A stretch of DNA of 64,000 nucleotides. It comes from an uncultured Erysipelotrichaceae bacterium (GTDB taxonomy: Bacteria > Bacillota_I > Bacilli_A > RFN20 > CAG-826). Location: NCBI GenBank assembly GCA_900314865.1, contig OMWW01000004.1:1749-65748 (forward strand). The letters run 5' to 3'. Of the stretch, positions 1 to 64,000 are shown in pieces. Made by a program: the position numbers and the translations under genes. How positions within the stretch are numbered: position 1 is the stretch's first letter; the number at the start of each line of letters is the position of its first letter. The notes under the pieces are model-generated. The model made no database searches. It was not told the origin of the DNA and saw nothing but the letters and a program-made list of their open reading frames with translations.

Positions 1-1
1 A

Positions 2-1021
2 AATCCTAATGGTGGTAGTGTTGATTCGACTTCCATAACTGTAATCTACGATTCTTTCTACTCTCTTCCAATTCCAACGAGACTTAATTACATATTCTTG
101 GGCTGGTATGATGGAGACAAAAAAATCTCAAACAACGCGACTTGGAAATATACAGAAAACAAATCATTTACTGCAAAATGGACGAACATTACCAATACAT
201 ATGTATTTGACGCTGGTGATGGAAATTGTGAAGTTGACTCAATGGTTATTGGTTGGGAAGATGAATATGAATTACCAACCCCAACAAGTGAATTCTATTT
301 GTTTGATGGGTGTTATTTAAATGACGCTAAAATTCCTCAATCTGGAACATGGACATATTCAAATTCTGGTGGTCATTTAGTAGCGAAATGGGATTCACCT
401 TTAACTATTGAAAATAATATTGTAAAAAGTTGTGACAAATCTATTTCTAAAGTTATTATCCCTGATGGCGTCACTTCAATAGGAAACAACGCGTTTTTTG
501 AATGTACTTCCCTCACTTCAATAACCATCCCCGACAGTGTCACTTCCATCGGTGGTGCAGCTTTCTTCAAATGCACATCCCTCGCTTCAATCATTATCCC
601 TGATAGCGTTACCTCAATTGGAGCTGCCACCTTTAAATATTGCACATCCCTAACCTCAATCATTATCCCTGATAGTGTTACCTCAATTGGAGCTGCCACC
701 TTTGATGGTTGTCAATTCCTAACCTCAATCGTTATACCTAATCGTGTCACCTCAATTGGAGATTATGCCTTTAATGATTGCTCATCCCTCGCTTCAATCA
801 TTATGTCTAACAGTGTCACCTCAATTGGCAAAGGAACTTTCTTTAACTGTACATCGCTAACCTCAATAGTCATTCCTGACAATGTTACCTCAATTGGCGA
901 AAAAACTTTCCAAAATTGTTTATCACTTACAATTTACTGTAGAGCTCAATCAAAACCATCAGGCTGGAATTCAAATTGGAATTCTAGCAATAGACCTGTT
1001 GTATGGGGGTATGAAGGATGA
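2..1021 (+). CDS. Surface protein, 5'-partial: N-terminal Listeria-Bacteroides (Flg_new, YxFxGWY) repeat followed by about 8 BspA-type leucine-rich repeats of 23 aa (IPDSVTSIGxxAFxxCTSLTSI)
   Basis: The frame is open from the window edge; the track ORF at 98 begins at an internal TTG. NYIFLGWYDGDKK motif; repeated 69-nt LRR units; ends at TGA 1019-1021. Confidence 0.6.
   Translation, partial: NPNGGSVDSTSITVIYDSFYSLPIPTRLNYIFLGWYDGDKKISNNATWKYTENKSFTAKWTNITNTYVFDAGDGNCEVDSMVIGWEDEYELPTPTSEFYLFDGCYLNDAKIPQSGTWTYSNSGGHLVAKWDSPLTIENNIVKSCDKSISKVIIPDGVTSIGNNAFFECTSLTSITIPDSVTSIGGAAFFKCTSLASIIIPDSVTSIGAATFKYCTSLTSIIIPDSVTSIGAATFDGCQFLTSIVIPNRVTSIGDYAFNDCSSLASIIMSNSVTSIGKGTFFNCTSLTSIVIPDNVTSIGEKTFQNCLSLTIYCRAQSKPSGWNSNWNSSNRPVVWGYEG
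589..704 (+). repeat. Near-identical tandem 69-bp repeat units inside the LRR gene (47-nt cores at 589-635 and 658-704 differ by 1 nt)
   Basis: Direct sequence comparison of the repeat cores. Confidence 0.7.
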
Positions 1022-1503
1022 GCACTGACAACATCATTACAATTTGTAGTGTTGCGGTATCATTAATTGTTTCAGTTATAACAATATGTGCTGAATTACA
1101 TAAATTTAGGAAAGAATCATATAACAAACGTGTAACTGAAGAAAGAATAAAATGGCTAAACAAAGTTAGAGATGATTATTCTATCGTTATGGCAGCGTAC
1201 ACTTTGAAAAGTGGAACGCATAATAATCGTGAATGTTCAATTGATGAAGAAACATATAATAACCGTATGTATGAAGCTGAAAAAGCGAGGTTTGATTTGA
1301 TATCTAGGCTGAACACTAATAAGGAGGATGGAAATGAATACAATTTGTTCCTTAAAACAGTGTTAGAAGATATGGATTTTTGTTCTAATTATTCTGAACA
1401 ATTACCAGATAAAGAAGATATTGAAATATTCAAAATGTATATGAATAAAATGCTCGAGAAAGAATGGAGTAAAAGTAAAGATGAAACTATTGGAAAAATG
1501 TAA
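1018..1503 (+). CDS. Hypothetical protein with N-terminal transmembrane helix
   Basis: ORF overlaps the upstream stop (ATGA); hydrophobic N-terminus; no recognisable family. Confidence 0.4.
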   Translation: MSTDNIITICSVAVSLIVSVITICAELHKFRKESYNKRVTEERIKWLNKVRDDYSIVMAAYTLKSGTHNNRECSIDEETYNNRMYEAEKARFDLISRLNTNKEDGNEYNLFLKTVLEDMDFCSNYSEQLPDKEDIEIFKMYMNKMLEKEWSKSKDETIGKM

Positions 1504-1816
1504 AAAATGGATTAAATATTTGCCTCACATTTTTTTAGGTGTTTTAGCATTAGCTTTTATTGGTGGAATTGTTTTTTCTATCTATTTTATCTTTATAAAA
1601 CCAGTAGATTACTATGCAATTCTAATTGTATTAGGATTGATGCTTATTGATGCCCTTATGATGACTTTCTTTATTCCATGGATCATTAAAATCAACAACG
1701 ACAACAAAGAAGATTATTTTAAAGAAAAAGCAAAAGAGATCATCGATGCTTACATTGAAAAGCATAAACCAAATGTATCTCAAGAAAACAACGAAGAAAT
1801 CAAAAATAACCTTTAA
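1481..1816 (+). CDS. Hypothetical small membrane protein (2 TM)
   Basis: ORF with two hydrophobic segments; overlaps the previous ORF by 23 nt. Confidence 0.4.
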   Translation: MKLLEKCKKWIKYLPHIFLGVLALAFIGGIVFSIYFIFIKPVDYYAILIVLGLMLIDALMMTFFIPWIIKINNDNKEDYFKEKAKEIIDAYIEKHKPNVSQENNEEIKNNL

Positions 1817-1843
1817 AAACGTTATCTAATTAACCTATAATAA

Positions 1844-2020
1844 TTTTGCCAAAGGTGGAGATGTACGTCCCTTCCCGCTAAGCAAGAAATTGCCACCGGT
1901 GAGGTAACGTCAGCGTACGACCACGGCGCACCAAAATACTAGTATTGGTGGTACAATGCGATCCAGGAGACGCGCTGACCTGGTTGACAAAACAATTAAT
2001 GCTCATACGAGCATTTTTTG
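1844..2020 (+). ncRNA. Candidate structured small RNA, about 170 nt and GC-enriched, with its own -10 box (TATAAT 1837-1842) and an intrinsic terminator; identity unknown, possibly 6S-like
   Basis: Local GC clearly above background; complementary 5'/3' segments (TTTTGCCAAAGG 1844-1855 against CCTGGTTGACAAAA around 1977-1990); terminator hairpin ATGCTC-ATAC-GAGCAT plus T6; no coding potential. Confidence 0.3.
1999..2020 (+). terminator. Rho-independent terminator (ATGCTC ATAC GAGCAT TTTTTT)
   Basis: Perfect 6-bp stem, 4-nt loop, T6 tract. Confidence 0.6.
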
Positions 2021-2102
2021 TTGCCTTCATGTACGCTTTTTTAAACTGAAATTTAAAAAACTCTTCAATTTCTATTCACAGTAGATTTTTCATTATTATA
2101 TA

Positions 2103-3962
2103 ATGATGTATATGGCGTACGGATTACTTTATGATTACTTAATGGGCCAAAGCATTGATGCTTACAATTATTTTGGTGCCCACTTTGAAAAGAGAGATAA
2201 CGTTTGTGGTGTAGTCTTTAGACTTTACGCCCCAATGGCCAGTGACGTCTCTGTTATCGGAGATTTCAATGACTGGAATGTTTATTCTCACAAGATGAAC
2301 AAAGTTGATGATTGCGGTGTTTGGGAAATCTTTGTCCCAGGACTTTGCAATTATCAAGCCTACAAATTCCACTTTAAGAATGCGAAAGGAGCGTATGTAG
2401 ACAAAATTGACCCATATGCGTTCTTTAGTGAAGTTGCTCCAGGTACATGTTCACGTTTATTTGACATCAGTGGTTTCATCTGGCATGACGATGAATTCTT
2501 AAAACAAAGAACTCGTAATTTTGACAAACCAATGTCAATTTATGAAATGCATGTTGGTAGTTGGCTTAAGAGTCACGAAGGAAGATTCTCTTCTTTTGAA
2601 GAACTCGCAGATGAACTCATCCCTTATATCCAAGGTATGGGTTATACACATGTAGAATTTATGCCTATCATGATGCACCCATTCTTAGGAAGCTGGGGAT
2701 ATCAAGCGACAGGATTCTATTCTGTTGACCCACGTTATGGAAATCCATATCAACTCATGTCTTTAATTGATAGACTTCATCAAGCTGGTATTGGAGTAAT
2801 TATTGATTTTGCTCCAGTGCACTTCGCTAACGATGAATGGGCTCTTAAAGATTATGATGGCACTCAATTATTTGAATATAGCAATCAATATCGAGTGTCT
2901 CCATGGGGAAGCTTACAATTCGATTTAGGAAAAGATCCAGTTAGATCCTTCTTAATGAGTGCGATTAATTTCTATGTCTCTATGTTCCACGCGGACGGTA
3001 TTAGAATTGACGCGGTCAGTAACATCATCTTCTATAACGGTGATAAACGTAATGGTACGAATGATGGAGCAATTGAATTCATCAAACGTTTAAATGGTAA
3101 GATGCATATCGCTCATGACTCGGTAATGATGATTGCCGAAGATAGTAGTGATTATCCAGGAGTTACAAAAGATACATCTATCGGTTTAGGTTTCGATTAT
3201 AAATGGGACTTAGGCTGGATGAATGATACCTTAAAATATTACTCATTAGATCCAATCTATAAGAAATATGACCATAACAAACTCACTTTCTCAATGGCCT
3301 ATTTCTATAGCGATAATTTCCTTTTACCATTCTCTCATGATGAAGTAGTCCACGGTAAAGGCACCCTCTTAAATAAGATGTGGGGTGATTATTATCAAAA
3401 GTTCGCCTTATTACGTAATTTAATTACCTATCAATTTGCCCATCCAGGCAAAAAACTCAACTTCATGGGTAATGAATTTGGTTCCTTTGATGAATGGAAT
3501 GAAAGCAAATCTCTTCCATGGCATCTCAAACAATTCCCTGCTCATGACTCAATTAGTAGACTATATCACGATTTAAACTTAATCTACCGCGCTCATAAAG
3601 CGATGTATTTTGAGGAACATAACCCAGAAAGATTCAGATGGTTAATCGTTGATAATAATTATGATTCTGTGTTTGCGTTCACTAGACGTTGTGAAGGTGA
3701 AACCTTAATCTTTGTCTTCAATATGACCCCTAACTTCTATAGTGGATTTGGTATCCCAGTAGAAAAAGAGGGAGAATACGAAGAAATCTTTAATAGCGAT
3801 AAAGACATCTATGGTGGTGATAACCAATATAATGGTGCGACCTTAGGTAGTTTTGCTGGATACATCACTATTAAACTTGCCTCTTTTGGTGCGATGATTT
3901 TCAAATACAAAGAAAAGGAAGTTGAAGCTCCTAAAAAGGCAAAAAGAACTACTAAAAAGTAG
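2103..3962 (+). CDS. glgB: 1,4-alpha-glucan (glycogen) branching enzyme, GH13
   Basis: Full-length similarity pattern to GlgB (N-terminal CBM48-like region, GH13 catalytic core motifs DFAPVHF, GIRIDAV, EDSSDYPG). No Shine-Dalgarno; a TATAAT lies immediately upstream, so the true start may be the ATG at 2112 (leaderless). Confidence 0.9.
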   Translation: MMYMAYGLLYDYLMGQSIDAYNYFGAHFEKRDNVCGVVFRLYAPMASDVSVIGDFNDWNVYSHKMNKVDDCGVWEIFVPGLCNYQAYKFHFKNAKGAYVDKIDPYAFFSEVAPGTCSRLFDISGFIWHDDEFLKQRTRNFDKPMSIYEMHVGSWLKSHEGRFSSFEELADELIPYIQGMGYTHVEFMPIMMHPFLGSWGYQATGFYSVDPRYGNPYQLMSLIDRLHQAGIGVIIDFAPVHFANDEWALKDYDGTQLFEYSNQYRVSPWGSLQFDLGKDPVRSFLMSAINFYVSMFHADGIRIDAVSNIIFYNGDKRNGTNDGAIEFIKRLNGKMHIAHDSVMMIAEDSSDYPGVTKDTSIGLGFDYKWDLGWMNDTLKYYSLDPIYKKYDHNKLTFSMAYFYSDNFLLPFSHDEVVHGKGTLLNKMWGDYYQKFALLRNLITYQFAHPGKKLNFMGNEFGSFDEWNESKSLPWHLKQFPAHDSISRLYHDLNLIYRAHKAMYFEEHNPERFRWLIVDNNYDSVFAFTRRCEGETLIFVFNMTPNFYSGFGIPVEKEGEYEEIFNSDKDIYGGDNQYNGATLGSFAGYITIKLASFGAMIFKYKEKEVEAPKKAKRTTKK

Positions 3963-3979
3963 AAAGGAATACAAACATT

Positions 3980-6382
3980 ATGTTTGCATCGAAGAACGAT
4001 TTTAAAAAAGAATTCCAGTCCCGTTTACTTCAAAGATACGGTGTTGAAGTTAAAGATAGTTGTCCTAATGAACAATACACCATTTTAGGTGAAATGATTA
4101 GAGACTACGCTAATGTCGACTGGTCCAAAACCCATTTAGAATCCACACAAGGAAAAAGAACTTTGATTTATTTTTCCATGGAATTCTTAATTGGACGTTT
4201 ACTTAATAACAATATTCAAAACCTCGGTTTATACAAAATTATCAAAGAAGGTTTAGATGAACTTGGTATTGATATCAATACCTTAGAAAACGAAGAAAGT
4301 GACGCCGGTCTTGGTAATGGTGGTCTAGGTCGACTTGCCGCCTGTTTCCTTGATTCCATTGCTTCTTTAGGATACATCGGACACGGTAACTGTATCCGTT
4401 ATGAATATGGTTTCTTCCGTCAAAAGATTGCTGATGGAAAACAAAAAGAATTACCAGATCAATGGCTCACTAACGGTAACGTTTGGGAAGTCAGAAGAGC
4501 AAAATATGCGGTCGAAGTTAAATTCTACGGACATCCTGAAAGCTATCAAAAGAAAGATGGAACATTTGGTATTAAGACAGCGGACGCTTTAATTGTTAGA
4601 GCAGTCCCATATGATATGCCAGTTATTGGTTATCAAAACCATGTCACTAATACTTTAAGACTTTGGAACGCTGAACCAAGTAGTAAGCCACTTCCAAAAT
4701 CAACTTCTTTCCAAGAATACTGTATTGCTCTAGAAGAATTATGCCACGGTTTATACCCAGATGATTCTACTGAAGCTGGTCGTATTTTAAGACTTAGACA
4801 ACAATATTTCTTAGTCTCTGCCGGTTTACAAAGTGCTTTAAATTCTTATTATAGACACCGTGGAACATTAATAGATATCCATAAGGATTATGTCTTCCAA
4901 CTCAATGACACTCACCCAATCTTGGCGATTCCTGAAATGATGAGAATCATGCTTGATGAATATGATATGGAATGGGATGAAGCTTGGGCAGAAGTGACTC
5001 AATGTATGGCTTACACTAACCACACCGTCATGGTGGAGGCTTTAGAAAGATGGCCAGTACTTTATGTCCAACACTTAATTCCACGTTGCTATATGATCAT
5101 TGAAGAAATCAACCGTAGATTTAATATCGAAATGATCAATAACGGTGTTAATGAATGGGAAAGACATGCGATGAACATCATTAAAGATGGACAAATCCAC
5201 ATGACTAATTTAGCGATTTACACTGCTTTCTCAGTTAATGGTGTTGCGGCTTTACATACCGAAATCTTAAAGCACACAACCTTCAAAGAATTCTACCATT
5301 ATATGCCAGAGAAATTTAACAATAAGACCAATGGTGTTACCCACCGTAGATGGCTTGTTAATTCTAACCCTGCTCTAGCAGATCTTATCTCTTCTAAAAT
5401 TGGTAAAGACTGGATTTTAGATATGAGCAAGATTAAAGCCTTTGATAAATTCGCTACCGATAAGAAAGTCATTAAAGAATTTAACGAGATTAAGTTAGAA
5501 AACAAAAAGAAACTCGCTAAATACGTCAAAGAACATAATGGTATTGATGTTGATGTGAATTCTATCTTTGACGTTCAAATTAAGCGTCTACACGCTTATA
5601 AACGTCAATTGATGAATGTCTTCCACATCATCTATTTATATCAAAGAATGAAGTCTGATCCTTCATTTAGAATCTATCCACATACCTACTTCTTTGGTGC
5701 GAAAGCCGCTCCAAGTTATACCTACGCGAAGAAGATTATTGAATTAATCTTAGCGGTTGGTGAAGTAGTGAATAACGATCCAGAGATTTCACCATACTTA
5801 AAGGTTGTCTTTATTGAAAACTATGGCGTTTCTTTAGCGGAATTAATCATTCCTGCTGCTGATATCAGTGAACAAATTTCTACTGCTGGTAAAGAAGCTA
5901 GTGGTACTTCCAATATGAAGTTCATGATGAATGGTGCTGTTACCTTAGGAACACTTGATGGTGCGAACATTGAAATAGCTGAACTCGCAGGTGAAGAAAA
6001 CGAAGTTATCTTTGGTCTTAAGAACGAAGAAGTTGAAGAACTCGTTAATAGTGGCTCTTATTCTCCATGGGATATGTATAATGGTGATCAACGTATCAAA
6101 GCCATTATGGATAGCTTATTTGATGGTGAATGGACCAATTACCGTAGAGATAAATTCAGAATGATCTTTGATGAAATCTTTAATGGCAACGACCAATACT
6201 TTATCTTGAAAGATCTTCCAAGTTATATCGAAGCTCAAGAAAAAGCATCTGCACTATATCAAGATCGTGAACACTGGGCGACAATGTGTTTACACAACAT
6301 CGCTAATAGTGGATTCTTCTCCAGTGATAGAACGATCAATGAATACGTCAGAGACATTTGGAAATTGGAGAAAATTGACTAA
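3980..6382 (+). CDS. glgP: Glycogen/maltodextrin phosphorylase (GT35), pyridoxal-phosphate site EASGTSNMKFMMNGA
   Basis: 800 aa; conserved PLP-lysine motif; RBS AGAAAGGAA upstream. Confidence 0.9.
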   Translation: MFASKNDFKKEFQSRLLQRYGVEVKDSCPNEQYTILGEMIRDYANVDWSKTHLESTQGKRTLIYFSMEFLIGRLLNNNIQNLGLYKIIKEGLDELGIDINTLENEESDAGLGNGGLGRLAACFLDSIASLGYIGHGNCIRYEYGFFRQKIADGKQKELPDQWLTNGNVWEVRRAKYAVEVKFYGHPESYQKKDGTFGIKTADALIVRAVPYDMPVIGYQNHVTNTLRLWNAEPSSKPLPKSTSFQEYCIALEELCHGLYPDDSTEAGRILRLRQQYFLVSAGLQSALNSYYRHRGTLIDIHKDYVFQLNDTHPILAIPEMMRIMLDEYDMEWDEAWAEVTQCMAYTNHTVMVEALERWPVLYVQHLIPRCYMIIEEINRRFNIEMINNGVNEWERHAMNIIKDGQIHMTNLAIYTAFSVNGVAALHTEILKHTTFKEFYHYMPEKFNNKTNGVTHRRWLVNSNPALADLISSKIGKDWILDMSKIKAFDKFATDKKVIKEFNEIKLENKKKLAKYVKEHNGIDVDVNSIFDVQIKRLHAYKRQLMNVFHIIYLYQRMKSDPSFRIYPHTYFFGAKAAPSYTYAKKIIELILAVGEVVNNDPEISPYLKVVFIENYGVSLAELIIPAADISEQISTAGKEASGTSNMKFMMNGAVTLGTLDGANIEIAELAGEENEVIFGLKNEEVEELVNSGSYSPWDMYNGDQRIKAIMDSLFDGEWTNYRRDKFRMIFDEIFNGNDQYFILKDLPSYIEAQEKASALYQDREHWATMCLHNIANSGFFSSDRTINEYVRDIWKLEKID

Positions 6383-6873
6383 TGTTTTGTTCTCTTACTG
6401 ATTTATATATCAAGCAAAGAGAATTAGATGAAGAAATCGCCGTGAATCACGGCGTTTCTTATTCTTCGACTCGTAACAAAAGAACACTTGCTCTTCTTGT
6501 TGAACTTGGAGAATTCGCTAATGCGACTAGAACCTTTAAATACTGGTCCAATAAAAGTAGTGAATCTAAAGAAAGAGTGCTTGACGAATTTTCGGATGGC
6601 CTACATTTCATTCTCTCTTTAGGAATTGATCAAGGTTATAAAGTTGATTCTATCGAAGTAAATGATGATAAAGATTCTCTTACAGATAATTTACTCAAGA
6701 CCTATGAACTCGTTTCTAAATTTTATAAGGAACAAACTCTTCCTAATTATTTAAAAGCCTTTGAGAGCTATTTAAGAGCGTTATTTAAACTTGGTTTCTC
6801 TTGGGAAGAAGCAAAAGACGCATATTATAAAAAACTCAAAGAAAACCACGTTAGACAAGAAACAAATTATTAA
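6382..6873 (+). CDS. Dimeric dUTPase-like all-alpha NTP pyrophosphatase (dUTPase_2 family)
   Basis: Motifs RNKRTLALLVELGEF..KYW and HFILSL match dimeric dUTPases; start codon overlaps the glgP stop (TAATG). Confidence 0.5.
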   Translation: MFCSLTDLYIKQRELDEEIAVNHGVSYSSTRNKRTLALLVELGEFANATRTFKYWSNKSSESKERVLDEFSDGLHFILSLGIDQGYKVDSIEVNDDKDSLTDNLLKTYELVSKFYKEQTLPNYLKAFESYLRALFKLGFSWEEAKDAYYKKLKENHVRQETNY

Positions 6874-6921
6874 ATACTTAATAAATATTTTATTGCTCTA
6901 ATGTAAGAAAAATAAGAAAAT

Positions 6922-6955
6922 CGGCGATTTCAATTTGTGAAACCGCTATTTTTTT
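6922..6955 (+). terminator. Rho-independent terminator after the glgB-glgP-dut-like operon
   Basis: Hairpin CGGCGATTTCA-atttg-TGAAACCGC followed by TATTTTTTT. Confidence 0.5.
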
Positions 6956-6971
6956 GCGATAATAATAGTGT

Positions 6972-7457
6972 ATGAGCTATAAGATAAATGATCGCGTAGT
7001 TCATTCCAGAGATGGTTTAGCTACGATCAAAGACATAACCACGATTGCTGGGAATGAATATTTTGTCATTGTCTCAGATAAAGGAGACCGTGAAAATATT
7101 TATGTTTTAACAAGCCGTACAGAAAATATCATTCGTCCAATCATGAGTGAAGAGGAATCAACCGCAGTCATCAACTATATGAAGACTGTAAAAGCGGAAT
7201 TCATCTCTAACACCAAACAAAGAAGAGACCAATACCGTAGAAGATTACTTTCTGGTAATGTCTACGATTTAGCGTATCTCTCTTGTCAACTCTATTTCTT
7301 TAATTACTATAATGCGCACGGACAACTTGTAAAATTAGGACCAACTGATTTACAAATGTTAAAAGATGCGGAAAGTGTCCTATTTGATGAATTTGCGATA
7401 TCACTAGGAGTTTCTAGAGAAAAAATCGCTGATAAAGTCGCGTCCTTATTATCTTAA
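6972..7457 (+). CDS. CarD/CdnL family (CarD_TRCF domain) transcriptional regulator
   Basis: N-terminal DRVVHSRDGLATI motif typical of the CarD N-terminal RNAP-interacting domain; 161 aa. Confidence 0.7.
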   Translation: MSYKINDRVVHSRDGLATIKDITTIAGNEYFVIVSDKGDRENIYVLTSRTENIIRPIMSEEESTAVINYMKTVKAEFISNTKQRRDQYRRRLLSGNVYDLAYLSCQLYFFNYYNAHGQLVKLGPTDLQMLKDAESVLFDEFAISLGVSREKIADKVASLLS

Positions 7458-8138
7458 TATATCTAATAACTCCCACATATGATCAATGATATGTGGGTTT
7501 TTTATATTCTTTTGTAAATACTCTTTTGTACGATATCCATAGCTCACTAAAACGATATCAACATTTGAGTTTTTTGCGGTCTCATAATCGATATTTGTGT
7601 CACCAACATAGAGGGTTTCTGTCGCGTTATTGCCTAATTTTGCTAGGACAAAGTTAACCATATCACTACTTGGTTTTGGGCTAAATCTATCTTCCAAACC
7701 TTGGATATGTTCAAAGATATCTGGGAAGTATTTTGTTACTAATCTATTAGCACCCTCATTAAACTTATTTGAAACGACTGCGAGTTTATAACCACGTTTC
7801 TTTAATTCAACAAGAGTGTCTTTCACTCCTTCGTATGGTAACGAAGATTCGAAGTAGTGTTCACAGTAGTATTCTTTGAATTCATTTAAGATTTCTAAAT
7901 ATTCTTCCTTACTTGTTCCAACAGGAACACTTCGTTCAATTAGTTTTGCTACTCCATTACCAATATCATTTGTGGTTCGCTCAACACTTAAGGTTGGATA
8001 GTGGTGTTTTTTTAAGGCAAAATTAGTGGCCTTATTTAAGTCTTTTACGGTATCAATAAGAGTGCCATCAAGGTCAAAAATGATTAGTTTCTTTTCCATC
8101 AATACCATTTTACTCACTGAAGTAAAAATAACAATCAT
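7449..8138 (-). CDS. HAD-superfamily hydrolase (phosphoglycolate phosphatase/PpaX-like)
   Basis: Motif I IIFDLDGTLIDT, motif III and IV (K..., GDTNIDYETA). The likely true start is the internal MEKKL at about 8099. Convergent 9-nt overlap with the carD-like gene. Confidence 0.7.
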   Translation of the reverse strand: MIVIFTSVSKMVLMEKKLIIFDLDGTLIDTVKDLNKATNFALKKHHYPTLSVERTTNDIGNGVAKLIERSVPVGTSKEEYLEILNEFKEYYCEHYFESSLPYEGVKDTLVELKKRGYKLAVVSNKFNEGANRLVTKYFPDIFEHIQGLEDRFSPKPSSDMVNFVLAKLGNNATETLYVGDTNIDYETAKNSNVDIVLVSYGYRTKEYLQKNIKNPHIIDHMWELLDILR

Positions 8139-8180
8139 ATATTATGATTAGACATTTACTATATTTATCTATAAAATGAT

Positions 8181-10268
8181 ATGCAAATGGGTAAATTAAA
8201 ATTTACATTTACTAATATCTTATTTTGGGTCGCAATTATCACTTCGATCCTTGTTTTTGAAAATATCTCATTTTTCACATATGACCAAACAACTGATTTC
8301 ATGTCATTTAATCTAAATGACACATATTTTTTCTTACTCTTTTCTATCGCTGCGATTTGTTATTTAGCGATGTTCATATATGAAACTATATTAAATAAAG
8401 CAAAAGCAAACGTTCCTCTTCTTATAATGTGTTTGATGCTACTATTATGTGGAACAATAGGAATATATTCCTTTACTTCGATGAGTTTCCCAATCGCTCC
8501 TACATATACGGTTGATGACTTCCATAAATTAAAACACGTATTATCGTTTGTTCTATTTGTGTGCTCTATTTATTCCACAATCTTCTATTTCACTAAAAAC
8601 CATCCATCTTTAAGTAGACTTAAATACATCTTCATCATCGTGATATTGATGACTTATTTCTTTGTCATCTATTCAATCGTCACCGAATATTCAATGTATG
8701 AACTGGTGTTTAATACAGATACTGCTGATACTCCGTTTTCAACACATATAAAATCTATGTTTTTACATCATAATATGTTTGCCGCTTTCCTCTTAATTGG
8801 AATCTGTGCTTCTATGGCACTCAATTTTTATAGGAAGAATCCACTTTCTTATATCTCCATTATTGGGTTTTCAATTATTGAATTCTTTGTGTGCTCTAAA
8901 ACAGGAATCATTATTTGTATGATTTCTATCTTCTTGTATTTTTTGGTAGAAATAATAGCCTCCTTTAAACGAAAGCAAAAATCTGCATTAGTCAAACTTG
9001 GATTCATGTTATGTGGATATATTATAGTAATTCTTTTGTTTATTCTCTCTCAATCGTGTGAAGTAAGAGGCGTCTCTTCTATTAGTAGATTTATTTATCG
9101 CCAATTTCAATTTGCAGATTTTGAGACATTTACCCATCGTACCTATATTTGGTCAGAAGCAATAAAACTAGTTTTTAAAAATCCAATTAGTGCAATGTTT
9201 GGCTACGGATTTAGAAATTCTGAATATTTGGTTGGGCACGCTGTTAATGCGGATGGGTATAAACTCTCGTGCCATAACGGTTACATTCAGACAATGCTCA
9301 ACTTTGGTCTTGTTGGCTTTGGGGTTTTAATGTTTTTCTTTGCGTATTACTTCTATTCACTCATTAGATTAATGAGGAAATACACTAGATTTGCATTAGT
9401 CTATCTTGTGATTGGTATTGCTTATTTCGCTCAAGCATTCACCGAATCATTTATCGCTTTCGCTCCTGGCGCACAAGGAATCCTTATTGGAGCGTTATTC
9501 TATCTCCCAGTTATTAATAAAAACGCCCATCTTAGAAGAAAAGAAGTCGTGGACTACGCAGTCAACGAAGTTGGTACACTTGAACTTCTTAAACCTAAAT
9601 ATATGGTCAGAGGGGCTACAAGATTCATCCTGTCCTTAATGACAGTAGTAGCGGCGTTATTTGTCTTTGATATGTATCGCGAAGATGAAGGCATTAGATA
9701 TTTACTTTGTAACATTATTGCTGGCTTAGGTATTTATTTACTCTTCTTCCCATATTTAAATGGTCTATTCGCCACTAAGAGCAGCGTTAACAAATATATC
9801 GTTAATTTATCCATCTTTACTTTAGTAAACCTCGTAGTGGTTGGTTCTTTGGTGACAACCTATTTCTTCCTCAAGCCAATTCTATTTGAAGGGTTCGTGT
9901 GGTTGATACCTGGCGCGATGGGTTTTGTGCTACTCCTTTATATTTTGATATTCGCTCCAACGAAGAAAGGTGGATTTAAATTATATTTAAATACCTTCGT
10001 GGGGTTTAAGACCTCTTTAGGATCTTTAATTGGAATGTCTGCGTTTACTATTGCGTTACAGCATTCTCAATCATACATTGATATGAATTATGTTGTCTTT
10101 ATCATCTTGGTTCTTGTTGCTGGCTTAGTGGTTTTCTATACCTTCACCTTCTTAGTGCCATTTAAAGATACAAGAGATATCGTTGCCTACGTTTGTAGCT
10201 ATGGTGTTGATATCATGAAACGCGAAGTTGTGAAAGATAAGTTGGGGGTGTATTCCAATGCCCACTAG
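8181..10268 (+). CDS. Polytopic membrane protein with O-antigen ligase/polymerase (Wzy_C-like) domain and extra C-terminal TM bundle
   Basis: More than 14 hydrophobic segments; GYGFRNSEYLVGHAVNADGYKLSCHNGYIQTMLNFGLVGFG resembles the Wzy_C signature. Confidence 0.5.
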   Translation: MQMGKLKFTFTNILFWVAIITSILVFENISFFTYDQTTDFMSFNLNDTYFFLLFSIAAICYLAMFIYETILNKAKANVPLLIMCLMLLLCGTIGIYSFTSMSFPIAPTYTVDDFHKLKHVLSFVLFVCSIYSTIFYFTKNHPSLSRLKYIFIIVILMTYFFVIYSIVTEYSMYELVFNTDTADTPFSTHIKSMFLHHNMFAAFLLIGICASMALNFYRKNPLSYISIIGFSIIEFFVCSKTGIIICMISIFLYFLVEIIASFKRKQKSALVKLGFMLCGYIIVILLFILSQSCEVRGVSSISRFIYRQFQFADFETFTHRTYIWSEAIKLVFKNPISAMFGYGFRNSEYLVGHAVNADGYKLSCHNGYIQTMLNFGLVGFGVLMFFFAYYFYSLIRLMRKYTRFALVYLVIGIAYFAQAFTESFIAFAPGAQGILIGALFYLPVINKNAHLRRKEVVDYAVNEVGTLELLKPKYMVRGATRFILSLMTVVAALFVFDMYREDEGIRYLLCNIIAGLGIYLLFFPYLNGLFATKSSVNKYIVNLSIFTLVNLVVVGSLVTTYFFLKPILFEGFVWLIPGAMGFVLLLYILIFAPTKKGGFKLYLNTFVGFKTSLGSLIGMSAFTIALQHSQSYIDMNYVVFIILVLVAGLVVFYTFTFLVPFKDTRDIVAYVCSYGVDIMKREVVKDKLGVYSNAH

Positions 10269-10707
10269 CGGGATTAAAATCATCTCCACGAATAAGAAGG
10301 CTGGTTTTAACTATTTTTTAAGTGACTTTACGGAATGCGGTATTGAACTTAAAGGTACGGAAATCAAATCCTTAAGAGTTAATGGGGCCACGATTGGTGA
10401 TAGTTACATCGTGATTAGAAACGGTAACGCGGAAATCATTAATATGTATATTAAACCTTATGATCACGGAAATCTCTTTAACCATGACCCTCTTAGGAGT
10501 AGAAGGCTCCTATTACATAAAAAAGAAATTCTGTGGTTTGAACAAAAGATGAAGACTGGTGGATTCACTGTAGTGCCCACTAAAATTTACTTTTCTAAAG
10601 GCAAAGCGAAAGTGGAGATCGCTCTTGCTAAAGGTAAGAAACTTTACGATAAACGTGAGACAATTAAAAAGAGAGATTTAGATCGAGAACTCTCTAAAGG
10701 AGAATAG
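10258..10707 (+). CDS. smpB: SsrA-binding protein SmpB
   Basis: GIKIISTNKKAGFNYF...GTEIKSLR N-terminal signature; 149 aa; overlaps the upstream gene by 11 nt. Confidence 0.85.
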   Translation: MPTSGIKIISTNKKAGFNYFLSDFTECGIELKGTEIKSLRVNGATIGDSYIVIRNGNAEIINMYIKPYDHGNLFNHDPLRSRRLLLHKKEILWFEQKMKTGGFTVVPTKIYFSKGKAKVEIALAKGKKLYDKRETIKKRDLDRELSKGE

Positions 10708-10709
10708 CG

Positions 10710-11204
10710 ATGAAAAAATGGAAATTATTTAACCTATTATTGCTTCCATTGCTCTTTGGTGGATTCACTCTTTTAAGCGCCTCTAATCTTTCAAATAATG
10801 AACCAAATGTTATTGAAGTAAAAGCGATTGATTATTTGCCTTTTGAAGACTTTATGAGTGAGTACACAACTATTAGAAACGCTCAAGCAGATGATAACCG
10901 TCCAAGTGCTTGCGATGCAAATAAAGAAGAATACGATCAAATTATGGAAATTTACGACAAATTGAACCAAAATGATCGTCAAAAAGCCGTTAATACTCCT
11001 GATCCAATACAAGAAAATTACACCATTGGACAATACATAAACGAGATTGTTAGGAAGTTCTATACCCCTGCAGTTTCTAATAGTGCTTCTAAGCCAAAAC
11101 TTAACCAATCAACGACCATTATTATTGCTGTTGTAGTCTCAATTTTTGGGATGAGTGCGATCTCTGTTCTTTACATTATGAAGAACAACAAAGTCATTGA
11201 CTAG
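10710..11204 (+). CDS. Hypothetical exported protein with N-terminal signal/anchor and C-terminal TM helix
   Basis: Hydrophobic N- and C-termini; RBS GGAGAA. Confidence 0.4.
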   Translation: MKKWKLFNLLLLPLLFGGFTLLSASNLSNNEPNVIEVKAIDYLPFEDFMSEYTTIRNAQADDNRPSACDANKEEYDQIMEIYDKLNQNDRQKAVNTPDPIQENYTIGQYINEIVRKFYTPAVSNSASKPKLNQSTTIIIAVVVSIFGMSAISVLYIMKNNKVID

Positions 11205-11358
11205 TCTAACCTACTTATTATTGATTGATATAGTGAATTACTGAAAGTGGATTAATAAAATCCGCTTTTATTTTGTGAAAAATTAACTAAATTCATGTTT
11301 ACATTAATTTCCACTCGTGATAAGTTATTTACACTGAAAATTACATAGGGAGGTTGAG

Positions 11359-11505
11359 ATGAGAGAAAAAGTTCTTTTGATTTGCTCCGAGTGCTTAGCC
11401 AGAAACTATGTGACAACAGTGAATAAAGACACTAATAAAAAGTTAGAGCTTATGAAGTACTGCAAGCACTGCAACAAGCAAACACTTCATAAAGCAAGTA
11501 AATAA
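11359..11505 (+). CDS. rpmG: 50S ribosomal protein L33 (48 aa, CxxC...CxxC zinc ribbon)
   Basis: [48 protein letters not shown] matches the L33 pattern; RBS GGGAGG. It is absent from the ORF track because it is under 60 aa. It sits in the conserved position before secE-nusG. Confidence 0.8.
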
Positions 11506-11519
11506 TTGGAGGTACCGTT

Positions 11520-11714
11520 ATGGGATTAAAGAAATTCGCCGTCGGTGTTGTTAAAGAAGGCAAACGTGTTCGTTGGCCAAAAAGAGAAGTCTTATTTCCA
11601 TCAATTCTTGTCGTATTAATTATTGCTATCTTTACTGGATTACTCCTTTTTGGAGAAGATATTGCTGGTAAGAAATTAATCGACATTTTATCTGATGCTT
11701 TTAGAGGCATGTAA
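11520..11714 (+). CDS. secE: Preprotein translocase subunit SecE
   Basis: 64 aa, single TM; KRVRWPKREV motif; position between rpmG and nusG. Confidence 0.75.
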   Translation: MGLKKFAVGVVKEGKRVRWPKREVLFPSILVVLIIAIFTGLLLFGEDIAGKKLIDILSDAFRGM

Positions 11715-11729
11715 TAGGAGGATAACGTC

Positions 11730-12353
11730 ATGATTGATAACAATAAAACAGCGTTTACAGACACTAATAGTGATCTAAGTGAAGATATTCAAGATAATCG
11801 CGATCAAAAATTAGGTGAAAAAGCGTGGTACGTTGTATCCACTTATTCCACCCACGAAAAGAAAGCCGCATACAACTTACAAAAACGTGTTGATTCCATG
11901 GGCTTAGACGACTTAATTTTCCGTATTGTCGTCGTCGAACAAGAAGTTCCAGTGATGAAAGATGGTCTTCCTACTGGCAAAACCAGAATGAAGAACTTAT
12001 ATCCAGGTTATGTCTTCGTTGAAATGATTATGACTGACTATGCTTGGTATATCGTCAGAAACACTCCTGGTGTTACTGGTTTCGTTGGATCTGCTGGTAA
12101 AGGTACAAAACCATTCCCAGTTCCACGTGAACAAATCGAACCAGTCCTCAAGAGAATGGGTATGGTTGATGATAGCATGTATGACCGCTATGAAGCTGGT
12201 GACTATGTCAAAGTCATCCACGGCACTCTTGAAGGAACAGAAGGTAGAATTCTTTCCATCAACAAAGATACCGGAGCGGTTGAACTTGAAACCATCTTCT
12301 TCGGTAAAACCATTAAGGTTGAAGTTGATTTCTCTGAAATCGATAAGATCTAA
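11730..12353 (+). CDS. nusG: Transcription termination/antitermination factor NusG with N-terminal extension
   Basis: NGN domain (KAWYVVSTYSTHEKK) and C-terminal KOW (GDYVKVIHGTLEGTEGRI). Confidence 0.9.
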   Translation: MIDNNKTAFTDTNSDLSEDIQDNRDQKLGEKAWYVVSTYSTHEKKAAYNLQKRVDSMGLDDLIFRIVVVEQEVPVMKDGLPTGKTRMKNLYPGYVFVEMIMTDYAWYIVRNTPGVTGFVGSAGKGTKPFPVPREQIEPVLKRMGMVDDSMYDRYEAGDYVKVIHGTLEGTEGRILSINKDTGAVELETIFFGKTIKVEVDFSEIDKI

Positions 12354-12366
12354 AACAAACAAAAAA

Positions 12367-12389
12367 GCAAACCAGACGGTTTGCTTTTT
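12367..12389. terminator. Bidirectional intrinsic terminator between nusG (+) and ktrA (-)
   Basis: GCAAACC-agac-GGTTTGC flanked by A-run upstream and T-run downstream. Confidence 0.6.
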
Positions 12390-12405
12390 ATATTTTATAT
12401 AAAAC

Positions 12406-13080
12406 TTATTTCTTTTTTGACTTTCCGTTGATCGCTTCTCTAAATGAAGCAACTTCTTTAACAGTACCAACAACGTAGACTGTGTCATCTGGAAGTAAAG
12501 AATCATTACCACCCGGGACAAATGATTTAGAGCCACGTTTAATTAAGACAACATTAACACCATAGACGTTTTTAGGATTCATGTCTTTTAGTGTAATTGG
12601 GAAGAATCCAGGATTAATAATAATAGAAACAACAGAGTATTTGTTATCTAATTTGTAGTAGTCAGTGTAGTCTTCATTACCTATACGGTTCGCTAAAGCC
12701 GCACCAGCAGCTTTTTGAGGAGTAATAACTTCAGTAGCGCCAAGTTTCTTCATAATTGGGACATAATAGTCATCATCAACACGGACGATGATGTTTTTAA
12801 CTCCTAATTCTCTGAGAATAACAGTGGTAAGAACGCTAGCTTCTTGGTTATCGCCAAAGGCGACAATAGCGGCATCAACTTCACCAATACCTAATTCTTT
12901 TAATGCTTTTTCATCAGTAGAGTCAGCGATAAAAGTAGTTGGTAAGTCGTTAGCGACTTCCTTCGCAACTTCTTCGTTGTTATCAAGAGCGATAACGTCC
13001 ATTCCGTTTTCTGATAATTCCTTAACAACAGAACGACCGAATTGACCTAAACCAATAACTGCAAATGATTTGTGTGCCAT
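12406..13080 (-). CDS. ktrA: K+ uptake system regulatory subunit KtrA/TrkA (RCK_N plus RCK_C)
   Basis: GLGQFGRSVVKEL Rossmann motif; 224 aa. Confidence 0.8.
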   Translation of the reverse strand: MAHKSFAVIGLGQFGRSVVKELSENGMDVIALDNNEEVAKEVANDLPTTFIADSTDEKALKELGIGEVDAAIVAFGDNQEASVLTTVILRELGVKNIIVRVDDDYYVPIMKKLGATEVITPQKAAGAALANRIGNEDYTDYYKLDNKYSVVSIIINPGFFPITLKDMNPKNVYGVNVVLIKRGSKSFVPGGNDSLLPDDTVYVVGTVKEVASFREAINGKSKKK

Positions 13081-13095
13081 ATAGATTTCCTCCTA

Positions 13096-14487
13096 TTAAC
13101 CGATAACAACATCGGTTTCAACACGCTTAAAGTGGATGTTTTCTTCTCCATTCATTTCTCTTTGGAATAATTGGAACAAGGTGATTGGACCAAGTCGACC
13201 AAAGAACATGAGAGCGATTAAAATGATTTTACTTCCATCATGTAATGTGGAAGTGATTCCTGCCGTAACCCCAACAGTACCAAAGGCCGAGAATACTTCA
13301 AAGAAGACATTTTCAGAATTGATAAGCTCGTCTGGGTTTTGACAATGCTGTTCGATTGCCATAATCGATAGGAACGCAATGATGATGATAAATATTGATA
13401 AGAACACTAAGCTAGTGGCCTTAAGAATGCTAGTTTTGGAATATTCACGTTTGAAAGCATGGATGCTCTTTCCTTGTAAGAATCTTATTAAGCATAAGAC
13501 GATAACGAAGATGGTGGTGGTTTTAATACCACCAGCAGTGGAGATTGGTGAACCACCAATAAACATAAGTAAGCAGCTGATTGCTTTACCCGCTCCACTA
13601 AGGTTATTTTGATCAAAGTTAGCGAAGCCCGCAGTTCTTAAAGTTACACTTTGGAAAACAGCTTGGAAAGAATCAATATTGTTTGTGGTGACATCTGTTA
13701 GGAAGAACATCAAGAAACCGAATCCTAAAAGGATTGAGGTTGTTAATAAGACAATTCTTACAAACGCACTCCATTGTTTTGGCTTCTTATGAAGAATGAC
13801 TAAGTCAATAATGGTGATGAAAGAAATACCACCAAGAATGACTAAAATCATTATATATGTACATAAATAGTAATACGCCCATGTAGGAAGACCATAGATA
13901 ACTGGGTTTTCCGCAATTCTGATTAAGGACATATTTCCAAATAGATCAAATCCCGCGTTATTAAAGGCGGAAATAGAGGTGAAGAAAGACACCCAAATTG
14001 CTTTTCCAGTACTATATTCCTTGATATTTAAAAACACAGGTAGGCCTAATAAGAACCCAAGTATTTCCACAGTTACAACAATTCCGATAACTCGTTTAAC
14101 GAATTTTGAGACACCAGCAATAGTATCACTATTGACAGCTTTAGATAAGAAGAGACGATCCTTGAATTGAAGTTTCTTCATAAACAAGGAAATAATGAAG
14201 GTGAGTAAGGTAATAAATCCAAGTCCACCGATTTGAATCATCACCAAAACAACAGCCTGTCCAAAATAGGTAAGCTCTCCCTCTAGACCTGCAGAATATG
14301 TTGATAAGCCCGTCACACAAGTAGCGGAAGTAGCGATAAATAAGGAGTCTAAGTAATTACCCCAATGTCCACTTTTATGCGCTAATGGTAAAGAGAGTAA
14401 AAACGAACCTAAAAGGATAACTCCTACGAAGGAGAGAAGGACCATTAAGTAAGGTGATAACGATTTTTTCTTGCCTTGTTTCGCCAT
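13096..14487 (-). CDS. ktrB: K+ transporter membrane subunit KtrB/TrkH
   Basis: 463 aa polytopic; repeated GxG selectivity-filter-like segments (TGLST, GGLGF, TAGF, IGGSP). Confidence 0.8.
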   Translation of the reverse strand: MAKQGKKKSLSPYLMVLLSFVGVILLGSFLLSLPLAHKSGHWGNYLDSLFIATSATCVTGLSTYSAGLEGELTYFGQAVVLVMIQIGGLGFITLLTFIISLFMKKLQFKDRLFLSKAVNSDTIAGVSKFVKRVIGIVVTVEILGFLLGLPVFLNIKEYSTGKAIWVSFFTSISAFNNAGFDLFGNMSLIRIAENPVIYGLPTWAYYYLCTYIMILVILGGISFITIIDLVILHKKPKQWSAFVRIVLLTTSILLGFGFLMFFLTDVTTNNIDSFQAVFQSVTLRTAGFANFDQNNLSGAGKAISCLLMFIGGSPISTAGGIKTTTIFVIVLCLIRFLQGKSIHAFKREYSKTSILKATSLVFLSIFIIIIAFLSIMAIEQHCQNPDELINSENVFFEVFSAFGTVGVTAGITSTLHDGSKIILIALMFFGRLGPITLFQLFQREMNGEENIHFKRVETDVVIG

Positions 14488-14823
14488 ATAAAACTGCTTG
14501 TATTATACTCTTCTAACTCCAAAAATCAAATTATGCCTATTATTGTATGACGAAATATTAATATTTATAGACTAATAAGTAACATCAAAAATAGAAGCCT
14601 TTTTTCGAGGTAAAAAAATAGTGATTTTTTTGCATAATTTATTGAAGACAAAAAACAAAAAAGAAGGTTAAATTATATTTTTTCAAAATATTCATTTCAA
14701 AACTGTAAATAAAATATGTTAATCAAAATATAACGATTTGACGACCAGTTTTCTAATGATTTTTAACTGGGTTTTCTTGACACCCACGAGGGTTCCGCGT
14801 TATTCTAATTTTAGGTGGTGATC

Positions 14824-14901
14824 CTAGTCTTTTGGGCTAAGGATCTTTTTTACTACTATCAAAATCAATAACAGTAAAATGAAATTCAAAGAATACTCCA
14901 T
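14824..14901 (-). CDS. Candidate 25-aa hydrophobic peptide (MEYSLNFILLLLILIVVKKILSPKD) with a strong SD (GGAAAGGAGAAG)
   Basis: Internal start of the 62-aa track ORF; a near-perfect Shine-Dalgarno sits 6 nt upstream; single TM-like helix; no homology inferable. Confidence 0.25.
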   Translation of the reverse strand: MEYSLNFILLLLILIVVKKILSPKD

Positions 14902-15340
14902 GATTCTTCTCCTTTCCGACCTTCTGCTTTTAAGGTTTGTCAAACCCATCAGCGGAATCGGGAAGAAAATGCGGACAAAAGTTACCGGCTGATGGCGTTG
15001 ACTTGCCTTCAACCAAAGCGTAAGGTGCTTTTTTCCAAGAGAGTAATAATTACCCCCTCACAAATCTACAAGGGGAGTTGTTCGATTTTTTTAGTAAAAA
15101 TTTTTACTGAGTGCTAACTTATTCAATTAATTGAATAAAAAAATTAAAATATTTTTACATTTTCTTGAATGTTGTAAAAAGATAAATTTTCACTTGCGTC
15201 CACACACGTTAATTTGATACGATATACAAGCATGTCGTCTTACGCATGAGAGAGCGTTATACGTATGTATGTTCTGTGGAAGAGTGGTGATTCACCCGTA
15301 CCACAGCACGGACAAATTCTTAAATAGGAGGGAAAGTCAC

Positions 15341-15754
15341 GTGAGTAAAAAAATCGCGAAAGTCTTAAAGATGGAACTTCCTGGTGGCGAGGCCAAACCA
15401 GGACCAAAACTCGCTTCTGCTGGTATCAACATGGCGAAATTCTGTACAGATTTCAACGCCAAGACCGCAGATCGTCGTGGGGAAATTGTCCCAGTCATCA
15501 TTACGGCTTATGAAGACAAATCTTGTGATTTTGTCATCAAAACTTCTCCAGTTGCTCCATTACTCTTGAAAGCTGCTGGAATTGCTAAGGGTTCTCCTAA
15601 TAGCAAAACCACAATCGTGGGTCACATCTCTAGAGCCAAACTCAAAGAGATCGCAGAGTACAAACTACCTGATTTAAACGCTAATGACATTGAGGCGGCT
15701 ATGAAAATCATTGAAGGTAGTGCCCGTAATATGGGTATCGTCATTGACGACTAA
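15341..15754 (+). CDS. rplK: 50S ribosomal protein L11
   Basis: GTG start at 15341 preceded by AGGAGGG; the track ORF beginning at 15269 is an upstream in-frame extension. Conserved PPVGPALG-like region (PGPKLASAGINMAKF). Confidence 0.85.
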   Translation: MSKKIAKVLKMELPGGEAKPGPKLASAGINMAKFCTDFNAKTADRRGEIVPVIITAYEDKSCDFVIKTSPVAPLLLKAAGIAKGSPNSKTTIVGHISRAKLKEIAEYKLPDLNANDIEAAMKIIEGSARNMGIVIDD

Positions 15755-15767
15755 TTAGAGGACAGTT

Positions 15768-16448
15768 ATGAAAAAGGGTAAGAAATACGTTGCCGCTTTA
15801 GAAAAAGTGGACTCTAGCAAACTCTACAGTGTTTCCGAAGCATGTGCTTTAGTCAAAGAAACTTCTACAGTTAAATTTGACGCCACTGTTGATGTCTCAT
15901 TCAAACTCAATGTCAATCCAAAACAAGCAGATCAACAAGTCAGAGGAACTCTCGTCCTTCCACACGGAAATGGCAAAACCAAAAAGGTCTTAGCTATTAC
16001 TGACAAAACTGAAGATGCTACTAACGCAGGAGCTGATTTTGTTGGCGGAGCAGAAATGATCGAAAAGATCAGCGGTGGCTGGTTCGATTACGATGTCATC
16101 GTTGCGACACCAAACATGATGCCTTTATTAGGTAAAGTTGCTCGTGTCCTTGGTCCTAAAGGCTTAATGCCAAATCCAAAGACCGGTACAGTCAATCCTG
16201 ATATCGCTCGTGCTGTTAAAGAAATCAAAGCTGGTAAAGTGGAATACCGTGTCGACAAAGAAGCAAATATGCATGTTTCTATTGCCAGAGTAAGCTTTGA
16301 TGCCAAAAAGATTGAAGAAAACTTACAAGCCTTAATTGACGCAATTATCAAGGCTAGACCAGCTTCAGTCAAAGGTACTTACATTAAAAACGCTGTCATC
16401 CATACGACCATGGGACCAGCTATCCACTTCTCATTTGATGGTCGCTAA
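15768..16448 (+). CDS. rplA: 50S ribosomal protein L1
   Basis: 226 aa; conserved L1 motifs; RBS AGAGGA. Confidence 0.9.
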
Positions 16449-16588
16449 AAATTAGATTCTAATATACCCAAGACAGTAACGGACGTGGAGTCTTAATAAT
16501 GTTACCGAGGTGAAGAAAATATCATTTGATTCTCACTGTATATTGGAGCCTCAAAAAAAACAAAACAAATTGAAAAGGAGGTCAAAAC
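16449..16588 (+). promoter_or_regulatory. Possible rplJ (L10) autoregulatory leader
   Basis: 140-nt untranslated spacer with local pairing (TAACGG...CCGTTA-like, GACGTGGAGTC); position matches L10-leader elements in Firmicutes; not verified. Confidence 0.2.
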
Positions 16589-17074
16589 ATGAACAAAGAA
16601 GTCTTACAAGCGAAACAAGAAGTCGTTAAAGAGATCGTTGAAAAAGCAAAAGCAAGTAGTGGTATCGTTGTTGCTGAATATCGTGGCTTAACAGTTGCGC
16701 AAACTCAAGAATTAAGACGTGCTTTAGCCGCTGAACACGCTGCTATGTTTGTCTACAAGAATTCTTTAGTTGAAAGAGCAAGCGATGAACTCGGTTATGC
16801 TGAATTCAAAGAATTACTCTCTGGACCAAACGCTATCATCTTCTCTCAAGATGTTAACAGTGGTGCGAAAGTTCTTGCTAAATATGCGAAAAGATTTGAA
16901 CCTTTAGAAATTAAAGGTGGTTTATTCGAAGGACAATTCGCTGACAAAGCAAAAGTCTTAGAAGTTGCAAAATTACCTGGAAAAGAAGGTATGCTTGCCA
17001 TGTTATTATCGTGCTTACAAGCACCAGTCCGTCAATTTGCCTGTACAGTTAAGGCTGTTGCGGATGCAAAATAA
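16589..17074 (+). CDS. rplJ: 50S ribosomal protein L10
   Basis: 161 aa; RBS AAAGGAGG. Confidence 0.9.
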   Translation: MNKEVLQAKQEVVKEIVEKAKASSGIVVAEYRGLTVAQTQELRRALAAEHAAMFVYKNSLVERASDELGYAEFKELLSGPNAIIFSQDVNSGAKVLAKYAKRFEPLEIKGGLFEGQFADKAKVLEVAKLPGKEGMLAMLLSCLQAPVRQFACTVKAVADAK

Positions 17075-17098
17075 TGCCAATTTAGGAGGAAAAGAAAA

Positions 17099-17473
17099 AT
17101 GGCTAAATTAACAAAAGAAGAAATTATTGCCAGCTTAAAAGAAATGACTGTTCTCGAATTAAACGAATTAGTCAAAGCTGTTGAAGAAGAATTTGGTGTC
17201 ACTGCCGCTGCCCCAGTTGCCGCTGCCGCTGCACCAGTTGAAGAAGAAGCTGCTAAAGGACCATCCGAAGTTAGCTTATTCTTAAAGAGTGCTGGAGCTA
17301 GCAAAGTCCCAGTCATCAAGGCTGTTCAAGCCATCACAGGTTTAGGCTTAATGGATGCTAAGAAATTAGTTGACGCTGCCCCTGTTGCTGTCAAAGAACA
17401 CATTTCACCAGTCGAGGCCGAAGAACACAAGAAAGCTCTTGAAGCTGCTGGTGCTGAAGTCGAAGTTAAATAA
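17099..17473 (+). CDS. rplL: 50S ribosomal protein L7/L12
   Basis: Ala/Glu-rich hinge; C-terminal domain [12 protein letters not shown]. Confidence 0.9.
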
Positions 17474-17502
17474 TTTAACTTTACTATTATCTTGAGGTGA
17501 TA

Positions 17503-40633: not shown

Positions 40634-42544
40634 ATGGAAATTAGAATTAAGAATTTAACAAAAATCTTCCCTGGCGATGCGAAGAAAAATATTCGTGACA
40701 CAATCGCTGTCAAAGATCTCGATTTCGTGGTTGATGATGGAACTTTAGTTGGTTTACTTGGTCCATCTGGCTGTGGTAAATCCACAACTCTTTACATGAT
40801 TTCAGGTCTTCAAACACCAACATCTGGTGAAGTTTGGTTTGGTGATCAAGAAGTTACTAACCTCTCCCCAGAAAAAAGAGGTATTGGCTTAGTCTTCCAA
40901 AACTACGCTCTTTACCCACACATGACCATCTATAAGAACATCGAGTTCCCTCTTACCAACTTAAAGGTTGAGATTCCTCTTGTTACTTTCTTCAATTTCA
41001 CACTTCATTACGAATATGAAATGAAAGAAAACGATGTTGTTGATGGAATCGAAAAGAGTGTTGTTTCTTTGTTAAAGAAAATTGGTCTTAGAAAGAAACA
41101 ATTTGAAACCAAGTTCCAAGATATGGGTGGAAAACTTGATATCTTAGTCCAGCTCAAGAACGTTTCCCCAGCAGTGAGAGATATGTTCAAAGGCAATATG
41201 GAACGTATTATTGAAGCACACCTTGTTGATGAAGAAGAAGTGCAAACTCAAGACGCTTTATATGATTCCACTGTTAGAGCCACTGTTACCAAGACTGGTG
41301 AAAATGAAGTTTTGGGTCTTACAATTAAAGGCCGCCTTCCTAAAGAATTCACAACCGAATTTTTAGATGAAACAATTACTAAATTTAAACATCTTTCTCA
41401 ACATTTTGGTAAACCAGGTGAAGTGGTTATTTCTAAATCACAACGTGGTTATGAATTAATGGGACGTGTCTCAAATGTTAATACTAAAAATCAAGAAGAA
41501 TTACTCAATTCCGTTTCTGCCGAATTAAAACTTGAAAATGCAGCTATTATTGTTAACTCTGCTAGAAATGATGAAATCAATAACGCAATTCGTTCTTTCT
41601 TAAAAGCAAAGAAAGTCGAATTTACCGATTATAAGCTTTATTTCGATAAAGTTCACACAAAGGTATATTTCAAATTAGTTAGAGTTAAAAGAGAAGACGC
41701 TGAAGGCGTTGTCGCTGAACTCGGTGAACTCCTCGGCTTTGAAGATGTCGAAGTTGATATCGCACAAGCTATCTCCCATCGTAAACTCACAAAAGAAGAG
41801 AGAAGAGATATCGTTTATGAAACCGCAAAACTCGTTCAAGTTGATGAATATTTAGAGAGAAAACCAAATCAACTCTCTGGTGGTCAACAACAACGTGTTG
41901 CTATTGCTCGTGCTCTTGTTAAACATCCACGTGTCTTATTATTAGATGAACCATTATCTAACTTAGACGCACGTTTACGTTTACAAACACGTGAAGAAAT
42001 CAGAAGAATTCAACAAGAAACAAAGATTACTTCTGTCTTCGTTACCCACGACCAAGAAGAAGCGATGTCTATTTCTGATCAAATCGTCGTTATGAAGTTA
42101 GGCGAAATGCAACAAATGGGACGTCCACAAGACGTTTACAATTCACCAGCTAACTTATTCGTCGCTCAATTCTTAGGAACCCCACCAATTAACGTCTTTA
42201 AAGGCAAAGTTGATGGTAAGAACGTCTATGTCGGTGAAGATCTTGTCCACGTTTTAGGCGAAGACCTCGGCAAGAGAGATGTTTGGGTTGCCATTAGACC
42301 AGAAGGATTCATTATCGCTAATGCCAAAGACAAGAATGTCTTACACGCCAACTGCGAAATGATTCAAGTTATGGGTCGTGACATTTCTGTTGTTGCCAAT
42401 AACGAATATTGTACAAAACCAACTTTCAAAGCAATCATTTCTGCTGATGATGAAGTCAAAGCAGGCCCTGTTGCTTTAAAAGTTAAACCTCATAAAATTT
42501 TCATCTTTGATGGTGAAACCGAAGAACGTATCTATACAAAGTAA
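40634..42544 (+). CDS. ABC transporter ATP-binding protein, MalK/UgpC type with C-terminal TOBE-like domain and a roughly 270-aa insertion in the helical subdomain
   Basis: Walker A GPSGCGKST; Q-loop VFQNYALYPHMT. The signature LSGGQQQRVAIARAL appears only at about aa 414, and Walker B LLLDEPLSNLD at about aa 436. Confidence 0.8.
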   Translation: MEIRIKNLTKIFPGDAKKNIRDTIAVKDLDFVVDDGTLVGLLGPSGCGKSTTLYMISGLQTPTSGEVWFGDQEVTNLSPEKRGIGLVFQNYALYPHMTIYKNIEFPLTNLKVEIPLVTFFNFTLHYEYEMKENDVVDGIEKSVVSLLKKIGLRKKQFETKFQDMGGKLDILVQLKNVSPAVRDMFKGNMERIIEAHLVDEEEVQTQDALYDSTVRATVTKTGENEVLGLTIKGRLPKEFTTEFLDETITKFKHLSQHFGKPGEVVISKSQRGYELMGRVSNVNTKNQEELLNSVSAELKLENAAIIVNSARNDEINNAIRSFLKAKKVEFTDYKLYFDKVHTKVYFKLVRVKREDAEGVVAELGELLGFEDVEVDIAQAISHRKLTKEERRDIVYETAKLVQVDEYLERKPNQLSGGQQQRVAIARALVKHPRVLLLDEPLSNLDARLRLQTREEIRRIQQETKITSVFVTHDQEEAMSISDQIVVMKLGEMQQMGRPQDVYNSPANLFVAQFLGTPPINVFKGKVDGKNVYVGEDLVHVLGEDLGKRDVWVAIRPEGFIIANAKDKNVLHANCEMIQVMGRDISVVANNEYCTKPTFKAIISADDEVKAGPVALKVKPHKIFIFDGETEERIYTK

Positions 42545-42562
42545 CTAAAGGAGGCTAAGTAA

Positions 42563-43675
42563 ATGTGGAATAAAATCCTACAATTCTTGCATATCAAAAA
42601 GAAGCCTCAACTACAAGCGGCTGGTGGCCCTGCTTTAATGACCGCAGAACCAGAAGTTCGCCCAGATTACGACGAAGGATACAACAAAGAGACAAATACG
42701 ATTATTCGTCTAGTGTCTCCAAAGAAAAAGAATCCTAAAGTCTATCAAGTTACTGGTATTGATGATGTTGCAAGTAAAAACAACTGGAAAGCTTGGTTAT
42801 ATTTAGCACCTGTTATCGTTTTGATATCAGTCTTCTTGCTTTATCCTCTTGTAAATACAATTTTCATCTCTTTTGCAGAGAACTATGAATATTCAACCGG
42901 AAAATTCACTGGTATTACCTTAAAGAACTTTGGTGAAATCTTTGGTTGGACAGAAATTAATGGTGTTAAGGAAGAGTTCTTTACTAAGTATGCTATTCCT
43001 AATACATTCATTATTACATTTGTAACCGTTCCTGTTTCTATTTTGTTAGCGCTTATTATTTCCGTTGCTTTAAATAGCATCAAATGGTTCCAAAAAATCT
43101 TACAAACAACATTCTTCCTCCCTTACGTTACTAACGCAATGGCGGTTGGTCTTGTTTTCTCAGTCTTATTTAATAAGACAGGTATTATTAATTATCTTTT
43201 TGGCACTGATATTAAATGGGTTTATGGTGCGGAACGTTGGACCGCTATGATTCCTCTATGCTTATACATCGTTTGGAACAGCATTCCATTTAAGATTTTA
43301 ATTTTCTTAAGTGGTTTACAAGGTATCGATAAGCAATATTATCAAGCAGCCCAAATCGATTCTTGCCCAAAATGGAAAGTTCTCACAAAGATTACTGTTC
43401 CATTACTTTCACCGCAAATCTTATACATTATGATTACAAGCTTTATCGGTTCGTTTAAGGAATACACCTCAGTTGTTTCTATCTTTGGTGGTCCTGGAAC
43501 GATGGGTAAGGCTTCAACCGATAAGAATATGGAAACCATAGTCTTCTATGTCTACGATAACGTCGAACTCGGAAAGACATCTCGAGCCGCTGCTGCAGGT
43601 GTTTTCCTCTTCGTAGTTATCTTGATATTCACCTTTATTCAAATGAAGGTATCGAAGACTAGGGTGCATTATTAG
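42563..43675 (+). CDS. ABC transporter permease (MalF/UgpA-like) with N-terminal cytoplasmic extension
   Basis: 6 TM; EAA-like loop region; RBS AAAGGAGG. Confidence 0.75.
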   Translation: MWNKILQFLHIKKKPQLQAAGGPALMTAEPEVRPDYDEGYNKETNTIIRLVSPKKKNPKVYQVTGIDDVASKNNWKAWLYLAPVIVLISVFLLYPLVNTIFISFAENYEYSTGKFTGITLKNFGEIFGWTEINGVKEEFFTKYAIPNTFIITFVTVPVSILLALIISVALNSIKWFQKILQTTFFLPYVTNAMAVGLVFSVLFNKTGIINYLFGTDIKWVYGAERWTAMIPLCLYIVWNSIPFKILIFLSGLQGIDKQYYQAAQIDSCPKWKVLTKITVPLLSPQILYIMITSFIGSFKEYTSVVSIFGGPGTMGKASTDKNMETIVFYVYDNVELGKTSRAAAAGVFLFVVILIFTFIQMKVSKTRVHY

Positions 43676-43690
43676 TAGGAGGCGATATTA

Positions 43691-44659
43691 ATGGAAAACG
43701 TTAGAAAATATATCAATTTTAAAGACGTAAAAGTTAATAACAATATCGTCCTATCTATTGAAGAAGCCAGCAAATCCGCTGAAGCGATTAAAAAGACAGA
43801 GCGTGTATTCAAAATTATTACAACAATTTTGACTTATGCATTTATTCTTGCTTTGGCTATAACTGTCTTATTCCCATTCTATTGGATGATTATCACTTCT
43901 TTAAAACAAAGAGCTGAAATTATTCAACAAAAACAAACTTTCTTCCCATCAATTGTTATGTGGTCAAACTACATGTATGTTTTCGAGGTCTTTGACTTCA
44001 CAACATATATGAAGAACACAATTATCGTTGCTATTTTCTCGACTGCTGGTACGTTGCTTACAACTATTTTTGCAGCTTTCGCATTTGCAAGGCTCAAATT
44101 TAGAGGTAATAGCACTGTCTTTGCAATCTTCTTGATGACGATGATGATTCCTGGTGAAATGATGGTTATTTCCAATTACATCACCGTTAACTCTTTTGGG
44201 TGGATTAGCAATCAAACCGCAATCAAGGCGTATCTTGCAATGATTGTTCCGTTCATGGTAAGTGTCTTCCACATCTACTTGCTGCGTCAGAATTTCAAAC
44301 AAATTCCTAACGAATTATATTTAGCAGCTAAAGTTGACGGAAAGAGTGACTGGGACTTCTTATGGAAAGTCATGGTTCCTCTTGCAGCACCTACCTTAAT
44401 TTCCATCACAATTCTTAAATTTATGGGAACATGGAACTCCTATGTTTGGCCAAACTTGGTTACCAAAGAAGAAGAGTACAAACTCATTTCTAACGGATTA
44501 CGTGGTAGTGGATTCACTAACCCTGACGATCCAACAATGATTGAGTATGGTTATCAAATGGCAGCCTCTGTTTGTGTTACCGTCCCATTATTCCTCTTAT
44601 TCGTCTTCTTCCGTAAATACATTATGAAGGGTGTCGGAAGAGCCGGTATTAAAGGTTAA
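43691..44659 (+). CDS. ABC transporter permease (MalG/UgpE-like)
   Basis: 6 TM; conserved EAA loop (LAAKVDGKSDWDFLWKVMVPLAAP); RBS AGGAGG. Confidence 0.75.
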   Translation: MENVRKYINFKDVKVNNNIVLSIEEASKSAEAIKKTERVFKIITTILTYAFILALAITVLFPFYWMIITSLKQRAEIIQQKQTFFPSIVMWSNYMYVFEVFDFTTYMKNTIIVAIFSTAGTLLTTIFAAFAFARLKFRGNSTVFAIFLMTMMIPGEMMVISNYITVNSFGWISNQTAIKAYLAMIVPFMVSVFHIYLLRQNFKQIPNELYLAAKVDGKSDWDFLWKVMVPLAAPTLISITILKFMGTWNSYVWPNLVTKEEEYKLISNGLRGSGFTNPDDPTMIEYGYQMAASVCVTVPLFLLFVFFRKYIMKGVGRAGIKG

Positions 44660-44703
44660 TCAAAGGTTAGTAGATTATTATAAAGATATAAGGAGACAAA
44701 TCT

Positions 44704-46239
44704 ATGAAAAGAAAAAACTTATTTATTCTTCCTCTAGCAATGTTTGGAGTTTTATGCTCCGTATCTTGTGGTGGTACAAAAGATACAACAGTGCCAGATT
44801 CCGATCCTGTCGTCAATCCTGATGATGAAATGACTGCAGACCCATTAGAAGGAAAAAACGTTACTATTCGTTTTGATAGTCAATGGGGACAATCAATGAA
44901 CAACTTATTTCATAGTTGGGCAAGCGAATTCATGAAGCTTCATCCTAGCGTCACTGTTGAAGTTAACAAAATTCAAGGCGATTATAATGGTGTCAAAGAT
45001 AAAGAAATTTCTGATATTTCCGCCGGTTACAATCAATGGGGAGATATAGTTTCTTGTTATCCAGACCATTGTGTTGAATACATTGCCACAGGTAGATGTG
45101 TTGATTTAATGAAATTTGTTGATAATGATGATCCTAATATTGCATTAGGACCAAACAGCAGAAAAGACCTAACTGGTGCGGCTAAAAAATACTTTGAAAT
45201 TAAGTATAATGACTTTGGCATGTACTGTGCTCCATTTGCGGTCTCTACTGAATTTATGATGTATAACAAAGAATTGTTAACATGGACAATCCCAGGAGTT
45301 AACAATGACGAAAGAATTACCGAAGATTATCTTAATGATATGACTTGGGAAGAGTTCTTTACTGTTTTCTGCCCTAATTTCATGAAAGAAAACGCTAGAA
45401 GACCAAAAGAACAACAATTGTTAATTACTGATGACGGTGAATATTCTGTTCTTGGCTACGATTCTGATGATAATGCATTTATCTCATTATTAGAGCAATA
45501 TGGTTACCCATATACTTCAGTTAACGATGTTCGTGAAGGTAGTATTGACTTCAACACACCTGAAGCAAGACAACTTGTAAAGAATTGGAACCATTATAGA
45601 AACATGAATTATGTAATTACAGAAGGCACAAACGAAAAAGTTAAACCATCAAACGGTATGTTCGCTAGTAAAAAATGCTTATTTGCTATCGGTTCAACTG
45701 GTGGTATTAACTATGCTTCATCTGCATTAGATAATTCTGGATTAGACATCAAAGTTGGTGCTCTTTCAATTCCTCACGCTGAAGGCCATAGACCAGCTAT
45801 CGTGCTTCAAGGTGGATCCTTATGTATCCTTTCTCATACAACAGAAGATGATGCTGATAGACAATTAGCTGCGTGGATGTTCTATAAATACATTACACAA
45901 CAAAAGAACTGTATCCGTTGGGGAAGTTCAACTGGTTATGCTCCTATTAGAAAGTCTGTTTATGCAACTAGTGCTTGGAACCAAATTACAAAATTAACAG
46001 ACGATCAAGGCAACGACAAAGTTGGTATTAGTTTATTAACTGCTTTATCTAGTAGATATGTTCAATTACACTCCGACGAAATGTTCTTAAACGAAGTATT
46101 CACAGGTTCTAGTGTTTGTAGACAAGAAGTTGGCAGCTTATTTAAATTATTGCTCGGCAAGAAAGAAGCCGAATGCACTGATGACTATATTGCTGCTCAA
46201 TTTGAACAAACTGTGAAAAACATCAAGTTAGTTATGTAA
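44704..46239 (+). CDS. Lipoprotein, probable extracellular solute-binding protein of the adjacent ABC system (paralog 1)
   Basis: Lipobox LCSVSCGG; shares motifs KKCLFAIGSTGG and WMFYKYIT with the next gene. Confidence 0.5.
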   Translation: MKRKNLFILPLAMFGVLCSVSCGGTKDTTVPDSDPVVNPDDEMTADPLEGKNVTIRFDSQWGQSMNNLFHSWASEFMKLHPSVTVEVNKIQGDYNGVKDKEISDISAGYNQWGDIVSCYPDHCVEYIATGRCVDLMKFVDNDDPNIALGPNSRKDLTGAAKKYFEIKYNDFGMYCAPFAVSTEFMMYNKELLTWTIPGVNNDERITEDYLNDMTWEEFFTVFCPNFMKENARRPKEQQLLITDDGEYSVLGYDSDDNAFISLLEQYGYPYTSVNDVREGSIDFNTPEARQLVKNWNHYRNMNYVITEGTNEKVKPSNGMFASKKCLFAIGSTGGINYASSALDNSGLDIKVGALSIPHAEGHRPAIVLQGGSLCILSHTTEDDADRQLAAWMFYKYITQQKNCIRWGSSTGYAPIRKSVYATSAWNQITKLTDDQGNDKVGISLLTALSSRYVQLHSDEMFLNEVFTGSSVCRQEVGSLFKLLLGKKEAECTDDYIAAQFEQTVKNIKLVM

Positions 46240-46269
46240 CCAATTATTAAATATATAAGGAGAACAATT

Positions 46270-47775
46270 ATGAAAAACAAAGCTCTTAAATTATCTACAT
46301 TACTTGTCGCTATTGCATCCATGGGATTGGTTTCTTGTGGCGATAAAAGTGAAGCATCTTCTAGTGAAACTGTTGATCCATCTTCAACGTACGCCAAGGT
46401 AGAAGTTCCTGAAGGAATTACTCCTCAAGTTACTTTCTGGCACACATTTGGCCATAATATTGAAGCCGCTATCAAACAATTTGGTGCAAACTTTAAAGCT
46501 ATGGTTAAACAAAAAGAAGGAATTGATGTTGAAATGAAATTCTTCCAATATGGAGGATACAACGACACCATCAATATCGTTGGCTCTAACTTGGCAATTG
46601 GCAAAGGTCCAACCATGGCGGTTGCTTACCCAGATTCTATTGCCACCTTAATGGTTCAATATGATAAGAATATCAATATGGATCCATATATTAACCATGA
46701 AGTATACGGACTTGGTAGTGATGGCTATTTAGGTGACACCATTAAAGGTGAATCTGATTTTATCAGTTCTTATCTTGAGGAAGGACGTCAATTTAATGTT
46801 TCTGGAACGTATGTTCTTCCATATATGAAATCATCTGAAGTTATGTTGTATAACTTAGATGCTCTTAAAACTATTATTCCTGATTATAATTCCGATGTAA
46901 CTGAAGGCATGGTTCAAGATTATTTATCTGACATTACTTTTGATGAATTAATGTCAATCGCTGACTATATCGTGAAAAATAAAGCAAAATATGGTTTTGA
47001 TGATTTAGAATATCCTGTTTATTATGATTCAGATTCCAATATGCTCATTTCTCATCTTGAACAAAAGAAATTGAAATTTGCTACTAGAGGTGAAAACGAT
47101 TCTGTTATTTTAAATCTCGATTCAGAAGCAGACCCAGAGAATTACGCTGCTGCATACGACATTTTAGATACTTATAGAACCTGGCATAAAAATGGTTTAA
47201 TCACCACTAAGGGTGTTGAGAACGCCTATTCGTCTGATTATTTCAAAAATAAGAAATGCTTATTTGCCATTGGATCTTCAGGTGGATCTGGATATACATT
47301 CCCTGACGAATTTGCTCTTGGTGTTGCAAAACCTCCATATGCTGGAGACAGAAGAGATGCCAAATACATTTCTCAAGGTCCAAGTATTGCCTTCTTCAAT
47401 AGCAAAGGCGTTTCTGATGAACAAAATTACTATAATTCTGTGTATTCTTGGAAATTCTATAAATATATTACAAATACAGTTAACAACGTTAAAACTTGTG
47501 TTAACAACTCAGAAGGCTATGTTCCAGTTAAAAAATCATGTTACAAATCTGGACCATGGCAAACTTATCTTGCTGACAAAGACAATAACTATGTTAAAGT
47601 TGCAAAAGTCATTCGTAATGACATCGAAGATAACTTCATTACTTCATTAGTCTTTAATGGAAGTGCAACCTATCGTACTGAAGCAACTGCTTTAGTTGCT
47701 AACGTCCTTTCTACTGATACTGACATTGCATCATTAATCGCAACCGCTGTATCAAAAACTAAATTAGCGATGTAA
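46270..47775 (+). CDS. Lipoprotein, probable extracellular solute-binding protein (paralog 2)
   Basis: Lipobox GLVSCGD; KKCLFAIGSSGG, WKFYKYIT motifs. Confidence 0.5.
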   Translation: MKNKALKLSTLLVAIASMGLVSCGDKSEASSSETVDPSSTYAKVEVPEGITPQVTFWHTFGHNIEAAIKQFGANFKAMVKQKEGIDVEMKFFQYGGYNDTINIVGSNLAIGKGPTMAVAYPDSIATLMVQYDKNINMDPYINHEVYGLGSDGYLGDTIKGESDFISSYLEEGRQFNVSGTYVLPYMKSSEVMLYNLDALKTIIPDYNSDVTEGMVQDYLSDITFDELMSIADYIVKNKAKYGFDDLEYPVYYDSDSNMLISHLEQKKLKFATRGENDSVILNLDSEADPENYAAAYDILDTYRTWHKNGLITTKGVENAYSSDYFKNKKCLFAIGSSGGSGYTFPDEFALGVAKPPYAGDRRDAKYISQGPSIAFFNSKGVSDEQNYYNSVYSWKFYKYITNTVNNVKTCVNNSEGYVPVKKSCYKSGPWQTYLADKDNNYVKVAKVIRNDIEDNFITSLVFNGSATYRTEATALVANVLSTDTDIASLIATAVSKTKLAM

Positions 47776-47794
47776 TTCATAAGGAGGAGGTATT

Positions 47795-49534
47795 ATGAAA
47801 AACAAACTTTGTAAAGCTTTGGTTGCCTCTGCGTTAATTGCCTTTGGAACTGGTCTAGCCAGTTGTGGAGGTAATAGCGGCGGAAACAACTCACCTTCCG
47901 ATCCAACTCCAGCAGTTTTGGAACCTGCTTTATCTACTGATAGCATTGTTTTAACTCAAGGAACAAACGATACTGTTTCCTTAAACAACGTTGATAAAGA
48001 ATTAGAATTCAGTTGGGTTTCAAGCGACCCAGATATTGCTAGAGTGACATTCCGTAAGAATATGGCGATGATTTCTGGCGATAATCCTGGTGAAGCTGTC
48101 GTTACAGCGACCGTCACTTATGCGGATGGTTCATCTGTTTCAAAGAGTCTTCAAGTTGTTGTTAATGAGCTGGTCCATGTTGAAGTTCCTTTAACAGATC
48201 CTCATCCAGATGGATTTGTAGAATATGTTAATGATCTTCATTTAGCTTTAGATTACAAGGAAAAAGACTTCTTTGTTGATGGCGTTGGTGAATTTGATCT
48301 TTGGATGGCGATTGATGGGGATACCGCCCACTTCACACCAAAAGTCACAAAAACATCTAGAGAGACTGTTAAGGCTAGATTTTATGGCATTGATACCCCT
48401 GAATCTACTGGTAACATTCAACCTTATGGAAAACAAGCCAGTAATTTCACTAAGGATAAGTTAATGAACGCAAAAGAACACGGAACAATTGTTCTTGCTG
48501 GTGTTAGTAGTGAATATGGAAAACCAACAACTGACGCTAATGGTCGTTATTTATGTTGTGTTTGGATTCACGAAACAAAGAAAAATGCATCATTTGATGA
48601 ATTGGTTAACCTTAATCTTTGGATTATTCAAGAAGGTTATTCTAATCCAGGAAGCACAGATAAAATGCCAGACTATTCTCAAACATTTGTTAATGCTTTC
48701 AACCAAGCGGTTCAATGCGAATTAAAAATGCATTCTGGAAAAGAAGATCCATTATTCCCAAAAGAAGCATATAGAACTTCGATTCCTGACATCATGAAAC
48801 AAGTTAACTCTTATTTAAATGGCGAAACTGATTTAGACCCATTTGCGGTTGGAATTAACTACATTTTTAAAGGCACTGTTTCTGGTTTCTCTAATAATAC
48901 ATTATTCTTACAAGCGTACGACTTTATTGAAGATAGATATTATGGAATTAACTGTTTCTGTGGCATGTCTGCAATCAATGAAATGTATAAAATTCCTGGT
49001 ACTTTATTAGAAGTAACTGGTACAGCCCAAAATAGTGAAAACTTCGGTTTCCAAATAACTGGCTTGGCCGGCAATTTCCCTGCTCTTCCAGAATTTGCTG
49101 ATGATGACGATGTTAAGATTCTATTAAAAGCTGAAGAAAACACAAACGATGATACAAAACTTGTCAAATTCCCAATGACCGCTAAAGAATTAAATGATGC
49201 AGTTACTAAGAAGAGCACAAGATTTGAGTACTTAAATAACTGCGTTTGTTTAACCGATAACCTTGTTGTCAATTATTTCAAACCAAATGCTGATGAAAAC
49301 AAATTCACAGTTGGATTTGAAGGTGTTGAATTCGATGTCTATTTAGGTGGTTCTTATGCTGGTGATCCAGATAATCCAAATACAGTTTGGAACAAAGAGT
49401 CTCAATGGAAAGGCAAGACGATGTCTATTAAAGTGGGATTGTTGACTTATCACACTCTTCAAAGCACTGGTGAAATTCGTTTCCAATTAGTTATTCCACC
49501 AGAATTAAAGAATAATCTTGTCTGGGTCAAATAA
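47795..49534 (+). CDS. Membrane-anchored lipoprotein nuclease: Big_2 domain, staphylococcal-nuclease (SNase/thermonuclease)-like domain and a C-terminal domain of unknown function
   Basis: Lipobox GLASCGG; Big_2 (VSSDPDIARVTF...GEAVVTATVT); SNase active-site region ARFYGIDTPESTGN at nt about 48378-48420. Confidence 0.6.
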   Translation: MKNKLCKALVASALIAFGTGLASCGGNSGGNNSPSDPTPAVLEPALSTDSIVLTQGTNDTVSLNNVDKELEFSWVSSDPDIARVTFRKNMAMISGDNPGEAVVTATVTYADGSSVSKSLQVVVNELVHVEVPLTDPHPDGFVEYVNDLHLALDYKEKDFFVDGVGEFDLWMAIDGDTAHFTPKVTKTSRETVKARFYGIDTPESTGNIQPYGKQASNFTKDKLMNAKEHGTIVLAGVSSEYGKPTTDANGRYLCCVWIHETKKNASFDELVNLNLWIIQEGYSNPGSTDKMPDYSQTFVNAFNQAVQCELKMHSGKEDPLFPKEAYRTSIPDIMKQVNSYLNGETDLDPFAVGINYIFKGTVSGFSNNTLFLQAYDFIEDRYYGINCFCGMSAINEMYKIPGTLLEVTGTAQNSENFGFQITGLAGNFPALPEFADDDDVKILLKAEENTNDDTKLVKFPMTAKELNDAVTKKSTRFEYLNNCVCLTDNLVVNYFKPNADENKFTVGFEGVEFDVYLGGSYAGDPDNPNTVWNKESQWKGKTMSIKVGLLTYHTLQSTGEIRFQLVIPPELKNNLVWVK

Positions 49535-49543
49535 GGAGGTTAT

Positions 49544-50020
49544 ATGTATTGCTATCATTGTGGTTACAAAATTAATGAAGAAGCAATTGAAGCAAAGTCT
49601 TCAACAAGACAAAAATACGCTGAAGATGCCTCTATAGATGCTGATGTTCAATATGTTTGCCCACGTTGTGGACATTTGATTCATCATGGCTATAAAAAAG
49701 AAGATTTAAAATCTTTATCTGCAGCATGCCATGCAGAATTGCAAAGAGGAAGAAATGATTTTGCTAGAGGAATGTCTTCTGCATCCATTGCGATCATTTT
49801 AGGAATTACAGGGTTCATTTTCCTCTTGCTTTCAAGAAAACCCGATAATTTATATCGTGTTACCTCATCCTGTCCTGAGTTCTGGATTTTCATCGTACTC
49901 AGTGTTATCGCTGTTATCCTTTTAGTCACCGGAGTATTCCTTGTTTTTAAGGGTGTTCTTAGAAAATCGAAATACACCGTACTATTAAAAGATATTAACA
50001 CCGAGACATTCGTTCAATAA
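49544..50020 (+). CDS. Zinc-ribbon (CxxC...CxxC) membrane protein with 2 TM; unknown function
   Basis: YCYHCGYKI...CPRCGHLIH then two hydrophobic helices; RBS AAGGAGG. Confidence 0.4.
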   Translation: MYCYHCGYKINEEAIEAKSSTRQKYAEDASIDADVQYVCPRCGHLIHHGYKKEDLKSLSAACHAELQRGRNDFARGMSSASIAIILGITGFIFLLLSRKPDNLYRVTSSCPEFWIFIVLSVIAVILLVTGVFLVFKGVLRKSKYTVLLKDINTETFVQ

Positions 50021-50075
50021 TGTCCCATAGAATGTCTCATAATCCAAATTCATTAATCTAAAAAAGGAGGAAAGT

Positions 50076-53000
50076 ATGAAAAAAGGATTAATTTTCACAG
50101 CATTAATGTGCACTCTAACTATGGGGTTAGTTGCATGTGGCAATAATGCTAGTGATACACCTCAAGTCCCAGTAGCTACATTATCCAGTATCAAACTTAA
50201 TATTGATAATGTCGAAAAGACTTTTAAGGTTGGTGACACTTTTAGTTCTGCTGGATTAGTCGTTACTGCTAAATATAGCGATGGTAGCGAAAAAGCCGTT
50301 GAAGCAGGAAAATATAGTGTTTCCTCACCTGACATGAGTACCTCTGGTACTAAAGTGGTTACTGTCACATATGAAGGCAAAACCGCTCAATACAACATTA
50401 CTGTTGAACCTGCAGAAATTGTTGTTTCTATTACCAATAAGGAAGACTTCGAACCTGAATGGAGAGTTGGTGACAGTTCAAGAACACTCAAATTATCCGT
50501 TACTGGTGTCGTTGTTGACGCCGCTATTAGAAGTGGCGATTTAGTTATTTCTGCCTCTAATCCTGAAGTCGTCGGAATTGATGGAAGAGAAATTTCTGCT
50601 AAAGCTGCTGGAACCACAACCATTACCGCCACCTACAAGGGTGATGCAAGTGATAGTGTTGAAGTTACAGTCTTGCCAAAGAAATTGTTAAGTAAAGTTC
50701 TTAATCCTGTCGAAGAAGAAGAATATTTATTAGCAAGAGCAGATGGCAATAATCCTAATGCTTTGATGTATGTCAAAAACGACATGTCAAACACATTTTA
50801 TCTTGGATATGAAAGTGACAGAACGAAAGCACCTGTTTTAACTGTTAAAATTGATGAATCTGCTGAAGATTATAAATATGAATTAGTCTTTGATGCAGGT
50901 ACTGATAATGAACATAATATTGGCGCACTTTGTACTGCTAAAGGAAAATATGCTACAGGTTTTGTTGGCAACAAAATTAGTGGATTAGATGTTCCACAAA
51001 CATTCTGGAAAGTTGACGAATTAGGTCAATTATGGTGCAAAGTCCAAGACGATGGTGCGGATGTTGAATTATTACTTGGTGGAGCAGGAATTTATAACAC
51101 CACAAGCGCTGACTTACCAAGTAAAATTAAAAATCCAGCATTCATCTACACTGAAAACGCTGAAGAAAAACCTGCAACTGAAATTAACGTTTCTCCTGAA
51201 TCGTTAGAATTAGTTCCAGGACAAAACAAGAGATTAACCGTCTCATTATTACCTGCTGATACAACCGATACAGTTTCTTATATTCCAAGCAACACAGATG
51301 TTATTGAAGTTTCTGACGATGGCATTGTTACTGCCTTAACTGCTGGTGAAGCAGATATCCTTGTTAAGGCAAACGATGATGTTTCCAAAACAGTCCACGT
51401 TGTTGTTTCTGGTGAAGCAATCAAATTTGGTACTAGAGAAGCGCCATTAACTGTTGATGAAGTGTTAGCAGAAATCGTTAAATGTGCCGATGAAGGAGAT
51501 TCTTCTTCATACCCATTCTACGTTTCTGGTAAAGTTTCTTCTTCCACTTATAACACTGAGAAGAAAAACGCAACCATTACATTAAAAGGAACATCTGGCA
51601 ATTTAGAAGCCTATAGAGCAATTGGTGACGAGGGTATTGATGTATCTACCATCAAAGCCACTGATGAAATTTTAGTTGTTGGTTATTCTGATATTTATAA
51701 CAAAAAATTACAACTCGCTCCATTAGCTAATGCCGGAACAAAAGAATATGGTGATCCAACCGTTTTAAGCGTTGTTCCTGGTGAAGGTGGAGATGAACCA
51801 GAAGATTCTGAATATGGTTCTTTCGAGTCACCATTAACTCCAGAACAAGCCGTTGCTTTCTTAGACAAATATTTCCCAGATGGAAATACATCCTCAAAAG
51901 ATTTATATGTTGAAGGCGAAGTTTCTGAAGTTTCTTCACACGAAAAACCAAATATTTGGTTAAAGAGTTCTGATGGCGCAACCGCTAAATATTTTGAATC
52001 CTATATGTCAACCATGGCTGATGGTGTAGAAAAACCAGAAGTCGGTGATACAGTTATCATTAAAGGTAAAGCAAAAATCTATACTTCCGGTTCTAATAAA
52101 ACATATGAATTAACCAATGTTGGTCAAACCGATTATCCACAAGTCTTAACAGTCACTAAAGGCGAAGGTGGTGGCGGTGGAGAAGAAATCCCAGAACCAA
52201 CCTTAGTCAAAGGCACAATTGCCGAATTCTTGGCAGATACAGCTGGAAACGGCAAACAATTATATGAAGTTAAAGGCACAGTCTCTAAATGGGCAAACGA
52301 CAAGAGTGGTAACCCAAATCCAGACGGTACTAAATATGGTAACTTCTATATGACCGATGATTCCGGTGCTGAATTATATGTTTACGGCGCAACTTCCAAT
52401 GCTGAAAAATTAGCTTGGAATTCTACTTCTGGTGTTTACTCTTTCTCAAACCCACAAGACTTCTTAACTGGTGAATTAACCAAAGATATTAGAATTGGTT
52501 CTGTCGTTACAATGAAAGTCACTCGTTGTGACTACAAAACAACCTTAGAAGGTCAAGGTATCGTTACTGCTGTTGAAAACGAGGTTGTAGAATTAACCGG
52601 AATTAAATTCGACGTTGAAGGTGATTCAATCGATTTAATCGAAGGTAGAACAAAAGCTATTAAACTTCTTCCTCTTCCAGAATTTGCGGAATTACCAGAA
52701 GAAGATCCAACTTGGGAATCTAGCAATCCTGAAGTTGCGACCATTGCTGAAGGTAACAACGTTGGTGCTCTCATTACCGCTGTTAAAGAAGGTACAGCAA
52801 AGATTACTGCTAAATATAGCGATAAAATCAAAGCTGAAATTACAGTTAACGTTGTGAAAGATTCTGGTGAAGAACCTGCTTATGTCGATGCAACCATGAC
52901 TAAAGGCACTAACGCTTATGATGATGTCAAAGTTAATGGTAAGCCAGCTATCAAAGTCGGCAAAAGTTCGGCTGGTGGAGATATGACCATTACCGTTGGT

Positions 53001-53270
53001 GCTGGTGCAACCGAATTAGTGTTCTATGCCGCCGCGTGGAATGGTGTTACAGGCTTAGCACTCAATATTACAGGTGCAACAGTCAATCCAACATCAGTTG
53101 ATTTAACCGCCGATTCTGCAATTGCTGGTACTGCAACAGATTATGCTATCTCAGATGAATCACAATACAAATTTGTTATTGCTTTATCTAATATCACAGA
53201 AGAAACAGTTATTAAACTTGAAGGCTCTATTGCAAAGAGATTTGTCGTTTGGGGCGCTCAATACAAATAA
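50076..53270 (+). CDS. Large surface lipoprotein (1064 aa) with multiple Big_2/Ig-like domains
   Basis: Lipobox GLVACGN; recurrent Big_2 segments (for example VTALTAGEADILVKAND, KEGTAKITAKYSDK); Gly-rich linkers. Confidence 0.55.
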   Translation: MKKGLIFTALMCTLTMGLVACGNNASDTPQVPVATLSSIKLNIDNVEKTFKVGDTFSSAGLVVTAKYSDGSEKAVEAGKYSVSSPDMSTSGTKVVTVTYEGKTAQYNITVEPAEIVVSITNKEDFEPEWRVGDSSRTLKLSVTGVVVDAAIRSGDLVISASNPEVVGIDGREISAKAAGTTTITATYKGDASDSVEVTVLPKKLLSKVLNPVEEEEYLLARADGNNPNALMYVKNDMSNTFYLGYESDRTKAPVLTVKIDESAEDYKYELVFDAGTDNEHNIGALCTAKGKYATGFVGNKISGLDVPQTFWKVDELGQLWCKVQDDGADVELLLGGAGIYNTTSADLPSKIKNPAFIYTENAEEKPATEINVSPESLELVPGQNKRLTVSLLPADTTDTVSYIPSNTDVIEVSDDGIVTALTAGEADILVKANDDVSKTVHVVVSGEAIKFGTREAPLTVDEVLAEIVKCADEGDSSSYPFYVSGKVSSSTYNTEKKNATITLKGTSGNLEAYRAIGDEGIDVSTIKATDEILVVGYSDIYNKKLQLAPLANAGTKEYGDPTVLSVVPGEGGDEPEDSEYGSFESPLTPEQAVAFLDKYFPDGNTSSKDLYVEGEVSEVSSHEKPNIWLKSSDGATAKYFESYMSTMADGVEKPEVGDTVIIKGKAKIYTSGSNKTYELTNVGQTDYPQVLTVTKGEGGGGGEEIPEPTLVKGTIAEFLADTAGNGKQLYEVKGTVSKWANDKSGNPNPDGTKYGNFYMTDDSGAELYVYGATSNAEKLAWNSTSGVYSFSNPQDFLTGELTKDIRIGSVVTMKVTRCDYKTTLEGQGIVTAVENEVVELTGIKFDVEGDSIDLIEGRTKAIKLLPLPEFAELPEEDPTWESSNPEVATIAEGNNVGALITAVKEGTAKITAKYSDKIKAEITVNVVKDSGEEPAYVDATMTKGTNAYDDVKVNGKPAIKVGKSSAGGDMTITVGAGATELVFYAAAWNGVTGLALNITGATVNPTSVDLTADSAIAGTATDYAISDESQYKFVIALSNITEETVIKLEGSIAKRFVVWGAQYK

Positions 53271-53290
53271 TTGTTAATCACATCATATTA

Positions 53291-53316
53291 GGGGCGTGTT
53301 TACACGCTCCTTTTAT
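53291..53316 (+). terminator. Rho-independent terminator after the large lipoprotein gene
   Basis: GGGGCGTGT-tt-ACACGCTCC followed by TTTTATT. Confidence 0.55.
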
Positions 53317-53361
53317 TATGCGGTTGAAAATGATATCTTTTTAATATAGGTGGAAATAGAT

Positions 53362-53907
53362 ATGAAAGTATTAATCGTATACGCTGACGGGTTTGAAGAT
53401 GTTGAAGCTTTAGCGACTCGCGATGTTCTTATTAGAAGTGGCATTGAAGTCTTTGATGCCACAATAAATGAAAACGATGAAGTCTTATCATCACATAAAT
53501 TACATTTAAAGGGATTAAATCGACTCTCTAAGACGAATTTAGGCGATTTTAGTGCAATTATTCTTCCAGGAGGTTCTCGAGGCGTAAATAACCTTTTAAA
53601 TAGTTCTTTAGTACTATCCACTGTTAGATGGTTCTATGAACAAAACAAATTAGTGTGTGCGATATGCGCCGCCCCAATGGTGTTATCTAAGGCTGGACTA
53701 CTAAAAAATAAACGTTTCACTTGTTATCCAGGATGTGAAGTTGGATTAGATGGAATATACACTGGTGAAGAGGTAGTTGTGTTAGATAGAATGATTACCG
53801 CTAGAAGCATGTTATATAGTGTTCCATTTGGTCTAGCAATCATTGAAAAGCTAATTGGAAAAGAAGTAAAAGAAAGAATATATAAACAAATCGCTGGTTT
53901 GAAATAA
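53362..53907 (+). CDS. DJ-1/PfpI family protein (nucleophile elbow CAICAAP)
   Basis: MKVLIVYADGFEDVEALATRDVL...; the track start at 53350 is GTG; ATG 53362 has the RBS AGGTGGAAA. Confidence 0.7.
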   Translation: MKVLIVYADGFEDVEALATRDVLIRSGIEVFDATINENDEVLSSHKLHLKGLNRLSKTNLGDFSAIILPGGSRGVNNLLNSSLVLSTVRWFYEQNKLVCAICAAPMVLSKAGLLKNKRFTCYPGCEVGLDGIYTGEEVVVLDRMITARSMLYSVPFGLAIIEKLIGKEVKERIYKQIAGLK

Positions 53908-53914
53908 TTGATTA

Positions 53915-53957
53915 AGTACTCTTATTTGAAAAAAAGTAAGAGTATTTATTTTATTTT
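53915..53957 (+). terminator. Rho-independent terminator after the DJ-1 gene
   Basis: TACTCTTA-tttgaaaaaaag-TAAGAGTA then TTTATTTTATTTT. Confidence 0.5.
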
Positions 53958-53987
53958 GTTTTGAGATAAGTATAATTAATTTCATAA

Positions 53988-55478
53988 ATGAAAAAACAAC
54001 CATTCAATAATCAAAAGTATTTAAAGATTCAAAGAGAGAATATTTTAAAACGTATCTCCAAATTTGGAGATAAGCTTTACCTCGAATTCGGAGGAAAACT
54101 TTTTGATGACTATCACGCTTCTAGAGTGTTGCCTGGATTCATGAGTGATTCCAAATTACAAATGCTTTTGGGTATTAAAAATAAAGTGGAAATGGTGGTT
54201 GTGGTTAATGCGAATGACATTGCTTCAAATAAAGTAAGAAATGATACGCTTATCACTTATCAAGAAGAAGTTGAAAGATTAATTGATACTTATCGAGAAG
54301 TTGGTTTATATGTTTCTAGCGTTGTAATTTCTTTTTATGAAAGTGGGATGGTCGTGGATAACTTCATGAAGAAGTTAGAGAATAACGGATTAAATGTCTA
54401 CCGTCACTACAAGATTAACGGATATCCTCATAATATTCCTTTAATTGTTTCAGAAAACGGATTAGGCAAAAACGAATATATTAAAACTTCAAAACCATTA
54501 GTGGTTGTAACCGCTCCTGGACCAGGAAGTGGAAAGATGGCAACATGTTTAAGCCAGCTCTATCACGATAACCGTAACGGAATTAGAGCGGGATACGCAA
54601 AATATGAAACTTTCCCTGTTTGGAATTTGCCTTTAAATCATCCAGTCAATTTAGCGTATGAAGCCGCAACTGTGGATTTAAACGATGTAAATATGATTGA
54701 TCCATATCACTTAGAAAAATATGGAATTACTACTGTTAACTATAACCGTGATATCGAGGTGTTTCCTCTTTTGAAGAATATCTTCGAAGTAATTTATGGT
54801 GAATCGCCATATTTCTCACCAACTGATATGGGTGTCAATATGGTGGGATTTGCTATTGATGATGAAAAAGGAATCATTGAAGCGTGTAATCGTGAAATTA
54901 TTAGGCGTTATTATCAAACTGAGAAGAATGTCTATTTAGGAAGATTCAAAGATGAATGTATTGATAAGATGGATATCTTATTAAATAAAGCCGGATTATC
55001 ATTATCAAAACGTAAATGTGTTGCGGAATGTCTTAAAGAAGCGGAAATTAGTGGTGAACCAAGTATCACTATTGAGCTTCATAACGGAAAGCTCATTACT
55101 GGTCATAGAAGTGAACTATTTGGCGCAACCGCAGCCGCATTATTGAATGCGATTAAGTATTTAGCGAAGATTGATAAGAACATGTTCTTATTAATGCCAA
55201 TGGTGATTGAACCAATTAAGGAACTCAAAGTTAATTTCTTACATCGTAGTAACGCTAGATTACGTGGTGAAGAAGTTCTCTTAGCTTTATCAATTCAATC
55301 TAAAACCAATCCTCTTGCCGAATTAGCGTTAAAGCAACTTCCAAAATTAATTGCCACAGAAGCGCACTCTTCCACAATTCTATCTGAAGTTGATTTAGGA
55401 ACATTAACTCGTCTTGGCATTAGAGTCACTGAAGAACCTATTTCTTATAAGAAAAAGTTATACACAAACAATCAATAA
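53988..55478 (+). CDS. UPF0371/DUF1846 family conserved protein of unknown function
   Basis: N-terminus YLKIQRENILKRISKFGDKLYLEFGGKLFDD is characteristic of this family; 496 aa; TATAAT 11 nt upstream of the ATG and no SD (leaderless?). Confidence 0.65.
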   Translation: MKKQPFNNQKYLKIQRENILKRISKFGDKLYLEFGGKLFDDYHASRVLPGFMSDSKLQMLLGIKNKVEMVVVVNANDIASNKVRNDTLITYQEEVERLIDTYREVGLYVSSVVISFYESGMVVDNFMKKLENNGLNVYRHYKINGYPHNIPLIVSENGLGKNEYIKTSKPLVVVTAPGPGSGKMATCLSQLYHDNRNGIRAGYAKYETFPVWNLPLNHPVNLAYEAATVDLNDVNMIDPYHLEKYGITTVNYNRDIEVFPLLKNIFEVIYGESPYFSPTDMGVNMVGFAIDDEKGIIEACNREIIRRYYQTEKNVYLGRFKDECIDKMDILLNKAGLSLSKRKCVAECLKEAEISGEPSITIELHNGKLITGHRSELFGATAAALLNAIKYLAKIDKNMFLLMPMVIEPIKELKVNFLHRSNARLRGEEVLLALSIQSKTNPLAELALKQLPKLIATEAHSSTILSEVDLGTLTRLGIRVTEEPISYKKKLYTNNQ

Positions 55479-55510
55479 GTAGACTTAATTATTATTGGGT
55501 CTACTTTTTT
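55479..55510 (+). terminator. Rho-independent terminator
   Basis: GTAGAC-(14 nt)-GTCTAC followed by TTTTTTATT. Confidence 0.55.
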
Positions 55511-55574
55511 ATTGATATTATCCATAAATACTTTGTTTACTTATCAATATATTGATACAATTATTTTAGTATTC

Positions 55575-55660
55575 CAAACGGGGAGTAGCGAATCTATGAT
55601 TCCGTCAACACGATAGTAATATCCGGACCATAGACCGTTAAGGAGCAAGACCTTTGATTT
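55575..55660 (+). promoter_or_regulatory. Candidate yybP-ykoY (Mn2+) riboswitch in the 5' leader of the P-type ATPase gene
   Basis: Contains GGGGAGTAGCG (55580-55590), the most conserved block of the yybP-ykoY motif, plus a downstream GGACCATAG-type block. Flanking AACGG/CCGTT closing helix and internal GAATC/GATTC hairpin. Located 25-110 nt upstream of the start codon. Confidence 0.5.
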
Positions 55661-55683
55661 ACTTTTCCTAAGGAGTTATACGT

Positions 55684-58470
55684 ATGATTGATCAAAAAGA
55701 CATCGCATTTGAGACTGTTAAAGACTCAGATGTTTTATTAGCCCTTGAAAGTGATCCTGAAAAAGGTCTAACTAGTGAAGAAGCAAGCGCGAGACTTGCT
55801 AAATTCGGTCCAAACAAGCTTGAAGAAAAGAAAAAGAAGAGTTGGATAAGAATATTCTTTGAACAGATGGCTAATCCAATGATTTATGTTCTTTTTGGTG
55901 CGGTTGCTATCACTATTGGTGTTTCTATCTACGAAACCATTAAATGTGCGAACGCTGGTTGGATTAATAAAGGGGTTCCAGTTACTAATCCTTTTTTAGA
56001 TGTTGGTGACTGGCCTGATGTCATTATTATTCTTGCGGTTGTTATATTGAATTCTGTTATTGGGACGATTCAAGAAATTAAAGCCCAAACATCATTAGAT
56101 GCATTAAAACAATTATCATCTCCTGAAAGCACAGTTATTAGAGATGGTAAAAGATTTAAGGTTAAATCTAGTGAATTAGTGCTTGGTGATATCGTTGTTC
56201 TTGAAGAAGGAGACACGATTGGTGCGGATTTACGTTTAATTGAATCAGTTAACTTAAAATGTGATGAATCTTCCTTAACTGGTGAATCTGTTCCTGTAGA
56301 AAAAGATTGTTCTATTACTTTCTCTGAAAGCGTCGCTATCGGAGATAGAGTCAATATGGCGTATATGTCCACTCCTGTAAGCTATGGACGTGGTAAGGGC
56401 ATTGTTACTGGTACTGGTATGAAAACCGAGATTGGTAAGATTGCTACTGCCTTAGATACCGAAGAAGAGGAAGAAACTCCGCTTCAAAAAGTTTTATCTA
56501 AATTATCCAAATTCCTAGGATTATTAACATTAGCAATTGTTATTGCGGTTTTAATTGTGGAAGTGATTTGGATTTGCTCTAGAGGACATGCATCTAACGT
56601 TGAAAAATGGATTGATGCTGTTCTTGAATCTATCGCTTTAGCCGTTGCCGCAATTCCTGAAGGACTTGCTGCAGTTGTCACTATTGTTTTATCTATTGGC
56701 GTTCAAAGAATGGTTAAAGTTAATACAATTGTGAAAAAGCTTCCTTCTGTTGAGACTTTAGGCGCTGTTAGCATCGTTTGTTCCGACAAAACTGGCACAT
56801 TAACACAAAATAAGATGACAGTTTTAGAGGCTTATGTTGATGGAAAATACTTTAAAAGAGAAGAATTTAATAAAGATCATGAATGTGAAGATTTAAAACT
56901 TTTAGCAAGAGGCATGTCCCTTTGTAGTAACGCAACTGTGGACGAAGGACTATTTGGAGATCCTACTGAAATTGCTCTTGTAGTCTTTGCGAATGATTTT
57001 GAAATGCATAAAAAAGATTTAGAAAAAGAGACACCTCGTATCGATGAATTGCCTTTTGATTCAGTAAGAAAAATGATGTCCACAAAACATCATCATGAAA
57101 GTGGCGATATTATCTATACGAAAGGGGCTCTTGATTCTATCTTGGCCAATACTTCCTTTATCTTAGATAAAGGCAAAGAACGAAAAATTACTAAAGAAGA
57201 TATTGATAACATCTATAAGGTTAATAGCGAATTTTCTTTCAAAGCATTACGTGTTCTTGCTTTAGCGTATTCTAAAAAAGACAAGATCGATGAATCTGAA
57301 CTAGTGTTTGTTGGTTTAGTCGCAATGATTGATCCTGCTCGACCAGAAGCTAAACCTGCAGTTAAGAAATTTAAAGACGCTGGTATTACTACAATCATGA
57401 TTACTGGTGACCATAAAGACACTGCCTTTGCAATTGCTCATGAGCTCGGTATTGCTGAGAGTATGGATCAATGTGTAATGGGCAAGGAAATCGACAATTT
57501 AAGCGAGGAAGAATTACGTGAATTAGTGAAGAAAACTAGGGTTTTTGCTAGGGTTTCTCCTGAAAATAAGACTCAAATTGTTAAAGCTTTCAAGGCTAAT
57601 GGTCATATATGCGCTATGACGGGTGACGGAGTTAATGACGCTCCAAGTTTGAAGGCCGCAGATATCGGTATTGCAATGGGTATTACTGGCACCGATGTTG
57701 CTAAAGGTGCTGCTGATATGGTTCTAGCTGACGATAACTTTGCGTCCATTGAAAAGGCTGTTGAAGAAGGTCGTGGCATATTCACTAACATCAAGAAAAC
57801 AATCATCTTTCTTCTTTCTAGTAATATTGCTGAAGTCTTAGTTATGTTATTTATCATTTTGATCGGCTTTGAAACTCCTTTTATTGCCATTCACTTGTTA
57901 TGGATTAACTTAATTACTGATTCTCTTCCTGCAATCGCTCTAGGCATGGATCCTAAAGATGATGGAATCATGAAAGGAAAGCCACGCAATCCAGACGACA
58001 CAATCTTTGCTAATGGTGGTTTACGCGATACATTGATGCATGGAGCGTTTATCACAATTGCCGTTATCATCGCTTATTTAAGTGCTTTCTGGCTTAATGG
58101 ATACACAGATTACAATTCTATTGCTCATATTGCAGAAATTGATAAGAAAGTTCTTATTCAAGCACAAACAATGTCATTTACTGCTTTAGGATTTGCTGAA
58201 TTAATCCACATGGTTTGTATGAGTAGTGTTGAGCATTCAGCGTTTAAAGTGTTTAAGAACAAGAATTGGATGATGTTATTGGCATTTGTTCTTGGTGTTG
58301 GTTTACAATTCTTTGTTATTCTTACTCCAGGAGTGCAAAGCATCTTCTCAACCTCATCTTTAAACTACAAAGAATGGCTCATTACAGGTGCAGTTGCCTT
58401 TGTTCCATTACTTGCTCATGAAATTGAGGTTTTAATTAAACACATCGTTAGAAAATCTAAAGCGAAATAG
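55684..58470 (+). CDS. P-type ATPase, Ca2+ (Ca/Mn) transporting, type IIA-like
   Basis: DKTGTLT phosphorylation motif, TGDGVNDAPSL, 10 TM; 928 aa; RBS AAGGAG. Confidence 0.85.
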   Translation: MIDQKDIAFETVKDSDVLLALESDPEKGLTSEEASARLAKFGPNKLEEKKKKSWIRIFFEQMANPMIYVLFGAVAITIGVSIYETIKCANAGWINKGVPVTNPFLDVGDWPDVIIILAVVILNSVIGTIQEIKAQTSLDALKQLSSPESTVIRDGKRFKVKSSELVLGDIVVLEEGDTIGADLRLIESVNLKCDESSLTGESVPVEKDCSITFSESVAIGDRVNMAYMSTPVSYGRGKGIVTGTGMKTEIGKIATALDTEEEEETPLQKVLSKLSKFLGLLTLAIVIAVLIVEVIWICSRGHASNVEKWIDAVLESIALAVAAIPEGLAAVVTIVLSIGVQRMVKVNTIVKKLPSVETLGAVSIVCSDKTGTLTQNKMTVLEAYVDGKYFKREEFNKDHECEDLKLLARGMSLCSNATVDEGLFGDPTEIALVVFANDFEMHKKDLEKETPRIDELPFDSVRKMMSTKHHHESGDIIYTKGALDSILANTSFILDKGKERKITKEDIDNIYKVNSEFSFKALRVLALAYSKKDKIDESELVFVGLVAMIDPARPEAKPAVKKFKDAGITTIMITGDHKDTAFAIAHELGIAESMDQCVMGKEIDNLSEEELRELVKKTRVFARVSPENKTQIVKAFKANGHICAMTGDGVNDAPSLKAADIGIAMGITGTDVAKGAADMVLADDNFASIEKAVEEGRGIFTNIKKTIIFLLSSNIAEVLVMLFIILIGFETPFIAIHLLWINLITDSLPAIALGMDPKDDGIMKGKPRNPDDTIFANGGLRDTLMHGAFITIAVIIAYLSAFWLNGYTDYNSIAHIAEIDKKVLIQAQTMSFTALGFAELIHMVCMSSVEHSAFKVFKNKNWMMLLAFVLGVGLQFFVILTPGVQSIFSTSSLNYKEWLITGAVAFVPLLAHEIEVLIKHIVRKSKAK

Positions 58471-58541
58471 ATATTCTATTTATTAGTGAGAATTAATCTT
58501 GATTTAGAATTATAAATCATATATATTTATTCTCGCTAGTT

Positions 58542-58617
58542 GGTCCCTTAGCTCAGCTGGTAGAGCAACTGACTCTTAATCAGTGGGTCAAAGGTTCGAA
58601 TCCTTTAGGGATCACCA
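58542..58617 (+). tRNA. tRNA-Lys (anticodon CTT)
   Basis: Cloverleaf: acceptor GGTCCCT/AGGGATC, D-arm GCTC...GAGC, anticodon stem ACTGA/TCAGT with loop CTCTTAA, T-arm AAAGG-TTCGAAT-CCTTT, genomic CCA. Confidence 0.85.
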
Positions 58618-58630
58618 TCTTGAAAAAAAT

Positions 58631-58656
58631 GAGTCGAATAATTCGACTCTTTTTTA
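58631..58656 (+). terminator. Rho-independent terminator after the tRNA
   Basis: GAGTCGAAT-a-ATTCGACTC followed by TTTTTTAT. Confidence 0.65.
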
Positions 58657-58684
58657 TATTTTTATATTCACGTATTATAAATAT

Positions 58685-59581
58685 ATGAAAATAGGAAAGA
58701 CCGCTCTTAATTTATTAAATTACTTTATTAGAAAAGATATCAAAAAACGTCGTAAGCATTATCCTCCTCATTCTTTTAAAGAATGGATAAACATTCCTTA
58801 TATTGATGATGGAAATCCTTATCACACTTATGATGTCTATTTAGCTAATGAAGAAATTAGAAAAAGAGTGTGCATTATGTATATACATGGTGGTGCTTAT
58901 ATCTTAGGTGAACATCAAGATAATTATCCTTTTGCCTATTATTTATTAAATAAGGGATACGATTTTGTTTCGACTGATTATATTCCTAATGATGGAAATA
59001 GAAGCTCTTTAGAACTTGTTAAAGACGTCGTTAATAATGTTCTCCATGTTTTATCTCGTCTAAAGGAATATGACTTACAAGACGATAAGATAGTATTTGC
59101 TGGTGATTCAGCAGGTGGACATTTCGCTCTCCTTTTAGCGGAACTCTTCAAAAACAAAGAAGCCGCAAAAGAATTAGGGTTTGAACTACCTGAATTAGAT
59201 ATTAAAGCAGTTATATTATGTTGCCCTGTATATAATTTCAAAGATATGGGCAAAGGCATCATGTCTAAAGCAGGATTAAAAAGAATGTTAGGTCCTTCTT
59301 ATAATGATCCAGAGTTATTAATAAAATTAACACCTAGAACATATATTGATTCATTTAATTTGCCTATCTTTGTTTCGACGTGTACACATGATTTTATTAG
59401 ACCAGAGTCACTTCTTATTAATGAAGATTTAAAAGAGAGAAAGAATTATACATTTTTTGATCTCCAATGCGAAGACAAGAAAGTTGATCACGTACATAAC
59501 GTCGTTAAAACAAATTTAAAAGAATCTATCATAGTGAATGATGCAATTGTTGATTTTATTATTAAATATACGAGTAAGTAG
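58685..59581 (+). CDS. Alpha/beta hydrolase fold-3 esterase/lipase (HGG oxyanion motif, GDSAGG nucleophile)
   Basis: MYIHGGAYILGE and FAGDSAGGHFAL. The track ORF begins inside the tRNA; the realistic start is ATG 58685 directly after a TATAAA-type -10. Confidence 0.7.
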   Translation: MKIGKTALNLLNYFIRKDIKKRRKHYPPHSFKEWINIPYIDDGNPYHTYDVYLANEEIRKRVCIMYIHGGAYILGEHQDNYPFAYYLLNKGYDFVSTDYIPNDGNRSSLELVKDVVNNVLHVLSRLKEYDLQDDKIVFAGDSAGGHFALLLAELFKNKEAAKELGFELPELDIKAVILCCPVYNFKDMGKGIMSKAGLKRMLGPSYNDPELLIKLTPRTYIDSFNLPIFVSTCTHDFIRPESLLINEDLKERKNYTFFDLQCEDKKVDHVHNVVKTNLKESIIVNDAIVDFIIKYTSK

Positions 59582-59734
59582 AGTGATTGAATTTTAATTC
59601 AATAAGTAATAGAATACATACTTGTGATAAGAAAATTATCAAAATTGTTTTATTATCACAAAAGCGCTTCTTTTTAAGTGTTTCTAGGGTATTTAAGCGA
59701 GATTTGCTGATAAAATCCACACAATCTTAGGAGG

Positions 59735-60070
59735 TTGTTTATGAAGAGAATTGTCTATTTAGTACTAAAAAGCACATCTGATTCTATCCATGTTTTAGAA
59801 GAAATTAGAAATGATGGATATAATGCAACATTAATTTCCACCGAATCATTACGTCATGCGATTGATGACTTACCTGAAGAAAGGCATTTCTTTAATTTAA
59901 GACATGTTGAAGCTATCAAAAACAACGAAAGTATATTTTGTTTGTTTGTTGTTGATGAAGAAAAACTTGATCATTTAAAAGAAGTGGTGAGAAGAGACAC
60001 AAATAATTTTAAAAAGGTTAACGGATTTATGTTCTCTACTCCTATTGAGGATTTCGAAGGTTCAATTTAA
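59735..60070 (+). CDS. Small cytoplasmic protein (111 aa) translationally coupled to the antiporter gene; family uncertain (possibly a PII-like regulatory fold)
   Basis: RBS TAGGAGG; the stop overlaps the next start (TAATG); no TM. Confidence 0.35.
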   Translation: MFMKRIVYLVLKSTSDSIHVLEEIRNDGYNATLISTESLRHAIDDLPEERHFFNLRHVEAIKNNESIFCLFVVDEEKLDHLKEVVRRDTNNFKKVNGFMFSTPIEDFEGSI

Positions 60071-61368
60071 TGAATATTTATATTTACGTCACTCTATTAT
60101 TGATTGCTGCGCTTTTATCAACTAGATTGATGAAAGTTTTAAAGCTCCCTAATGTTACTGGTTATATTATTACGGGTATTATAATGGGCCCCTTTGTTTT
60201 CGGGGCTATCTTTAACCCTGATACTGTTTATACAACACCAAAAGATGGTCAGTCTATTGGCGTAGTTTATGATTATGTCAATCAAATTAAGTGGCTCTCT
60301 GAAGTAGCTTTAGGGTTTATAGCTTTTTCAATCGGAACATCTTTTAAAAAGGCTGTTTTAAAAACCGTAGGTAAACGAGTTGTTATCATTACAATTTTAG
60401 AAGCTCTAGGAGGGTCAATTTGTGTATTCCTTGCTTTATTAACTACTCATTTCATTGTTCCAGAACATATGAATTGGGAATTAGTTTTGACTCTCAGTGC
60501 AATAGCTAGTGCAACTGCTCCAGCAGCAACACTTATGGTAATTAAACAATATCGTGCCAAAGGAAAACTTGTCGATACTTTATTACCTGTTGTCGCTCTT
60601 GATGATGCGGTTGCATTGATACTTTTTGCTGTTTTGTTCCAAATCGCAAGTGGGTTAGCAAGTGGTGGTGAATTATCGGTTTATAAGATGCTTGCCAAAC
60701 CATTAATTGAAATTACCATATCAGTAGGTGTAGGTGTTGTACTTGGCTTATTAATTTCATTTATTAATAGATTCTTTAAATCAAGAAACAACAAGCTTGT
60801 ACTCTGTATTTTCACAGTATTTGCATCTTTAGGATTATATTTGCTCTTTAAAGAGCAATGGATGGGTGGATTTGAACTCAGTTCATTACTAACTTGTATG
60901 TGCGCCGGTGCTATTTACACTAATATGTCGAAAGATAGTGATCGTACATTAGATGTATTAGATAGATTCACATCACCTATTTATATGATGTTCTTTGTTA
61001 TTAGTGGTGCCTCTTTAGACTTAAGAGTGTTTATGGATAAGAGTGGGTTAATTGTTTTGACTATCGCTCTTGTCTATATTATCTTTAGAGTTTCTGGAAA
61101 ATACATTGGTGCGTATACCGGTGCAGCGATTACAAAATGTGATCCAGAAGTTAGAAAATATCTAGGCCTAACTTTAGTGCCTCAAGCTGGTGTTGCAATT
61201 GGTTTAGCCACCAGCGCAAACAAACTTTTCTATGAAGTAGGATTATTTGAAGCCTCTACAATGGTGGTGGCTATCATTTTAACATCTACGCTTATCTACG
61301 AGCTTATCGGACCTCTTGTGTCTAAATTTGCTTTGAAGAAGGCTGGTTGTATACCGGTAGAAGAATAA
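60070..61368 (+). CDS. Monovalent cation:proton antiporter (Na+/H+ exchanger family, CPA) membrane protein
   Basis: 432 aa, 11-13 TM; N-terminal KLPNVTGYIITGIIMGP and paired core helices typical of the Na_H_Exchanger fold. Confidence 0.6.
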   Translation: MNIYIYVTLLLIAALLSTRLMKVLKLPNVTGYIITGIIMGPFVFGAIFNPDTVYTTPKDGQSIGVVYDYVNQIKWLSEVALGFIAFSIGTSFKKAVLKTVGKRVVIITILEALGGSICVFLALLTTHFIVPEHMNWELVLTLSAIASATAPAATLMVIKQYRAKGKLVDTLLPVVALDDAVALILFAVLFQIASGLASGGELSVYKMLAKPLIEITISVGVGVVLGLLISFINRFFKSRNNKLVLCIFTVFASLGLYLLFKEQWMGGFELSSLLTCMCAGAIYTNMSKDSDRTLDVLDRFTSPIYMMFFVISGASLDLRVFMDKSGLIVLTIALVYIIFRVSGKYIGAYTGAAITKCDPEVRKYLGLTLVPQAGVAIGLATSANKLFYEVGLFEASTMVVAIILTSTLIYELIGPLVSKFALKKAGCIPVEE

Positions 61369-61398
61369 ATATATAAATAAAAATAAAGGATAATAAAT

Positions 61399-62946
61399 AT
61401 GAAAGTAGCATTGTTTGGTGTCCCAGGTAATATGGGATCAGAAGTATTAAAAAAGCTAGCAACTGAGGATTATATTTCCCAAATTAATCTTTTGGTTCAT
61501 GACAAAAAAGGCATTAAAAAGCTTATTAAAGTTCTAAAAAAGAACAACAAAGCCTATAAAGTAGTTTATGGAACGGTTGCTAATGAAACTGATGTTAAAA
61601 CTGCGATTGATGATGTCGATTATGTTGTTAACATGGCAGCAGTCATTCCTCCACTAAGTGACAAGAATCCTCAAGCTGCAATTGAAGCCAATGAGATTGG
61701 TCCAAAAGTTATCACTAAAGTCATCGAAGAACTTGGTGATAAACAACCAAAATTAATTCATATTTCTACTATTGGATTATATGGCGATAGAAACTACAAA
61801 CACCCTTTTGCAGAAGTTGGTGATCCTTTATTAATTTCTCCTTTTGATTTATATGCTTTAACCAAGATGCGTGGAGAGTTCACAGTTTTAGAAAGTAATG
61901 TAAAGACTTGGGTTGTAATTAGACAAACCGCAATGTTATATGACAATTTAATGATGAAAAACATTAGTGATGGTTTAATGTTCCATACAAGCTTTAATGT
62001 ACCTCTTGAATGGGCTACCGCTAATGATAGCGCTATTTTGATTCGTAATATCCTTAGAAGAGATATGAAGAACGAATTAGATGTGAATAATTTCTGGAAA
62101 CATTGTTTCAATATTGGTGGCGGATTAAAAAACCGCGTTACAGGTTATGACACTTTCAAACTTGGCTTTGGGATTATTGGTTGCAAGGTTGAGCAATTCT
62201 TTGACACAAACTACAACACCTTAAGAAATTTCCATGGCGAATGGTATTCAGATGCTTATAAGTTAAACGACTTATTTGATTATCAAAGTGAGACTATTGA
62301 AGGATTCTGGAATCATGTACTAGAAACTCATAAATATTTCAAATTAGCCAAGCTTTGTCCAAAAAAGTTGATGAAAAAGTTCGTAATTAAAAGATTACTT
62401 AAAGATGATAATGCTCCATTTTATTGGTATAAACACAAGGATGAAGCTAAGATGCTTGCTTATTTTGACGGAGTAGATAAGTTTGAATCTATTCCTAAAG
62501 ATTGGAAGGAATTCAATTTAATTGTCAAAGGTAAACTTCCAGATGGTAAAGATATTGACTATCAAAAACTCGTCAGTACTCCAACTTATTTAGATCATTA
62601 TTTTGATATTAATAAAGATAGGAAACTTGTTGACCTTAAAGATTTACAGAATCTTGCTAAAGCAAGAGGTGGCAAATTATTAGAAGATTCTTTTGAAAAG
62701 GGAGATATCTATAGGAAGGTCAAATGGCAAAACGCTGATGGCGAAGTTTTTGAAGCTAGACCGCATACGGTTTTGTTCTGTGGACACTGGAAAAACATCT
62801 CTTATGATAAGTACGCTTGGGACTTTGATCGTCTTGCTAAAACAGATAAACTTGTAGCTGATATTTGGTATGATGCACATAGGCCAGACGAGGATAGATT
62901 CTACTGGTATGATGACGAATTCAAAGCCCATTATAAGAACATCTGA
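61399..62946 (+). CDS. NAD(P)-binding Rossmann protein of the NAD-dependent epimerase/dehydratase (SDR-extended) family with about 200-aa C-terminal extension
   Basis: N-terminal MKVALFGVPGNMGSEVLKKL glycine-rich motif; 515 aa. Confidence 0.5.
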   Translation: MKVALFGVPGNMGSEVLKKLATEDYISQINLLVHDKKGIKKLIKVLKKNNKAYKVVYGTVANETDVKTAIDDVDYVVNMAAVIPPLSDKNPQAAIEANEIGPKVITKVIEELGDKQPKLIHISTIGLYGDRNYKHPFAEVGDPLLISPFDLYALTKMRGEFTVLESNVKTWVVIRQTAMLYDNLMMKNISDGLMFHTSFNVPLEWATANDSAILIRNILRRDMKNELDVNNFWKHCFNIGGGLKNRVTGYDTFKLGFGIIGCKVEQFFDTNYNTLRNFHGEWYSDAYKLNDLFDYQSETIEGFWNHVLETHKYFKLAKLCPKKLMKKFVIKRLLKDDNAPFYWYKHKDEAKMLAYFDGVDKFESIPKDWKEFNLIVKGKLPDGKDIDYQKLVSTPTYLDHYFDINKDRKLVDLKDLQNLAKARGGKLLEDSFEKGDIYRKVKWQNADGEVFEARPHTVLFCGHWKNISYDKYAWDFDRLAKTDKLVADIWYDAHRPDEDRFYWYDDEFKAHYKNI

Positions 62947-63100
62947 TTCTTGCAAAACTCTAATATTTAATTAATAAATTTGTTTGATTTTTGACCTAAA
63001 AAAGTATTAAAACTGCAATAAAAATGCGGTTTTTTTCAAATTTTGTTGATTTATTACGCGTATATGTGTAATTTATAATTAATTAATAGGAGATTTGATT

Positions 63101-64000
63101 ATGAAAAAAAGATCTGGTTTAAAAAGAGCCTTATTGGTCTTGTTTATCCTCTCATTAGTGTCAGTGGTAGCATTCCTTGTTTTATTCATGCTTACTCCAC
63201 TTACCTATCCAGTTGAGGGTGCTCAAGATATTGGCGTGTTTTTAGGAGACTCACACAAAATTATCGGTCAAGCGTTTGTGCTTCCATTTGGTAAAGAAAA
63301 CGCAGTAGAGATGATGAATGAATACTCGTTATATGTTGTTCCTGGAGCTCTTCCTGAAGTTCTTGAATCCACTACATTGATGATTAGTGTTTTGATTTAT
63401 GTACTTACCGGTTTATTTGCAATTTTACTTGTCCTTGGGCTCATCTTTGTTATCACCAAGAAAAAAGCAAAATTCATTCCTTATTCATTAGCGGTTTTAG
63501 CGGCGTTATATATTTCTTACGTCCTCGTTGTTTGGTATCCAATCGGGTTATCAAAAGCTGATTTATTTGCAATTAACTATCCAGGTTTAGTTGGTGAATA
63601 TGTTGCAATGATTTATATCGGATTCTCTGTTGGCGATTTAGCGTTCTGTGCTGTTATCGCAACAGTTGTTATCGGATTAATCTATTCCGCAAAATCTGCC
63701 AAGGCTTCCTTAGTTAAGGAAGAAGCCGAAGCGATTACAATTGCTGAAGCTGTTGGCGATCCAGAAGCTATTCAAGAAGGTGAAGAATTAATCGCACCAG
63801 AGCCAGAACTCATTGTGGAACCAGAACCAGTTCCTGAAATTGAAGAAGCTAAAGCTGAAGAACCTGTAGCTGAACCAGAACCAGAACCTGTTGCTAAGCC
63901 AGAACCAGCTCCAGCACCACAACCAGGTGAAGACAAACATGTTGAAGTTAACGTTAATAACAATGGCGGTTCCAATCAAGGTGTTGATCAAGCATCATTA
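63101..64000 (+). CDS. Membrane protein (4-5 TM) with C-terminal acidic Pro/Glu-rich (EPEP/PEPV) repeat tail; 3'-partial at the window end
   Basis: ATG 63101 with AGGAG RBS and no stop before the window end. It is not in the ORF track; the two listed minus-strand ORFs at 63772-63991 are antisense to it. Confidence 0.45.
   Translation, partial: MKKRSGLKRALLVLFILSLVSVVAFLVLFMLTPLTYPVEGAQDIGVFLGDSHKIIGQAFVLPFGKENAVEMMNEYSLYVVPGALPEVLESTTLMISVLIYVLTGLFAILLVLGLIFVITKKKAKFIPYSLAVLAALYISYVLVVWYPIGLSKADLFAINYPGLVGEYVAMIYIGFSVGDLAFCAVIATVVIGLIYSAKSAKASLVKEEAEAITIAEAVGDPEAIQEGEELIAPEPELIVEPEPVPEIEEAKAEEPVAEPEPEPVAKPEPAPAPQPGEDKHVEVNVNNNGGSNQGVDQASL

Follow-up and report, generated by a model that had tools for sequence, protein, structure and literature searches.

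In the window (the whole stretch of 64,000 nucleotides that was analysed), which comes from an uncultured rumen bacterium, six ORFs lie on the + strand at 40634-42544, 42563-43675, 43691-44659, 44704-46239, 46270-47775 and 47795-49534, separated in that order by 18, 15, 44, 30 and 19 nt and each with an AGGAG or GGAGG motif 5' of the start codon. An initial annotation had described them as tightly spaced, co-directional genes with SD sites, and this arrangement is recovered at exactly the same coordinates with gaps of 15-44 nt. Co-directionality itself carries little weight, since 38 of the window's 42 ORFs with 150 aa or more share the + strand. The nuclease gene had been called fused to the importer cassette; the genes are adjacent, but there is no gene fusion. 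The proposed six-gene cassette (40634-49534) consists of real genes and has no credible internal terminator, but the predicted operon is larger and contains nine genes at 38526-53270 (+). The three genes added are here named g1 (membrane protein, 696 aa), g8 (zinc-ribbon membrane protein, 158 aa) and g9 (Ig/OB-fold lipoprotein, 1064 aa). The features of the locus are:

32805-34703, +, putative surface nucleotidase lipoprotein, lipobox FSSC (Ig-like repeats, Metallophos, 5_nucleotid_C)
34705-36096, +, putative surface Cys-phosphatase lipoprotein, lipobox VISC (Pfam Big_3, fn3 and Y_phosphatase3, the last at 3.9e-24)
37325-38410, +, RDD-family membrane protein, conserved upstream neighbour (Pfam RDD, 2.7e-12)
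38443-38470, +, promoter-like site TTAATA-16-TATAAT (consensus scan)
38526-40616, +, g1, membrane protein, 696 aa, first in the block (ORF, hydropathy)
40634-42544, +, ABC ATPase, UgpC/MalK-like, 636 aa (ABC_tran, NCBIfam)
40970-41758, +, ATPase insertion, 263 aa (aa 113-375), between Q-loop and signature motif
42563-43675, +, permease 1, UgpA/MalF-like, six hydrophobic segments (Pfam, NCBIfam, hydropathy)
43691-44659, +, permease 2, UgpE/MalG-like, six hydrophobic segments (Pfam, NCBIfam, hydropathy)
44704-46239, +, SBP1, predicted CUT1-type solute-binding lipoprotein, 511 aa, lipobox SVSC (Pfam, family profile)
46270-47775, +, SBP2, predicted solute-binding lipoprotein, 501 aa, lipobox LVSC (BLASTP, hhalign, family profile)
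47795-49534, +, predicted surface nuclease lipoprotein, 579 aa, lipobox LASC (SNase PF00565, AF2 model)
47927-48169, +, nuclease Ig-like (Big_2-type) domain, aa 45-125
48212-48754, +, nuclease SNase catalytic domain, aa 140-320
48842-49531, +, nuclease C-terminal OB-fold region (OB barrel and beta-rich domain)
49544-50020, +, g8, 158 aa, N-terminal CxxC...CxxC zinc ribbon and two TM helices (weak Pfam zinc-ribbon matches)
50076-53270, +, g9, surface lipoprotein, 1064 aa, lipobox LVAC, Ig-like and OB-fold domains (Pfam)
53290-53311, +, predicted intrinsic terminator closing the nine-gene unit (stem and T run, folding energy)

The ATPase insertion, the nuclease OB folds and the upstream nucleotidase and phosphatase lipoproteins were absent from the initial annotation.

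A predicted nine-gene transcription unit

We predict that 38526-53270 is one transcription unit because its gaps measure 9-55 nt, an SD site stands ahead of every gene, a promoter-like site is placed only before g1 and a strong terminator only after g9. The promoter-like site is the top-scoring + strand match (10 of 12 positions) and falls in the 115-nt gap before g1, the sole long intergenic gap 5' of the block, though it is no more than a consensus match, and such sites are not more numerous in the region as a whole than in the shuffled control. In the terminator, a T run follows a stem of 9 bp, 6 of them G-C; the folding energy is -18.6 kcal/mol (z -5.7), a value reached by 0 of 200 shuffles. 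We found no credible terminator inside 38526-53270. Sequence and conservation show that the genes of this predicted unit encode lipid-anchored surface proteins together with a CUT1-class importer (type I, binding-protein-dependent).

The same block in the same gene order is present in 11/11 related rumen and gut MAG loci, among which nuclease identity goes down to 41% and at least four different arrangements are seen in the downstream flank. Part of this conservation may reflect shared ancestry in one lineage. In related loci L001-L004, L009 and L012-L014, the gene directly 5' of g1 is of the RDD family, by homology or by Pfam. The organism had been placed in the Mollicutes, an assignment that is not supported: TGA is used as a stop codon, and the related MAGs bear the labels Bacilli, Erysipelotrichaceae or Bacillales.

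The two membrane proteins g1 and g8 may be accessory components. g1 has an N-terminal signal/anchor, a large extracellular part with a short BspA-type LRR stretch, and 3-4 TM helices with a conserved cytoplasmic tail at the C terminus; it has an SD site and ends 17 nt 5' of the ATPase gene. The sole match of its family profile is the LRR surface protein 4gt6_A (1.4e-9). In 11/11 related loci the g1 position is filled by a protein of 615-927 aa, whose invariant residues are concentrated towards the C terminus, in the TM and cytoplasmic region. g8 starts 9 nt past the nuclease stop, again with an SD site, and its position holds a protein of 157-164 aa in 11/11 loci (46-74% identity in L001-L005).

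The importer and its binding proteins

The ATPase carries Walker A, Q-loop, the LSGGQ signature and a C-terminal regulatory domain, and is matched by ABC_tran (Pfam, 6e-34) in two separate stretches. Its NCBIfam matches to UgpC (5.6e-104; 348 bits vs a 432-bit cut-off), GlcV (1e-94) and MalK (3.5e-79) are all under the equivalog cut-offs. The earlier description as MalK-like holds for identity but not for size, since the protein reaches 636 aa through the 263-aa insertion, which is predicted to form about three tandem ferredoxin-like (ACT/S6-like) alpha/beta domains. Every one of the best 120 database relatives has 635-645 aa. The ACT-like insertion could be a cytoplasmic regulatory module. 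Both permeases proposed earlier are recognized by BPD_transp_1, permease 1 at 1.4e-17 (UgpA 2e-19, MalF 1e-17) and permease 2 at 3.2e-16 (UgpE 6.7e-27, MalG 1.7e-21).

The two lipoproteins of about 500 aa are paralogues, as had been claimed: BLASTP aligns SBP2 with SBP1 over the full length (4e-31, 26% identity), and hhalign of the two orthologue families gives a probability of 100% (E 4.9e-94). Pfam supports the binding-protein assignment for SBP1 (SBP_bac_8, 3.3e-28) but has no match for SBP2. The solute-binding fold proposed for both is borne out by family profiles matching solved CUT1 binding proteins: SBP1 matches 7c0x at 3.6e-16 and UgpB/UspB at 2e-15 to 1e-14, while SBP2 matches 7c0x at 5.4e-18 and UgpB at 2.4e-9. 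The NCBIfam model of the P68 Mycoplasma lipoprotein matches, below cut-off, 8/12 SBP1 and 12/12 SBP2 orthologues (best 8.8e-18). We conclude from these profiles that SBP1 and SBP2 are genuine CUT1-type binding proteins with a predicted solute-binding fold. They represent an old duplication of which both copies are retained in 12/12 genomes, and it is plausible that the duplication provides two substrate specificities.

The best scores of all four component types are against Ugp (glycerol-3-phosphate) and sugar systems, and none of the transporter components resembles the Bmp/PnrA nucleoside-binding family. One explanation is that the locus is an organophosphate or phosphate island with a true Ugp-type importer for glycerol-3-phosphate or glycerophosphodiesters, where nuclease, nucleotidase and Cys-phosphatase would be co-located for phosphate release in a Pho regulon-like manner rather than feed the transporter. 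The best NCBIfam matches (UgpC, UgpA, UgpE, UgpB), the similarity of both SBP profiles to solved UgpB/UspB structures (1e-9 to 2e-15), the phosphate-releasing neighbours and the traditional annotation of Mycoplasma homologues as UgpCAE all agree with this reading. We nevertheless consider it rather unlikely. All Ugp matches are far under the equivalog cut-offs (in the window, UgpB scores 16 bits vs 411), the sugar-binding protein 7c0x scores equal to or above the UgpB-type matches for both SBP profiles, and the position of the nuclease inside the transporter operon (11/11 loci) and the OB-fold proteins are left unexplained.

Compared with E. coli UgpBAEC and MalEFGK2, the CUT1 systems that provide the best curated matches for all components (all below equivalog cut-offs), the rumen operon has the same architecture, in which one type of binding protein and two permeases are combined with an ATPase of the MalK/UgpC type that carries a C-terminal regulatory domain. 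It differs in the 263-aa ferredoxin-like insertion of the ATPase, which is absent from MalK and UgpC, in having two larger paralogous binding proteins and in the nuclease.

The surface nuclease and its putative phosphate-releasing neighbours

The membrane-anchored SNase-like lipoprotein of the initial annotation is well founded: SNase PF00565 matches at 1.5e-8 (35.4 bits vs a cut-off of 21), the lipobox is present and the catalytic residues are in place, with D174/D176, R195, D200, T201, E203 and R251 corresponding to D19/D21, R35, D40, T41, E43 and R87 of the S. aureus enzyme. The AF2 model has a pLDDT of 90 and a pTM of 0.84. The C-terminal region comprises an OB barrel (about aa 350-430) and a second domain rich in beta structure (aa 440-579). 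The 579-aa lipoprotein is shown, by sequence and conservation, to be an intact Ca-dependent-type staphylococcal nuclease with an Ig-like spacer and OB folds flanking the catalytic domain. We found 678 homologues, and the identical protein is present on rumen metagenome contigs.

Similar modules recur in g9, which matches Big_2 (2.8e-15), Big_3 (1.8e-11) and, below cut-off, tRNA_anti_2 (1.8e-5); the L004 orthologue has a tRNA_anti-codon OB match at 9.6e-13. The length of g9 ranges from 523 to 1197 aa across loci, with domain content varying between genomes, and from 1061 to 1204 aa in strains sharing the identical nuclease. The predicted pI is acidic for the nuclease (4.7), its OB region (4.4) and g9 (4.5). 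Acidic pI is unusual among non-specific nucleic-acid binders, and OB folds can also bind oligosaccharides.

Surface folds of the DNA-binding type next to a nuclease, together with the conserved membrane proteins g1 and g8, could also suggest competence-like uptake, in which incoming DNA is processed for transformation, or a defence by which foreign DNA is destroyed. We regard this as very improbable: ComEC, ComEA, ComF and pilin-like domains are absent from all genes, the channel is that of a standard ABC importer for small solutes, with two permeases to which binding proteins deliver, and SNase degradation, which is non-specific and proceeds down to mono- and dinucleotides, is incompatible with the uptake of long DNA.

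Upstream of the block, the 32805-34703 lipoprotein matches Metallophos (1.6e-8) and 5_nucleotid_C (4.8e-6), with motifs NDTHG, GGDMFQG and GNHEFD; its best NCBIfam match is the YfkN-type multifunctional 2',3'-cyclic-nucleotide phosphodiesterase/3'-nucleotidase/5'-nucleotidase (2e-36, far under cut-off). The phosphatase gene starts 1 nt past its stop and encodes a Y_phosphatase3 domain whose CX5R loop reads HCSHGKDRTG. Nucleotide-processing genes occur 3' of the block in 6/11 related loci, as nucleotidase-like genes (L009, L014), Y_phosphatase3 genes (L002, L005, L011, L014) or an adenosine deaminase gene (L010). Bacillus subtilis YhcR combines OB fold, SNase and 5'-nucleotidase in one wall-anchored (LPXTG) protein, and B. 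subtilis YfkN is a 2',3'-cyclic-nucleotide phosphodiesterase/3'-/5'-nucleotidase; neither is known to be linked to a transporter. The rumen locus shares with them surface OB-fold, SNase and Metallophos/5_nucleotid_C nucleotidase modules, but carries these on separate lipid-anchored lipoproteins with the nuclease gene inside an ABC importer operon.

Alternatively, the importer may be an ordinary oligosaccharide or sugar CUT1 system with two binding proteins, with which the nuclease and the Ig/OB-fold lipoproteins merely share an operon while clearing matrix DNA, mediating adherence or binding glycans through their OB/Ig domains. The top solved relatives of both SBPs are sugar-binding proteins, a 71%-identical ATPase carries the JGI name 'multiple sugar transport system ATP-binding protein', acidity marks the surface proteins and the window also holds glycogen-metabolism genes (GlgB and a phosphorylase). 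We judge this explanation unlikely, given that a glycoside hydrolase is in or adjoining the block at 0/12 loci whereas nucleotide-processing enzymes recur, and that SNase-ABC pairing recurs independently in Mycoplasma with another gene order, which argues for functional coupling.

Mycoplasma counterparts and proposed function

Linkage of SNase and ABC genes in Mycoplasma, invoked by the initial annotation, is documented and the same model has already been proposed (PMC3585158, PMC4045577). MnuA, one of the examples in that annotation, was ill chosen: it is an EEP-family nuclease (PMC12115388) and not ABC-linked (PMC9740415). In M. agalactiae, the binding protein P80, the SNase and ABC genes are co-transcribed and a digest-then-import model was put forward (PMC3585158). 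The known operons are M. agalactiae MAG_5030(P80)-5040-5050-5060-5070 and M. bovis MBOVPG45_0311(P81)-0310-0309-0308-0307, with further counterparts in M. gallisepticum (MslA-MGA_0676), M. hyopneumoniae (mhp379), M. hominis (MHO_0730) and M. pneumoniae/genitalium (MPN133/MG_186 and downstream ABC genes) (PMC3585158, PMC4045577, PMC9740415). A homologue of MslA binds DNA in both single- and double-stranded form, and in the M. bovis 0307-0311 'putative nucleotide transporter operon' the ATPase gene measures 2103 bp (PMC4045577).

In gene content and domain make-up, these operons share with the rumen operon a surface SNase lipoprotein whose catalytic set is the same, one oversized ATPase with a split ABC domain (2103 bp in M. 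bovis, 636 aa here), two sugar/Ugp-type BPD_transp_1 permeases and, within the operon, one or more lipoproteins of binding-protein fold; the proposed digest-then-import logic is also common to both (PMC3585158, PMC4045577, PMC9740415). The gene order differs, being ATPase-permease-permease-SBP-SBP-nuclease in the rumen operon and SBP-nuclease-ATPase-permease-permease in Mycoplasma. The rumen operon has two SBPs of about 500 aa where M. bovis has one lipoprotein (2187-bp gene, about 730 aa), and a 579-aa nuclease with Ig and OB-fold domains compared to 250-390 aa. It also contains the conserved g1, g8 and g9 and, unlike the Mycoplasma operons, belongs to a rumen host that is not a pathogen and uses the standard genetic code.

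Metabolomics showed that an M. bovis 'glycerol' ABC operon of the CUT1 type takes up nucleosides and helps the cell to use extracellular DNA, and disruption of the CUT1-type operon, predicted to carry glycerol or G3P, gave a nucleoside-uptake defect with no G3P/glycerol defect, contrary to what the organophosphate explanation would predict (PMC12838404). For MBOVPG45_0747-0751 (GtsABC-like, glycerol/G3P-annotated), inosine and thymidine uptake and growth on extracellular DNA are reported, so this binding-protein-dependent ABC class can carry nucleosides (PMC12838404). That operon is likened by transporter class and, unlike the rumen operon, is without a nuclease gene.

Taken together, these results lead us to favour, by a modest degree, surface nucleic-acid scavenging joined to an ABC importer. 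This reading draws on the gene order kept in 11/11 loci while the downstream flank varies, the OB folds in nuclease and g9 orthologues, the recurrence of nucleotide-processing genes beside the block, the CUT1-type nature of both SBPs and the Mycoplasma precedent. It is weakened by the best scores of the transporter parts being against Ugp/sugar systems, without Bmp/PnrA likeness, and by the acidity of the nuclease, its OB region and g9.

SNase family enzymes yield short oligonucleotides and 3'-nucleotides. In the scavenging scheme, the OB folds of the nuclease and g9 would keep DNA or RNA from outside the cell at the membrane, where the nuclease would cut it into such products. The YfkN-type nucleotidase and the Cys-phosphatase lipoproteins (32805-36096) would probably strip phosphate. 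SBP1 and SBP2 would then capture two product classes, most likely nucleosides, or nucleotides/short oligonucleotides, and pass them to the two permeases for ATPase-driven import. Such a pairing is already described in mycoplasmas, and the rumen operon is a new example rather than a new kind.

Extent and conservation of the predicted nuclease-transporter operon

ORF calling recovered, at exactly the same coordinates, the six genes that the initial annotation had placed at 40634-49534, and Pfam and NCBIfam matches for the ATPase, the permeases, the binding proteins (SBP1 and SBP2) and the nuclease agree with the identities given there. The extent proposed there was too small, and we predict an operon of nine genes (38526-53270) that adds g1, g8 and g9. 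Its features are:

38443-38470, + strand, promoter-like site, the best + strand match, in the 115-nt gap 5' of g1
38526-40616, + strand, g1, membrane protein of 696 aa, 17 nt from the ATPase gene
40634-42544, + strand, ABC ATPase, 636 aa
40970-41758, + strand, insertion of 263 aa in the ATPase (residues 113-375), between the Q-loop region and the LSGGQ signature
42563-43675, + strand, permease 1, 370 aa
43691-44659, + strand, permease 2, 322 aa
44704-46239, + strand, SBP1, 511 aa
46270-47775, + strand, SBP2, 501 aa
47795-49534, + strand, nuclease, 579 aa
49544-50020, + strand, g8, zinc-ribbon protein with two TM helices, 158 aa, 9 nt past the nuclease stop
50076-53270, + strand, g9, lipoprotein with Big_2/Big_3 Ig domains and an OB-fold match, 1064 aa
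53290-53311, + strand, terminator 3' of g9 (-18.6 kcal/mol, z -5.7)

The prediction of a single operon follows from the short gaps, the SD sites, the promoter-like site before g1 and the terminator after g9. The six originally described genes are as tightly spaced as claimed (gaps of 18, 15, 44, 30 and 19 nt) and each has the expected AGGAG or GGAGG motif 5' of its start codon; SD sites also precede g1, g8 and g9. All six lie on the + strand as had been noted, but this is weak evidence, as the same strand carries 38 of all 42 window ORFs that reach 150 aa. What makes them a unit is how closely they are packed and, most of all, that their synteny is conserved. We found no internal split, the only convincing terminator being the one 3' of g9. 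The totals of promoter-like and terminator-like sites are not above shuffled controls, with the terminator-like total equal to the shuffled expectation. We rejected a terminator-like site at 44745-44761 for its weak stem, its missing T run and a z of only -2.2, and took minus-strand ORFs of 60-128 aa inside the cluster genes as spurious overlaps. An Rfam scan upstream of the cluster and of the nucleotidase genes gave no riboswitch or leader.

To place the block among related genomes we compiled 11 loci from rumen and gut MAGs, found by a genome scan and contig look-ups and labelled Bacilli, Erysipelotrichaceae or Bacillales. All 11 have the same gene order: a g1-like gene (615-927 aa), ATPase (635-645 aa, one miscalled at 393), two permeases, two binding proteins, SNase (474-710 aa), a 157-164-aa protein and, last, a large surface protein of 523-1197 aa. 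The nuclease gene is thus adjacent to and co-directional with one ATPase and two permease genes in 11/11 loci, while nuclease identity drops to 41 %. The RDD-family gene 5' of g1 is found in eight of them (loci L001-L004, L009 and L012-L014), and the downstream flanks differ, carrying DJ-1/DUF1846/P-type ATPase genes, PFOR, or phosphatases, adenosine deaminase or RhuM. The constant order and changing downstream flank indicate that the block is retained amid rearranged surroundings.

The identical nuclease is present on cattle-rumen metagenome contigs. Among contigs carrying it g9 is 1061, 1064 or 1204 aa long, which fits a fast-evolving surface protein. Conservation in g1 is highest in its C-terminal TM and cytoplasmic stretches, with the motifs NDEFRR, NPxD and a terminal DVADDGT; its large extracellular part is poorly conserved and holds only a short BspA-type LRR stretch. 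Such a distribution hints that g1 has a partner in the cell interior or the membrane.

The nuclease and the CUT1-type importer

The nuclease scores 35.4 bits against PF00565 (gathering threshold 21), in agreement with its initial assignment. A phmmer alignment to S. aureus nuclease pairs D174 with D19, D176 with D21, R195 with R35, D200 with D40, T201 with T41, E203 with E43 and R251 with R87, and none of the seven varies among 47 aligned homologues with identity down to 37 %. The SNase (TNASE_3) domain of this surface lipoprotein therefore retains its Ca-binding and catalytic residues. The protein has the features of the staphylococcal nuclease family: it exceeds the gathering threshold and has the catalytic Arg/Glu/Arg, the Ca-binding Asp/Asp/Thr and the SNase OB-like fold. 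An AlphaFold2 model (pLDDT 90, pTM 0.84) divides it into four parts, including a disordered lipid-anchored linker and an Ig-like domain at aa 45-125. BLASTP of the C-terminal region against g9 and g1 detected no similarity, and the OB folds of these proteins are therefore not recent duplicates.

The importer has the feature set of the CUT1 family (MalEFGK2/UgpBAEC type), with a MalK/UgpC-type ATPase whose C-terminal domain is regulatory, a pair of BPD_transp_1 permeases and an SBP_bac_1/8 protein. Permease 1 is of the UgpA/MalF type and permease 2 of the UgpE/MalG type, each with six hydrophobic segments by hydropathy. SBP1 matches SBP_bac_8 (3e-28); SBP2 has no Pfam match and is a full-length paralogue of SBP1 (BLASTP 4e-31, 26 % identity). 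The lipoboxes are SVSC in SBP1, LVSC in SBP2 and LASC in the nuclease. We built profiles from 12 orthologues per family and searched them against solved structures. The SBP1 family matched sugar-binding 7c0x at 4e-16 and UgpB 4aq4 at 1e-14, the SBP2 family matched them at 5e-18 and 2e-9, and the two families matched each other by hhalign with a probability of 100 % (E 5e-94). These matches to solved CUT1 proteins and to each other confirm the solute-binding fold of both lipoproteins, so that the binding fold and the nuclease active site on which the original proposal depended are both in place. The duplication is old, with both copies retained in every genome examined.

The transporter differs from CUT2/Bmp-type nucleoside importers (RnsBACD, PnrA) in having neither a Bmp binding lipoprotein, as SBP1 and SBP2 do not match PF02608, nor an ATPase with a duplicated nucleotide-binding domain. 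Its ATPase matches ABC_tran (6e-34) in two separate stretches, which represent a single nucleotide-binding domain interrupted by the insertion and not two domains. The best curated relatives of the ATPase are UgpC (5.6e-104), GlcV and MalK, all under their equivalog cut-offs.

Every transporter component is in fact most like Ugp and sugar systems. The exported proteins encoded at 44704-53270 are all acidic, including the SNase and OB-fold regions (pI 4.7 for the nuclease, 4.4 for its OB region, 4.5 for g9 and 4.9 for both SBP1 and SBP2). The S. aureus nuclease is strongly basic; proteins that bind nucleic acid non-specifically are not typically acidic, and an OB fold can also have a glycan as its ligand. 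The combination of Ugp/sugar likeness and acidic surface proteins makes a serious rival of the explanation in which a true Ugp-like importer belongs to an island for organophosphate scavenging; a second rival is a plain sugar importer encoded in one operon with the surface proteins. As to Ugp orthology, no component reaches the NCBIfam equivalog cut-off (348 versus 432 bits for UgpC, 70.5 versus 335 for UgpA, 94.9 versus 297 for UgpE and 15.9 versus 411 for UgpB).

The insertion sets this ATPase apart. Its length is near-constant across six genomes, with one 1-aa indel in one genome, while its identity is 41-72 % compared to 83-99 % for the ATPase core. An exhaustive phmmer (HMMER) search of 1.84 billion representatives with the insertion as query found only 13 clusters, all of metagenomic proteins, and every one of the best 120 full-length ATPase relatives is 635-645 aa long. 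AlphaFold2 models the insertion as repeated beta-hairpin-plus-helix units (pLDDT 85-91), predicted to form about three tandem ferredoxin-like (ACT/S6-like) domains. The usable parts of this model are the insertion and the C-terminal domain; the canonical ATPase domain is unreliable (pLDDT 25-50), probably due to an overly invariant alignment. A regulatory, ligand-sensing role for the insertion is only an idea at this stage; the predicted ACT-like domains occupy an unusual site for a regulatory module and merit structural attention. In the related locus L009 (2904-4836) the ATPase is called as 393 aa only and is preceded by a gap of 750 nt, which probably reflects a frameshift or an error of assembly in the insertion region and not a natural variant devoid of the insertion.

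Nucleotide-processing genes near the block

Two further lipoprotein genes precede the block:

32805-34703, + strand, nucleotidase lipoprotein, lipobox FSSC, Metallophos and 5_nucleotid_C domains
34705-36096, + strand, Cys-phosphatase lipoprotein, lipobox VISC, Big_3, fn3 and Y_phosphatase3 domains

The nucleotidase shows NDTHG, GGDMFQG and GNHEFD motifs, and its best NCBIfam match, far under the cut-off, is the YfkN-type multifunctional 2',3'-cyclic-nucleotide phosphodiesterase/3'-nucleotidase/5'-nucleotidase (2e-36). The phosphatase gene starts 1 nt past the nucleotidase stop and its product carries the CX5R loop HCSHGKDRTG. In related loci such genes directly follow the block on its downstream side: Y_phosphatase3 genes in four (L002, L005, L011, L014), nucleotidase genes in two (L009, L014) and an adenosine deaminase gene in one (L010). 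These recurring neighbours point to nucleotide processing. SNase-family enzymes leave 3'-phosphates, and a step in which a 3'-nucleotidase or phosphatase turns the nuclease products into nucleosides would therefore fit.

Several other features were observed in the window. A RelB-antitoxin-like ORF of 71 aa (32579-32794, Pfam RelB 3.6e-8) lies 10 nt 5' of the nucleotidase gene, with its own promoter-like sequence and a strong terminator (about 32494-32520) preceding it; no toxin partner is visible for it, and it may be a small DNA-binding regulator. Further upstream, 30732-32471 encodes another lipoprotein, for which the likely true start is an internal MIMKKK...VSSC lipobox. The protein contains an acidic repeat linker rich in Pro and Asp (DPVDPGDDPVDPGDDP) and matches no Pfam or NCBIfam family. 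Between the phosphatase gene and g1, two successive multi-TM genes (36160-38410, overlapping by 35 nt as called) encode a 399-aa protein without a family match and an RDD-family protein. The GTG called as the start of a BD-FAE/alpha-beta hydrolase ORF (58583-59581) falls inside a tRNA at 58542-58614 (Rfam, 72 bits), and this ORF probably begins further downstream. The rest of the window (2103-6382 and 16449-30675) is housekeeping, with glycogen branching enzyme, glycogen phosphorylase and an L10 leader (16449-16539), plus ORFs that fit rpoB/rpoC (1199 and 1303 aa) and fusA/tuf (691 and 394 aa) by length alone.

Relation to Mycoplasma operons and the cargo of the importer

The linkage of a nuclease to an ABC transporter in Mycoplasma, on which the initial annotation drew, is documented (PMC3585158, PMC4045577, PMC9740415). 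M. agalactiae co-transcribes the genes for the SNase MAG_5040, two permeases, an ATPase and P80, a lipoprotein that has been modelled as a binding protein; the ATPase, MAG_5050, is described 'with two ATP-binding domains', and a digest-and-import model has already been proposed (PMC3585158). M. bovis 0307-0311 is a putative nucleotide transporter operon with an ATPase gene of 2103 bp, and an M. bovis MslA homologue binds DNA, both single- and double-stranded (PMC4045577). SNase-ABC linkage is also found for MHO_0730, Mpn133, Mhp379 and MbovNase (PMC9740415). MnuA, by contrast, had been offered as an example and is not one, being an EEP-family enzyme (PMC12115388) that is not ABC-linked (PMC9740415).

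Like these operons, the present block has a surface SNase lipoprotein gene beside one ATPase and two permease genes. By published descriptions the likeness may extend to the oversized ATPase (636 aa with a split ABC_tran match here, a 2103-bp gene in M. bovis) and to the binding-protein lipoprotein, of which there are two here, possible counterparts of P80/P81/MslA. The sole sequence-level bridge is the NCBIfam model of the Mycoplasma P68 surface lipoprotein (mhp390, not P80 or MslA), which matches 12/12 SBP2 and 8/12 SBP1 orthologues, all under the cut-off and in the N-terminal lobe only. The block differs in its gene order, its two binding proteins of about 500 aa, its longer nuclease with Ig and OB domains and its three extra conserved genes g1, g8 and g9. 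It also uses the standard genetic code, TGA ending 2 of 38 long ORFs and interrupting none. As in Bacillus YhcR, OB folds and SNase are fused, whereas the nucleotidase is encoded by a separate lipoprotein gene (32805-34703) and anchoring is by lipobox instead of the LPXTG of YhcR.

We infer that the importer carries nucleic-acid products. In M. bovis, metabolomics showed a 'glycerol' ABC operon of the CUT1 type to function in nucleoside uptake and extracellular-DNA use (PMC12838404), which makes a nucleoside substrate plausible for this transporter class. A competence or DNA-uptake apparatus is unlikely and was dropped, as no Com-type domains were found in the cluster genes. For digestion at the surface followed by import, the parts list and logic of the initial annotation stand, while its gene extent, its taxonomic premise (it argued from Mollicutes) and one cited example were wrong or unverified, and its substrate has the same inferred status as ours.

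The system is of a type already described, the Mycoplasma-type nuclease-linked ABC operon, here in an uncultured rumen lineage with notable elaborations. Beyond this, we entertain tentatively, and with well under even confidence, that the block is a distinct lineage-wide CUT1 subclass for nucleic-acid breakdown products (nucleosides, 3'-nucleotides or short oligonucleotides). Such a subclass would combine two specialised binding proteins, an allosteric ACT-like sensor in the ATPase and new accessory membrane subunits, namely the zinc-ribbon protein g8 and g1, whose cytoplasmic tail is invariant. If so, its standard code would make it the first easily expressed model for the substrate of the Mycoplasma nuclease-linked ABC transporter.

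Because they have no UGA-Trp codons, the binding proteins and the nuclease could be made directly in E. coli for ligand screening. Along with the unusual ATPase insertion, this is the main value of the locus: it offers an expressible model for the old mycoplasma question of which cargo a 'sugar-type' ABC transporter linked to a nuclease carries. Gut and rumen Bacilli with reduced genomes are abundant and uncultured, and their nucleotide acquisition is largely inferred. The strict conservation of the operon and the recurring nucleotidase and phosphatase lipoproteins point to extracellular nucleic acid as a staple nutrient of this lineage.

Follow-up and report, generated by a model that had tools for sequence, protein, structure and literature searches.

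The window, the whole stretch of 64,000 nucleotides that was analysed, encodes an ABC ATPase of 636 aa that raises the question of what a 273-aa segment does inside the nucleotide-binding domain (NBD) of an importer. In the preliminary description, an extra segment at 40960-41800 was said to split the NBD of a MalK-type ATPase. Alignments confirm the split, and the coordinates proved right to within a few codons (measured 40961..41779). In a phmmer search against the PDB, residues 17-109 align with residues 10-102 of 2yyz, a 358-aa sugar ATPase, and residues 383-633 with residues 103-358, end to end on both sides of residues 110-382. All core residues are present in comparison with 2yyz, and the surplus is exactly 273 residues. 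BLASTP against E. coli MalK (query sequence identical to 1q12_A) pairs L107 with MalK L100 and V394 with MalK V114. The insertion site is the surface loop joining the first and second helix of the helical subdomain (MalK 101-113), which is the subdomain named beforehand. The 2yyz and MalK alignments rule out a diverged helical subdomain of the usual size; the segment is a true insertion.

The catalytic core around the insertion is complete. Walker A, Q-loop, LSGGQ, Walker B, D-loop and H-loop are all present (Table 1), the first two early in the protein and LSGGQ and Walker B beyond residue 410, as had been noticed. K49 in Walker A and S415 in the signature are 366 residues apart. In comparison, K42 and S135 of E. 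coli MalK are separated by 93 residues, close to the 90 residues or so that had been quoted for canonical ATPases; the 636-aa ATPase has no contiguous NBD with this spacing. The Pfam match to ABC_tran is broken into two stretches. Among 78 orthologues, the mean identity is 94% in the N-terminal half of the NBD, 92% in its C-terminal half and 61% in the C-terminal domain. The latter was aligned as part of residues 383-633, through residue 358 of 2yyz and residue 366 of MalK, and is all-beta in the full-length AlphaFold (AF2) run (pLDDT 80-90); the Pfam match to OB_MalK is weak when taken alone (E = 0.11). The NCBIfam cut-offs were not reached for UgpC (348 bits; cut-off 432), MalK (266; 568) or PotA (293; 482), and no specific substrate family was assigned. 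Judged from its motifs and gene neighbours, the protein is a catalytically complete ATPase of the MalK/MsmX type, part of a CUT1-type importer, and its ATP binding and hydrolysis should be canonical. The identical protein (database protein P0013) is present on 12 contigs; at least three of these come from ENA metagenome assemblies, including one of the rumen project PRJEB21624.

Table 1. Position of the ATPase gene, its domains and motifs, and the surrounding genes in the window.
Feature	Position	Strand	Basis
Gene of 696-aa protein: signal peptide, large extracytoplasmic part, C-terminal membrane segments	38526..40616	+	ORF; Pfam search
MalK/MsmX/UgpC-type ABC ATPase gene, 636 aa, with insertion	40634..42544	+	intact ORF; PDB and NCBIfam matches
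N-terminal NBD half, aa 1-109, including first helix of helical subdomain	40634..40960	+	alignments with 2yyz 10-102 and MalK 4-100
Walker A GPSGCGKS, aa 43-50	40760..40783	+	motif positions
Q-loop Q89	40898..40900	+	motif positions
273-aa insertion, aa 110-382, in place of loop MalK 101-113	40961..41779	+	phmmer against PDB, BLASTP against MalK
Insert module A, aa 119-206, beta-alpha-beta-beta-alpha-beta (ferredoxin-like), predicted	40988..41251	+	AF2
Insert module B, aa 210-311, beta-beta-alpha-beta-beta-alpha-beta, predicted	41261..41566	+	AF2
Insert module C, aa 313-378, alpha-beta-beta-alpha-beta, predicted	41570..41767	+	AF2
C-terminal NBD half, aa 383-515	41780..42178	+	aligned from 2yyz residue 103 and MalK residue 114
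LSGGQ signature, aa 414-418	41873..41887	+	motif positions
Walker B VLLLDE with catalytic Glu, aa 434-439	41933..41950	+	motif positions
D-loop SNLD, aa 442-445	within 41780..42178	+	motif positions
H-loop H472	42047..42049	+	motif positions
C-terminal MalK-type regulatory domain, aa 516-636	42179..42541	+	aligned with C-terminal parts of 2yyz and MalK
Two permease genes, 370 and 322 aa, BPD_transp_1	42563..44659	+	Pfam
Two paralogous solute-binding protein genes, 511 and 501 aa	44704..47775	+	Pfam, mutual alignment
Gene of 579-aa protein with staphylococcal-nuclease (SNase) domain, last in gene string	47795..49534	+	SNase E = 1.5e-8

The insert had been characterized as Lys/Glu-rich and without a recognizable motif. 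Its enrichment in these residues is only mild (K+E 21.4%, against 14.8% in the core), and the lack of a motif is true at the sequence level, as Pfam and NCBIfam returned only noise for the insert. A featureless charged linker, which this description implied, is contradicted by the structure prediction and by the selection acting on the segment (see below). When modelled alone, the insert reaches a mean pLDDT of 90.6 (85.7-90.6 over five models), and in the full-length run it is predicted at 85-92. With high confidence, it is predicted to consist of three tandem ferredoxin-like alpha+beta modules. Module A matches the ferredoxin-like topology, module B adds one strand at its N-terminus, and the first strand is missing from module C. 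The full-length prediction has a pTM of 0.37, with a pLDDT below 50 for the core, and gave no usable placement of the insert with respect to the NBD core, the dimer or the membrane. The poor prediction of the core probably results from an alignment that is nearly invariant there.

Foldseek returned designed tandem ferredoxin folds as the overall top matches of the insert model. The best natural matches are tandem-ACT regulatory proteins (1u8s, 2nyi, and the ACT domains of SerB2 and aspartokinase), at TM-scores of only 0.2-0.35. Neither the window insert nor any of the 21 aligned inserts matches ACT or a related family in Pfam, and a profile search of the PDB with the insert gave nothing below E = 0.1. 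No repeats were detectable among the three modules with hhalign (probabilities 0.4-2.3%). A profile of the insert found 14 representatives among 1.84 billion proteins, all belonging to the same ATPase family, and a literature search found no description of it. The insert represents an orphan domain family, predicted with confidence, and outside this one ATPase family that collection contains no relative of it.

The insert is conserved in length and is under purifying selection. Its length is 271-284 aa in all 78 orthologues as well as in the window protein, with a mean identity of 43% and a dN/dS of 0.01-0.08. In module A, the conserved residues D134, G138, I139, L146 and G151 lie in or after the beta1-alpha1 loop. 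In module B, D211, R215, L235, F239, D245 and I248 are fully conserved, and G272 is kept in 96% of the sequences. Module C carries the conserved series D332-x-K334-x-Y336-x-D338-K339 on a single strand, where the alternation of D332, K334, Y336 and D338 would place polar residues on one strand face. The polar residues D211, R215, D245, D332 and K334 are invariant among the orthologues. Full-length orthologues with identical junctions were found in at least 78 genome assemblies. The carriers are Bacilli from gut and rumen that have not been cultured, and those with a name fall in the GTDB order RFN20. Their genetic code is the standard one, and they do not count among the classical Mollicutes.

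A second type of insert occupies this site in paralogous MalK-type ATPases of RFN20 (examples are L063:1802-3250, of 482 aa, and P0150-P0269, of 476-597 aa). It is Lys/Glu-rich (26% K+E), 100-235 aa long and sometimes duplicated. The junction, after FPLxNLKV and before R-x-L-T-K-D/E-E, is the same as in the 636-aa ATPase, as are the lineage and the CUT1 operon type, and both insert types can be found within one genome. In contrast, the two inserts have no profile similarity (hhalign probability 0.2%), and the composition of the paralogue insert suggests a mainly helical structure. The description as Lys/Glu-rich and motif-less fits this unrelated insert better. Because the paralogue family carries an unrelated insert at the same junction, the helical-subdomain loop is an insertion hot-spot, which indicates a permissive, functionally exploitable site. 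One loop has been used twice, independently, within one lineage.

In 79 of 80 related loci, the gene immediately before that of the ATPase encodes the 696-aa protein, which matches no Pfam family, and genes of RDD-family membrane proteins lie upstream in most of the loci. The ATPase is encoded together with solute-binding proteins and with two BPD_transp_1 permeases, in which the EAA-loop regions are highly conserved and the C-terminal tail resembles that of MalG. Both permeases have N-terminal extensions of 23-45% identity; this poor conservation led to their rejection as conserved partners of the insert. The two solute-binding proteins are 26% identical to each other (E = 4e-31) and have a lipoprotein-like signal sequence; the first, of 511 aa, matches SBP_bac_8 and SBP_bac_1. 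The synteny of the SNase gene is kept in related loci. By gene content, the locus encodes a CUT1-type binding-protein-dependent importer, with two permeases and two binding proteins, beside a surface nuclease. A promoter-like site at 38443..38470 is a consensus match only, and promoter-like and terminator-like sites at the locus occur at background frequency. No riboswitch or leader, sought as a clue to the substrate, was found upstream of the operon.

What the insert does is most likely linked to the movement of the helical subdomain, on which we infer it to act as a regulatory or adaptor module. The permease coupling helices dock in a cleft that the helical subdomain helps to form, and this subdomain has a role in coupling and rotation (PMC6906923). 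Transport requires its rotation against the RecA-like subdomain, and the cleft lies between these two subdomains. An insert of ~30 kDa, anchored at both ends to the helical subdomain, would be placed to restrain or license this rotation. It might tune uptake by responding to a partner protein or, in an ACT-like manner, to a bound metabolite, perhaps one derived from the imported substrate. This would be analogous to the C-terminal trans-inhibition of MetN and ModC, here delivered from within the helical subdomain. The best explanation of the whole is, with considerable reservation, an intact importer ATPase with an autonomous inserted domain that serves as a cytoplasmic regulatory module. The regulatory role taken by itself, which is drawn from position and fold class, can be proposed only tentatively. 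In its favour are the intact motifs, the confident fold, the length constraint, the invariant polar residues and the low dN/dS, together with the tandem-ACT matches, the part that the helical subdomain plays in coupling (PMC6906923), the importer context and the different insert that a paralogue carries in this loop. On the other side, a ferredoxin-like fold occurs very widely and is not diagnostic of regulation, and the 636-aa ATPase already has a MalK-type C-terminal regulatory domain. An identity of 43% is also expected of a peripheral domain under loose constraint, and the low TM-scores, the missing Pfam ACT match and the unpredicted placement count against this role as well.

Several other explanations can be weighed against a regulatory module. 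The insert might bind no metabolite and be an adaptor or docking platform that recruits other proteins to the transporter, or organizes them, on its cytoplasmic side, with the 696-aa membrane protein, the RDD-family proteins, the permease extensions and substrate-processing enzymes as candidate partners. The constant presence of the 696-aa gene and the frequent RDD genes upstream would suit such a role, and the extensions on both permeases as well. The polar residues alternating on the strand of module C are arranged as in an exposed interaction face. Moreover, the ABC-F 'arm' and the UvrA insertion domains, which lie between Q-loop and signature, are partner-binding elements. However, every locus has these neighbours, and their co-occurrence therefore does not discriminate, and the permease extensions are poorly conserved; this role appears rather unlikely. 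Structural accretion, in which a permissive loop gained a stable domain that was kept since its folding became entangled with ATPase stability or assembly, would explain why the insert evolves far faster than the NBD core (43% against 92-94% identity). Large unexplained inserts are said to be common in proteins of reduced-genome, Mollicute-like bacteria, and the unrelated inserts of the paralogues, one of them tandemly duplicated, point to a tolerant site. Yet the low dN/dS, a length kept within 13 residues over deep divergence and the invariant charged residues indicate a constraint above what folding alone usually imposes, which makes accretion improbable. It is about equally doubtful that the helical-subdomain loop of RFN20-type bacteria is a domain-insertion platform for at least two unrelated modules and that the three-module insert is a metabolite or partner sensor gating import through rotation.

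In the preliminary description, large inserts of this kind were said to be reported for some Mollicute ABC ATPases. As to origin, the Mycoplasma ATPases MG187/MPN134, of ~585 aa, may carry an insert too, and the RFN20 insert could be its diverged homologue, ancient in Mollicute-related Bacilli and to that extent known. Such an origin is compatible with any functional reading. The similar locus, with an SNase-type nuclease and a sugar-type importer, would agree with it. In one paper, S392 of Mpn134 was modelled onto MalK, which has 371 aa, so that surplus residues must lie upstream of S392. MAG_5050 has been described with 'two ATP-binding domains', perhaps the two parts of a split NBD. However, the 14 representatives found with the insert profile all belong to its own family and none to Mycoplasma, and the insert is outside every Pfam and NCBIfam model. 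RFN20 itself has two unrelated inserts at this site (hhalign probability 0.2%), and therefore a shared position is no proof of shared ancestry. We consider this homology unlikely. The unusual length alone would evoke an artefact, such as an intein, a mobile element, a gene fusion, a frameshift or a misassembly. The chance of this is negligible, as the frame is intact, the identical protein occurs on 12 independent contigs, at least 78 assemblies share the junctions, purifying selection acts on the insert at the protein level, and its GC content (0.348) is close to that of the remaining gene (0.390). No Hint or endonuclease domain was found with Pfam in the window insert or the 21 aligned inserts, and the junctions (L110-K111 ... 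S381-H382, followed by R383) lack Cys/Ser/Thr nucleophiles and His-Asn; an intein was rejected. Recent foreign acquisition was also rejected, based on orthologue conservation, dN/dS and GC.

MalK (E. coli, 1q12), MsmX (B. subtilis, 6yir) and the T. maritima protein 2yyz have the motifs and the RecA-like core in common with the 636-aa ATPase. MalK/MsmX/UgpC ATPases likewise have the helical subdomain and the regulatory domain at the C-terminus, and their operon also includes two EAA-loop permeases and binding proteins. Unlike these, the 636-aa ATPase has 273 surplus residues, predicted as three alpha+beta modules, within the helical subdomain. SNase-ABC operons are described in M. agalactiae (MAG_5030-5070), M. 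pneumoniae (MPN133-136) and M. hyopneumoniae (mhp379 locus), where papers propose scavenging of nucleic-acid precursors by the SNase-linked importers. There too, a staphylococcal-type nuclease gene adjoins a sugar-type importer with a lipoprotein binding protein. Because of this resemblance to nuclease-linked loci that are proposed to supply Mycoplasma with nucleic-acid precursors, the transporter is probably important to its reduced-genome gut hosts. By contrast, the nuclease follows the transporter genes in the RFN20-type locus, the host belongs to RFN20-type bacteria of the Bacillus class with the standard genetic code, and at the sequence level the insert profile detected no homology to Mycoplasma proteins among the 1.84 billion representatives.

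Large inserts between Q-loop and signature also split the NBD of Rad50/SMC, UvrA and ABC-F proteins. As in the 636-aa ATPase, the same region of the ABC fold takes a large insert there, and no catalytic motif is disrupted. What is inserted in these proteins, which bind DNA or ribosomes, is a coiled coil, a zinc module or a helical hairpin, whereas the RFN20 insert is a predicted alpha+beta structure in a membrane importer. This large folded domain inside the subdomain that passes ATP-driven motion to the permeases would offer a natural experiment on how far that subdomain can be loaded. The C2 domain of MetN and the domain of ModC are C-terminal ferredoxin-like/ACT-like domains that mediate trans-inhibition. 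They are also small alpha+beta domains on importer ATPases, a functional analogy that we propose on the basis of the predicted fold of the insert. However, they are C-terminal appendages dimerizing under the NBDs, while the RFN20 insert would form three modules inside the helical subdomain. To our knowledge, every additional regulatory domain that has been described for the ATPase of an ABC importer is C-terminal. If the insert were a sensor gating import, this mode of importer regulation would be distinct from all those domains, possibly a new regulatory principle for ABC importers.

The nucleotide-binding domain of the MalK-type ATPase is interrupted by a long additional segment. Pfam matches the ABC_tran domain in two separate stretches, and the ATPase motor is complete: as noted in the preliminary description, Walker A and the Q-loop lie early in the protein, and LSGGQ and Walker B follow past residue 410. 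The decisive alignment is a phmmer search of the protein against all PDB chains. Residues 17-109 correspond to residues 10-102 of the 358-aa Thermotoga maritima sugar ATPase 2yyz, and residues 383-633 to its residues 103-358, so that the 2yyz core is fully accounted for and exactly 273 residues are extra. This is an insertion and not a divergent helical subdomain of normal length; the ~270-aa segment first placed at 40960-41800 is real and was correctly located. In the alignment to E. coli MalK (comparison sequence confirmed identical to 1q12_A), L107 and V394 pair with MalK L100 and V114; the insert therefore replaces the loop and helix start of MalK 101-113, between helices 1 and 2 of the helical subdomain, the subdomain in which it had first been placed.

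Features of the ATPase, its locus, the rest of the window and related loci (aa, residues of the 636-aa ATPase)
Feature	Position	Strand	Remark
ATPase ORF	40634..42544	+	636 aa, intact
Walker A	aa 43-50		
Q-loop	Q89		
Insert	aa 110-382; 40961..41779	+	residues beyond the 2yyz alignment
Module A	aa 119-206		beta-alpha-beta-beta-alpha-beta, AlphaFold2 prediction
Module B	aa 210-311		beta-beta-alpha-beta-beta-alpha-beta, AlphaFold2 prediction
Module C	aa 313-378		alpha-beta-beta-alpha-beta, AlphaFold2 prediction
Signature LSGGQ	aa 414-418		
Walker B	aa 434-439		
D-loop	aa 442-445		
H-loop	H472		
GlgB-like branching enzyme and glycogen phosphorylase	2103..6382		start of window
Ribosomal protein L10 leader	16449..16539		RF00557, 46.5 bits, barely over gathering score
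Likely surface enzymes	32805..36096; 47795..53270		flank the transporter
RDD-family genes	36160..37359; 37325..38410		consecutive
696-aa protein	38526..40616		
Second permease	43691..44659		
tRNA gene	58542..58614		Rfam, 72 bits
Alpha/beta-hydrolase ORF	58583..59581		332 aa, predicted GTG start
Paralogous ATPase	L063:1802-3250	-	482 aa
Paralogue-family member	L084:8001-9755		

A genome scan with one genome per species gave 127 stretches encoding a relative; 80 loci were kept, from which 78 full-length orthologues were drawn. The insert measures 271-284 aa in all 78. Compared with the window protein, the orthologues average 94% identity in the N-terminal core and 92% in the C-terminal core; the figure drops to 61% in the C-terminal regulatory domain and to 43% in the insert, whose fully conserved polar residues include D211, R215, D245, D332 and K334. 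A dN/dS of 0.01-0.08 between closely related pairs indicates strong purifying selection on the insert. Under the standard genetic code the genes are read without interruption. An intein, a fusion or an artefact is excluded as the source of the insert by the intact ORF, the 78 orthologues, the dN/dS values and the lack of a Pfam match.

An exhaustive HMMER search of 1.84 billion representative proteins with the insert profile returned 14 matches, all of them the same ATPase or its fragments and chimeras; neither a stand-alone insert nor a copy in another protein was found among them. The chimeric or frameshifted database proteins (among them P0142, P0143 and P0133), in which for example the ATPase N-terminus is joined to a LexA-like C-terminus, or a signal-peptide protein to the C-terminal half of the ATPase, are probably artefacts of metagenome assembly or gene calling. 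The hosts are uncultured Bacilli of rumen and gut, the named ones being Ca. Enteromonas and Ca. Enterosoma (GTDB order RFN20, families CAG-826 and CAG-288). The window protein was found again on 12 contigs; the three listed come from ENA metagenome assemblies, and one of these belongs to rumen project PRJEB21624.

The insert, described at first as Lys/Glu-rich and without a motif, indeed has no sequence match in Pfam, NCBIfam or PDB; its K+E content is 21%, against 15% in the core. That first description is a better match for the inserts of the paralogues (26% K+E). It is not a low-complexity linker. AlphaFold2, run on the insert alone with an alignment of 21 inserts, gave a mean pLDDT of 90.6 (all five models at least 85.7), and in the predicted secondary structure three alpha+beta modules follow one another in tandem, with no detectable sequence repeat among them. 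Within the full-length run (m1a58a9411f72; pTM 0.37), the insert keeps a pLDDT of 85-92 and the core falls below 50, which is likely due to the almost invariant core in the 56-sequence alignment and not to disorder; the model does not give the orientation of insert to core. In a Foldseek search of PDB, designed tandem ferredoxin folds rank highest; among natural proteins, the best matches are regulatory ones with tandem ACT domains (1u8s, 2nyi, and the ACT domains of SerB2 and aspartokinase). With E-values of 1e-7 to 1e-4 and TM-scores of only 0.2-0.35, the predicted fold class is clear, but a specific family relationship is not. The insert is a constrained, lineage-specific domain, confidently predicted to be folded and anchored at both ends in the helical subdomain.

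A second type of insert occurs in paralogous ATPases. The paralogue at L063, a related locus from the scan, lies on the strand opposite to the 636-aa type, with which it coexists in one genome. The two halves of its core share 62% and 53% identity with the window protein, and at exactly the same junction it carries an unrelated insert of ~113 aa. Searching with this paralogue revealed a family of 476-597 aa ATPases in the same RFN20-type lineage (P0150-P0269 and a member at locus L084), housed in a CUT1 operon of its own, with inserts of 100-235 aa; that of P0230 is tandemly duplicated. Profile comparison of these inserts with the 273-aa insert showed no similarity (hhalign probability 0.2%). 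In this lineage, then, the helical-subdomain loop is a hot-spot for insertions. What is known here is a MalK-type importer ATPase; what is new is an orphan insertion, of three predicted modules, at the coupling-relevant subdomain, which gains further interest from the unrelated insert that paralogues carry at that site.

Gene order is near-universal among the 80 loci: RDD membrane protein, 696-aa membrane-anchored protein without family match, ATPase, two BPD_transp_1 permeases, two paralogous solute-binding proteins and an SNase-domain protein. In the window, the two predicted RDD ORFs overlap by 35 bases; most related loci likewise have both genes 5' of the operon. In the 696-aa protein, a signal peptide and a large extracytoplasmic region are accompanied by membrane segments at the C-terminus and a basic tail; no family matched the extracytoplasmic region, for which there is only a weak hint of BspA-type LRRs. 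The gene lies directly 5' of the ATPase in 79 of the 80 loci, though the protein is only ~28% identical between them. In the permeases, conservation is 90-99% in the EAA regions and in a MalG-like C-terminal tail. Within its last ~20 codons the second permease ends in ...FRKYIMKGVGRAGIKG, a sequence conserved at 96-99% that resembles the C-terminal tail of MalG, which goes into the dimer interface of MalK. The insert aside, the importer is an ordinary CUT1 machine.

No riboswitch was found as a substrate clue for the importer. The genes around the transporter encode likely surface enzymes for nucleic acids or phosphoesters. Upstream, these are a metallophosphoesterase resembling 5'-nucleotidases (Big_3 domain) and a phosphatase of the tyrosine-phosphatase family (Big_3 and fn3 domains); the others are the SNase-domain protein and one of 1064 aa in which Big_2, Big_3 and OB-fold domains were recognised. 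Elsewhere in the window, the glycogen-metabolism genes show that the organism stores or uses alpha-glucans. The tRNA gene overlaps the predicted start of the hydrolase ORF, whose real start is probably further downstream, and the L10 leader lies amid large ORFs.

No part of ABC nucleotide-binding domains varies more than the helical subdomain; with the RecA-like subdomain it forms the cleft for the permease coupling helices, and over the transport cycle it undergoes a rotation (PMC6906923). A ~30 kDa domain of three predicted modules placed there may modulate this rotation or the coupling, triggered by a ligand, in an ACT-like manner, or by a partner. Such modulation is the most likely role, tentative as it is. 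A docking platform for the neighbouring proteins is rather unlikely, and a structural accretion tolerated without a specific role, to be set beside the purifying selection on the insert, is less probable still.

An origin shared with a Mycoplasma insert, which would fit any of these functional readings, is likewise doubtful. The hints of such an insert are weak: S392 of Mpn134 was placed by modelling on the 371-aa MalK dimer (PMC3293634), which implies extra residues upstream of it, and MAG_5050 is said to have 'two ATP-binding domains' (PMC3585158). The insert profile found no Mycoplasma relative at sequence level among the 1.84 billion representatives, and a common site is no proof of a common origin, as the two RFN20 inserts, unrelated but at one site, show. 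The pairing of genes, though, is the same: in Mycoplasma operons, too, a staphylococcal-type nuclease accompanies an ABC importer of the sugar type. These conserved operons have been proposed to import nucleic-acid precursors (PMC3585158; PMC9740415), and by analogy the transporter and its surrounding enzymes suggest a nucleic-acid scavenging locus.

Follow-up and report, generated by a model that had tools for sequence, protein, structure and literature searches.

Does the leader of a P-type ATPase gene in an uncultured lineage of Bacilli contain a yybP-ykoY (Mn2+-type) riboswitch, as a first-pass annotation had proposed, and which parts of the aptamer does it keep? We analyzed a stretch of 64,000 nucleotides (the window; all features described lie on its + strand, except for one palindrome) and examined the leader in the interval from the terminator of the upstream gene to the ATPase ATG at 55684. 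A terminator scan placed this intrinsic terminator, a 13-pair stem followed by a T run, at 55477-55506. It ends the upstream gene (53988-55478), and the ATPase leader is thus its own transcription unit. A promoter can be read from the sequence at 55533-55561, with a -35 element TTGTTT (55533-55538), a spacer of 17 nt, and an extended -10 element TGATACAAT (55553-55561). A TTGTTG...TGATACAAT layout is found at equal distance from the aptamer in the related loci L001, L003, L005, L006, L008-L010, L068, and L074. With this conserved promoter, the transcript would start near 55568 and should therefore include the entire aptamer.

The gene at 55684-58470 encodes a type IIA P-type ATPase of 928 amino acids. 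It scores 666.7 bits with the PMR1-type and 585 bits with the SERCA-type NCBIfam model, both below the equivalog cut-offs, and the closest solved structures are those of Listeria LMCA1 (634 bits), followed by human SPCA1. By homology, the protein is a LMCA1/SPCA/SERCA-like pump for which Ca2+, and possibly Mn2+, are the putative substrates. Type II P-type ATPases are efflux pumps. The streptococcal precedent invoked for this locus fits: the downstream gene is a type IIA pump, the class controlled by the Mn-activated S. pneumoniae mgtA riboswitch, whose target is an efflux ATPase for Ca2+/Mn2+ of the PII type (Martin et al. 2019, PMC6649816). A tRNA gene (58542-58614) follows about 70 nt past the ATPase stop codon, an arrangement shared with loci L001, L004, L007, and L017. 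An open reading frame at 58583-59581 overlaps this tRNA gene, and its real start thus probably lies further downstream.

The block on which the riboswitch had been proposed, GGGGAGTAGCG, is indeed present at 55580-55590. Taken alone it proves nothing, because about one 10-mer of this type is expected by chance in a stretch of this length when one mismatch is allowed (0.99 matches expected per window; at least one match in 60 of 100 shuffles). A second block, GGACCATAG, is also present (55625-55633) but is not conserved in the family; it represents the 3' strand of helix P3.1, which covaries with its partner. The strands of a suggested closing helix, AACGG (55577-55581) and CCGTT (55635-55639), both exist, but the helix is paired no better than in shuffles (71.4% versus 71.5%) and is mutually exclusive with the helices that do covary. 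We thus discarded it. The significant parts had not been listed: they are AGCAAGACC and CGUCAACAC, together with their conservation across 54 homologous leaders.

A scan of species-representative genomes yielded 80 loci with ATPase homologs of 45-89% protein identity, mostly rumen and gut MAGs labelled Bacilli, Erysipelotrichaceae, or Mollicutes, with uncultured rumen and gut Bacilli MAGs as the closest relatives. Many of these loci share GGGGAGTAG and CAAGACC, spaced by about 65-75 nt, immediately upstream of the ATPase gene. We wrote a structure consisting of P1.1, the L1-closing pair, P3.1, CCG/CGG, and P3.2 on an alignment of the window's own subgroup (alignment A2), in which 93.5% of the cells are paired, compared with 24-43% for slid partners. 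Both sides change in 13 of the 22 pairs. We used this alignment to build a covariance model and searched the window and the 80 loci (647 kb) with it. The model has one match in the window (55571-55661, 99 bits) and matches 53 of the 80 relatives, always directly upstream of the ATPase and on the ATPase strand, with no other match in the 647 kb. This subgroup model does not match E. coli mntP. In a 54-sequence alignment, itself fitted to the covariance model, 89.7% of the cells are paired, versus 63% in shuffles and 25-42% in slid controls, and 20 of the 22 pairs show compensatory changes on both sides. RNAalifold, run on a plain MAFFT alignment, independently finds P3.1, CCG/CGG, P3.2, the L1-closing pair, and a CC/GG stub. 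It chooses another register for P1.1, but a G-C to C-G covariation in the wider set favors the canonical one. Several contigs that carry a Bacilli-type ATPase with its leader are labelled Phocaeicola dorei, Gemmiger formicilis, Coriobacteriaceae, Slackia, and Gammaproteobacteria (L029, L041, L045, L054, and L047, respectively); these contigs have probably been mis-binned in the MAG collections.

The aptamer starts with the 5' strand of P1.1 (55575-55581), in which C55575-A55578 pair with U55653-G55656 and G55580-G55581 with C55652-C55651, while C55579 is bulged. The pair between the first G of GGGG and the last base of GAC[C] is GC in 39, CG in 12, and AU in 2 sequences of the 54-sequence alignment. 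All four outer pairs change on both sides there, with just 68% of cells paired because register and bulge differ among leaders (GUAA[A]GG/CCUUAC in L017, UAG[C]GG/CCG[A]CUA in L004). Next comes the 5' strand of the L1 loop, GGAGUAG (55582-55588), part of the block GGGGAGUAG (55580-55588), which is identical to that of E. coli mntP. It is conserved in 37 aligned leaders (alignment A1), where GGGA.UAG is invariant, the first base of the block varies, and one base is nearly invariant. C55589 pairs with G55645 and closes L1 as a 1-bp P1.2 (CG 38, UA 12, UG 3 in the 54-sequence alignment), and a 3-nt linker, GAA, takes the place of P2 (55589-55592 with C55589). The 5' strand of P3.1 (55593-55604) is composed of UCUAUG (55593-55598), an internal loop AUU, and CCG (55602-55604); its 3' strand (55624-55634) comprises CGG, an internal loop AC, and CAUAGA. 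In the 54-sequence alignment, all seven outer P3.1 pairs change on both sides, with 91% of cells paired, and the CCG/CGG segment is paired in 100% of cells. Enclosed by P3.1 are the 7-nt bulge L3, UCAACAC (55605-55611, inside CGUCAACAC, 55603-55611), and the hairpin P3.2 (55612-55623; GAUA, loop GUAA, UAUC), whose five pairs all change on both sides, with 93% of cells paired.

The positions expected to contact the metal are invariant. The C and A of L3 show no variation in alignment A1, and our alignment places C55606 and A55607 at the positions of L. lactis C40 and A41, L3 residues with a metal-contacting role (PMC6649816). The receptor pair beside L3, C55603-G55625, which would accept a cross-helix A-minor contact, is C-G in 53 of 53 leaders. 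Downstream of P3.1, a vestigial P4 (55635-55644, CCGUUAAGGA as a whole) pairs CC (55635-55636) with GG (55642-55643) under a GUUAA cap and is followed by A55644. G55645 and the 3' strand of L1, CAAGA with its family-invariant AGA, occupy 55645-55650. The sequence CAAGACC (55646-55652) lies within AGCAAGACC (55644-55652), and its C, A, G, A, and C do not vary in alignment A1. GGGGAGUAGCG and AGCAAGACC match what we take to be the L. lactis aptamer sequence. The invariance of AGA in this strand has been described (PMC6649816), and the L3 C-A, the L1 AGA, and the C-G receptor pair have been tied to metal binding and leg docking (PMC6649816, PMC12153347). CCUUUG (55651-55656), the 3' strand of P1.1, pairs with 55575-55581, resembles an anti-Shine-Dalgarno sequence, and would represent the switch strand. 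Piece by piece, the window aptamer is collinear with E. coli mntP, in which P2 and P4 are full hairpins.

Rfam does not recognize this element. At gathering thresholds, Rfam 15 returned no RF00080 match in the whole window, only a tRNA and a ribosomal protein L10 leader (RF00557, 16449-16539; 46.5 bits with a gathering score of 44), and a permissive scan of 55440-55760 gave no RF00080 match even at E≤10. As a control, RF00080 gave the validated E. coli mntP aptamer (L081, 3462-3558) 41.6 bits, short of its own gathering score (45), and it missed 34 of 34 further loci as well, comprising 16 homologous ATPase loci and 18 metagenomic loci with the same signature. Since the same model misses the mntP control and these 34 related or similar loci, its negative result carries little weight, and we set Rfam aside as a deciding test. 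The RF00080 model seems poorly suited to detecting the Mn riboswitch family. Its printed consensus lacks the 3' strand of L1/P1.1 and has a long, odd insertion in P4.

How far is the aptamer reduced? Among the 54 leaders, the 5' linker measures 3-4 nt in 52 (3 nt in the window), and no P2 hairpin is thus possible. The 3' linker has 9-13 nt in 50 of the 54 (10 nt in the window). The 10-nt linkers follow the pattern N1 N2 [G N N N A] N2' N1' plus 1 nt. Across 17 distinct linkers of this length, positions 1 and 9 pair in 100% and positions 2 and 8 in 88%, the stub pairs alternate between CC/GG, GA/UU, CA/UG, and GA/UC, and 15 of the 17 have a G...A loop; longer 3' linkers form stems of 3-6 bp. 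With just two pairs and few independent changes, support for the P4 stub is modest. It nevertheless led us to soften a reading of the element as a junction-less, unbranched hairpin, and a P2-less aptamer with a vestigial P4 of at most 2 bp is the fair description of the sequence. The four-way junction, for which covariation support had been expected, is therefore absent, with P2 missing and P4 not exceeding 2 bp.

This absence, like the lacking RF00080 match, had been named by the first-pass annotation as an outcome that would count against its proposal. Formally, both outcomes are what we found, but neither test is sound, because RF00080 fails on mntP and three-way forms of the Mn riboswitch are already accepted in the literature (PMC6649816, PMC12153347). 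P2 and P4 are regarded as dispensable (PMC6649816), and a four-way junction is typical of the class rather than obligatory. We found no description of P2 and P4 being reduced together in the literature searched, a search that was incomplete and does not prove that none exists.

We compared the window aptamer to characterized members of the class. The mgtA riboswitch of S. pneumoniae represents a three-way form in which P4 is replaced by an invariant UNAAA, and it uses a terminator platform (PMC6649816). The window leader shares with it the gene class, the L1 and L3 core, the C-G receptor pair, and the departure from the four-way junction. It differs from mgtA in lacking P2, which mgtA keeps, and in keeping a 2-bp P4 stub, with CCGUUAAGGA found where mgtA has UNAAA. 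Whereas mgtA uses an intrinsic terminator, the window leader has none, and 13 nt separate the end of its aptamer from the Shine-Dalgarno sequence. In E. coli alx, a P2-less three-way junction carries a long P4, in which a termination site lies, and a UCAUUAC-type L3, a form described as restricted to Enterobacterales and coupled to pH (PMC12153347). Like alx, the window leader lacks P2 and would control the translation of a metal exporter; unlike alx, it has a far shorter, putative 2-bp P4, the L3 sequence UCAACAC, and a host from a Bacilli lineage. With the canonical aptamers (L. lactis yoaB, X. oryzae, E. coli mntP) it has in common the order of elements, the P1.1 switch helix, and the 7-nt L3, but two of the four helices are missing or vestigial, its length is about 82 rather than about 100-110 nt, and it has no RF00080 score. 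Among the ATPase relatives, L050 and L052 are mgtA-like, both with a P2 hairpin and L052 with UUAAA in place of P4. Terminator-type platforms occur in the same ATPase family (L049, L051, L052, and L078), as does a small P4-like hairpin (L069 and L078). These mixed leaders (L049-L052, L069, and L078) indicate that one gene family spans several architectures.

A spacing-limited signature pattern searched in metagenomes gave at least 120 matches. Among the matches listed are 80 metagenome loci (L082-L161), 23 of which precede ATPase homologs and 47 other genes; ORF calling in these contigs was crude, and individual gene assignments may be wrong. Ten non-ATPase genes among the matches listed encode TerC (five), GDT1, a Na/Ca exchanger, an M48 peptidase (HtpX-like), a carbonic anhydrase-UPF0114 fusion, and a CitMHS transporter. 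TerC and GDT1 (UPF0016) belong to the known regulon of the yybP-ykoY class. The occurrence of the signature upstream of these genes among the matches listed suggests that it marks this riboswitch class, and we count it in favor of our assignment. The Na/Ca exchanger, M48 peptidase, carbonic anhydrase-UPF0114, and CitMHS genes, as assigned by the crude ORF calling, are unusual partners. None of the ten non-ATPase loci (0/10) reached the RF00080 threshold. Again among the matches listed, non-ATPase leaders mostly keep a real P4 hairpin, whereas ATPase leaders have short linkers; P2-less forms thus appear to be common, and it is the doubly reduced form that tracks the ATPase. Soil, sediment, and sludge metagenomes frequently contain Mn-type aptamers that lack P2 and have a normal P4 (matches listed). 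The contig of L133, which bears a reduced aptamer and an ATPase, also contains a COG3943 RNA (RF02941, 88.6 bits) at 6832-6935.

We next consider how metal binding could be coupled to expression. The expression platform (55657-55683) contains a pyrimidine tract, CUUUUCCU (55662-55669), and the Shine-Dalgarno sequence AAGGAG (55670-55675), which lies 8 nt from the ATG. A terminator scan between the aptamer and the ATPase start codon found none, the terminator of the upstream gene being the only one detected. With no terminator and a Shine-Dalgarno sequence that starts 13 nt past P1.1, the arrangement points to translational control. In sister leaders, an open aptamer leaves the 3' strand of P1.1 to pair with the Shine-Dalgarno region, through a sequestering helix CCUUUGAGAAAA/UUUUUUCGGAGG in L011 and CCUUUG/CGAAGG in L003, L008, and L010. 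Imposing the aptamer lifts the modelled Shine-Dalgarno accessibility from 0.0-0.2 to 0.63-0.87 in L011, L013-L017, L071, and L074. In the subgroup, complementarity to the ribosome-binding site is greater for the switch strand than for its own shuffles (mean z -1.86), although the pooled p-value is inflated because the sequences are related.

The window's own platform behaves less clearly. We modelled it in short and long windows, with strands forced or blocked and with explicit state energies. Its switch strand pairs with the Shine-Dalgarno sequence through CCUU/AAGG only, no better than shuffles (-3.3 versus -3.0 kcal/mol, z -0.2), and imposing the aptamer gives no rise in modelled accessibility (0.24, versus 0.33 with the P1.1 5' strand blocked). 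Longer folding windows likewise give no clear switch. The aptamer with its P4 stub has an energy of -7.9 kcal/mol, the switch strand paired with the Shine-Dalgarno sequence -9.4 kcal/mol, and the hinge AGGAGCAAG paired with CUUUUCCU, which leaves the Shine-Dalgarno sequence free, -11.8 kcal/mol. This last helix is the lowest-energy alternative and could even imply the opposite regulatory sign. All states lie within about 4 kcal/mol, and the modelling thus does not settle the sign for the window leader. AAGGAG occurs twice, in the aptamer hinge (55640-55645) and as the Shine-Dalgarno sequence, with the complementary tract CUUUUCCU located between the two. The hinge copy could be a decoy for the tract, an arrangement restricted to the four closest relatives. 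We also considered an H-type pseudoknot in which CCUU from the hinge-helix loop would pair with AAGG in the Shine-Dalgarno sequence and rejected it on geometric reasoning, since no linker would remain between the stem strands.

Conservation, covariation, and gene context support the original proposal of a yybP-ykoY/Mn2+-type riboswitch upstream of a Ca/Mn-type P-type ATPase, and we consider it highly probable that a genuine Mn-type aptamer controls this gene. That it is the reduced aptamer at 55575-55656, acting in the ATPase leader as a translational ON switch, is likely. In this mechanism, one leg would be formed by the L1 internal loop, with GGGGAGUAG opposite AGCAAGACC and closed by P1.1, and the other by the P3 arm with its 7-nt L3 bulge. 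By analogy with solved aptamers, L1 and L3 would be bridged by Mn2+, and perhaps also by Ca2+, which would hold the two legs locked in a side-by-side arrangement and stabilize P1.1. The locked 3' strand CCUUUG, or the neighboring pyrimidines, would then be kept off the ribosome-binding site, and translation of the pump would rise when metal is in excess. Metal binding and metal identity are assigned to the window leader by this analogy, and we infer the ON direction from its orthologs and from the biology of efflux pumps.

The same fold could be tuned to Ca2+, or to several divalent ions, in this lineage and serve as a Ca2+ sensor for a Ca2+ pump. In favor of this are the nearest solved homolog of the pump, which is a Ca2+-ATPase (Listeria LMCA1), and the heavy remodelling of the junction region. 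Strict Mn specificity is also found in no member of the class, and in vitro the mgtA aptamer of S. pneumoniae binds Mn2+ less tightly than Ca2+ (PMC6649816). The homologous switch in S. pneumoniae and B. subtilis, however, responds in vivo to Mn2+ and not to Ca2+ (PMC6649816), and the Mn-site nucleotides including the L3 adenine are unchanged in the window, which makes a Ca2+-tuned sensor rather improbable. Different reasoning applies to the sign of regulation. If the hinge AAGGAG (55640-55645) captured CUUUUCCU in the absence of metal, the Shine-Dalgarno sequence would be free, and with metal the tract would pair with it and translation would fall. The stability of the hinge:tract helix speaks for such a decoy, as does a local ACUUUU/AGGAGU hairpin that forms only in the modelled aptamer state, in line with the slightly lower Shine-Dalgarno accessibility when the aptamer is imposed. 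That hairpin, however, contributes just about 1.3 kcal/mol, the tract:hinge pairing is confined to four close relatives, and a clear ON logic is seen in orthologous leaders (about 82% protein identity). Repression by excess metal would also make little sense for an efflux pump, and of all the readings weighed here we regard this inverted switch as the least probable.

A perfect palindrome of 16 bp, TATCAAT and ATTGATA around a central AT (TATCAATATATTGATA, 55542-55557, no strand assigned), overlaps the promoter spacer and the -10 element of the ATPase gene. It occurs as a single exact copy in the window and is kept in many relatives as TATCAATWWATTGATA; a search for further copies in the window found none above chance expectation. 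The palindrome looks like a candidate operator for a DNA-binding protein, possibly a repressor, in which case the ATPase would be under dual control by protein and RNA. Carried further, the leader might have ceased to switch, or might act in stability or protein binding, with the real control exerted by a repressor at this conserved site overlapping the -10 element; the failure to find a convincing alternative pairing for the window platform would agree with this. The exact metal-site nucleotides are invariant over 54 leaders while the helices covary, however, which is unexpected for a mere stability element, and sister leaders have functional-looking platforms, some of the terminator type. 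We thus consider a non-switching leader very unlikely and retain the reduced Mn-type ON switch as the best explanation.

As a regulator it is of an ordinary kind, here in a new host lineage and with a minimal architecture, and does not amount to a new mechanism. It does not constitute a new kind of system, because the class, its link to PII-type Ca2+/Mn2+ ATPases, and departures from the four-way junction have already been published. One may go further and regard the window leader and about 50 relatives as a distinct minimal Mn2+ riboswitch subclass of about 82 nt, with P2 deleted and P4 reduced to two bp under a G-N-N-N-A loop, possibly shifted to Ca2+ sensing. We think this doubtful; if true, such a subclass would show that L1-L3 docking needs almost no helical junction. 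An aptamer of about 82 nt with almost no junction would, in any case, be a convenient natural example for asking how much of the four-way scaffold metal-dependent docking requires. The current Rfam model misses the window element, its relatives, and many P2-less metagenomic aptamers, and metal regulation in uncultured gut and rumen Bacilli is thus under-annotated. Our findings suggest that in these bacteria a Ca2+/Mn2+ efflux pump is linked to a metal-sensing RNA, possibly in combination with a repressor acting at the promoter.
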